A stretch of DNA of 64,000 bases from Balanoglossus misakiensis (lineage: Eukaryota; Animalia; Hemichordata): contig CM082590.2 in the NCBI GenBank assembly GCA_040954595.2, forward strand, positions 4,650,001 to 4,714,000, in the 5' to 3' direction. A program made the position numbers and the translations under genes. Shown here in pieces: positions 1 through 64,000 of the stretch (positions are counted from its first letter, which is position 1; the number at the start of each line of letters is the position of its first letter). The notes below the pieces were generated by a model that ran no database searches, was not told where the DNA came from, and was given only the letters and a program-made list of their open reading frames with translations.

Positions 1-172
1 ATTAACTTGTAAGGTGTTGTATACTCATCTCACTCAGAGGCACTCAGTTCAAGCTAGTGATAAACTCTCAAAATGGTTTTCTAAGTTAAATATCACCCCT
101 GTAAAGCCAGAGAGCGACTGTTACAAAATCTGGCTGAGTGTGTACAAGTTGACTAAAGAGACCAAGTTAAGA
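1..172 (+). mobile_element. Non-LTR retrotransposon (Tx1/L1-like) ORF2 C-terminal region, left part, interrupted by a TIR element
   Basis: Frame ...KIWLSVYKLTKETKLR joins in frame to EFQWKLLQRLLPCNKYL at 1337 once 173-1336 is removed; typical sequence just upstream of the zf-RVT domain. Confidence 0.75.
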
Positions 173-1330
173 CACGGGCGTCATGGAACAATAAAGTGTA
201 TAGAATAGATATTAATAAACTTAGCATAAACGCGACGTCCTCAATGAACAAAGAATAAAATATTTCATGGGTTTGTTTGGTGTAGACGAGAAATGCACTA
301 AAGCTAGGCCAGTGTTAACTTTATGTGCAAAACCACACCGCATAGGCACCGTGTATACGATCCCGTCTTGAGCAGTAAAGGCGATGTCTATAAAACATGC
401 GTGCGCGCCCGCAACTGATATGCCCTGTGTACGTACGTGAGTACACATATATACAGGGTATGAAACGAATTTTCAGCCCACCGCCATTTGGCAACTATTA
501 CGAAGAGAATCGCTACCAAATCAGAGTATGCGTTTTAGATGACAGAGAAACCTAATGTCTAGCTATTCATGTTTCAAAAGTCGGTCGAACATTCGAGATA
601 TTATCGATCGAAAAGTGTCACTCGTCCTGGGGACGTGCGTTACCGACGTAAAATGGCGTTTGGGCGATGTCGCAAATTTCGCCATGAAAGGTATACATAG
701 GACATACTGTTTTCATGCAAAAAAATCATAGCAAATATAACAGTGATGCACATGAACAACGTCCACCATGACTAGTAGGAGCTGAGCTGAGCTCTCACAT
801 AGTTTCATTCACATGATATAAAACCCGGCGATCGAACACGGCACTTCCGGTCACCAGATTCGCAATGGTTTTGTATACGGATTTGTTGTATTTTTCACGT
901 TTTCCGTTTTTTATTCATGATTAATCCAACACTTCTCTAGACACATTCTAAGCAAAAAATAAAATTATTGCTTACCTTTCGATGGCACTCTGCTCCGTAG
1001 AAAGAAGTGTCCCCCCTGTCCCCCCTTTTTGGTAACGCACGTCGCCGGACTCCATGAGAGCGATTGCATACCCTTCCATACACTGTATACGAACGCGTCT
1101 GTTTTGGCTAGCAATGGAGTCGTACGATCGTCTGCCGCGCGCGCTGGGCCGGGCGCGTGCGCGCGTGCGGTTGTAGATTGTTCGCTCGCATATTTTGCAA
1201 GTCCAGCTGTAGCTAGGCTGTTCGTGAGTGTAGTTCTCGTTCACATAAAAAAACACGAAATAATTTATTGTGTGTTCGTTTAGGCCTATGCTAAATTATC
1301 CATACACTTTATTGTTCCATGACGCCCGTG
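173..1330. mobile_element. Non-autonomous DNA transposon with 29-bp terminal inverted repeats
   Basis: CACGGGCGTCATGGAACAATAAAGTGTAT at 173-201 and its exact reverse complement at 1302-1330; flanks GTTAAGA / GTAAGA (imperfect TSD); CpG-rich interior with no transposase ORF. Confidence 0.88.
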
Positions 1331-1797
1331 GTAAGAGAGTTTCAGTGGAAACTTCTACAACGCTTATTACCATGTAACAAGTATTTATACTTGTGGAAGT
1401 TAAATGATTCAATGTTCTGTCCTCTTTGTCACCAGATTGACTCTCTGGAACACAGATTTATATATTGTCAAATAGCTGTGAGATGCTGGAAATACGTCAT
1501 CTCTAAATGTTCTGAGTGTAGCGAAATAACACCATCAGACATTATTTTTACAAAAGCTGGCGAGTATGTCAAACCCAAAGAAGAACGTTATGTTTTTCAG
1601 CTTTTAATTCTTCTTGGGAAATGGAGCATCCATAAGTACTGGGTGACCAATGAAAACACACCGATTGAAGTTTTAATCAAAAATGAGTTTATGTTAAGAT
1701 ATAAGATTGAAAAACAACTGGATGTGCATCACTGTTATATTTATATAAACATGTAATTGAGGTGAAGGTTTAAATAAAAGATAAAAAAAAAAAAAAA
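1331..1797 (+). mobile_element. Tx1/L1-like LINE 3' end: zf-RVT zinc finger, stop codon, polyA signal and polyA tail
   Basis: CPLC-x5-LEHRFIYC motif, stop at 1756, AATAAA at 1773-1778, A15 tail at 1783-1797. Confidence 0.85.
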
Positions 1798-2549
1798 CAT
1801 AATTAATTCATCAAGCCATCGACCGACCTCATTATGGCAAGTTTCTACGGCAATTTAAGCCTACGTCGCAAAACTTGGATTGAGCATAATGTTTGAATCG
1901 TGAAGTGGTAGCGTAGGTCACACTATACAGGGATTACTCGATATACTCATGTCATCAATGGTGCAATTCTATTGCTGTCATGCCCCGTCAACGCTTTGAT
2001 GGGCTGCGTCATTCATTCTAAAAATGAATTCTAAAAATCTTATTTCAGGGATTTGTGGGTACATTTTCATCAAGAAACAAAGCACGCAAGCGCGGCGCGA
2101 CGAGCTCTTCCGAGGCAGGCTAAATATTTATTGATCAGTACTGCAATAGAGGATTTCATTCATGCTTATATCAGTGAGATGGGTTCTCATTTATTTGACC
2201 TATACTATGATACATATTAATATTTACAATAATATAAATCTGCTGAACTTGATCTCACATTCAACAAAACAAACAAATTAATTTCACTTTTTAAATCATG
2301 ACAAACAAACATGCTTTTAAACAAAAAATACATTGAAATATTTTTTTTTACAGAATCCATAATTAACAAGACAGGCTGTCATTGGTAAAAATAGGTTGTA
2401 AAGTCTGGGTTGTTGGGACTAAGGCAGAGGGATAGACGTTAATTATTTATTTTTATTTACCTATGTTCAAAAATGTGTGATATTGATAATAAAACATGTC
2501 AACTGATGTGTGAGTGTGGAATAGAATTAGTGTGATTACAGTAACTTAC

Positions 2550-2648
2550 TTTGGACTGCACATCAACGCTGGCATTGGATTGCAGTAGAAGTTTCACCAC
2601 ATCACCATGGCCTTTGGCTGCTGCAATGAGTAACGGTGCCGAACCAAA
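2550..2648 (-). CDS. Ankyrin repeat exon B2
   Basis: 99 bp, CACAG acceptor, GTAAGT donor, PLLIAAAKGHGDVVKLLL. Confidence 0.92.
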
Positions 2649-5600
2649 CTGTGGGAATACAACAAACATGTGTCACTGAGCATCTCTTACTATAACCGTC
2701 TGAGGAAACACACACTATTTCATTAAGCATGCAGTAGCACACATTCTGAAACATTCATTTTTGAGATGGCACAACATGTGTTGCCGACACTTTTTTTTTT
2801 TTTTTTTGGGGGGGGGGGGGGTAAATTAATAGTAGGATACATCCCAGTCCCCCACGAAATGGACATGAATGCATGATGAGGTGATAGGGCAGTGTACTTT
2901 GAGGGTACATTAACATCACATGTATTCTTTTACTTGAGATTTATGATACGCGCGTCTGTTGTTTTTATTTGAAGATACACTCTGTACAATACCTCAAACT
3001 GACAATGATCTAAATATTTTAAAAGCCTAGACAGCAGTTTCATTACCCTTTAAAAGAGCATTGGAATTAGCCAATCAAAGAACGCCAATTTTGAATGAAA
3101 GGTAAGAAATATGCGGAACCACTATTGACATTCAAATGATTATGGTAGACTTCAGCCAGACAACTTTTTTTTAGTCTCGCCAGCCAGACCTCTCTCTCTG
3201 TCATTCGACGGCATAGTCGCACGAAGTGCGCCACGAGCGGTGAAGCCACAAGAATCGACAATGTCGCTGTTTGTGGCGACCTTCGTGTGCCTGTGCGCGA
3301 CGTCGTCTGAAAGCGTGGTCTGGCCAGTGAGAATGACGTATCTTTAGAATCAGTTTCATAAAGGTAGATGCATGATGACGGTTTATGAAAGAATCGCACT
3401 TTGTAGATTTTCGGTTGAAAAGTTAGTCATCCCAAGTTTTGGGATTTTTCTGTTGAAAATGATCCTTCTGGGTGGCACATACCCGTACACCTTCCTATGG
3501 GAGTCCCCCTGGCCTGTTGTGCAGGATACATGGCACCCCTACAATTTACAATTATTTATTTTAGGAGCTTTATTTCGCTTCGCCGTTGTTACTGACAGCT
3601 ATTACACTACAGTTTGTTTAAATATAAAATAAATGTGTCATCGTGTATGTAGCAAAAGTTCATGGTTAGGTCCCTAACTTTCTGGTCAAAAAGTTAACTA
3701 TTGGTAGATTATTAATCGAAAAATCTAATTACGAATTTCGATATGAACACCCAGATCCCAACCTCTCGAATTACTTGACATTTTAATAAAATATTGCTTT
3801 ATAGTGGTATGATATTCAAAAGTGAATTGGTTGGTCTCAAAAGAGATAAGAATTTAACTTGGCCGCAGGTATAGCCACGGTCAAAAAACTCTCCCTCAAA
3901 CTCTTTCATACTTTTCATAATCCTATTATGTGTGTCGGTTTATTGCAGTAACACTAGTTTCGTAATTGACATCCGGAAGGTCGTCAACACTACAAAATAT
4001 AAGTACAGTGTCACCTTTTTGGCCGTTTGGGCTATTGGTGAGTGAGCATGTAAAGCCCCTTACCTCATTCTTAGCATTGACGTCAGCTCCATGGTCGATC
4101 AACACTTGTGCCGCTCCCAGTTGATTTGCGAGGGTGGCTACATGCAATGCTGTGTATCCAGACTGAAATTGACAAATTCATATGAATTACAACAATCTAT
4201 GTTCCAATGTTGGACTTGTAAGGTGACATGGCTATCATTTCACTGGAATTGATTTGTAACTGTAAGTGTTGACTGATATTACGAGTTAAATGTGTGTAGC
4301 ATCTATAGTTGTTTCAGACCAAAACACTATTGTTTCAGAGAACTTTTATAACGCGTCCAATAGATTGTTCTAACATGTGTTACACTATAAAATTTTAATA
4401 TAATGTAGCGCACTTTACATGTTTATGCACACTCATAGGTGCAACAGGTCTTAATATCATTTCATAAATTGCATTGATATATTGAAATTTTCAATCACAC
4501 CAAATACTCTAACAGATAAACATGGCGGACGTGATACACCCGACACAAACAATCCACTGTTTCTCCGTTGATGTAAGTTAATATTAAGATATAGCCTGCT
4601 ATGAACCCAACATTGGTACGTACATCAATGTTATAATTATTTAATGTTGCTAGGAAACATCAGAAAAAGAATTGTCTAAACCAGTCTGGACATTCCTCTC
4701 AAATTTGTCTTTTTTTAAAAAAAAGGGTTTGTAGTATCCATTGAATGGAACTGAAATCACATATGTCTGGTTCACTGAATTTAACAAAAAACATGAAAGG
4801 AAAATTGTGGTCGCGCAAATAAGTGTGAAAGTGGATTCCACTAAACAAATTGAATTCGCCCTTCTAATAAACATAAGAACGTTGCTTGTTGAATTTATGT
4901 GACCAATCTGATTAAAATCAGATGTAGAGTTAGGTGTTGTCTTTAGCTGTGGTGATCATTTTGACTGTTCTGTTCTCTGGCTTGGCGGTTCTCGGGTGTA
5001 CGGCCCCTATCCGAACAAAAAAGCCAAGAATCAGCCATAGTAAAGACACCGCCTAACTCTACAGCTGCCCAATCTCAAAGATTCAAATCACGCCTGAAGA
5101 ATACACTTGTAATACAAACACCACAGACTAAAGAAATCCGCACTTTTTGTTTATAAGGGCAATCAACGGCACTTTTCCATGAGCATATTCACCTGAATTT
5201 CGGTCGGCTTACGACGCGGGATTTAAAATCTCTATGTTGTGTCGCTTTTGGGGTTTTAATTTTTTGTGAACACTTTCATTTATTATAACGGTTGCATTCA
5301 TCTAGAATTGTCAACAACCGCGCCACAGACTGTTACTGGTCACAATACTAGTATACAGATACTTGGACATTTCATCGAACACTATGATCTTATTGAATTT
5401 CGTTTCGGTTTCAAATTTCTCTTTCTAACCTCAAATAGCTATAAGAGAAACATAAAGGAGGAAACAAGCTTTATTGTCTTACACACGTTTCTATTTCAAG
5501 TGCATTAAGCTTGTATATGAAACCGAACTACTACTATTTGCCTCTGGTTGGAATTTCTTGAGTATCGAAATGTGACAGTCAGGACAATTTTCATGGTTTT

Positions 5601-8600
5601 CTAGTGCAAAACTTTAAAGGCGAGTTCTCGTGCCGTTGAGATTCTGCGCGAGCGTGTCTACTTTGATTAACACATTTCCCAGAATGCCTCACTATTCTCT
5701 GCAAATAAAAATGGCTGCTATGGATAATAGTTAAGCGAGTGTCACTGACAGTACTAGTATAATGGTGACAGTCAATGTTTTGTGCGAGAGAGGGTGGTGT
5801 TAGAAGGACTGAGATGAGACGACATTAGGAAAGTGATAGTTCGACCTGGCGAGCAAACATGATAGTACAAGCATAATATCATCAGTGGGAATGCCGCATT
5901 CGGGCCGTTTGGATCCCTGATCCAAGTCGCACCCACAATGCACTGCTGTTAACGTGGGGCGACATAACAAAAACTTTCATATCGATCGTGCATTTTGTGA
6001 TAAAAGCTCAGATGGGTGTTAATGTGTAATTAACTCCATCGGCCATGTAATGCCGGGAACACACAGACTTGTACGCAGGGCTAGGAACACATTCCCATAC
6101 GCACAGACACATACGACACAACCCAACACAGAACTCAGCATGAACTGAACAAAGCAATTGCTCCATCGAGACCATGACCGTATTTACATGCAGACTCATT
6201 TGAATGTCAATTTTGTTATTGTTTTACGGCCGCCAAGCTGAAAGTTTTTGTTTCAGGGTTTTGACAAATATCTTTGGAGTAGGCAAGTGACAGGCAAAAT
6301 CAGGAAACAGATAATGTCTCATGACACACGGCGATGGTGTGATTTTCAACATTACCTACACAGTCATAAATTGCGACAACATGTGGTGGGAAGGTATTTA
6401 AAATAAAGTTGGGCATGACTACGGCAACACGCGACCTCCTCAACATTACCGAATGACGGTCAAAGTCCGATGCCCCAGTGTTTGTCCTCAGCCCATAAAA
6501 AAATACGAAAAATATTACAAAAATCTTCTCAAAATCTACGTGGCCTAGGACCTTGATATTTTTCACAGAGGATTTTGGCCATATGGTCTGCAAAAATCGC
6601 GAAAAGAATGTACATGCACCAATTAACATGCAAATTAGATCAATTTGAGAATTTCGCTTGATTATAGCCACCAAGTCACGTGACTAATTACAAATTCATG
6701 GGCCCCAACCACCGTGCCAAGTTTCAGAAGCGCAGCTGCAGCAGCTTCTGAGAAATATGTGGCCGAAAAAACGACTCAAGAAGAAAGAAGAAAAACTCCA
6801 GCAATTACAGAAGGGGCCCAAGCGCCCTCAGACGCTTGGGCCCTTAACAAGGTTGTAAAGTCTGAGTTGTTGGAAACATGGCAGAAGGATAGTCGTCCAA
6901 TATTTTTATATTGACCTAATTTCAAAAATCTGTGAGATTGATAATAAACCGAGTCAACTGATGTGTGAATGTATAATAGATTTATGTGATTACATTAACT
7001 TACTTTATCCTGCACGTCGACGCTGGCATTTGATTGCAGTAGAAGTCTCACCATGTCACCATGGCCATTGGCTGCTGCATAGTGTAACGCTGCCAAACCA
7101 TCCTGTGGGAACACAACAAATAATGTGTCAATGAAAATCCCTGACTATAACCTTCGAATGGAACATGCAATGTCGTCAACACTACAAAATATAAGTACAG
7201 TGTCACCTTTTTGGCCGTTCGGGCTATTGGTGAGTGAGCATGTAAAGCCCCTTACCTCATCCTTAGCATTGACGTCAGCTCCATGGACGATCAACACTAG
7301 TGCCGCTTCCAGTTTATTTCCACTGGCTGCTACATACAATGCTGTCCATCCAGACTGAAATAGATAAATTCATTTGAATTACAACAAGCTATGTTCCAAT
7401 GTTGGACTTTGTAAGGTGACATGGCTATAATTTCACTGGAATCGATTTGTAACTGTAAGTGTTGACTTATATTATGAGTTATGTGTGTAGCATCTATAAC
7501 TGTTTCAGACCAAAACACTATTGTTTCAGAGAACATTTATAACGTGTCCTATATATATTTCTAACAAGTGTAACATTATAAATTATAATATAATGTAGCG
7601 CATTATACATGTTTATTATGCACACTCATCGTACCCACAGGTCTTAATATCATTTCATAAATTACATTGATATGTTGAAATTTCCAATCACACCAAGTAC
7701 TCTAACAGATAAACATGGCGGACGTGATACACCCGACACACACAATCCCCTGTTGATGTAAGTTAATATTTATGTATAGACTGCTATGAACCAAACGATG
7801 GTACATACGGTACGTCAATGTTATAATTATTTAATTTTGCTAGGAAACATCAGAAAAAGAATTGTCTAAACCAGTCTGGACATTTCTCCCAAATTTGTCT
7901 TTTTTTTAAAAAGAGTTTGTAGTATCCATTGAATGGAACTAAAATCACATATGTCTGGTTCACTAAATTTAACAAACAACATAAAAGGAGAATTGTGGCC
8001 GCACATATTAGTGTGAAAGTGGAGTTCACTAAACAAATTTATTTCGCCCATCTAATAAACAAAAGAACTTTGTTTGTTAAATTTATATGACCAATCTGAT
8101 TAAAATCATATGTAGAGTTAGACGTTGTCTTTACCTATGGTAATCGTTTTAGCGGTTCTGTTCTCTGTCTTGGCCGTTCTCGGGTGGACGGTCCCTTTCC
8201 GAACAGAAAAGCCAAGAATCAGCCATAGTAAAGACACCGCCTAACTCTACATCCAGTTTTAACCAGATAGTTTTGTGACAATCTGAGACGGTCCCTAAAC
8301 TTACAATGGCACATAATGCATTGGGCACATGCAATCACTACATTCCTTCACAAATAAAGATATCGTCCAAATGGCAACTCTCCAGCCTGCAATGACACAG
8401 ATTCCACATATTCTTCGGGTGTCCGCAAATGAAACATTTCAGCCTGGCCTTGTCACGACTCTGACATTCTCCCTGTATTCCCAATTGACAAGCACTATGT
8501 CCATCGAAGTGCAGTAAGACGTTCATCTCCACACATGTGTGTTTACTCAATCAAGTAATTTCTACAGCTAAGATATCCATCGAAGAGCCAGAAGAAATAA

Positions 8601-11027
8601 ATAGTACAATCAATCAACAGCTGACCAACCTCAAAGAGTCAAATCACGCCTGAAGAATACACTTGTAATACAAACACCACAGACTAAAGAAATCCGCACT
8701 TTTTGTTTATAAGGGCAATCAACGGCACTCTTTTCCATGACCATATTCACCTGAATTCCGGATTGACTTACGACGCAGGATTTTTAATCTCTACGTTATG
8801 TCGCTTTTGGGGTTTCAATTATTTGTAAACACTTTCATTTTTTATGACATTTGCAAACATCGATCTGGATTTGTCAATAACCTCGCCACAGACTGTTATT
8901 GATCACAATATACGGATACTTGGACATTTTAGTCAATACTATGTTCTTATTCGTTACGGTTTCAAATTTTCTTTCTAACCTCTAACCTTGCTATTGGAGA
9001 AACAAAGGAGGAAACAAGCTTTATTTTCTGACACAATTTTGCTATTTCAAATGCATTAAGCTGGTATATCAAACACAGGAAAGGTTTGTGTTCATCAATA
9101 AAGTCGAGGTCAAATCGTTTGCCGCTTCAGATTCGTTACCTTTGTGACTTGGTTGTACGTGTGAAATGTTGAGTGAGGCAGTGCAAATACTTACCCTGCT
9201 AAGGTATACACCCTTTGCATTGACATCATAGCCATCATCTATCAACGATTGAATCCTTGCAACATCACCATCCCTAGCGGCTTCAATGAGATCCTATAAC
9301 ATTCAATGAAACATACAATTGTTATTTCTTAAATATACCGTTAAAAATAAAATTCTTCAGTATTTGAACTGACCTTTGATTATGAACAAACAACATCACA
9401 AACACCAAGAAATAATACCTAAACTTTTACATCACATTGTATAAACTTTGTGCATCGATTATATTGTAATGTATTCTAATAACACATAAACGTACACGGC
9501 TTACACCAAAATATAGATACTGGAAAATGCCCGGATGAGCCCATGGACTCATGATAAGGCAACAGTCTCAAGAGAACGGTGAAGAAATGAAATGAAAGTA
9601 TCACCATGAACGTTTGTCCAAACTGTGTGGGCAAGTTATTGTGTAGCTGTAGTAGTGTGTGGGTCGTGCGACAGCTTTGTATACCTGGTAGCTGATGTGC
9701 TTCCCAAGAAGCAATTTTGACAGTTTGATAGGGCTTGCATGATTTCCATAAAAGAAACGTGAACAAGGTTATGGTCAATTCACTGTCCAGCCGCTCTTCT
9801 GTTATAGTCTAAAGATTTGGGATCTCGTTCTGTTGGTCAGAACACGAAATCAACAACCGACGGTCAGCAAAGAACGTCACACCACGGCTGTCACTACACG
9901 GCCAACGGATAACACTTGTTTCCGTTGTGATCAGCCATAATGTCACGGTCTATGTAGACAATGTCTCATTTTATAGTAGTTAACTGTATGCGCATACGGA
10001 CTGGTCAGTTTCTTCGGCCGGGGGTGGATTCTATTTTGTGGATATCCATAAGTGACTGACCGCTCCCCTCCTTCATTGACCATACAAAAGTGGGTGAAAC
10101 CCCGCCCCCCATCACCCAATTCCAAAACAGGGTGACCTCTCCCATGAATACACCGCCCCACCCAAGGCAAAGAAACTGACCAGTCCCTTATTTCGAGATT
10201 TTGTTAATTCATACACGCGCACAATATCCCTTCATGGAAAAATGTGAATTTTTCTGAGTTTTGATCGCGAATAATAAAACATGGTGCAGACATTGCTGAA
10301 AGGAAACCATTCCATCGGTGAAATTCTGATCACAAAATACTGGAATTCCAACAAAAGGAAAACAATGAACGACATTCCAGGATAACGACAACCAGCCCAT
10401 GATGCACTGCTGAGCACAAGATGTCTGACTTGTAATTTTGTACAGATGAAGAACTCGCTGGTGTTTAACCCCTCCCCCCTCCCGTCTTGTACATGAAGGC
10501 AGACGACAATAAACCATACGCTAGAACTCGCTCATAAAATTGTGTTTACCTGGGACTTGATCAACCGGTAAAATATTTTTTGAAAAATATCGTTCAATGG
10601 AGACTTGGACTTGTGAATGGAAAACATTGTGATTAGTGTGACTTTTTTGTCAACTGGGTAATTGTTTATTTATGAATGCACTATCTAGCAATACACACAG
10701 ACACTAGAAGTTTCTATGTTTTCCGTGTGTAGGGCAAGCTGACCCGTTGAAAAATAATAAACCTATTAGGCACCGACTAGCGCCACAAGTCTAAACGTAA
10801 CCGTCATGTGTTTTGTGACCAAAATGTCTGGTTAAATTTACGTGCATGGGGTTGAAGGGAGAAATTTTGAACAACAGTCTTCAGTCCACAAACAAACAAA
10901 ATATAAACCACTCATAAAAACAGCCGTCGTACGCGTCACTGCCAGACATCGTTGCATTTGGTGTGAAATGGCGGTTGTTATAGTTCAGTTCACTTACCTG
11001 TGGATTTTTAGCTTTTCTGGAAGCCAT
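2550..11027 (-). CDS. Spliced ankyrin-repeat protein gene, 5' portion (6 coding exons; continues beyond the left edge)
   Basis: Exons 10998-11027, 9195-9293, 7256-7354, 7004-7102, 4064-4162 and 2550-2648 all have AG acceptors/GTAAG donors, are phase 0 and splice into an open frame: MASRKAKNPQ-DLIEAARDGDVARIQSLIDDGYDVNAKGVYLSR-SGWTALYVAASGNKLEAALVLIVHGADVNAKDE-DGLAALHYAAANGHGDMVRLLLQSNASVDVQDK-SGYTALHVATLANQLGAAQVLIDHGADVNAKNE-FGSAPLLIAAAKGHGDVVKLLLQSNASVDVQSK. Confidence 0.9.
3172..3336. mobile_element. Short MITE
   Basis: Imperfect TIRs TAGTCTCGCCAGCCAGACC ... GGTCTGGCCAGTGAGAAT; lies in sequence absent from the paralogous intron. Confidence 0.55.
4064..4162 (-). CDS. Ankyrin repeat exon A2
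   Basis: 99 bp, TTTCAG acceptor, GTAAG donor, GYTALHVA...HGADVNAK. Confidence 0.92.
4923..5063. mobile_element. ~140-bp MITE, copy 1
   Basis: TIRs TGTAGAGTTAGGTGTTGTCTTTA ... TAAAGACACCGCCTAACTCTACA. Confidence 0.7.
6215..6850 (-). mobile_element. Putative Helitron/Helentron-type non-autonomous element at the duplication junction
   Basis: Subterminal 11-bp stem hairpin GGGCCCAAGCG-N8-CGCTTGGGCCC (6814-6843) next to the point where homology to the paralogous intron begins; left boundary and class uncertain. Confidence 0.4.
7004..7102 (-). CDS. Ankyrin repeat exon B1
   Basis: 99 bp, CACAG acceptor, GTAAGT donor, ALHYAAANGHGDMVRLLL. Confidence 0.92.
7256..7354 (-). CDS. Ankyrin repeat exon A1
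   Basis: 99 bp, TTTCAG acceptor, GTAAG donor, GxTAL...AA...HGADVNAKD. Confidence 0.92.
8111..8251. mobile_element. ~140-bp MITE, copy 2 (copied with the exon module)
   Basis: Same TIRs at the equivalent position of the duplicated intron. Confidence 0.7.
9195..9293 (-). CDS. Ankyrin exon, N-cap-like repeat DLIEAARDGDVARIQSLIDDGYDVNAK
   Basis: 99 bp, TAG acceptor and GTAAGT donor, ankyrin consensus. Confidence 0.88.
9996..10188. mobile_element. MITE, possibly Harbinger-like
   Basis: TIRs GGACTGGTCAGTTTCTT ... AAGAAACTGACCAGTCC. Confidence 0.7.
10998..11027 (-). CDS. Ankyrin gene first coding exon (MASRKAKNPQ)
   Basis: Strong Kozak context AACCATGG, CAG|GTAAGT donor, phase 0 matching the next exon. 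Confidence 0.75.
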
Positions 11028-11129
11028 GGTTACGTTATTCACATTGTGTTGGAATACTTTAAGAATCTGGATCTGTAGCACCGCTCTGGAGTTGAACAAG
11101 TCAGCTTCGCAAATGTTCTATAATGGCGT

Positions 11130-11295
11130 CGTCGCCTACCTGGTCAGGTGATGTTGACAACAAGTTGGGGAAAACCCCGATAAATAAGGAAGTACACTAC
11201 AAAGGAAAGTAATGACAAGAGTTGGGTCAAAGTTCATAACGCCATAAAAGTGTGACATATACACTTCAATACTGTGGTGACGTCACGGCAGAATT
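11130..11295 (-). promoter_or_regulatory. Putative proximal promoter of the ankyrin gene
   Basis: kB-like GGGGAAAACCCC (11167-11178), DR1 nuclear-receptor site GGGTCA-A-AGTTCA (11224-11236) and perfect CRE TGACGTCA (11278-11285), 140-260 bp upstream of the ATG. Confidence 0.5.
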
Positions 11296-12650
11296 CCTAG
11301 ATTTCTGTTTAAATCACTAAACTGGTTGGCACATTAAGCAGCAATTTGAATATTTATGTTTTATAACAGTACGAGCAGTGGAATGGAGTGGCCTATTCCC
11401 ACTTCAGTACAGGACATAGTCTTGCTTTGCAGACTCTTCTCGCTTCACTAGTTCGCCACTAGCGGTGTGAGAACGCGAGAAGCGAAGCCAAAAGTGTCTG
11501 GGGAGAATCACTGCATTCCATTGTGATGACGTACACACAAGACAGGCAATGAATTCAAATATTACAAAGGACCCGTGACCTAGTTGACTTTCAGTCAATG
11601 CGTGTTGTGCCAGACAGTATGTGACTGACCGACAGGCCCCGTCGAAGTTGACAGCCCAGTGCAGTATAAGATATCATATACATGTACAGTGCTGTCAACT
11701 ACAGCAGTGTCTGTAATCATGTGATTGTGAGTGAATATCATTGCACATCTACGACTACATGAATCGAGGATTTTGTTTCGTTTGTCAGTTGTGGGTGAGT
11801 TCCTGTTAGTGTTGAGAAATTTAGTATTTCCCGTCTTTGCAAATTGGCATATTTTTCCAATATGTAGCATTATAGCCAAATACCACATTCTTGCCAAATG
11901 TGCCTTAAAATTTGGAATTGTTGCATGAGAGATTGAAAATCAGAATATATTATATAGAAATGAACCCACTCTCATACAATCAATTTTAAGTGGTCAATGA
12001 CCTTTAATGTACTGTACATTAAAATAAAAGATAGAATTCATAAGATATACAAGTAGTAAAACTTTTCTAAACTATAATTCAAGTGACCATCCAAAATAAT
12101 CTATAAACTCAAAAATCTCTGGTAGAATGAAGCTGAAACAAGTGCTGGCAATTAATGATTTATCTCAAACTGATATTTTTAATCATTTCATCGCCATGGT
12201 TTAGCTTAAATTAATTGTCTTCTAGAGTAAAATTGGACCTCTATAGAAGGAAATGGGGTTGAAAGAATTAAGGTAGTTTTGTACCTTGGAAATTAAAATC
12301 TTAAATTTAGACTAAAAATGTTGGGTCATGGTGCAAATTTAAATGAGAGAACAAGGCGATATAATCTCTACCACGTTGTTTCATGAGTCACTGGACTGAC
12401 CCATCAGGAGACTAAACTGGCCAGTTTATTACTTTTTGCCTTTTAAAACACATCAACAATTTTCAAGATTAGAAATTCCGGTACTCATACCTATCAACAC
12501 TTGTTGATGTGGTCAGTGGAGGAAACATTATAAATTATGTATTTTGATGGTTTGGCTTTAAACAAAAAAACAGAAAAACATTTTTAAAATACAAAAAAAA
12601 TTATGAAACTAGCTTATCAATCTAGAATTTGTAAAGTGAGACATATTTGA

Positions 12651-12975
12651 AGCCCCATGAGCTGCCAAATTCCACATTATTTCTCACAATAAAATACATA
12701 ATAAGATCTTCTCCCTATATCCCCATTACAATTTGCACCATCAAGGCACACTACTTGCATACCACAATAGTTGTGTACTATTTGTATGGAGGCAGATTAA
12801 ACAGGCATGGCACCCATTTAATATATCAGTTGTTCAAATTGCAACATCCATACACAATATGGCGTTGACAAGATGTTCATTTATACCTACCAGTTTAAGC
12901 TCATTTAGATGGACCAATCTAAAGTTGGAAAGTAAAATCATGAAAATAATGCAAAAAGTGGCAGCTCTTGAGGAT
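12651..12975. mobile_element. TTAA-target MITE (Kolobok-like), diverged copy
   Basis: AGCCCCATGAGCTGCCA ... TGGCAGCTCTTGAGGAT then TTAA; homologous along its length to 34288-34594. Confidence 0.7.
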
Positions 12976-13819
12976 TTAAAGAAGGGCAATTGACACATGA
13001 CCCACAACACACGCACTGATAAGAACATCAGTGTAAGAACCGGGTTGGCAAACAGTTTCAGGCAAACATTGACCAGCTGTCATAAAACTGCCGGTCAATT
13101 GTATTGCTCTTTTCAACATAGAATGGCCTTCACCTGCATCTGATTACATGTTGGAGTCAGTGAGACTTCATGTGTACCAATGTCCAGTGTGTAATTGTTA
13201 TCAGCACTGCTCAACTGCATTCATACTTTTTAATTGAAACTTAAATTTTCACTATTGTTCCTATTAGCCAACATCGATTGAGTTGTTGTTCATATCAGCG
13301 CGTTCACACTCACTCATGTACTAAGTAAAGAAGTGTAAATGACATCCGTGCCTACACAAGAACATAAGTTTGGCCTTCCATTCATGAGGTTTCTGTGACT
13401 ATTGTTTATTGACATGCTGTCTGTTGAGCTTTGTGTCTTAAAGATTAAATACTGTTTGTTGTATTAGCTTTACGCCAGTAGACTTAGACGGAAACCACTC
13501 AACACACTTAATATATAGCACAGAATGTTTGTTTAGTCGACAGAAAAACACCCCACCACAATCAAGTAGCTACAAACATTTTTCAACCAGATCGCGATAA
13601 AGTCAGGAATTATCGTGAGCTACAGTTTATAACAGGTATTTGGCAAAATATTGTCGCAACCTTGGCCCCTTCAGAGCAACATTTTCTGAGTTGCCAAAAG
13701 AGGCCGTGATTTATTTCGCATGTTTTTAATTATACTAGTTTAGTATCTAGCCGTATTTTGTCCGCTTTGCTTTCAAAATTATGTCTAGAGTCATGCATGC
13801 TACTACATGCCACTGGCCC

Positions 13820-14047
13820 AATAGAACCTGGGAATTGTGATGTAACTAGCGTCCCTCTGAAGTCAATCCCTGACTGTTTTTCCTAGGATTGGACAAATGA
13901 TATACATGTGTATAATTAAGGATGGGTAATTTTTTTTTATTTCAAATTAGCCCCACCTTCACTATAATCTAACGCCCAATCACCAGTGTTCAGTTTATGT
14001 GATTGACTACAAGGAGGTGCTAGTTACATCACAACTTCTAGACTATT
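13820..14047. mobile_element. MITE
   Basis: Imperfect TIRs containing TTGTGATGTAACTAGC ... GCTAGTTACATCACAA; absent from the homologous segment near 22180-22200. Confidence 0.65.
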
Positions 14048-17000
14048 CGAGCGCTGGCGAAATGGAACCAATCAGAACGTGCGTCTCATAAATGTATCGA
14101 AATGCAAATTTTAACCGTTACTTTGCCTTGCCGATTGGTATTATTTTTTTCTACTGCAGATCGCTGTCCTGCGTGAGTGTTGGGTGATTGGTGGTGATTG
14201 GCTGCTCTGTTTCGGCCTTTGTGTAAATCACGGTCGAGGAGTGACCGTGTGTAAATGCATGTGCCCGTGTCCGCTTATTATCCGGAGACTTCAGTGGAGT
14301 CGCTCAGGTCTGACTGTCAAAAGGACACCGCTCGAACAAGTATGCAGTAAATCATTACATGTTGTGTAGAATATTGTATTTCAAGGGGTATATTTTTTTG
14401 AAAATTGGGCCAGGACAGGCCTAAATTGCAGGCCCAGTCAGACGAAATTGTGTCTACAGCACATTATATAGCTATGTCAGCCCAGCTGTCACATATATAG
14501 CTATGTCAGCCCAGCTGTCACATATATTGTGAAAGGCTAGCGCCATACCTGCGTCACCTTGAAGGAACTCATGTCGGGTCAGAGGTCATCATTCATTTAT
14601 ATTGCATGACTCCGGTCTGCCATGTTTATAGAAGCACTGTCAGAATGACTACAAAGTAACACAGGCATGTATTTCAACAGGTGTTTTATCTCAGGCTAGG
14701 ACCTGCTGCTCATAAAAAGTTAGTTTACAACAAATCAGCGAAAAAGGTTAAATACGTGTAACCAGTAAAATTTTAAATAAAATGTCGTAATGAAAGACCG
14801 GGAATTCTCTGTTATTCGTCACACGTTGGATAACCGCGTGTGTCATGAAGAAATTAACTTAACGTTAAGTAGTGCGTAAAACGGATAAACGCTGAGTACG
14901 TTCAAGGTGGCATTCCATGAAAAGTTGTGACTTTTGCCAAATTTTACTTTTTTACATAAATCGGTAGGTCTAATACTGATCCACATTCTGACAAATGCGT
15001 CTTGGCGGAAATGGTGCATAATCACTTTTTCTGAATGAGTCCTCAGCTTAAGAAATAGTTGTCGAAAATGCAAATTGCCGTTTTTCTCAGTTTTCATTTT
15101 CGCTGCTTTTGACAACTTCAGAAGAATTTAGCTTCGCTCTGCGTTGGCCGAATTTGCTCAAATTTTAACAGGGGATTGTGTATAACCCATCTAGCAATAC
15201 GAAATTTGTTTAGTCGATAAAGTGTTCCTGGCGGGAATAAACTCGGATTCAATACAACTCACTGTGAATTTGATCAAATTTCCTAAAAATCTAACTTTCA
15301 AACGCTGTTACTCCTCAATGGAAGCAGATAACGCAAAACAAAAGTTTCTTTTTTGCTCGTTTTGAATGACATATTTAGATGCATGATGCATGATCAACTT
15401 TCTACCTAATTTCAATTGCATGACGTAATATAAAAAAAAAATAGTTTTTTTAACCCCAAAACGCCACCATTTTCGGGGGTCATTAAAATGTGCAACTCAA
15501 ACAAAAGTACAAAAACTAAGCTTCCAGAATATGTATGGTTCATAGGGGTTTTAAAGTTGTCTTTAAAAGTGTGGCATAAAGAATCTATCCCAGTACTATG
15601 GTGACGTCATTCTAAAATGCATGCTTGTTTTAAACTACCAAAATTATGTTGTTGTTTTTGACAGATACTGGCTTCGCTCAGACCAAATCGTTATCATACA
15701 ACACCTGTATTTACTAATGTGTTAGTATTCTAACTGAATATGAGCCAGTATTTCCATTAATGAAAACACATGCAGAAACGGGTTTTAACTGTTTGGCCGG
15801 AACTATTTTTGAGAAGTAACGTGCTTTATCATCACACTATGTTGTATGATATCCAAACCAGATGCAACTTTGTTTTGTTACAGATATAAAATAAGGCCGC
15901 ATTATTTTGCAAAGACTCTAAACTCGTCGATCAAAATCACACTAACGCATAACGTGTGGCTAACGGACAGTACGCATTTTCAGGACGTTCAGATCCTGGT
16001 CGCTCATAAATCATCCCGGCTGTATAGTCCAAAAATCCACAGACTGCAAACAAATGATTTTCCAGCCTATTTCTGAAAAAATGTCAATGCTTACTAAAAT
16101 GTTGATATATCTTAGCCAGATTCCTCTGGAAACAACTTGCTACACAGCGGAGCGAATAAGGAGTGGACGACCGTTCCCTTGCGAGCGACGCACGGGACAA
16201 TGGACTCTAGTGGAAAGAAGGGTTGTACTGTAGGGTTATAGAATTTGTAATCTCTTTGTCAAAGCTTGCAGTCTTGCCATGTTGACCGTAACATTAGAAC
16301 TTCGCCGGGATTTCACAATGCGAAATCATTGTAAAAATATATTATTTTGAAAGAAAGCAGAATATTTTTTTATTTGAATGTGGAGCATCCCATTTGAATA
16401 ATTTTACAGCCTACGTTGATCACCTGATCGATAAGTTACCAACATGGCTATACTCCAGCGACACCCACGCGACAGGTTCACACATCTTGGCGTGAAATTG
16501 TTTATCTCAACGGGCGCATCTTTTCAAAGGATAGCGTTTTTTTAAAGGTATGCATGTATGTTTGACCGATATCGCGCTGCATTCTGGTAATGTGACAATA
16601 TTTTCACTCCTTGCTGCACAACTCAAAATATGAAAAACATGTGCATACATTAGCTGAATACAACGCGATATTGGTAAAACTTGTTGTACTATCTCCTAAA
16701 TAATGCCCATAATGTAATATGTAAATGGGTCTCTGAGGAAATGACGGTTGTAAAAGAAATGCTGGAGTGTCCAATGAATGTGTCGTTTAGGATAGACTCA
16801 GAAACGCGACAAAACCCCTTTGCAATGTAAACAAAAATGCCGACATGCACTCTGAACTCGCACCTGTAAAACAAAAAAAAGCAATAGTCGTCCATCATGA
16901 ATAAAGATTATTCATAAAATAATATTGTAGAAGTTATGGATTTTAATTAAGAATACCTCTTGCCAACCTACATCTTCTTTTCATAATCTCGAATAAATTC

Positions 17001-18949
17001 AATAATCCTTGTGGCATCATTTCCAACTTCCATAAACGAACTAATAATTGCAACATTAGCTAACTTTAGTCTTGAACTCAATTCCACTGGACGTCGACCT
17101 GCATACACGCTCAGAATAGCCATGGAACGACAGAGCAAACAACTTTGATAACAACGGAACTTTGTGTGGTTTCTCACTGTCCCCTGTTGCCCCGCACAAA
17201 TGGAATTCAACAAAACCACTCGACACCATTTATTGCAACCAGTGTTTATTTTTACGCACATAAAATACCCCAGCTGTAATATATAAACATATAAAGCTAT
17301 AAAATCTGAATCTTTTCCTCCCTATAAATGAATGTTATGCCAATCAGCCTAGTAATATAGAAATAATGGACGACGCCCTGACCATAAACGTTTGTTTATG
17401 GGCAAGGGCGAGGGGAAAGCCAAAAATTCATGGGCGAGGCTTCCGAGCCCATGAATTTTGGCTTTACTCGATCAGGGCGGAGTCGGTTATTTCCATTATA
17501 TTACCAATGAAGTCAAGAAAAATTACATCACTGCAGTAATCTAATGAAAAGGCTTCCACAAAACATGTGAAATGATCTTCTGTTTGAAACAAACTTCAAT
17601 ATAGAGATCACAGAGTACACAGCACGAAACCACAGGCACATTTCAGTAAATACTTGTAACGGTTGCTTTTCACTATCTGTCCCAGTAGGTCTACGTATGT
17701 AATAATTGCTGTTACAGGCCTTGTAAGGTTGATCAGATATAAGACGTCTGGTATTACAGGTGTGTATACAGGGATGTCATTTCTGACTGTATATAGTGCT
17801 GTGATCACATGAATGAAACAGTGGAGTGGAGTATGAATGCTACGTACATGGTGTGTTCGTGTCTGTGTTGAATTGACAGGTCGTTCGGAAACATGGGTCC
17901 ATTTAGCCTCGAATACAGGCACAGTTGTTTGTACATTGGTTACAATTCTCTGTCGATATGGCTTTCCACGGTACTGTACATGACCTCTATTTGAAGTCTG
18001 TACAAACAGTGATTGGACAGGCAAATATTTGAGGCCCTGTCATGTTACTGTGTCTACAGCGCTTTATATAGTATAGCTGTCAGCCAAGCTGTTATATTAA
18101 TTGTGAATGACCATCCCTATGCCTGCGTCACATTGAATGGACCCATTTCGGGTCAAAGGTTATCCTTTTATATGCTGTCAATCCAGACTGCCCTATTTAC
18201 AGATGCATTGTCAGAATGATTACAAAGTAACACAGGCAAATATTTCAACAGGTGATTTACCTGAGGTTGCTCATAAAATTATGCTTTTAATATACCAGCG
18301 AAAGAGTTTATACGTGTAACCAATACATTGAAAATAAAATGTCGTTCAGCAGAGACCAGGACTTCTCCGTCATTTTTGTCGCACGTACGTATATTCTGTT
18401 GAAGAAAATAATACATCAATAAGGCCACACATCAAGTAGGTTTAATTGATTGACATTAAAATAATAAGGCTAACTGACTTGCCGCAAAGTTTTCGCATGA
18501 TATTATAAATCATATGACACTACAGTAAAAGTCAATTGGTTTAAATATGAATTAAAAATAAACTAGACTTACTTAGAGCAGTTGTTGTCACTGCCAGGTT
18601 TTATTGCATTTGATGTGAAGCGCCAGCATCCTAACATATAACGTAATGTCGGCTACCTGGTCAAGTGAAATTCGAGGAACGTCACATTCCGATAAGAATA
18701 AGGAAATAAAAAATCGAGAATTTTGACAAAAATTAGTGACACTTATAATTTGGCGCTTGGTAGGGGCATGAAAATATCATATTCATTTATTGTTTATTAA
18801 AATTCGTTTAATTGCGAAATGAGAACATTTCGTAAGTCAGGTTTATGACTATGCGTACGGGTCACAATCCCGTCGGTAGGTTTGATGTGAAGACCATTCA
18901 AACAGTATTGCAGTATTTGTGAGCTATTAAACTTTCCCGCTTTGTTTTG

Positions 18950-21880
18950 TGCTTTTGTTAACTGGTACGGTGCGCCATGTGTATCCGATAGGCTGCAGTT
19001 GTATGCAATGTTAACTTGGTTTGTGAACAATAGGACAAATATGTACATTTTTATTATAAATACTTGAATATTTTCATGTTAAGAAGAGTTTGGCTTTCCC
19101 CCCACAGTCCTTCCTTGACGATCTCCGGGCATAGGCGGACAGCCCTGGAAGCATTCACTTCATTTCAAACATGTACACAAAAGTTAAATCATTGCAACTT
19201 AAGTCGCAAACTCAGTACACTCAACATAGATTTCTAAATGACACGCCATCAAAACGATTGGATCTGCATACACAGTCACGACACTAACTCAGTGACAGTC
19301 TAATGCAACCAACTTCATAGCAACGGCATTGATAACAAACACCACTTGGCAGGATTTATTGCTGTCAACGTCTGCCTTGCACGAATGAACTTCGAGCGAA
19401 ACCACTCGACACTATTTACTGTAACCAGTGTTTGTCTTTGCAGACGCAAAAAAAACCTTCCAGCTAAATATAAAGACATACAGTTTAATGGCTGTCAGAA
19501 CCACGTCAAACAGTCTCAGACAGGTCAGCCCAAGTTTGGATTTCCATCCGAGTACTACTGTAGTCCCCTCTCTGGGCGCACACAAAGTCAATCGGATACA
19601 ACGTTCTCACATGTTCAATGTTGTCAAGTGAGATAAAGCATTGCTAGCAGTTATCATAGCCGTAGAGAATGGCATACACCTGGATTTGATTACATTTGGA
19701 GTCAGTGAGACTCTTTGTGTGCCAGTGTCAATTGTATCATGTTCATCAGCACCATGTACACTCGTACATTTTGACTACAATTTAATACACCATTGACCAG
19801 CCTCAATAAAACTGTCAGCCACTTCTTTTGTATTGCTCTTATCAGCGCTCCCCCTTTGGTTCAATGTAAACAAACGCGGAGGATATCTTTGCCAACACAT
19901 GACTACTTTATAATAATAACATTCTCAAATTTGACCTTCAATATATGACGTTTGGGACTATGTACATTAGGGTTTTTGTTGTTGAGGATAAACTGGTATG
20001 GTGTGCCATGTGTATCTGATAGGCTTCAGTTGTATGAAATATTAACTTGGTTTGTGAACAATAGGGCAAATATGTAGTTTTTTATTATAAATACATTTAT
20101 CACATAAACCGGCCCTGATCACCAGCTGTGTGATGTAGACCAGGACAGATCAAAAATCCAGATCACCCCTGTGTTACCTCATCAACCGCAACTATTTCCA
20201 CCGATTCGCCGTAGCTTTGTTGTCAAACAGAAACAGTACGTGTAGCGCGCGGCATTTACAATTCAGAAATGAAATAAAGAAATGACGGTTCCATGACAAT
20301 ATTGCTTTGTAAGCTCAAAACAGAAAGGTGGAATTTGGAAAGAAGACAGTCGACGCAACGATCATAGACGATCGTGGCTGTCAAAGTTTTGGGTCAGGTA
20401 CACATAGCCTAGGCTAGGCGCAAGTCCGGTACGTTCCGAGTCGAATCAGTGTGGGGAATTGTTTCGAGCCAGTTCAGCGTGACGACTGAACCTCTCTATT
20501 CCACCTGTCAACGAAATGTATAAGACGTGGCAACAGGTTGCAGTAAAATTGTTAGAGAATCGATTACATTTGTGTAAGGCTGAACTTCGAGCGAACGGAA
20601 CTCAACGACTTGTTGGGAGATTTTGTGAATGATCAGCGATAGTTCATCATTTGCGTATATGCAAATGATGAACTATCGCTGATCATTCATAAAATCTCCC
20701 AACATATATCTCGTGGGGGGAAATAATCCTGCTCAGTAAAAATACGACGCCGCTCCAAAATTGTTGCAAGATACTGAATTTTTTTAGTAATGCCTCTTCT
20801 AACGAACAATAAGAAGACTGTTCATGTGATAAATATATAATCCCATGATATCTTTCTTTGTTTAACGTCATCGTATACTCGTGGTTTTCGCGGAAGCGTA
20901 CAACTTCTCGCCTGCAGCTCGAAGTTGCATTGCTCCGCGAAAACCACTCGTATACGATGACGTCAAACAAAGAAAGATATCATGGGATTATATGTAAGTA
21001 TATTTTCATGTTAAGAAGAGTTCGGATTTCCCCTCACAGTCCTTCCTTGACGATCTCCGGGCATAGGCGGACAGCCCTGCAAGCATCCACTTCATTTCAA
21101 ACGTGTACACAAAAACTAAATCATTGCAAATTAACTCTCGAACTCAGTACACTCAACACAGATTTCTAAATGACACGCCATCAAAACGATTGGATCTGCA
21201 TACACAGTCACGACACTAACTTAGTGACAGTCTAAAGCAACCAACTTCATATCAACCGCATTGATAACAAACACCACTTGGCAGGATTTATTATCTGTCA
21301 ACGTCTGCCTTGCACGAATGATCTTTGACCAAAACCACTCGACACTATTTACTGTAACCAGTGTTTGTCTTTGCAGACGCAATAAACCCTTCCAGCTAAA
21401 TATAAAGACATACAGTTTTATAGCTGTCAGAACCACGTCAAACAGTATCAGACAGGTCAGCCCAAGTTTGGATTTCCATCCGAGTACTACTGTAGTCCCC
21501 TCTCTGGGCGCACACAAAGTCAATCGGATACAACGCCCTCACATGTTCAATGTTGTCAAGTGAGATAAAGCATTGCTAGCAGTTATCATAGCCGTAGAGA
21601 ATGGCATACACCTGGATTTGATTACATTTGGAGTCAGTGAGACTCTTTGTGTGCCAGTGTCAATTGTATCATGTTCATCAGCACCATGTACACTCGTACA
21701 TTTTGACTACAATTTAATACACCATTGACCAGCCTTAATAAAACTGTCAGCCACTTCTTTTGTATTGCTCTTATCAGCGCTCCCCCGTTGGTTCAATGTA
21801 CACGAACGCGGAGGATATCTTTGCCATCACATAACTACTTTATATAACATTCTCAAATTTGACCTTCAATATATGACATT
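18950..21880. repeat. Tandem duplication of a ~1-kb non-coding unit; second copy carries a ~900-bp insertion
   Basis: 18960-19065 matches 19990-20094 and 19070-19955 matches 21000-21880 at high identity. Confidence 0.92.
20091..20993. mobile_element. Non-autonomous element with A...A'B'...B layout and two long palindromes
   Basis: Present in only one copy of the duplication; left end 20091-20105 complementary to 20824-20838; 20835-20993 is a near-perfect inverted repeat. Confidence 0.75.
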
Positions 21881-24299
21881 TGTAGATTAGGTATTGTTGT
21901 TGTTTAGGATATTCCGATCTGATGGTTCGGAATTAATTTTCATACAGTCTTGTAATTAGAAGCTGTGCTCCTTGAGAATTAAACATAGTTTGTTCTATTT
22001 GCTTAACCCGTATAGACATTGACCAAAACAATTCCACCACTATCAAGAAGTATACAAATACTTTACAACCAGATCGCGATAAAGTCAGGAATTAGCTAGA
22101 GTTCATACAGCTGTTTGACATGCATCATCGCAACCACGGCCCCTCTAAGGACACTAGTTCCACGTTGGCAGAAGAGGCCGTATTTATGAATCGAACTCTA
22201 TCCAATCAAAACGTGTTTCTCAAAATTGTGTTCATATGTAAATTAAATCCCTTCTTTGCCTAGCCGACTATTATTCTATTTGAACTGCAGATCGCTGTCC
22301 TGCGTGAGTGTTGGGTTATTGATGGTCATTTGCTGCTTTTTCGGCGACGGTGTAAATCACAGTCGAGGAGTCGAGTAGTGACCGTGTGTTTATGCATGTG
22401 TTCGTGTCCGCTTATTGACCGGAGACTCTAGTGGATTCGAAAAGGCCTGGCTGACAAAAGGACACCACTTGAACCAGTCAGTACACAGTAAACTATGACA
22501 TGTTAAATAGCTCCATGAGTATACACATGTATTACAGTAGACTACATCTGGGACACACCGCACTGACTACATGATCGTGTGTCTGCATCGCCACGGAATT
22601 ACAATTTACATACATGTAAAATTTAAAGCTTGAAACGTTGAACAATTTTGAAACATACGTAGAGTATTTTGGTCCGGCAACACCGTGTGTGTTCTGGAGA
22701 AGATATTGACTACACTGTTATCATAACGTCACACTAACCTTTGTCCTTACTGACCCACGTACAGTTGTCTTCTTATAGGGAGAAAACAATCTTCTACACC
22801 ATTTTATCAATTAATCAATACAAGATTTTGACACCAATGTTACAATTTCAGGCTGTCGAGTGTTGCTAAACGATGCCCGTTAAATTCACTACTGACCGCC
22901 GCCACAGTTTACAAGCATTGGACGTTGTGTGCGTCTCTCGTTCGTTCATGCAGTGACACGCGTGAGGGCGAGAACATTACTTTAATGCTGTAATAATGTA
23001 CATGTGCTTCAAGTCAAATCTGACACGACCTTTAGTTAAGTGTCCGTAAGAAATGTTAACGTTTCTTGGTTAAAGTATGTGTAGGTCTATTCTAATCAGC
23101 GAGGGTTACATTTTGCCAACTTCCCCAAAACAATATCATCGAAAGGTTCATACAAAATATTTCATTCACCGACGCATGCGTACTTGAGCATCATGCCGTG
23201 AAGAGACACTTTCATGGGGAAGGGATTAGCAATGTTAAGAAAATATCTTAGAAAGTGCCTGTTACAAAAGAAGGTGATGTAAAAGTTTAATAATAACATA
23301 TAATGCCGCTTTTTGAATCGCTAGAAATTTGAAACACAAACACATAAGCACTGGTTGGTCGTAATTGCTCGGAAAATTGATGTTGTGCAATTTTCACAGG
23401 AGAAGAAATTGAGTGAATTGATATTTACCGGAAAAAGTCACAGCGCAGCCGGCGACAGGAATTGATTTTACTTGTTCAGTATTAAAGAAGACGTGTTCGT
23501 TGTCTAATGGGGGCGCTGCACTACACAAAGGTTTATTGTTTTAACCAAAGCTTCCAAAAATCAGCCAAATAAAAAGTTATCGGCACCCAAACTAGATCTG
23601 TTCATACCTTGTGAGAGAGTGGTTCGATTCACCACATCAAAGAAAACATAACGATAGAGTCTGAAACGGCTGCACAACTTAAGTACATCATGGCGAACAA
23701 TTATTCTCCGCATATACGTCATCGATAGCCTTAATTAACACCTGTGGAAAAGGCAGTCGGTGTTATCCTTCTAATGGCTTCTGTTGCACTTCATCAATCA
23801 TTCTGGAGAGTACAACAGAGGATAATAAAATATTGGGATCACCGACTCTTGTTTTTAAAATACAAGGTCAGGAATATTGTCTATAATTGAAGGAAATTAC
23901 CAAGCTAGCATTTGTTCGCCAATGGTTTGTCGATTGGCAAAACATTATTGAATTGTATCTCAAAGTATATTGCTGTAACCATACGCTTTTATTTGACCGC
24001 TTAATATAATAATTGTATTTGACTGAGCTATGTGTACAATTTCATGAAAATGACAATAGTAACATCAATTGTTCTAGCAAATCTCAATGAAAACTTTCGG
24101 GAAGAAAATAATGTGCAAACATGTTCGCAGTTTACAGGTTTACTTTGTGCGCATACATCCGTAACACACGCACTGTAATCGTGACATACGAGAAATTCAT
24201 TCAATTGTCACAACCATTTAGTGATTTATCATCAAATGTAAATTTTTGTGACACAAGCTGTTTCTCTTCATCTCTATTTCAGTTGAAGGATCAGTTTGG

Positions 24300-26693
24300 T
24301 GTCCTATACATATCAGGATTTTTATTTTGGTCCATTTTGAACTTTGTGATTGGCCGCAGGAAATTCTCCCAAAGTGAAATTAGTATTCAGTCATGGTTTG
24401 ACTAATTCAGTAACCTTTACAAAAAATGCCACGACATTGAATCGGGGGATTTGGAGTTCTTGCGCTCTGTGGAGGAAGAAATAAATCTGTATACATGTAA
24501 CAACAATGATCTAGAAGAGAACGATCAGCATACCAATGATGTGTGTAATGATCCAATAACAGAAACTGAAGTCTTGAATTGTCTGAGAAAGCTTAAAAAT
24601 GGGAAAGCACCAGGGCCTGATGGTCTGCCCAACGAATTTTATAGCTATGCAGCGGATGTAATTTTGCCACTATTAGTGCAAACATTCAATTTTATTTTTG
24701 AGTCTGGAAGATTTCCTCCTGAGTGGCCAGTTGCCATTGTCATTCCACTGTTCAAGAAAGGAGTCAAAAGTGATGTAAACAACTACATGAGTATTTCTTT
24801 GTTAAATGCGCTTGGAAAGGTCTTTACTACAATACTGAACGATCGCTTAACAAAATGGTCCGACAGTTCAAATATCCTCTCAGACTGCCAAGAAGGTTTT
24901 AGAAAAAATCACGGCACTACGGATAACATTTTTACCTTACACGCCATCATTCAGAAATATTTAAGCGTCCGTCGTGGAAAACTTTACTGTCTCTTCATTG
25001 ACTTTTCCAAGTCATTTGACAGGGTTAACCACTCCCTCCTGTTGTACAAACACATGTCGCTAGGCATCAAGGGAAAATGTTTCGCATTTTAAAATCCATG
25101 TATTCCAACATTAAGTCATGTGTCAGAGCGGGCAATGTCTCATCACACTATTTTGATTGTCCAGCTGGGGTCAGGCAGGGATGTATCCTAAGCCCTATAT
25201 TATTCAGTTTCTTTATAGAAGAACTTAATTCTATGTACATGTCAGCTGGTATTATGGGTGTTCAGCTTACCCAAGAATTGTATGACCTTTTCTGTTTATT
25301 ATACGCAGATGATGTTGTCATTTTTGCTGATTCTATTAGAAATTTGCAATGTTTGATTGATATTTTAGCCCTCTTTTGCACTAAATGGCGTATGCAGATC
25401 AATTTTGATAAAACAAAGGTAATGATATTTCGTAAAGGTGGCCATCGTTCGCGATGGGAGAAATGGCATTTTAATGGAACTGCGATTGAGATTGTTTCTT
25501 ATTATAAGTACCTTGGCCTTCTCCTTTCCTCACGAAATTCATGGTCCAAAGCAGTTTGCACCTTAGCCAACCAAGCAAACAAAGCCTTAACTTCACTCTC
25601 AGTCGGAAGGTGGAAACTTGGTCACTTTGATTGTAATGTTCATTTTAAACTGTTTGATGTGCTTATTCTGCCAATCCTTTGTTATGGTTCAGAAGTCTGG
25701 GGCCATCAATATTTTGATGCTATAGAGAAAATTCAAAGGAATTGGTGCAGAAGAATATTGGGTTTACCTAAGAATGCCACAAATGAAGCTGTACTCGGAG
25801 AATGTGGGCGCTTCCCTATTTATTATTACACCCTGAAACGTTGTATCTGTTTTTGGTTAAAGCTGTTAGAAATGCCCAATGACAGAATTCCGAAACAAGC
25901 TTATATTATGTTATGTAATTTGGATAGTATAGGCAGACGTACTTGGGCGTCATCTATAAAGGATATTCTATTCTCATTTGGGCTGGGTTTTGCATGGGTT
26001 GCTCAGGAAGTGGGCAACAAGCAATTATTTCTTTCGACATTTCAACTATAAGAGTGCAGGATATTTTTAGACAACAATGGAGAGAAAACATGGCATTGAA
26101 ACCAAAACTTCGCACTTACATTCAATTCAAGAGTATTTTAGAACCTGAAAAATATCTTTCCATCCAGTGTCACCACAATGTTATCCAAATGTATTCACGT
26201 TTTCGGTGTTCCTCACTTCCTCTCGCTATAGAGGAAGGCAGAAGACACCACATCGACCCAGCAGACAGACATTGTAAATTTTGTAACACCAAAGCAGTTG
26301 AAGATGAGTACCACTTTCTAGTAATTTGTCCACTGTATAACAATCTCAGAGTACGATACTTACCAACTGATCTGTTTTTAGAGCCAAACTTTTATAAGTT
26401 TACCAGTGTAATGAACACAAATGATTCAGACACCATACTCAGACTTTGTAACTTTGTTCATAGAGCAGTCAAGCTCAGAGAAAGAGCCGATGCAAATGTA
26501 TAACATTTTCACTACTGATTTTTAATTGTCTCCCACTGTAACTTTCTTCCGTTTTCATTATCCACGTGATGTTTGTAATCTTTTTGTTTTGTTTTTGTTT
26601 TGTTTTGACGAAGTAATGGAAATACTGAATGTAACCCCCCTTTGCACATGGGCCGGAGGCCTTGAAACGCAAATAAAGCATTATTATTATTAT
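24300..26693 (+). mobile_element. 5'-truncated, frameshifted non-LTR retrotransposon (RTEX-like) with reverse transcriptase
   Basis: KAPGPDG, FIDFSKSFDRV, GVRQGCILSP, LLYADD and YKYLG RT motifs over three overlapping ORFs (24451-25092, 25077-26051, 25943-26503); C-terminal CKFC...EDEYHFLVIC finger; AATAAA then (ATT)n tail at ~26672-26693. Clade assignment is tentative. Confidence 0.93.
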
Positions 26694-26696
26694 CTA

Positions 26697-28410
26697 TACT
26701 GTTCACTTAATATGGTGCAGCATTTTAATACTGCAGATTAGTTCAAAGTTTTCATATCAAGCTACAGTACCTGAAACAAAAAATTGTAATCACTTACACC
26801 CCCACCCCCCATCATTATCAATTAGAAAACCATGGTTTCACACAGGTTGTTTGTTTACAATTGTGAAACACTGTTCACTTAATATGGTGCAGCATTTTAA
26901 TACTGCAGATTAGTTCAAAGTTTTCATATCAAGCTACAGTACCTGAAACAAAAAATTGTAATCACTTACACCCCCCACCCCCCATCATTATCAATTAGAA
27001 AACCATGGTTTCACACAGGTTGTTTGTTTACAATTGTGAAACACTGTTCACTTAATATGGTGCAGCATTTTAATACTGCAGATTAGTTCAAAGTTTTCAT
27101 ATCAAGGTACAGTACCTGAAACAAAAATGTTGTAATCGCTGACACTCCCCACCCCTGACACCCCCCCCCACCCCCGATCATGATGAACACCTTGGTTCAC
27201 ACAGGTTGTTTGTTTACGATTGTGAAACACTGTTCACTTAAGAACACAAGCATAGTCAAATTATTAATGATAAAACACATTATGGTGCAGCATTTTAATA
27301 CTGCAGATTAGTTCAAGGTTTTCATATCAAGCTACAGTACCTGAAAAAAAAATTTGTAATCGCTGACACCCCCCACCCCCAATCATTATCAATTAGAACA
27401 CTTGGCTTCACACAGGTTGTTTGTTTACGATTGTGAAACACTGTTCACTAAATATGGTGCAGCATTTAATACTGCAAGTTAGTTCAAAGTTTTCATATCA
27501 AGCTACAGTACCTGAAAAAAAAATTTGTAATCGCTGACACCCCCCACCCCCAATCATTATCAATTAGAACACTTGGCTTCACACAGGTTGTTTGTTTACG
27601 ATTGTGAAACACTGTTCACTAAATATGGTGCAGCATTTAATACTGCAAGTTAGTTCAAAGTTTTCATATCAAGCTACAGTACCTGAAACAAAAATGTGTA
27701 ATCACTGACACCCCCCTCCCCTGACACCCCCCACCCCCGATCATTACCAATTATAACACACCATGCAGCGAACCCTCGATCGTGATTCGTCAATACGACG
27801 TCACGTGACCTTAGTCATTTCGAACTGTTGCCTCGGGCATCAGTTCGATCGGTTTGGTGTGTTATAAATCACATGATGACTGACATATTCGGGCAACAGT
27901 GTATTTTTAATGACCTCGGGACTGCCAGTCACACCAAAACAGTCTGTTTTCCCTCGGGCTATGCCCTCGGGAAAACAAGACTGTTTTAGTTGTGACAAGC
28001 AGCACCCTCGGTCATCAAAATACACTGTTGCCCTCATTGTCAGTCATCATGTGTATACTGCAGATTAGTACAAAGTTTTCATATCAAGCTACAGTACCTG
28101 AAACAAAAATTTGTAATCACTGACACCCCCTACCCCATCATTATGAACACTTTGGTTCACGCAGGTTGTTTGTTTACGATTTTGAAACACTGTTCACTTA
28201 AGAACACATGCTTGGTAAAATTATTAATGAAATTAATCACATCATGGTGCAGCATTTTAATACTGCAGGTTAGTTTAAAGTTCTCATATCAAGCTACAGT
28301 ACCTGACACAAAAATTTGTAATCACTGACAACCCCCTTCCCCCATCATTATCAATTAGAACACTTGGTTTCACACAGGTTGTTTGTTTACAATTGTGAAA
28401 CACTGTTCAT
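26697..28410. repeat. Satellite, ~170-230-bp variable monomer, ~8 copies
   Basis: Recurrent core TTTTCATATCAAGCTACAGTACCTGAAACAAAAA with C-rich tracts; same family as 54925-60030. Confidence 0.95.
27751..28057. mobile_element. ~300-bp element with A...A'B'...B layout inserted in the satellite
   Basis: TTATAACACACCA (27751-27763) complementary to 27855-27867; CACATGATGACTGACA (27870-27885) complementary to 28038-28053; right half is palindromic. Confidence 0.75.
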
Positions 28411-28682
28411 GTTATAACACCACCAATTCCATAGTGTACAATTATTAACTAGTTTGATAAATCAGAAACTTCTGAGTGGGTGGTTACTTATACGGTATTT
28501 CATGTTTGAGAGTGCAAGGTTATGACATCCCCAAATCTGACTGGCCAGGTCAGAATGGGAACACCCACATGTGTGCAAGTTTTAATAAAATACACCTGAG
28601 AGCATGACTGCACCCAGCAGATCACCCATTTACAAAGCTTTGTGTCATTACATGTGAGTATGATATTTTTATTTCTATAAGT

Positions 28683-28687
28683 ATCAC

Positions 28688-28719
<32 letters not shown>

Positions 28720-29185
28720 CCACCATCATCATCATCATCAGTATCACCATCTAAACCATCATTATCACCATCTAAACCATTATCACCACCATCACCATCA
28801 GTATCACCATCATCACCATCAGTATCACCATCATCACCATTATTATCACCATCATCACCATCATTATAATCACTATTATCACCATCATTATTATCACTAT
28901 TATCACCATCAGCATCACCATCACCACCATTATTATCACCATCATCACCATCATTATTATCACTATTATCACCATCAGTATCACCATCACCACCATTATT
29001 ATTATCACTATTATCACCATCAGTATCACCATCACCACCATTATTATCTTAATCAGTATCACCATCACCACCATTATTATCACCATCATCACCATCACCA
29101 CCATTATTATCTTAATCAGTATCACCAGTACCACCAGATTCACCATCATTGTCATCACTATTATCACCACCAGTATTATCATATT
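28683..29185. repeat. Degenerate (CAT/CAC/TAT)n trinucleotide tract
   Basis: Seen directly; produces a spurious Met/Val/Ile ORF. Confidence 0.95.
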
Positions 29186-30768
29186 CAACACCGCTATGTT
29201 ACGGTTAAAACTGCTGTACCAGTTAGTACAGATCTCCATTTACCATGGTAACTGTATTTAAATTTGCATGCATGCATGCATTTTGTCTGAAACACAGACG
29301 AACCCGTTACATGATATATTTTACATGTCAAGCAAAATGGCTGCTACATTTGTACATTAAAATGATACGAGGCAACAGGGATTCATATGAAGTGCATTCC
29401 TAGAAAAAAAGAAAACTTGATTTAATTCATTTAATAACAGGTATATCAATGATATTTATCTATACCAGTCATAAATTTTCACCAACAGCTCTATGTACTA
29501 GGATCATTTTACCCTGGTTTGTACAAACACATTTGCTTTGCAAAACTCTGTACACAGAATCACAAAGTATGTAGTGCCAACTATGCATAAACATTAGGCT
29601 ACCAATTCTGACGAATATTTAAGATGAATGTGACTGATTGTCTGGATGAAAATACATCTCTGTGTAACGTATATTTATGGTTAAATTAAACCTTTACTAA
29701 CATTATTATTTCTGTTATTTTATACCACTACAACCACAATGCCAAAGCTAATGCTAGAAACAGATACAACATTACACCCATTATTCTGGAGTAAATTAAG
29801 ACCACTAAGAAACAAATATTAACCACCTATACCACTCAAGACATATTCATTCTCCAACCTATTGCGTCTCAAAGTATCCTGAAGATTCACCAAAACCAAA
29901 CAATACCACATTGACATATGCTCTGCAGAAACTACTATTATTGGTGTCTTTCTTACACAGATATAAAGAACTAATCATCATCATCATTGTTACTGTTTTT
30001 GTAACATCTTCATCATCCTCATTATAATCATCATCATCATCATTATCATCATCATCACAATCATCATTATCATCATCATCATTGTAGTCATTATTTTTAG
30101 TTATTTTATTATCATCCTCCTATTATTCATCCTATTATTCCTAATCATTTTTTTTCTCATATTACATTTGTCTTTCAATTGTCATTGATTTTAAGAATAT
30201 TACTGCTCCAATTTCAATGTGACTGGTGTGATCATCCTCTTTGCCGTAATTTGCATTTGAACATCATGAAGTTAATCCAAACTGAATAGCAGATGCCTAC
30301 CATGTCGTTTTTAATCCTCCCTACCTTAAATAGGTTTTAAGCTACCTAAGTGAGTGATGAAAATCTCATAATATGGTCGACACAATTTCAAGATGGCCGA
30401 TTTTTGCCATGTTTAAGAAATGGGAGTTCATGAGCTAAAGTGATATTGAGTCTTTCTGAATCTTTGTAACAGAAAAAATAACAAAATGTGAAAAAAGTTT
30501 AATGAGTTTGATATGTTAAGTACAAAGACAGACATGTTTGACCAAAGGAAGTCATAACATACAGTAAACATATCATTTATTCTATCTCTTACTACAGTGA
30601 GTTGTCGACTTTTTACCCAGAATGCAATTATTATTATGTGATTTGACCCCCTAGCACAAAGTGAACACCTATTAAAGGCAGCCAGAATTCTGCACCATCT
30701 GCCAATTATGCAATATTTAAGCTGTCAAGTAAAACAATAAAGTACATCGTATAAATTTTTTTACTTCC

Positions 30769-30864
30769 CTGCTCAAAGATCGGCTGCAATAATGTACATC
30801 CATTTCTGTAATCTTCAACTTTTTCCCACAAGTCCTGTCGGCTAGATCACATGGAAAGTTCCTC
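30769..30864 (-). pseudogene. Possible 96-bp pseudo-exon (EELSM*SSRQDLWEKVEDYRNGCTLLQPIFEQ), duplicated at 62221-62316
   Basis: TTGCAG acceptor, donor-like CAG|GGAAGT (GT replaced by GG), internal TGA; protein family not recognised. Confidence 0.35.
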
Positions 30865-33242
30865 CTGCAATTTAAGAAAGTTGAAAACAATTTTGGTAAA
30901 AACACAAGAATGCAAATATCACCAGAATTGTACAATGTCTTACTTAAATCACCATAAGGAATATGCCTACAAAAATTCAAAGCAATCTGACAAACGGTTT
31001 CATAGAAAACATTTTTTTGCGCAAAATCCCCCAAAATTGCCCCAAGAACACAAATATGGAAATTTCACCAACAAGGTATGTACGACAGCTTACTTTGGTT
31101 ATCCCTAAAAACATGCCTACCAAAATCTTAATGATTCTGGACAAGAGGTTTCAGAGAAATGATTTTTTACCAAAAATCATAAAAATTACCCAAAAATTAC
31201 AAATATGCAAATTATGCAACAAACTGGGAAAAATGACTTAGATTACCTATTGGAAGCTTCATAATAAATTTTAAAGCAATCAACTCATGATTGTTTACAG
31301 TCTATAATATAAAAAAGACTAAAATCTTCATAAAAAATAGAAAATTCATGATATTAACTAAAAACTTTGAGGACTGTGTGAGGTTCAGTGGTTGACATAA
31401 GGTACATGCATACCAATTTTCAAAGCAATTTGCCCAATAGTTGTTGAGTTTCAGAGTTTTGACCAATTTCACATTTTCAAGCTAATTTGCATATTTTTGA
31501 GAATGACAACTTCGTTTATATCCACCAAATATCTAAGTGATATGCCAAGTGGTTTCCAAGTTTTTTATTTGGAATGACATACATACCATGGGACCTAAAC
31601 ACAACCTTTTAGTCAACTTTATGAGCGTTGCTACTCTAGTGAAAGTCAAGTTGTAATTGCTGGGATAGAAATTTGTCTAGTCATGCTTTATATGGATAGT
31701 TTTGGTTTGCTATGGAACTACTGACTATTTGGCTTGTTGTATGAATACGACTATGAGTAAACATTCATACAAACTCGTTATTATGATATAAAAAGCCTAA
31801 AAATGCATCTGAAACCAAATTGTTCGCTTACTATGAATACGTGTAATAAAATTGAATCCTTCGTCAATGCTGGCCGGGGTCACAAATTATGTCACGGCAT
31901 GTTTTTTTCGTAAACACGATATTAAATTTAATTAAATAGGACCTAATGTACTCACTGAAACGTTCAAGTCGACCAACGATATTCCATGCACACTGTGTAA
32001 CATCTTCAGAGGGACTCCAGCATAAAATTTGGATTCAAACGCGCACACAAATCATAATATTCTCGTCAGAGAGATAAAGTCCGCCATGACACCTTGTGAC
32101 GCAATCGTGTAAAATTCCATTACGTTGGACAACTTCCACTGCCTGCGCTCGAAATACACAAGAAACTTGAACTGTTCATGATAAAACTTGCATCTGGACC
32201 TCTGGCGAATACTTGGAACCAGTATTTCAGGAATAATATTCCATTTTGAGGGCTTCGCGCTCCATTCAATCCGAGCGATGGAAGACAGAAGTTCAAATCG
32301 CTCCGCCATGACACCACGACTATACAGCGCCGCCAACGCCACCTTTTGTTTTTGTCTCTTCACAGCTCCGAGTCAGCTGGCTCCAAGTACGAGTGTTCAT
32401 TGCAAGCCGTGTAATATATAAGGCCAGATAGCCCAGACTGCTATGAAAGTTTCCCCGGGCAGTGTATCTAATACAGCGGATGTTATATAGCGATTCCCTT
32501 TCGCTACAGTCACGGTGACGAGCAAAGCCATCCTTTCCTTTTAACGTATAGCGCAGTCAGCGTGGGAATGGGCGGGGGAACAGACCAGTACTGGAAAGTG
32601 AAACTGTAAAAGTAAAACGTCTTTTCATATTTTAATAGACAAACTCTGCAAAAGTTTTATTCCCAAACATGAATTTTGAGATATTTAAAACTTGTATTTG
32701 ATAGCAATTTAGGCCTACACTGGCCTACTGAATCAACATTTTTTCACATCGAGTAGGCTCGGATGCGTAACATTATGTACCGATCATGCCGATTTTGGAG
32801 AGAAAATTGTCCCCAAATGGCAAATATTTCCCTCAGCCCATAATTGGTGGGATAAATTCGTAGAGTCTTGTCGGAATGTCGGTTGATGAAGAGACGGGAA
32901 CACGAGTAGAGTAGATTTAAACGCCAATGATAGGCCTATGACTTTATTTCAAAAAGGATCAACCGTGGATATACTGGACAAGGCCTGTAGTCCAGGCTGG
33001 ACCCCACTCTGGAACGAACTCCTTTAGTGTAGAACAGGGTTTGGAATGAACTGGAATGTGTTGGAACCCCCTGACTTTAGAAGCTGAAATCCACTCCTTT
33101 GTATATGCTGTAAAAGACAATAAATTTTCGCGAAATACACTAGAGCCAAAATAGCGTGAAAATAAAAAGTCGCGTAAATTTTTTTTGAAGATGTTGATGC
33201 AGTGAATGAAATAAGAGAACGCGAATATTAAAACTCGGGAAT

Positions 33243-34270
33243 TAGTGCGGCAGTTAACCAAAAAATCGTACACTTTGGGTTAAAAGCATGAAACTTGGTA
33301 CACTTATGCATTGACCCATGGCGGCCATTTTATGATATGGATCCACAATCAGCGCCCTCTTGTGGCCAGAAACTGACATTCACACTTTTCCCCCATTAAT
33401 GTCAATTGTAACACTCAGAAACAGGAATATGGGTTGTAAAACATGCTTGCTACCATACATTCATGTGTATATTATCCTAATCCTGATATTATTAAAGTGT
33501 AAACATCTTCTGTATCTAAACGACCCGTTTTCAGAAATTCGAGTATGATACGATTATAACCAAATTTCTTCCAGGAATTCTGAGTTTAAATTCCAACACA
33601 CTGTTTAGTAACATCCCATGGGAAATGAATCAGCATTTAGGATAAACTATTTGCAAGCCACTGAAAAGACTGGAAAGACAGATGCGCCCTCATAGTTGTA
33701 TTGAATGATTGATTTTCCTTTATCTAGTTTCCTTTTGTGTAAATTTTTTCGAGTGTTCGTAATTTTCTGTTTGATGTTTATTTTTCCCTTTGGTGTTTTG
33801 TTTTTAACCGTCACAGAGGTTATTAATAAAACGTCACAGATGTTTCCTTATTGGCCTCGCTTTGAGTTTCAATTCATAATGGATGTGTGAGGGCGCTAGA
33901 CATACGAAAAGGGTGTACACTGTGCACCACTTTGCAGGTCCTATTATTAAAGTTGGACTTGTCTGGTGGCCTGCCCCATTTCTGTAGCATGGCTGCATTG
34001 TGTTACATGAAACAGGTTAAGTAAGGGAAAAACCATTCGATTTCAGGGGGGTTAAGGATGTGGGTATGTGACCCAGTTATTTTCACCAACTGTATATATA
34101 TATGTCTACATAATTTTTTTCTATTGCCAGACATACTTTTTTTTCTCAATGCATTGCAGAAAGTATACTCATCCCAGAAATCAAATGGCCGCCATGGGTC
34201 AATGCATACGTCTACCAAGTTTCATGCCTTTAACCCAAAGTGCACGATTTTTTGGTTAACTGCCCCACTA
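33243..34270. mobile_element. ~1-kb non-autonomous DNA transposon with ~88-bp TIRs and TAG termini (Academ-like)
   Basis: TAGTGCGGCAGTTAACCAAAAAATCG...CATGGCGGCCATTT at 33243-33330 and inverted at 34183-34270; TSD not evident, so superfamily is tentative. Confidence 0.82.
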
Positions 34271-34287
34271 CTAGCGTAACCGCTTAA

Positions 34288-34594
34288 AGCCCCTAGAGCT
34301 GCCAAATTTCACGGATTTTCTTCCACAGTAAAACACTTCAAATATATTCCCTATTCTCTAAAATCCTCACCATTAAGCCATATTACTTGCATTTGCATCA
34401 GTTTGTCATCTCTTGGTGATGCATACCACGATAGCTGCGTACTGTTTGTATGGAGGCTGATTAAACCGTTTTAATACATAGCATTTTCAAATCGCTACAT
34501 ACAGCCATAATCGGGCATCGGTAAAGTGTTCACATATACCTATCAGTAAAATAAAATTGTGAAAATAATGCAAAAAGTGGCAGCTATAGAGGCT
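34288..34594. mobile_element. TTAA-target MITE (Kolobok-like)
   Basis: TTAA on both sides; TIRs AGCCCCTAGAGCTGCCA / TGGCAGCTATAGAGGCT. Confidence 0.82.
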
Positions 34595-36037
34595 TTAATG
34601 TATTTCCCCATGTTTTAGGTCTCCATGTTGATTCACAATTTCATGTCAACAAGTTCACATTCTACCACCACATCACATCTACACATCAACTATCACTGTG
34701 ATAGAAGCTACCATTTTCAAGTTAAATATATACAGTCACCGCCAATTTACATACACCCATATATGGCTGAAATAGAGTATTTGCGGGTTCTAAATAACAT
34801 ATGGCGGCGCTCTTTTTTTCGCATGTGCCACCCACTGAAAATCCGTGATTGGCTAGATCTCAAGTTAACGTGGTAACTGTAGCTAAATTTCCATAGGTGA
34901 CCGTATACCTTCTCTACACGTACTGTTGACTGACACACACAATCCCCTAACTCTCAACACATACATACAAAGACCCAACCCACTCCACGTGTAGTCTCCA
35001 TGGCCATGCCACCTGGCCTGCAGGCGACCACATCCAAAAGCATACACACACACAATACATGTCAATTTTACATGAGGAGCGGCTCATGTACTTTATTCTA
35101 AACTTGAATGATATATAAACTGAAAATTTACCCCGCACCAAAACCCAGAGATAAAACCCTTTTTTCAGGATAAGGGGAAAAAACTCTGGGAAAGCGTAGG
35201 TAATTCACCAACTTTACAAAAAAATCTATCTCTAAATTCATGCCTCTTTGAAAACCCTACTTTCAAGTGAAGATGCTAATCTGTTACACAAAATAGCAGG
35301 TTCACAGAAAGAAAATGTTGGAAGTATTACAATACCAAGCAAAATTTGGTATTGTAGCTCTAAACTAAAACTGACAAAAATTAATATTTCATATCTGAAT
35401 GAATAAAGTGTTCTCAATAAATCATAATAGGTTTGGTGTTACACTGTTCTAAATGTAGAATTTACAATTAAAGGGCAACTACCTGTAATTTTTGGTACAG
35501 AATTGTTAATATTGACAAATGCATTCAATTGACTTGAATACAATTGTTAACAATAACAATGCTGATTATGCATACCAGAAATCGTGGTGCATACATAGAC
35601 CAAAATTACGTACTGAAAAATTTGTCAAATGTAACACATAGTGGACCTTAATGTCTATAAGAATAAATCTCAAACAATGTCAAGTGAACGTAAAATCTTA
35701 AATTTCATATTAAAATACAAAAAGAATAAAGTTATACTATTGAACACTGCACACAGCAGTTGAGTCTAAAGTGACTAATGTACTGGGGGCAATCCCAAAC
35801 AGAAAGGGTCATATAGTCATAAATATCCCCCCACCCTTATAAAGACCCCTTTCTCCTTGGGATGGCTCCTGTGATAAAATGAAACTGTGCTGGACTTGAA
35901 GAGATATACGCAGGAATCCTCATCAGTTACAGCCACTGCGAAGACTTCATTGATGATCCCCAAAAATTGGGGGGAAAATGTAGATGAATGTTGAAATCTT
36001 CACAAGCAAATTGAAAGTATTTTACTGTCAAAAAAGT

Positions 36038-37610
36038 GTAAATAATGTGTTGCCTGTAAGCCATGATGCATGATCTCCATGCCATTCAATTTATGAGCGA
36101 ATTTACTGATTTACTACCCTCCCCCCGAAATACAAACAAAACAATTATGAATATATGGCTTCTGCATACACATTATTTAGCAAATTAAAATCTTATCTGA
36201 TAAAGTCACTTGAAAATGTGAAAGACCCTCTTAAATTACGGAAAAAGAGGAATGTTCAAATGTAAAATAACTGAAAACTAAATGTGTATAAAATAGAGAA
36301 AACTTCTTGAAAAGAAGTATATCATTGTAAATAATGTGTTGCCTGTAAGCCATGATGCATGATCTCCATGCCATTCAATTAATGAGCGAATTTACTGATT
36401 TACTACCCTCCCCCCGAAATACAAACAAAACAATTATGAATTTATGGCTTCTGCAAACACATTATTTAGCAAATTAAAATCTTATCTGATAAAGTCACTT
36501 GAAAATGTGAAAGACCCTCTTAAATTAAGGAAAAAGAGGAATGTTCAAATGTAAAATAACTGAAAACTAAATGTGTATAAAATAGAGAAAACTTCTTAAA
36601 AAGAAGTATATCATTGTAAATAATGTGTTGCCTGTAAGCCATGATGCATGATCTCCATGCCATTCAATTTATGAGCAAATTTACTGATTTACTACCCTCC
36701 CCCCGAAATACAAACAAAACAATTATGAATTTATGGCTTCTGCAAACACATTATTTAGCAAATTAAAATCTTATCTGATAAAGTCACTTGAAAATGTGAA
36801 AGACCCTCTTAAATTAAGGGAAAAGAGGAATGTTCAAATGTAAAATAACTGAAAACTAAATGTGTATAAAATATAGAAAACTTCTTGAAAAGAAGTATAT
36901 CATTGTAAATAATGTGTTGCCTGTAAGCCATGATGCATGATCTCCATGCCATTCAATTTATGAGCAAATTTACTGATTTACTACCCTCCCCCCGAAATAC
37001 AAACAAAACAATTATGAATATATGGCTTCTGCAAACACATTATTTAGCAAATTAAAATCTTATCTGATAAAGTCACTTGAAAATGTGAAAGACCCTCTTA
37101 AATTGAGGAAAAAGAGGAATGTCAAAATGTAAAATAACTGAAAACTGAATGTGTATAAAACTTCTTAAACAGAAGTATATCATTGTAAATAATGTGTTGA
37201 CTGTAAGCCATGATGCATGATCTCCATGCCATTCAATTTATGAGCAAATTTACTGATTTACTACCCTCCCCCCGAAATACAAACAAAACAATTATGAATA
37301 TATGGCTTCTGCAAACACATTATTTAGCAAATTAAAATCTTATCTGATAAAGTCACTTGAAAATGTGAAAGACCCTCTTAAACTGAGGAAAAAGAGGAAT
37401 GTCAAAATGTAAAATAACTGAAAACTGAATGTGTATAAAACTTCTTAAACAGAAGTATATCATTGTAAATAATGTGTTGCCTGTAAGCCATGATGCATAA
37501 TCTCCATGCCATTCAATTTTTTAGCGAATTTACTGCCCCCCCCCCCAAAAAAAATACAATTAAAACGAAACAATTATGAATACATGGCTTCTGCAAACAC
37601 ATTATTTATG
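36038..37610. repeat. Tandem repeat, 289/280-bp unit, ~5.5 copies
   Basis: GTAAATAATGTGTTG recurs at 36038, 36327, 36616, 36905, 37185 and 37465. Confidence 0.97.
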
Positions 37611-38379
37611 TATTTAAAAAGAAAAAAAAATCATCAAAAATCAAAGCACTATAAACCTAGTAATCACACAATGCATATACATGCAACGATGCAAATGCAT
37701 TAAAAGTGTGATATAAAAATACTTAATTATGTCAAGTAAAGGCAAAATCATTAAGGTAATATTAAAGAACCTACTTGTTCACTGAGTCTGTTGATTGGGG
37801 CCATCGTTGTGTGGGACTCGCTAGCAATGTGGGGAAAATCTATTGATTATCGACAGACTCAGTGGGCAAGACGTGACCATAAAATAGATATACCAACATA
37901 TCGAACTGTTGAATACTACGCAAACAAACAAAAAACCCAACTAATGAACTGATCCCAGGAAACTACACTTGACTTGAAGGATCTATTGCAAGTTTTAGTG
38001 GACTTGAAGAATATATTGAAATATTTTTCTCATCATGAAATTAAGTTAGTCATGCTAAACTATGGTATTATAAAAACATATTGCAATTGAAACCTTCTCA
38101 TCTGTTATAGCCATTGGAAAAATTCATTAAAGACATACCCTAAAAAAATAGGAAAAAGAACACAGACAGATAATAAAATCCTAAAAATTTTAAAATGCAC
38201 ACACACATACATACCGTATTCTTTATTTATAATATGGGAAAGTACAACGGAGCAAGCGACAGACGCGCGAGCGCAAAAACATAAATTGCATGAAGACGGA
38301 CTGCAATCTTGGGATTCTTGGGATCTTGTAGAGAACCAGCTTCATCAGATGACCAAAAACATCCTAGGCGCGGAAAGAA

Positions 38380-41300
38380 CACAACTACGGAAAACACAGA
38401 GGCCAGAATGTGACGAGAGAGTAGTCACAGACACCCAAAAATGTCGACAATTCGAATATGAATTCGAAAACACAACCACGGCAAACACAGAGGCCAGAAT
38501 GTGACGAGAGAGTAGTCACAGACACCCAAAAATGTCGACAATTCGAATAAGAATTCGAAAACACAATCACGGCAAACACAGAGGCCAGAATGTGACGAGA
38601 GAGTAGTCACAGACACCCAAAAATGTCGACAATTCGAATATGAATTCGAAAACACAACCACGGCAAACACAGAGGCCAGAATGTGACGAGAGAGTAGTCA
38701 CAGACACCCAAAAATGTCGACAATTCGAATATGAATTCGAAAACACAACCACGGCAAACACAGAGGCCAGAATGTGACGAGAGAGTAGTCACAGACACCC
38801 AAAAATGTCGACAATTCGAATAAGAATTCGAAAACACAACCACAGCAAACACAGAGGCCAGAATGTGACGAGAGAGTAGTCACAGACACCCAAAAATGTC
38901 GACAATTCGAATAAGAATTCGAAAACACAACCACGGCAAACACAGAGGCCAGAATGTGACGAGAGAGTAGTCACAGACACCCAAAAATGTCGACAATTCG
39001 AATAAGAATTCGAAAACACAACCACGGCAAACACAGAGGCCAGAATGTGACGAGAGAGTAGTCACAGACACCCAAAAATGTCGACAATTCGAATATGAAT
39101 TCGAAAACACAACCACGGCAAACACAGAGGCCACAATGTGACGAGAGAGTAGTCACAGACACCCAAAAATGTCGACAATTCGAATATGAATTCGAAAACA
39201 CAACCACGGCAAACACAGAGGCCAGAATGTGACGAGAGAGTAGTCACAGACACCCAAAAATGTCGACAGTTCGAATATGAATTCGAAAACACAACCACGG
39301 CAAACACAGAGGCCAGAATGTGACGAGAGAGTAGTCACAGACACCCAAAAATGTCGACAATTCGAATAAGAATTCGAAAACACAACCACGGCAAACACAG
39401 AGGCCAGAATGTGACGAGAGAGTAGTCACAGACACCCAAAAATGTCGACAATTCGAATAAGAATTCGAAAACACAACCACGGCAAACACAGAGGCCAGAA
39501 TGTGACGAGAGAGTAGTCACAGACACCCAAAAATGTCGACAATTCGAATAAGAATTCGAAAACACAACCACGGCAAACACAGAGGCCAGAATGTGACGAG
39601 AGAGTAGTCACAGACACCCAAAAATGTCGACAATTCGAATATGAATTCGAAAAACACAACTACGGCAAACACAGAGGCCAGAATGTGACGAGAGAGTAAT
39701 CACAGACACCCAAAAGTGTCGACAATTCGAATATGAATTCGAAAAACACAACTACGGCAAACACAGAGGCCAGAATGTGACGAGAGAGTAGTCACAGACA
39801 CCCAAAAATGTCGACAATTCGAATATGAATTCGAAAACACAACCACGGCAAACACAGAGGCCAGAATGTGACGAGAGAGTAGTCACAGACACCCAAAAAT
39901 GTCGACAATTCGAATATGAATTCGAAAAACACAACTACGGCAAACACAGAGGCCAGAATGTGACGAGAGAGTAGTCACAGACACCCAAAAATGTCGACAA
40001 TTCGAATAAGAATTCGAAAACACAACCACGGCAAACACAGAGGCCAGAATGTGACGAGAGAGTAGTCACAGACACCCAAAAATGTGGACAGTTCGAATAA
40101 GAATTCGAAAACACAACCACGGCAAACACAGAGGCCAGAATGTGACGAGAGAGTAGTCACAGACACCCAAAAATGTGTACAATTCGAATATGAATTCGAA
40201 AACACAACCACGGCAAACACAGAGGCCAGAATGTGACGAGAGAGTGGTCACAGACACCCAAAAATGTCGACAATTCGAATATGAATTCGAAAACACAACC
40301 ACGGCAAACACAGAGGCCAGAATGTGACGAGAGAGTAGTCACAGACACCCAAAAGTGTCGACAATTCGAATAAGAATTCGAAAACACAACCACGGCAAAC
40401 ACAGAGGCCAGAATGTGACGAGAGAGTAGTCACAGACACCCAAAAATGTCGACAGTTCGAATAAGAATTCGAAAACACAACCACGGCAAACACAGAGGCC
40501 AGAATGTGACGAGAGAGTAGTCACAGACACCCAAAAATGTGGACAGTTCGAATAAGAATTCGAAAACACAACCACGGCAAACACAGAGGCCAGAATGTGA
40601 CGAGAGAGTAGTCACAGACACCCAAAAATGTCGACAATTCGAATAAGAATTCGAAAACACAACTAGGCAAACACAGAGGCCAGAATGCGACGAGAGAGTA
40701 GTCACAGACACCCAAAAATGTGGACAGTTCGAATAAGAATTCGAAAACACAACCACGGCAAACACAGAGGCCAGAATGTGACGAGAGAGTAGTCACAGAC
40801 ACCCAAAAATGTCGACAATTCGAATAAGAATTCGAAAACACAACCACGGCAAACACAGAGGCCAGAATGTGACGAGAGAGTAGTCACAGACACCCAAAAA
40901 TGTCGACAATTCGAATAAGAATTCGAAAACACAACCACGGCAAACACAGAGGCCAGAATGTGACGAGAGAGTAGTCACAGACACCCAAAAATGTCGACAA
41001 TTCGAATATGAATTCGAAAACACAACCACGGCAAACACAGAGGCCACAATGTGAAGAGAGAGTAGTCACAGACACCCAAAAATGTCGACAATTCGAATAT
41101 GAATTCGAAAACACAACCACGGCAAACACAGAGGCCAGAATGTGACGAGAGAGTAGTCACAGACACCCAAAAATGTCGACAGTTCGAATATGAATTCGAA
41201 AACACAACCACGGCAAACACAGAGGCCAGAATGTGACGAGAGAGTAGTCACAGACACCCAAAAATGTCGACAATTCGAATAAGAATTCGAAAACACAACC

Positions 41301-44300
41301 ACGGCAAACACAGAGGCCAGAATGTGACGAGAGAGTAGTCACAGACACCCAAAAATGTCGACAATTCAAATAAGAATTCGAAAACACAACCACGGCAAAC
41401 ACAGAGGCCAGAATGTGACGAGAGAGTAGTCACAGACACCCAAAAATGTCGACAATTCGAATAAGAATTCGAAAACACAACCACGGCAAACACAGAGGCC
41501 AGAATGTGACGAGAGAGTAGTCACAGACACCCAAAAATGTCGACAATTCGAATATGAATTCGAAAAACACAACTACGGCAAACACAGAGGCCAGAATGTG
41601 ACGAGAGAGTAATCACAGACACCCAAAAGTGTCGACAATTCGAATATGAATTCGAAAAACACAACTACGGCAAACACAGAGGCCAGAATGTGACGAGAGA
41701 GTAGTCACAGACACCCAAAAATGTCGACAATTCGAATATGAATTCGAAAACACAACCACGGCAAACACAGAGGCCAGAATGTGACGAGAGAGTAGTCACA
41801 GACACCCAAAAGTGTCGACAATTCGAATAAGAATTCGAAAACACAACCACGGCAAACACAGAGGCCAGAATGTGACGAGAGAGTAGTCACAGACACCCAA
41901 AAATGTCGACAGTTCGAATAAGAATTCGAAAACACAACCACGGCAAACACAGAGGCCAGAATGTGACGAGAGAGTAGTCACAGACACCCAAAAATGTGGA
42001 CAGTTCGAATAAGAATTCGAAAACACAACCACGGCAAACACAGAGGCCAGAATGTGACGAGAGAGTAGTCACAGACACCCAAAAATGACGACAATTCGAA
42101 TAAGAATTCGAAAACACAACTAGGCAAACACAGAGGCCAGAATGCGACGAGAGAGTAGTCACAGACACCCAAAAATGTGGACAGTTCGAATAAGAATTCG
42201 AAAACACAACCACGGCAAACACAGAAGCCAGAATGTGACGAGAGAGTAGTCACAGACACCCAAAAATGTCGACAATTCGAATATGAATTCGAAAACACAA
42301 CCACGGCAAACACAGAGGCCAGAATGTGACGAGAGAGTAGTCACAGACACCCAAAAATGTCGACAATTCGAATAAGAATTCGAAAACACAACCACGGCAA
42401 ACACAGAGGCCAGAATGTGACGAGAGAGTAGTCACAGACACCCAAAAATGTCGACAATTCGAATAAGAATTCGAAAACACAACCACGGCAAACACAGAGG
42501 CCAGAATGTGACGAGAGAGTAGTCACAGACACCCAAAAATGTCGACAATTCGAATATGAATTCGAAAAACACAACTACGGCAAACACAGAGGCCAGAATG
42601 TGACGAGAGAGTAATCACAGACACCCAAAAGTGTCGACAATTCGAATATGAATTCGAAAAACACAACTACGGCAAACACAGAGGCCAGAATGTGACGAGA
42701 GAGTAGTCACAGACACCCAAAAATGTCGACAATTCGAATATGAATTCGAAAACACAACCACGGCAAACACAGAGGCCAGAATGTGACGAGAGAGTAGTCA
42801 CAGACACCAAAAAATGTCGACAGTTCGAATAAGAATTCGAAAACACAACCACGGCAAACACAGAGGCCAGAATGTGACGAGAGAGTAGTCACAGACACCC
42901 AAAAATGTGGACAGTTCGAATAAGAATTCGAAAACACAACCACGGCAAACACAGAGGCCAGAATGTGACGAGAGAGTAGTCACAGACACCCAAAAGTGTC
43001 GACAATTCGAATAAGAATTCGAAAACACAACCACGGCAAACACAGAGGCCACAATGTGACGAGAGAGTAGTCACAGACACCCAAAAGTGTCGACAATTCG
43101 AATAAGAATTCGAAAACACAACCACGGCAAACACAGACGCCAGAATGTGACGAGAGAGTAGTCACAGACACCCAAAAATGTCGACAGTTCGAATAAGAAT
43201 TCGAAAACACAACCACGGCAAACACAGAGGCCAGAATGTGACGAGAGAGCAGTCACAGACACCCAAAAATGTGGACAGTTCGAATAAGAATTCGAAAACA
43301 CAACCACTGCAAACACAGAGGCCAGAATGTGACGAGAGAGTAGTCACAGACACCCAAAAATGTCGACAATTCGAATAAGAATTCGAAAACACAACTAGGC
43401 AAACACAGAGGCCAGAATGCGACGAGAGAGTAGTCACAGACACCCAAAAATGTGGACAGTTCGAATAAGAATTCGAAAACACAACCACGGCAAACACAGA
43501 GGCCAGAATGTGACGAGAGAGTAGTCACAGACACCCAAAAATGTCGACAATTCGAATATGAATTCGAAAACACAACCACGGCAAACACAGAGGCCAGAAT
43601 GTGACGAGAGAGTAGTCACAGACACCCAAAAATGTCGACAATTCGAATAAGAATTCGAAAACACAACCACGGCAAACACAGAGGCCACAATGTGACGAGA
43701 GAGTAATCACAGACACCCAAAAATGTCGACAATTCGAATAAGAATTCGAAAACACAACCACGGCAAACACAGAGGCCAGAATGTGACGAGAGAGTAGTCA
43801 CAGACACCCAAAAATGTCGACAATTCAAATAAGAATTCGAAAACACAACCACGGCAAACACAGAGGCCAGAATGTGACGAGAGAGTAGTCACAGACACCC
43901 AAAAATGTCGACAATTCGAATAAGAATTCGAAAACACAACCACGGCAAACACAGAGGCCAGAATGTGACGAGAGAGTAGTCACAGACACCCAAAAATGTC
44001 GACAATTCGAATAAGAATTCGAAAACACAACCACGGCAAACACAGAGGCGAGAATGTGACGAGAGAGTAGTCACAGACACCCAAAAATGTCGACAATTCG
44101 AATAAGAATTCGAAAACACAACCACGGCAAACACAGAGGCCAGAATGTGACGAGAGAGTAGTCACAGACACCCAAAAATGTCGACACTTCGAATAAGAAT
44201 TCGAAAACACAACCACGGCAAACACAGAGGCCACAATGTGACGAGAGAGTAGTCACAGACACCCAAAAATGTGGACAATTCGAATATGAATTCGAAAACA

Positions 44301-47300
44301 CAACTAGGCAAACACAGAGGCCAGAATGTGACGAGAGAGTAGTCACAGACACCCAAAAATGTCGACAATTCGAATATGAATTCGAAAACACAACTAGGCA
44401 AACACAGAGGCCAGAATGTGACGAGAGAGTAATCACAGACACCCAAAAATGTCGACAATTTGAATATGAATTCGAAAACACAACTAGGCAAACACAGAGG
44501 CCAGAATGTGACGAGAGAGTAGTCACAGACACCCAAAAATGTCGACAATTCGAATATGAATTCGAAAACACAACCACGGCAAACACAGAGGCCAGAATGT
44601 GACCAGAGAGTAGTCACAGACACCCAAAAATGTCGACAATTCGAATAAGAATTCGAAAACACAACCACGGCAAACACAGAGGCCAGAATGTGACGAGAGA
44701 GTAGTCACAGACACCCAAAAATGTCGACAATTCGAATAAGAATTCGAAAACACAACCACGGCAAACACAGAGGCCAGAATGTGACGAGAGAGTAGTCACA
44801 GACACCCAAAAATGTCGACAATTCGAATATGAATTCGAAAACACAACCACGGCAAACACAGAGGCCAGAATGTGACGAGAGAGTAGTCACAGACACCCAA
44901 AAATGTCGACAATTCGAATAAGAATTCGAAAACACAACCACGGCAAACACAGAGGCCAGAATGTGACGAGAGAGTAGTCACAGACACCCAACAATGCTGA
45001 CAATTCGAATAAGAATTCGAAAACACAACCACGGCAAACACAGAGGCCAGAATGTGACGAGAGAGTAGTCACAGACACCCAAAAATGTGGACAATTCGAA
45101 TATGAATTCGAAAACACAACTAGGCAAACACAGAGGCCAGAATGTGACGAGAGAGTAGTCACAGACACCCAAAAATGTGGACAATTCGAATAAGAATTCG
45201 AAAACACAACCACAGCAAACACAGAGGCCAGAATGTGACGAGAGAGAAGTCACAGACACCCAAAAATGTCGACACTTCGAATAAGAATTCGAAAACACAA
45301 CCACGGCAAACACAGAGGCCAGAATGTGACGAGAGAGAAGTCACAGACGCCCAAAAATGTGGACAATTCGAATATGAATTCGAAAACACAACCACGGCAA
45401 ACACAGACGCCAGAATGTGACGAGAGAGTAGTCACAGACGCCCCAAAATGTGGACAATTCGAATAAGAATTCGAAAACACAACCACGGCAAACACAGAGG
45501 CCAGAATGTGACGAGAGAGTAGTCACAGACGCCCCAAAATGTCGACAATTCGAATAAGAATTCGAAAACACAACCACGGCAAACACAGACGCCAGAATGT
45601 GACGAGAGAGTAGTCACAGACGCCCCAAAATGTGGACAATTCGAATAAGAATTCGAAAACACAACCACGGCAAACACAGAGGCCAGAATGTGACGAGAGA
45701 GTAGTCACAGACGCCCCAAAATGTCGACAATTCGAATAAGAATTCGAAAACACAACCACGGCAAACACAGACGCCAGAATGTGACGAGAGAGTAGTCACA
45801 GACGCCCCAAAATGTCGACAATTCGAATAAGAATTCGAAAACACAACCACGGCAAACACAGACGCCAGAATGTGACGAGAGAGTAGTCACAGACGCCCCA
45901 AAATGTCGACAATTCGAATAAGAATTCGAAAACACAACCACGGCAAACACAGACGCCAGAATGTGACGAGAGAGTAGTCACAGACGCCCCAAAATGTGGA
46001 CAATTCGAATAAGAATTCGAAAACACAACCACGGCAAACACAGAGGCCAGAATGTGACGAGAGAGTAGTCACAGACGCCCCAAAATGTGGACAATTCGAA
46101 TAAGAATTCAAAAACACAACCACGGCAAACACAGAGGCCAGAATGTGACGAGAGAGTAGTCACAGACGCCCCAAAATGTCGACAATTCGAATAAGAATTC
46201 GAAAACACAACCACGGCAAACACAGACGCCAGAATGTGACGAGAGAGTAGTCACAGACGCCCCAAAATGTGGACAATTCGAATAAGAATTCGAAAACACA
46301 ACCACGGCAAACACAGAGGCCAGAATGTGACGAGAGAGTAGTCACAGACGCCCCAAAATGTCGACAATTCGAATAAGAATTCAAAAACACAACCACGGCA
46401 AACACAGACGCCAGAATGTGACGAGAGAGTAGTCACAGACGCCCCAAAATGTGGACAATTCGAATAAGAATTCGAAAACACAACCACGGCAAACACAGAG
46501 GCCAGAATGTGACGAGAGAGTAGTCACAGACACCCCAAAATGTCGACAATTCGAATAAGAATTCGAAAACACAACCACGGCAAACACAGAGGCCAGAATG
46601 TGACGAGAGAGTAGTCACAGACACCCAAAAATGTCGACAATTCGAATAAGAATTCGAAAACACAACCACGGCAAACACAGAGGCCAGAATGTGACGAGAG
46701 AGTAGTCACAGACGCCCCAAAATGTCGACAATTCGAATAAGAATTCGAAAACACAACTACGGCAAACACAGAGGCCAGAATGTGACGAGAGAGTAGTCAC
46801 AGACGCCCCAAAATGTCGACAATTCGAATAAGAATTCGAAAACACAACCACGGCAAACACAGAGGCCAGAATGACGAGAGAGTAGTCACAGACACCCAAA
46901 AATGTCGACAATTCGAATAAGAATTCAAAAACACAACCACGGCAAACACAGAGGCCAGAATGTGACGAGAGAGTAGTCACAGACGCCCCAAAATGTCGAC
47001 AATTCGAATAAGAATTCGAAAACACAACCACGGCAAACACAGAGGCCAGAATGACGAGAGAGTAGTCACAGACACCCAAAAATGTCGACAATTCGAATAA
47101 GAATTCGAAAACACAACCACGGCAAACACAGAGGCCAGAATGTGACGAGAGAGTAGTCACAGACGCCCCAAAATGTCGACAATTCGAATAAGAATTCGAA
47201 AACACAACCACGGCAAACACAGAGGCCAGAATGACGAGAGAGTAGTCACAGACACCCAAAAATGTCGACAATTCGAATATGAATTCGAAAACACAACCAC

Positions 47301-48206
47301 GGCAAACACAGAGGCCAGAATGTGACGAGAGAGTAGTCACAGACGCCCCAAAATGTCGACAATTCGAATAAGAATTCAAAAACACAACCACGGCAAACAC
47401 AGAGGCCAGAATGTGACGAGAGAGTAGTCACAGACACCCAAAAATGTCGACAATTCGAATAAGAATTCGAAAACACAACCACGGCAAACACAGAGGCCAC
47501 AATGTGACGAGAGAGTAGTCACAGACACCCAAAAATGTCGACAATTCGAATAAGAATTCGAAAACACAACCACGGCAAACACAGAGGCCAGAATGTGACG
47601 AGATAGTAGTCACAGACACCCAAAAATGTGGACAATTCGAATAAGAATTCGAAAACACAACCACGGCAAACACAGAGGCCAGAATGTGACGAGAGAGTAG
47701 TCACAGACACCCAAAAATGTGGACAATTCGAATAAGAATTCGAAAACACAACCACGGCAAACACAGAGGCCAGAATGTGACGAGAGAGTAGTCACAGACA
47801 CCCAAAAATGTCGACAATTCGAATATGAATTCGAAAACACAACCACGGCAAACACAGAGGCCAGAATGTGACGAGAGAGTAGTCACAGACACCCAAAAAT
47901 GTCGACAATTCGAATAAGAATTCGAAAACACAACCACGGCAAACACAGAGGCCAGAATGTGACGAGAGAGTAGTCACAGACACCCAAAAATGTCGACAAT
48001 TCGAATAAGAATTCGAAAACACAACCACGGCAAACACAGAGGCCAGAATGTGACGAGAGAGTAGTCACAGACACCCAAAATGTCGACAATTCGAATAGGA
48101 ATTCGAAAACACAACCACGGCAAACACAGAGGCCAGAATGTGACGAGAGAGTAGTCACAGACACCCAAAAATGTCGACAATTCGAATAGGAATTCGAAAA
48201 CACAAC
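38380..48206. repeat. 91-bp satellite array, ~108 copies
   Basis: Unit GGCAAACACAGAGGCCAGAATGTGACGAGAGAGTAGTCACAGACACCCAAAAATGTCGACAATTCGAATAWGAATTCGAAAACACAACCAC repeated head-to-tail with no unique spacers. Confidence 0.99.
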
Positions 48207-48247
48207 AGAGAGAGTACTCCGAGACATCCAAAAATTTTGAAAATATT

Positions 48248-48377
48248 CATACATGCATACATACATACATACATACATACAGACAGACAGACATACAGAC
48301 AGACAGACAGACAGACATACATACATACATATATATACAATACATACATACATACATACATACATACATACATACAT

Positions 48378-48413
<36 letters not shown>

Positions 48414-48772
48414 GGGTACATGCAAACATACAATGACACAAATAAATATATAAATAAATGAGTGAATGAATAAATGAATGAATGAATGAATGTATGTATG
48501 TATGTATGTATGTATGTATGTATGTATGTATGTATGTATGTATGTATGTATGTATGTATGTATGTATGTATGTATGTCTGTATGTATGTCTGTATGTATG
48601 TCTGTATGTATGTATGTATGTATGTATGTATGTATGTATGTATGTATGTATGTATGTATGTATGTATGTATGTATGTATGTATGTATGTATGTATGTATG
48701 TATGTATGTATGTATGTATGTATGTATGTATGTATGTATGTATGAATGGATGGATGGATGGATGGATGAATG
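48248..48772. repeat. Compound microsatellite (CATA)n/(GACA)n/(CA)n followed by (GAAT)n/(TATG)n/(GGAT)n
   Basis: Seen directly. Confidence 0.98.
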
Positions 48773-50139
48773 AAGTACAATACTAGTAAATCATGCCTAT
48801 ATCCAGTACATTCTGGAAAAATGACCGTCCAAGTTTATAGAGAGAGAGAGAGAGAGCCAGTCAAACAAGTTTCAATGTTGGTCAACTGTTCATTGTCATA
48901 TTTGCTTTCTGTATCAATAGAGGACTAATGCTGTAAACCCTTTGTATTCTGTTTACCATTCAGCTTTGATATCTTAACTTGACTTTTTCTTTATATGTGG
49001 GTGCAATTATGCTATAAAGCTAAACAGTAAACACCTGAAGGCTGCTGTACCCTGTGCAATTAACGTAAATTTACACTAAGTGCTTGCTACATGCAATGCT
49101 TATTGTGCCTATAGGATTCAACAACCTTCAGGTTATGCTGAATAAATCATGGTGATAATTTAGCAGTGTTGGCAAACTGAAGTGAACAATTTAGTTTTAA
49201 CCTACTTAAACCCTCTCTCTCTCTCTCTGACACAATGACAAAAAATGCTATCAGAATAATACATTTGTAATACAGATCATATAAATGAGGAAGGGATTGA
49301 TCAATGTTCAATTTCGTCCCGTGGGAGAAGTTCTATTCTTGGAATGACGATGGAATCAAAGTCAGTAAAATAAAGTCATCCTGGAAGGAAACTTCTCTGC
49401 ATCCAATTCACTGGGGCTTCTGCATTCATACATGTATCCTCTTCTTGCCTATGCACAGAAAGACGACATAACACTCACCTTGTATTGATTGATTGATTAC
49501 AGCAAATAAGAGACATTCAACATTCACACAGAAACGAAAATATGCTCCTGTCAAACACTGAACATGGGTTAAAAAGGGGCCCAGGATGTGACAACATCTG
49601 ATCAGGTCACTTCTTGATCACTATGTAATACGGTGGTAGAACACACTTGGGCCCCACTTTTGTATTTTTGTCTGGCGTGACACTCCCTTAAAACTCTACC
49701 AAATGAAGATAAGCCCCCGTCAAAAGAGTGAATTGAAGTCCGCGAAACTACAAGTTAAAGAATCTGCTGATTTTCATCAGGCAATGAACTGGTTGAATGC
49801 ATATTGGAAGAGAAAGCAATAGGATGGATTGGACATCAGTTACAGTATTCCGTGTATGGCGTTGACTCCTCTCTCTGTACAGCGATTATGAATAAGTGGA
49901 AAGACCAGCTCTGGGCATAAATGCTATAAAATCAGACCCAGTTCATCATGCATTGCTGGATGAATATTTATCCCGACTGAAGCACACAGTATATACCGAC
50001 CATGTGCACTTCCAGTGTTTTTATATAATATGGATGTGTATAGGAGCATTTCAGGGGGTGGGGTGGGGGGGGGGGGGAGCTTGCTATCAAGTAAAATGAA
50101 GGAATGCATCGACTTTTATTATCAGTGGCCCGTAAGGTT

Positions 50140-51170
50140 AATGCTATGTTACCTTTGAAGTGCTTGGCGGCTATACCGGTACAAGCATGCACAGATCTAT
50201 GTTGATAGACGTTACTCATCACAGGGACCAGTGACTGTTATCTGCAAAAATGAAAAATATGCCAATAAGTATTTCTGTGTCAAACAGCACGGCAAAATGT
50301 ATCTATGGACAGAGATGATCTCCTGTCTTCATGAACAATACAATACGTTGTACAGGGGCCTCCAAATGAGCAATTAAATTCCATGCTGTCATCCATGGCG
50401 TCTAGGAAATCTTTAAGAGAATAAGAATTATCTTATATTACCCTCAGCCACCACTTGGCTGCAATACAGGCATGTACACACATCCAGTTCGACAGATCAA
50501 TGTTGATCACCAGAGAGAAACCATTATCTGCAAAAATGGAAAATATGACAAAGTATTTTAGTGTCAAAAAATCAGGCAGTAAAGTGTAAGGATAATCTCC
50601 TGGATGGACAATACAATAAGTCACACACGGCCCTCCAAAATGAGCAATTAAATTAAATGCATTCATCTATGGGGTCTAGGAAATCTTAAAGAGAATAAGA
50701 ATTATCTTATGTTACCCTCAGACATCACTTGGCTGCAATACAGGCATGAACACACATCCAGTTCGACAGATCAATGTTGATCACCAGAGAGAAACTATTA
50801 TCTACAAAAATGGAAAATATGACAAAGTATTTTAGTGTCAAAAAATCAGGCAGTAAAGTGTAAGGATAATCTCCTGGATGGACAATACAATAAGTCACAC
50901 ACGGCCCTCCAAAATGAGCAATTAAATTCTATGCTGTCATCAATGGGGTAAAGGAAATCTTAGAAGAACAAAAATTATCTTATGTTACCCTTGCAAACTA
51001 CTGGACTGCTTTACAGGCTTGAATATACATCTAGTTTGGCAGATTTTGATCAACAGCTAGATACCCCTTTCTGCAAAAAAATGGAAAATATGCCAATAAG
51101 TATTTCTGTGTCAAACAACATAATGGTAAAATATATCTATGGACAGAGATGATCTCCTGTCTTCATGAAT
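50140..51170 (-). repeat. Diverged tandem repeat (~275-290 bp x4), each unit holding an 82-89-nt exon-like cassette
   Basis: Cassettes 50153-50241, 50442-50527, 50716-50801 and 50989-51070, each bounded by TTTTTGYAG and GTAAYAT on the minus strand. Confidence 0.7.
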
Positions 51171-51199
51171 GTAATGTACTTCAATGGCTGGTTACTCAA

Positions 51200-53572
51200 A
51201 TTTAATTTGCATACTCACACCATAGGAATCATGTTACCTGGTTACCAACTTGGCATCTGGACAGGAGGATATTGGGCATCATGGAAATCTGAAACTAATG
51301 AGAAAATTTGTGTAAATAGACAATTATAACTGACTGCTATGAACTTCAACTTGGCTCCAATCCATAATTATTTCTCGTTGGGTGCTCAGTTGTTTCTGGT
51401 TTCAAGGCGACTAGTGCAAAGTGTCCAGGAAATCACATGAGACATGGAGATATCACATGACTGCAAGCCATGAGCCATTATTTTGCATACTCACACCATA
51501 GGAATCATGTTACCTGGTTACCAACTTGGCATCTGGACAGAAGGATATTGGGCATCATGGAAATCTGAAACTAATGAGAAAATTTGTGTAAATAGACAAT
51601 TATAACTGACTGCTATGAACTTCAACTTGGCTCCAATCCATAATTATTTCTCGTTGGGTGCTCAGTTGTTTCTGGTTTCAAGGCGACTAGTGCAAAGTGT
51701 CCAGGAAATCACATGAGACATGGAGATATCACATGACTGCAAGCCATGAGCCATTATTTTGCATACTCACACCATAGGAATCATGTTACCTGGTTACCAA
51801 CTTGGCATCTGGACAGAAGGATATTGGGCATCATGGAAATCTGAAACTAATGAGAAAATTTATGTAAATAGACAATTATAACTGACTGCTATGAACTTCA
51901 ACTTGGCTCCTATCCATAATTATTTCTCGTTGGGTGCTCAGTTGTTTCTGGTTTCAAGGCGACTAGTGCAAAGTGTCCAGGAAATCACATGAGACACGGA
52001 GATGTCACATGACTGCAAGCCATGAGCCATTAATTTGCATACTCACACCACAGGAATCATGTTACCTGGTTACCAACTTGGCATCTGGACAGAAGGATAT
52101 TGGGCATCATGGAAATCTGAAACTAATGAGAAAATTTATGTAAATAGACAATTATAACTGACTGCTATGAACTTCAACTTGGCTCCAATCCATAATTATT
52201 TCTCGTTGGGTGCTCAGTTGTTTCTGGTTTCAAGGCGACTAGGGCAAAGTGTCCAGGAAATCACATGAGACACGGAGATGTCACATGACTGCAAGCCATG
52301 AGCCATTAATTTGCATACTCACACCACAGGAATCATGTTACCTGGTTACCAACTTGGCATCTGGACAGAAGGATATTGGGCATCATGGAAATCTGAAACT
52401 AATGAGAAAATTTATGTAAATAGACAATTATAACTGACTGCTATGAACTTCAACTTGGCTCCTATCCATAATTATTTCTCGTTGGGTGCTCAGTTGTTTC
52501 TGGTTTCAAGGCGACTAGGGCAAAGTGTCCAGGAAATCACAAGAGACACGGAGATGTCACATGACTGCAAGCCATGAGCCATTCATTTGCATACTCACAC
52601 CATAGGAATCATGTTACCTTGGTTACCAACTTGGCATCTGGACAGAAGTATATTGGGCATCATGGAAATCTGAAACTAATGAGAAAAAATTGTGAAAATA
52701 GACAATTATAACTGACTGCTATGAACTTCAACTTGGCTCCAATCTATAATTATTTCTCGTTGGGTGCTCAGTTGTGTCTTGTTTCAACGCGACTAGGGCA
52801 AAGTGTCCAGGAAATCACAAGAGACACGGAGATGTCACATGACTGCAAGCCATGAGCCATTAATTTGCATATACTCAAACCATAGGAATCATGTTACCTG
52901 GTTACCAACTTGGCATCTGGACAGGAGGATATTGGGCATCATGGAAATCTGAAACTAATGAGAAAAAATTGTGTAAATAGACAATTATAACTGACTGCTA
53001 TGAACTTCAACTTGGCTCCTATCCATAATTATTTCTCGTTGGGTGCTCAGTTGTTTCTGGTTTCAAGGCGACTAGGGCAAAGTGTCCAGGAAATCACAAG
53101 AGACACGGAGATGTCACATGACTGCAAGCCGTGAGCTATTAATTTGCATACTCACACCATAGGAATCATGTTACCTGGTTACCAACTTGGCATCTGGACA
53201 GGAGGATATTGGGCATCATGGAAATCTGAAACTAATGAGAAAAATTGTGTAAATAGACAATTATAACTGACTGCTATGAACTTCAACTTGGCTCCTATCC
53301 ATAATTATTTCTCGTTGGGTGCTCAGTTGTTTCTGGTTCAAAGGCGACTAGGGCAAAGTGTCCAGGAAATCACAAGAGACACGGAGATGTCACATGACTG
53401 CAAGCAATGAGCCATTAATTTGCATACTCACACCACAGGAATCATGTTACCTGGTTACCAACTTGGCATCTGGACAGGAGGATATTGGGCATCATGGAAA
53501 TCTGAAACTAATGAGAAAAAATTGTGTAAATAGACAATTATAACTGACTGCTATGAACTTCAACTTGGCTGC
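51200..53572 (-). repeat. 276-bp tandem repeat, ~8.6 units, each with a 51-nt exon-like cassette
   Basis: Nine copies of TTTCAG|ATTTCC...AACCAG|GTAACAT on the minus strand, first 51238-51288, last 53451-53501. Confidence 0.9.
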
Positions 53573-54177
53573 TAACAATCCCCAACACCTGCAAGAAATA
53601 ATAAATAGTAAATATTAATTTATTATCATAGACTGGTTGAGTTTAATGTTACCTATGGTACACTTACATTGTATTTTCCCTTTTAATCTGGTGGGTAGTT
53701 AGCTATCTGATGTACATTAACCATTGTAAAACTCTAGGATCTGATAAACTTATTTATTTATCCAATAGACTTACAAAATGTGAAAATATTTCTATTTCTA
53801 TGGGAGAAACATGGACTGGTACTCAGTTAACTAATCATTATGGGGGACTAAAATTTCCTCAAATTTAAAATTATTCCTGTAATTATCACCTGTCTATATA
53901 TTATGTACATTGTAATTGCTAAACTATACCATTCACTGGGTTTAGCTCCTTACTGGAAAATTGCCATTACAATTTATGCCCAGTTGTGGGTTTAAGAAAA
54001 ATACACAGTGATAAAAACTGCAAAATTATTAATGGAGTATTCAAAAGTTATTCCCTAAAATCATCAGACATAAGTACTAAATTATCACTTAAAGCTAAGC
54101 CTACTAATCAATACAAATTCAGCAGAATATTTAAGTTCCACAGCTGAGGGTTAATGAGAAAACAACACATTTCTTAT

Positions 54178-54345
54178 TTATCATTATCATAATCATCATC
54201 ATCATAATCATCATCATCATCATCACCATCATCATTGCCATCATCATCACCATCATCGTCATCACCATCATCATCATCATCATCATCACCATCACAACCG
54301 TCATCAACATCAGTACAACCATCAATGCCATCACCATAACAACTA
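54178..54345. repeat. (CAT)n-type microsatellite
   Basis: Seen directly. Confidence 0.95.
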
Positions 54346-54924
54346 GCAATAACAATTAACATCAAAACTGCCAACACCATCACCAATATTAACAGGAATA
54401 AAATCAAAATGTTGAATGACCCATGAAAATCAGAAACTGTCAACCAACAGCATTCTACAAAGTCACTAGTTTATTAATCTAGCTGAGGTGATTGTATTAT
54501 ACTCTTTAATATTATATGTTTATTATTATCAGTTTGTAATTTTTTAAGTCTACAAATATTATAATATTAAAATTTCCAATGGCAATTTTTTATACGCATA
54601 GCTGACATTATACACCAGTAATTCTGAATGTTCATTTACTAAATTACTGCAATTTCCAAAACAGCCAAACCTATATACATGTTATGTAAATTATTTTCCA
54701 ATTTTCAAACGAGTGCTAACTTCACTGATGAAAAGGGGGAATTTAGACAATGAGCTGTTGGTGAAACTGACTGGATGGTATTAAAACACAATTAAATACA
54801 GATCTGGAACATAAATGTTATACAATGCAATGTTAAATCATATTATTTAATCTGGAAAGAAATCATGCATTTGAGACACATCAATTGTGATCACAATTAC
54901 CGGTTCAATGCAAACACTGTCTGG

Positions 54925-57900
54925 AAGTTTTCATATCAAGCTACAGTACCTGAAACAAAAATTTGTAATCACTGACACCCCCATCATTATGAATCGCTAA
55001 CACCCCCACCCCCATCATTATGAACACCTTGGTTCACACAGGTTATTTGTTTACGATTGTGAAACACTGTTCACTTAATAACACAAGCATAGTAAAATTA
55101 TTAATGATACAACACAACATGGTACAGCATTTTAATACTGCAGATTAGTTCAAAGTTTTCATATCAAGCTATAGTACCTGAAACAAAAATTTATTATGGC
55201 TGACACCCCCCTCCCCCCATCATCATCAATTTGAACACCTAGGTTCACACAGGTTGTTTGTTTACGATTGTGACACACTGTTCACTTAATTAACACAAGA
55301 ATAGTAAAAAAATTTAATGATAAAACACATCATGGTGCAGCATTTAATACTGCAGGTTAGTTTAAAGTTTTCATATCAAGCTACAGTACCTGAAACAAAA
55401 AATTGTAATCACTGACACCCCCCAACCCTGACACCCCCCTCCCCCCATCATTATCAATTAGAACACTTGGTTTCACACAGGTTATTTGTTTACGATTGTG
55501 AAACACTGTTCACTTAATAACACAAGCATAGTAAAATTATTAATGATACAACACAACATGGTGCAGCATTTTAATACTGCAGATTAGTTCAAAGTTTTCA
55601 TATCAAGCTACAGTACCTGAAACAAAAATTTATTATGGCTGACACCCCCCTCCCCCCATCATCATCAATTTGAACACCTAGGTTCACACAGGTTGTTTGT
55701 TTACGATTGTGACACACTGTTCACTTAATTAACACAAGAATAGTAAAAAAATTTAATGATAAAACACATCATGGTGCAGCATTTAATACTGCAGATTAGT
55801 TCAAGGTTTTCATATCAAGCTACAGTACCTGAAACAAAAATTTGTAATCACTGACACCCCCACCCCTGACAACCCCCACCCCCGATCATTACCAATTAGA
55901 ATACCTTGGTTTCACACAGGTTGTTTGTTTACGATCGTGAAACACTGTTTACTTAATTAACACAAGAATAGTAAAAAAATTTAATGATAAAACACATCAT
56001 GGTGCAGCATTTTAATACTGCAGATTAGTTCAAAGTTTTCATATCAAGCTACAGTACCTGAAACAAAAAATTGTAATCACTGACACCCCCAACCCTGACA
56101 CCCCCCTCCCCCCATCATTATCAATTAGAACACTTGGTTTCACACAGGTTATTTGTTTACGATTGTGAAACACTGTTCACTTAATAACACAAGCATAGTA
56201 AAATTATTAATGATACAACACAACATGGTGCAGCATTTTAATACTGCAGATTAGTTCAAAGTTTTCATATCAAGCTACAGTACCTGAAACAAAAATTTAT
56301 TATGGCTGACACCCCCCTCCCCCCATCATCATCAATTTGAACACCTAGGTTCACACAGGTTGTTTGTTTACGATTGTGAAACACTGTTCACTTAATTAAC
56401 ACAAGAATAGTAAAAAAATTTAATGATAAAACACATCATGGTGCAGCATTTAATACTGCAGATTAGTTCAAGGTTTTCATATCAAGCTACAGTACCTGAA
56501 ACAAAAATTTGTAATTACTTACACCCCCCACCCCTGACACCCCCCACCCCCCATCATTATCAATTAGAACACTTGGCTTCACACTGGTTGTTTGTTTACG
56601 ATTGTGAAACACTGTTCACTTAATATGGTGCAGCATTTTAATACTGCAGATTAGTTCAAAGTTTTCATATCAAGCTACAGTACCTGAAACAAAAAATTGT
56701 AATCACTTACACCACCCACCCCTGACACCCCCCACCCCCCATCATTATCAATTAGAACACTTGGCTTCACACTGGTTGTTTGTTTACGATTGTGAAACAC
56801 TGTTCACTTAATATGGTGCAGCATTTTAATACTGCAGGTTAGTTCAAGGTTTTCATATCAAGCTACAGTACCTGAAACAAAAATTTGTAATCACTGACAC
56901 CCCCACCCCTGACAACCCCCTCCCCCCATCATTATCAATTTGAACACTTGGTTTAACACAGGTTGTTTGTTTACGATTGTGAAACACTGTTCACTTAATT
57001 AACACAAGCATAGTAGAATTATTAATGATAAAATACATCATGGTGCAGCAATTTAGTACTGTAGATTAGTTCAAGGTTTTCATATCAAGCTACAGTACCT
57101 GACACAAAAATTTGTAATCACAGACACCCCCACCCCTGATCATTACCACACTGGCTGTTTGTTTCCAATTGTGAAACACTGTTCACTAAATATGGTGCAG
57201 CAATTTAATACTGCAGATTAGTTCAAAGTTTTCATATCAAGCTACAGTACCTGAAACAAAAATTTGTAATCACTGACACCCCCCACCCCCGATCATTACC
57301 AATTAGAACACCTTGGTTCACACAGGTAGTTTGTTAACGATTGTGAAACACTGTTCACTTAAGAACGCAAGCATAGTAGAATTATTAATGATAAAACACA
57401 TCATGGTGCAGCAATTTAATACTGCAGATTAGGTCAAAGTTTTCATATCAAGCTACAGTACCTGAAACAAAAATTTGTAATCACTGACACCCCCATCATT
57501 ATGAATCGCTGACACCCCCACCCCATCATTATGAACACCTTGGTTCACACAGGTTATTTGTTTATGATCGTGAAACACTGTTCACTTAATTAACACAAGC
57601 ATAGTAGAATTATTAATGATAAAACACATCATGGTGCAGCAATTTAATACTGCAGATTAGTTCAAGGTTTTCATATCAAGCTACAGTACCTGAAACAAAA
57701 ATTTGTAATCGCTGACACCTCCTACCCCATTATTATGAACACCTTGGTTCACACAGGTTGTTTGTTTACGATTGTGAAACACTGTTCACTTAAGAACACA
57801 TGCTTAGTAAAATTATTAATGAAATTAATCACATCATAGTGCAGCATTTTAATACTGCAGGTTAGTTTAAAGTTCTCATATCAAGCTACAGTACCTGAAA

Positions 57901-60030
57901 CAAAAATTTGTAATCGCTGACACCCCCCACCCCTGACAACCCCCACCCCCGATCATTACCACACAGGTTGTTTGTTTACGATTGTGAAACACTGTTCACT
58001 TAAGAACACATGCCTGGTAAAATTATTAATGAAATTAATCACATCATGGTGCAGCATTTTAATCCTGCAGGTTAGTTTAAAGTTCTCATATCAAGCTACA
58101 GTACCTGAAACAAAAATTTATCATGGCTGACACCCCCCTCCCCCCATCATCATCAATTTGAACACCTAGGTTCACACAGGTTGTTTGTTTACGATTGTGA
58201 AACACTGTTCACTTAATTAACACAAGAATAGTAAAAAAATTTAATGATAAAACACATCATGGTGCAGCATTTAATACTGCAGATTAGTTCAAGGTTTTCA
58301 TATCAAGCTACAGTACCTGAAACAAAAATTTGTAATTACTTACACCCCCCACCCCTGACACCCCCCACCCCCCATCATTATCAATTAGAACACTTGGCTT
58401 CACACTGGTTGTTTGTTTACGATTGTGAAACACTGTTCACTTAATATGGTGCAGCATTTTAATACTGCAGATTAGTTCAAAGTTTTCATATCAAGCTACA
58501 GTACCTGAAACAAAAAATTGTAATCACTTACACCACCCACCCCTGACACCCCCCACCCCCCATCATTATCAATTAGAACACTTGGCTTCACACTGGTTGT
58601 TTGTTTACGATTGTGAAACACTGTTCACTTAATATGGTGCAGCATTTTAATACTGCAGGTTAGTTCAAGGTTTTCATATCAAGCTACAGTACCTGAAACA
58701 AAAATTTGTAATCACTGACACCCCCACCCCTGACAACCCCCTCCCCCCATCATTATCAATTTGAACACTTGGTTTAACACAGGTTGTTTGTTTACGATTG
58801 TGAAACACTGTTCACTTAATTAACACAAGCATAGTAGAATTATTAATGATAAAATACATCATGGTGCAGCAATTTAGTACTGTAGATTAGTTCAAGGTTT
58901 TCATATCAAGCTACAGTACCTGACACAAAAATTTGTAATCACAGACACCCCCACCCCTGATCATTACCACACTGGCTGTTTGTTTCCAATTGTGAAACAC
59001 TGTTCACTAAATATGGTGCAGCAATTTAATACTGCAGATTAGTTCAAAGTTTTCATATCAAGCTACAGTACCTGAAACAAAAATTTGTAATCACTGACAC
59101 CCCCCACCCCCGATCATTACCAATTAGAACACCTTGGTTCACACAGGTAGTTTGTTAACGATTGTGAAACACTGTTCACTTAAGAACGCAAGCATAGTAG
59201 AATTATTAATGATAAAACACATCATGGTGCAGCAATTTAATACTGCAGATTAGGTCAAAGTTTTCATATCAAGCTACAGTACCTGAAACAAAAATTTGTA
59301 ATCACTGACACCCCCATCATTATGAATCGCTGACACCCCCACCCCATCATTATGAACACCTTGGTTCACACAGGTTATTTGTTTATGATCGTGAAACACT
59401 GTTCACTTAATTAACACAAGCATAGTAGAATTATTAATGATAAAACACATCATGGTGCAGCAATTTAATACTGCAGATTAGTTCAAGGTTTTCATATCAA
59501 GCTACAGTACCTGAAACAAAAATTTGTAATCGCTGACACCTCCTACCCCATTATTATGAACACCTTGGTTCACACAGGTTGTTTGTTTACGATTGTGAAA
59601 CACTGTTCACTTAAGAACACATGCTTAGTAAAATTATTAATGAAATTAATCACATCATAGTGCAGCATTTTAATACTGCAGGTTAGTTTAAAGTTCTCAT
59701 ATCAAGCTACAGTACCTGAAACAAAAATTTGTAATCGCTGACACCCCCCACCCCTGACAACCCCCACCCCCGATCATTACCACACAGGTTGTTTGTTTAC
59801 GATTGTGAAACACTGTTCACTTAAGAACACATGCCTGGTAAAATTATTAATGAAATTAATCACATCATGGTGCAGCATTTTAATCCTGCAGGTTAGTTTA
59901 AAGTTCTCATATCAAGCTACAGTACCTGAAACAAAAATTTATCATGGCTGACACCCCCTTCCCCCATCATTATCAATAAGAACACCTTGGTTTCACCCAG
60001 GTTGTTTGTTTACAATTGTGAAACACTGTT
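54925..60030. repeat. Satellite, ~150-230-bp variable monomer, ~25 copies, with an 1821-bp higher-order duplication
   Basis: Same core as 26697-28410; identical ORFs at 56423 and 58244 mark the 1821-bp period. Confidence 0.96.
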
Positions 60031-60335
60031 CATGTTATAACACCACAAATTCCATAGTGTAATATTATTAACTAGTTTGATAAATCAGAAACTTCTGAGT
60101 GCGTGGTTACTTATACGGTATTTCATGTTTGAGAGTGCAAGGTTATGACATCCCCAAATCTGACTGGCCAGGTCAGAATGGGAACACCCACATGTGTGCA
60201 AGTTTTAATAAAATACACCTGAGAGCATGACTGCACCCAGCAGATCACCCATTTACAAAGCTTTGTGTCATTACATGTGAGTTTGATATTTTTATTTTTA
60301 TAAGTATCACCATCATCATCATCATCATCATCATC

Positions 60336-60366
<31 letters not shown>

Positions 60367-63300
60367 TCAGTATCACCATCTAAACCATCATTATCACCAT
60401 CTAAACCATTATCACCACCATCACCATCAGTATCACCATCATCACCATCATTATCACCATCATCACCATCATTATCACCATCATCACCATCACCACCACT
60501 ATTATCACCATCAGTATAACCATCACCACCATTATAATCACCATCATCATCACCATCACCACCATTATTATCTTAATCAGTATCACCAGTACCACCAGAT
60601 TCACCATCATTGTCATCACTATTATCACCACCAGTATTATCATATTCAGTTAAAACTGCTGTACCAGTTAGTACAGATCTCCATTTACCATGGTAACTGT
60701 ATTTAAATTTGCATGCATGCATTTTGTCTGAAACACAGATGAACCCGTTACATGATATATTTTACATGTCAAGCAAAATGGCTGCTACATTTGTACATTA
60801 AAATGATACGAGGCAACAGGGATTCATATGAAGTGCATTCCTAGAAAAAAAGAAAACTTTATTTAATTCATTTAATAACAGGCATATCAATGATATTTAT
60901 CTATACCAGTCATAAATTTTCACCAACAGCTCTATGTACTAGGATCATTTTACCCTGGTTTGTACAAACACATTTGCTTTGCAAAACTCTGTACACAGAA
61001 TCACAAAGTATGTAATGCCAACTATGCATAAACATTAGGCTACCAATTCTGACAAATATTTAAGATGAATGTGACTGATTGTCTGGATGAAAATACATCT
61101 CTGTGTAACGTATATTTATGGTTAAATTAAACCTTTACTAACATTATTATTTCTGTTATTTTATACCACTACAACCACAATGCCAAAGCTAACGCTAGTA
61201 ACAGATACAACATTACACCCATTATTCTGGAGTAAATTAAGACCACTAAGAAACAAATATTAACCACCTATACCACTCAAGACATATTCATTCTGCCACC
61301 AATTGCATCTCAAAGTATCCTGAAGAGTCACCAAAACCAAACAATACCACATTGACATATGCTCTGCAGAAACTACTATTATTGGTGTCTTTCTTACACA
61401 GATATAAAGAACTAATCATCATCATCATTGTTACTGTTTTTGTAACATCTTCATCATCATCATTGTCATCATCATCCTCATTATAATCATCATCATCATC
61501 GATATCATCATCATCACAATCATCATTATCATCATCATCATCATTGTCGTCATTATTTTTAGTTATTTTATTATCATCCTCCTATTATTCATCCTATTAT
61601 TCCTAATCATTTTTTTTCTCATATTACATTTGTCTTTCAATTGTCATTGATTTTAAGAATATCACTGCTCCAATTTCAATGTGACTGGTGTGATCATCCT
61701 CTTTGCCGTAATTTGCATTTGAACATCATGAAGTTAATCCAAACTGAATAGCAGATGCCTACCATGTCGTTTTTAATCCTCCCTACCTTAAATAGGTTTT
61801 AAGCTACCTAAGTGAGTGATGAAAATCTCATAATATGGTCGACAAAATTTCAAGATGGCCGATTTTTGCCATGTTTAAGAAATGGGAGTTCATGAGCTAA
61901 AGTGATATTGAGTCTTTCTGAATCTTTGTAACAGAAAAAATAACAAAATGTGAAAAAAGTTTAATGAGTTTGATATGTTAAGTACAAAGACAAACATGTT
62001 TGACCAAAGGAAGTCATAAACATATCATTTATTCTATCTCTTACTACAGTGAGTTGTCGACTTTTTACCAAGAATGCAATTATTATAATATGATTTGACC
62101 CCCTAGCACAAAGTGAACACCTATTAAAGGCAGCCAGAATTCTGCACCATCTGCCAATTATGCAATATTTAAGCTGTCAAGTAAAACAATAAAGTAAATC
62201 ATATAAATGTTTTTACTTCCCTGCTCAAAGATCGGCTGCAATAATGTACATCCATTTCTGTAATCTTCAACTTTTTCCCACAAGTCCTGTCGGCTAGATC
62301 ACATGGAAAGTTCCTCCTGCAATTTAAGAAAGTTGAAAACAATTTTGAGCACAAAATCAAAACTTTCAAAAAATATAGACATCATGGGTAAGAGGAACTC
62401 ATATGTTTTCATCTTCAAATTTGTATACAGTTGTTTATAAAACTGTTGCCAGTTCTCATCCACATATAAAAATGAGATAACTACAGAGCCTTATATTATA
62501 ATCCTAAATTTTAAAATTTAGGAAAACATTTACTATAGTTCTAAGCAGGAAAGTTAAAGGACAAAGTCTCTCTTTGCTACCCTTTTCCCATTAATTATGT
62601 TTGATACAAGACACCGTTTATGTTAATGTATATGTGGATATATAGTGAATCAACGTTCAACCACACACACCTTCCATCCCGCTTGTAGACATGAGAGTGA
62701 AAAACTCGCCAAAATGAATAATCAGTGTCTACCATTTATTCATTTTGGGTGAGCTTTCACTCTCATATCATACAAGTGGTATGGAATTTGTGTGTTGTTG
62801 AACGTACATTCACTACATATACAAATGTTCATTAATATAAACAGTGTGTTGTATCAAACCTAATTAATGGGAAAAGGGCAGGGAGAGAGAGACTTTGTCC
62901 GTTTAACTTCCTAGGCTGAGAATGCTGAAATACTTGAATAGACGCAGACATGGTCAATTGTCAATAGTCTCCTCAGTAAAAGCCCAGAAAATGTTACCAC
63001 AGGCAGTTCAACATTAAGATGATACAGTTGGTGTTTGAATCAAGGGTGCTATTCTTTTGAACTTTATGCAAATGTGCAACTCAGATCATTGACTTAGAAC
63101 AGCAGCTCACATTGTAAAATATTGGAAAATGCTTCACAAATCATCATTGATAATCATGATCACACCGAAAAAAAGATTAGATAGCACAATTTTATTCCTA
63201 CACTTTACATGGGGTGTAGTTGCAGTGCAGTGTACAGACTAAAACTGCAATGGAATTCTCTGCAATTCTTACTCTCAATCTTGCCTTACTTTATGAATAT

Positions 63301-64000
63301 TTTGTATACTAGTATGATTGTCATAATGGCAACAGAAAAAATGTCCCTCTCATTATCAAAAGGCCCTTAAAGTGGAGACCACCGGCAAAAATGACCTCAA
63401 ATCAAACGGTTTCATAGAAAACAATTTTTTGCGCAAAATCCCCCAAAATTGCCCCAAGAACACAAATATGGAAATTTCACCAACAAGGTATGTACGACAG
63501 CTTACTTTGGTTATCCCTAGGAACATGCCTACCAAAATCCTAATAATTCTGGACAAGAGGTTTCAGAGAAATGATTTTTTACCAAAAATCATAAAAATTA
63601 CCCAAAAATTACAAATATGCAAATTATGCAACAAACTGGAAAAAATGACTTAGATTACCTATTTGAAGCTTCATAATAAATTTTAAAGCAATCAACCCAT
63701 GATTGTTTACAGTCTATAATATAAAACAAGACTAAAATCTTCATAAAAATAGAAAATTCATGATATTAACTAAAAACTTTGAGGCCTGTGTGAGGTTCAG
63801 TGGTTGACATAAGGTACATGCATACCAATATTCAAAGCAATTTGCCCAATAGTTGTTGAGTTTCAGAGTTTTGACCAATTTCACATATTCAAGCTTATTT
63901 GCATATTTTTGAGAATGTCAACTTCGTTTATATCAAGGTGATATGCCAAGTGGTTTCCAAGTTTTTTTATTTGGATTGACATACATACCATGGGACCTAA
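59690..64000 (+). repeat. Segmental duplication copy 2, with ~1.05 kb (62348-63401) not present in copy 1
   Basis: Aligns with 28060-31600, including the (CAT)n tracts at 60303-60645 and 61415-61555. Confidence 0.95.
62547..62912. mobile_element. Fold-back element / long imperfect inverted repeat
   Basis: ~170-bp arms (GGACAAAGTCTCTCT...CCAAAATGAATAA and TTATTCATTTTGG...AGAGAGACTTTGTCC) around a ~15-nt loop. Confidence 0.85.

Follow-up and report, generated by a model that had tools for sequence, protein, structure and literature searches.

The window, by which we mean the whole 64,000-nt stretch of Balanoglossus misakiensis DNA that was analyzed, contains several exons of an ankyrin-repeat gene on the minus strand (Table 1). 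The gene probably starts at about 11027, as judged from a short first exon (10998..11027), and continues with five ankyrin-like exons. We designated them the N-terminal exon and two pairs, A1/A2 and B1/B2, which are arrayed in the order A-B-A-B. The N-terminal exon is the fifth member and lies outside the coordinates of the original prediction. Four of the five exons score 30–39 bits against the Pfam ankyrin repeat PF00023 (gathering score 21.1), and the N-terminal exon alone gave zero Pfam matches. One repeat is encoded per symmetric exon, all five exons have the same length and phase, and A and B are duplicated together with their flanks, as in exon-shuffling repeat receptors of the brown-algal type. 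No additional exons or microexons were found under strict patterns in positions 1–2549 or in the introns. The intron downstream of B2 appears from the sequence to leave the window at its left edge, with the gene continuing outside. A palindromic site at 11168..11179, which precedes the probable ATG by about 140 nt, is what we take to be a kappaB-like element, and it may be a chance occurrence. As a signal it was rejected, because the window holds five matches against 3.72 expected and 31 of 100 shuffles reach five, which is not above chance.

Table 1. Features of the ankyrin-repeat gene in the window, in order of transcription.
Feature	Position	Strand	Remarks
Probable first coding exon	10998..11027	-	ATG start, 10 codons, then GTAAGT donor, phase 0; read from sequence
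N-terminal cap-like ankyrin repeat exon	9195..9293	-	99 nt, phase 0; open, AG/GT ends; ankyrin arrays matched by phmmer and ESM features
Ankyrin exon A1	7256..7354	-	99 nt, phase 0; AG/GT ends, Pfam Ank match
A cassette donor-side intron flank	7172..7255	-	84 nt, unusually uniform between copies (1/84 vs A2 flank)
B1 acceptor-side flank	7103..7171	-	acceptor part of the 153-nt A1-B1 intron
Ankyrin exon B1	7004..7102	-	99 nt, phase 0; AG/GT ends, Pfam Ank match
B1 hypervariable codons	7079-7081, 7070-7072, 7067-7069		repeat positions 10, 13 and 14, respectively
A cassette, second copy	3977..5523		exon and about 1.4 kb of flanks; first copy 7169-9074; blastn 89% over 1096 nt, 85% over 476 nt
Ankyrin exon A2	4064..4162	-	99 nt, phase 0; AG/GT ends, Pfam Ank match
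B cassette, second copy	2393..2700		first copy 6850-7155; blastn 83% over 309 nt
Ankyrin exon B2	2550..2648	-	99 nt, phase 0; AG/GT ends, Pfam Ank match; last exon found

The A-B unit occurs twice with its flanks. The intron between A1 and B1 is only 153 nt long and consists of the A donor flank fused to the B acceptor flank near 7172. In contigs of a public DNA sample (described below), loose ends at 7169 and 7173 extend similarly to the longer A2-B2 intron. The original prediction had set the exon differences against about 84 bp of intron that differ at about one base. This count is exact (1/84 between 7172-7255 and 3980-4063), but the piece is an unrepresentative comparator: the other pieces of duplicated intron show 127/1329, 16/69 and 26/156 differences, so that the pooled introns, including the 84-mer, differ at 170/1638 (10.4%). 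In the long intron alignment, 43 of 1246 sliding windows of 84 columns have one difference or none. The flank is also uniform in the sample contigs, where it shows no substitution row at or above 4% over its 84 nt and a single 7-nt insertion, and the adjoining 99 nt of exon A has 13 variant rows. Dscam-like docking pairing was considered for this flank but found no support, since complementary matches reach only 9 nt.

Recomputation of the exon counts gave exactly the predicted values. A1 and A2 differ at 14/99 nt (10 amino-acid changes and one silent codon), and B1 and B2 at 17/99 nt (nine changes and four silent codons). As claimed, all five codons with multi-base changes are at repeat positions 5, 13, 3, 10 and 1. 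For the binding face, we adopted positions 2, 3, 5, 10, 13 and 14, which form a single exposed surface according to the DARPin source (PMC3308923). The prediction that divergence lies mainly at this surface is only partly borne out. The face holds 7 of the 19 amino-acid changes (6/19 for the six classic DARPin positions), and 12/19 lie outside it. Per site, however, the face is enriched, with 12/36 nt different compared with 19/162 elsewhere in the exons (p=0.004) and 170/1638 in the introns (p=0.0002); by residue, 7/12 positions are changed compared with 12/54 elsewhere (p=0.03). For the whole exons of the window pairs, the Nei-Gojobori dN/dS is 2.16 (A), 0.77 (B) and 1.17 (pooled), and the pooled value does not depart significantly from 1 (Fisher p=0.82). 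Non-binding codons are no slower than introns (19/162 vs 170/1638, p=0.59).

Variation among further copies was read from runs X1 and X2 of one public DNA sample, in which 176 and 142 contigs, respectively, were aligned over 401 nt. The table of variants is from a single sample, unphased and thresholded at a 4% share, so that rare variants are hidden where depth is high, and contig depth was not taken as copy number. Many sequence variants of both cassettes are present, concentrated at repeat positions 5, 10, 13 and 14; one B position is covered by 26 X1 contigs. In exon B, 16 of the 20 polymorphic rows fall within 3 of the 25 visible codons. Within the zone of comparable depth, 9/9 nt of codons 10, 13 and 14 are variable; the codons between them vary at 2/24 nt, silently in both cases (p=1.4e-6). 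In exon A, the window copies and sample variants, decoded by hand, give seven residue pairs at positions 13/14: S-G, L-A, R-E, E-E, E-K, D-K and F-N. The majority sequence at one set of loose ends in exon B reads a stop at position 14; it averages three differing contigs (agreement 0.89), and it was therefore not used for or against broken copies.

It is very unlikely that this pattern is an artefact of short assembly-graph contigs from several old ankyrin subfamilies placed on one reference. Depth does drop toward the variable zone, where it is about 1,100 compared with 5,900-16,700 across the 3′ half of exon B, and the 4% threshold therefore treats the zones unequally. Rows within about 31 letters of the alignment ends appear unlisted, and certain loose ends resemble more distant ankyrins. 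Nevertheless, the contrast persists within the low-depth zone, the pieces span 73-99 nt ungapped and continue into the B acceptor intron, and the same positions are prominent in the window's own pairs, where no mapping is involved.

The original prediction read diversifying selection from whole-exon counts set against one 84-nt piece, which do not show it; the variants at codons 10, 13 and 14 in the sample contigs do point in this direction. Surface positions of ankyrin repeats are generally variable, and exposed positions might be merely unconstrained while the framework is kept, with neither positive selection nor an immune role. The pooled dN/dS near 1 and the majority of replacements outside the binding-face set are consistent with such ordinary evolution, which we nevertheless consider unlikely. 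The first and second codon positions of the binding face differ at 9/24 nt, more than the introns (170/1638, p=0.0005) and the silent sites (7/50, p=0.03), and in the runs those of codons 10, 13 and 14 are variable at 6/6 compared with 2/8 for neighboring framework third positions (p=0.009). Relaxation alone would make these rates equal, unless conversion lowered the baseline of introns and silent sites. Taken as count-based tests rather than site models, these comparisons favor positive selection at binding-face codons of the kind described in brown algae (see below), whereas the whole-exon dN/dS does not. They support a diversification that is focused on the binding face.

Observations that run counter to a diversifying family include the non-significant whole-exon dN/dS, the divergence of non-binding codons at the intron rate, and framework replacements in A1 and B1 that are unlike the sample. 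The replacements number four (positions 7, 9, 19 and 25), at sites where 94-100% of the sample depth has the other letter. Because these and the change at position 18 of A2 (row 4116) are not common to the sample's copies, the window's copy may be a decaying or relaxed member, with drifting cassettes, of a family that is otherwise diversifying. The equal divergence of non-binding codons and introns and the mobile-element remnants inside the downstream intron are in line with decay, and the fact that the exons lack indels does not reach significance (2.4 expected, P=0.09). Yet all five ankyrin exons are open and have kept their length, phase and splice ends, and A copies are themselves polymorphic for a change at position 9 (row 7335). 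The sample, moreover, probably comes from a different individual or a closely related species (0.35 and 0.29 of words), and unshared letters are therefore expected. Decay of this copy seems rather unlikely.

Searches for relatives returned only generic ankyrins, and no close protein relative was found. The A1 search gave seven matches among 21 candidates and the B1 search none among 23. The best 120 of 4371 matches to the exon profile were mostly vertebrate ankyrin-1, and the best 150 of 3433 matches to the N-terminal exon were generic ankyrins as well; a Pfam scan was run on 31 of these 150, with the top five families of each. The top single-repeat identity was about 68% among the first 157 proteins. 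The ESM Atlas contained generic ankyrin clusters, and the PDB generic ankyrins and DARPins. Metagenomes scanned with a 21-nt pattern yielded six loci, none of which matches the window beyond 36 nt. No ROC, death, TIR, NACHT or kinase sequence was found within the window, no P-loop or Roc motif in its six frames, and no Roc-type motif in the 277 fetched proteins. NLR/STAND receptors with ankyrin sensors have a NACHT or NB-ARC domain ahead of the repeats; this layout is not seen here, where the ankyrin exons follow the putative 10-codon first exon and the window contains no P-loop motif. We infer receptor and immune roles for the gene, and this reading stays at that level because the window contains no effector domain, no RNA run was listed as carrying its sequence and non-binding codons diverge no more slowly than introns. 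The negative RNA result speaks neither for nor against expression.

Our preferred interpretation, with a probability of about 0.65, is that the window holds the start of a gene with an ankyrin array of duplicated exon cassettes, each encoding one repeat, and that this gene likely belongs to a multi-copy family that is under diversifying selection at its binding face and likely acts as an intracellular sensor. Unequal crossing-over or gene conversion through the near-identical flanks would increase the number of cassettes and swap them. Selection would favor a change of side chains on helix 1 and in the hairpin, with the fold left intact. The array may bind a fast-changing ligand and may control a C-terminal signaling module beyond the window. 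A ROC-COR unit with a death-fold domain would be the likeliest candidate for this module, at somewhat better than even odds.

Fungi (ankyrin, WD and TPR) and brown algae (LRR exons) have been described to possess repeat receptors whose binding face diversifies by means of single-repeat modules. In Podospora anserina NLRs, the ankyrin repeats are near-identical, five positions are positively selected, and polymorphism in repeat number suggests recombination; selected and polymorphic sites map, with one exception, to the inner helices and the hairpin (Dyrka et al. 2014, PMC4986451). The variation in the present gene resembles that at these positions. However, the fungal repeats lie C-terminal of NACHT/NB-ARC, whereas here the gene is of an animal and the array is N-terminal, each repeat having its own exon with duplicated flanks. 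In brown-algal LRR-ROCO genes, each symmetric exon encodes a single repeat, exons are duplicated and shuffled, and the concave binding face is under positive selection (Zambounis et al. 2012, PMC3341825; Teng et al. 2024, PMC11378527). The N-terminal array of symmetric, duplicated one-repeat exons is shared, but the algal exons are 72-nt, phase-2 LRR exons in contrast to the 99-nt, phase-0 ankyrin exons of the window. Likewise, ROC-COR and alternative splicing are shown for the algal genes, whereas the present gene is known from its 5′ exons alone. Among randomized positions 2, 3, 5, 10, 13 and 14 of the DARPin library (PMC3308923) are those varying here, namely 5, 10, 13 and 14, together with 3 in the B pair; DARPins are synthetic, and the likeness is one of ankyrin geometry, not kinship. 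The full-text literature searched, outside which most subscription papers lie, yielded no animal example in which every ankyrin has its own exon.

A bolder version, which we regard as distinctly unlikely, is that single individuals combine cassettes from a genome-wide stock of interchangeable ankyrin exons, either by skipping exons or by recombining through the uniform 84-nt flank. The outcome would be a natural repertoire of the DARPin type, linked to a death-signaling GTPase and serving an invertebrate as an anticipatory receptor system. For the proposed diversifying family itself, the window contributes the gene start and the alternating A-B arrangement. Should the family prove to be expressed and linked to a death-signaling module, a variable sensor that has been overlooked would be added to the innate immunity of invertebrates. 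Such a family would also reveal which ankyrin positions are varied by natural selection, for comparison with designed libraries.

The array of ankyrin exon cassettes is a real feature and belongs to a gene on the minus strand of the window. A scan for 99-nt exons bounded by AG and GT recovered the four ankyrin exons of the original prediction (A1, B1, A2, and B2) and a fifth one, and all five are open and in phase 0. Each of the four inner exons passes the Pfam Ank cut-off. The fifth exon, which falls below this cut-off when searched alone, matches ankyrin arrays and resembles an N-terminal cap. A short exon further upstream is the probable gene start, as judged from its sequence. Because no further exons fitting strict patterns were found in the window downstream of B2 and the left 2.5 kb contains a LINE remnant and an inverted-repeat stretch, the coding sequence appears to extend past the left edge. 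The inverted-repeat stretch in that region is absent from one contig (joint 167-1332) in each of X1 and X2, two public DNA runs of one sample. Upstream of the gene lie several non-coding duplications and a site that we take to be a kappaB-like motif followed by an ETS-like core; the number of kappaB-like motifs in the window does not exceed chance. Repeats make up most of the window's right half. The satellite-like arrays are accompanied by CAT-rich microsatellites.

Features of the window and their positions
Feature	Position	Strand	Remarks
Probable first coding exon	10998-11027	minus	ATG + 10 codons, GTAAGT donor; predicted from sequence
Putative cap exon	9195-9293	minus	99 nt
A1	7256-7354	minus	99 nt
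B1	7004-7102	minus	99 nt
A2	4064-4162	minus	99 nt
B2	2550-2648	minus	99 nt
LINE 3' remnant (zf-RVT)	1295-1800		poly-A tail; within left 2.5 kb
1.16-kb stretch	168-1331		32-nt terminal inverted repeats (173-204, 1299-1330); abuts LINE 3' remnant
Presumed kappaB-like/ETS-like site	11168-11190		palindromic, then GGAAGT core; upstream of probable ATG
Non-coding duplications	12900-22500		several, including 19068-19990 vs 21000-21911, 94%
Short matches of exon 1 region	18587-18668		may represent a degenerate copy of the gene's 5' region
Three overlapping open frames	24406-26500	plus	presumably broken LINE reverse transcriptase
Tandem array	38378-48206		91-nt unit, 108 copies, 97% matches; strong A-over-T skew, ~0.55
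Satellite-like arrays	36037-37535, 50331-53574, 54925-60032, 26698-27721		289-, 274/276-, 171-228-nt units

The duplication of the A cassette (exon plus intron flanks) includes approximately 1.4 kb of flanking sequence, and that of the B cassette approximately 0.2 kb. The original prediction of a diversifying, DARPin-like receptor compared amino-acid change in the exon pairs with an 84-nt intron piece differing at one base. Its exon and intron counts were reproduced exactly. However, this piece is not a fair comparator, as the duplicated introns differ at 127/1329, 16/69, 26/156, and 1/84 positions (pooled, 170/1638 or 10.4%). Taken alone, the 1/84 piece would be unlikely at 9.6% divergence (P = 0.002), but 43 of 1246 overlapping windows of its size are at least as conserved. 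The exons diverge modestly more than the introns (31/198, p = 0.03), and Nei-Gojobori dN/dS is 2.16 in the A pair and 0.77 in the B pair, with a pooled value of 1.17 (p = 0.82). Because the intron comparator is unrepresentative and dN/dS is not significant, the whole-exon argument fails. The conclusion of the original prediction is nevertheless likely right on other grounds.

In PMC3308923, repeat positions 2, 3, 5, 10, 13, and 14 are randomised as one exposed surface; position 10 is directed at the binding face and position 33 is not directly in it. This set, which was applied after the data had been seen, differs at 12/36 nucleotides in the A and B pairs versus 19/162 elsewhere (p = 0.004), and at 7/12 residues versus 12/54 (p = 0.03). 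The first two nucleotides of these codons differ at 9/24 positions, more often than introns (p = 0.0005) or silent sites (7/50, p = 0.03). The classic six DARPin positions are 2, 3, 5, 13, 14, and 33, for which the signal is weaker (10/36 vs 21/162 nucleotides, p = 0.04; residues, p = 0.09). Codons outside the binding-face set diverge at the intron rate in the window pairs (p = 0.59), which counts against selection on the binding face.

Three DNA runs of one sample contain 0.35, 0.29, and 0.03 of the sequence words. Fixed differences separate them from the window; therefore, the sample probably comes from another individual or a close species. Across 6980-7380 there are 176 (X1) and 142 (X2) contigs, and B position 7090 is covered by 26 X1 contigs, more than expected from alleles of two genes. 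The unphased data of this single sample, which carry no copy-number information, gave 39 variant rows (exon B, 24; exon A, 13; intron, 2). B codons 1-4 and 30-33 and A codons 1-2 appear blind to variants because rows near alignment ends are apparently absent from the table. Without four near-fixed B rows, codons 10, 13, and 14, which are 3 of the 25 visible codons, hold 16/20 rows, a clustering reached once in 200,000 permutations over any three codons. It is highly improbable that the variant pattern is a mapping artefact. Since the 4% share threshold hides rare variants at high depth, the test was repeated within the low-depth zone 7058-7090, excluding the fixed difference at 7090. Codons 10, 13, and 14 vary there at 9/9 positions, compared with 2/24 in eight interleaved codons (p = 1.4e-6), both of the latter being silent. 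Relaxed constraint might also leave exposed positions variable, but the first two nucleotides of these three codons vary at 6/6 positions versus 2/8 framework third positions (p = 0.009), which favours selection over relaxation alone. We regard relaxed constraint as improbable. In exon A, seven hand-decoded residue pairs occur at 13/14 (S-G, L-A, R-E, E-E, E-K, D-K, and F-N), and position 5 is also variable.

The ankyrin exons are all open with canonical ends, which argues against this copy being a decaying member of a diversifying family. Decay would be consistent with the framework replacements in A1 and B1 at positions 7, 9, 19, and 25, which mostly lack a counterpart in the sample's copies (four, set against two silent differences), and with a lack of exon indels that is not significant (P = 0.09). 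We regard it as a less probable but credible alternative.

The sample contigs show one 7-nt insertion but no substitution rows across the 84 nt of the A donor flank; therefore, this conserved piece is uniform across copies, although high depth there masks rare variants. It could conceivably be a splicing element, and no docking-type pairing was found for it. Contig loose ends at 7169 and 7173 continue with sequence resembling the longer A2-B2 intron. The short A1-B1 intron therefore has the appearance of two cassette flanks joined together. Cassettes may have been exchanged through the uniform flanks by conversion or unequal crossing-over.

Protein searches found no close relative, a Roc motif is absent from the window, and the gene layout led us to reject NLR identity. 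Expansion of immune-domain families in hemichordates is reported in PMC8195603, the passages of which that were consulted mention no ankyrin-cassette ROCO. A literature search of incomplete coverage, mostly titles and abstract beginnings, yielded no animal family of one-ankyrin-per-exon design. In the way it works, the array resembles ankyrin repeats in Podospora NLRs (PMC4986451) and, in brown-algal ROCO genes, the exons that each encode a single repeat (PMC3341825, PMC11378527). The gene most plausibly belongs to a multi-copy ankyrin sensor family that is diversifying (probability of approximately 0.65).
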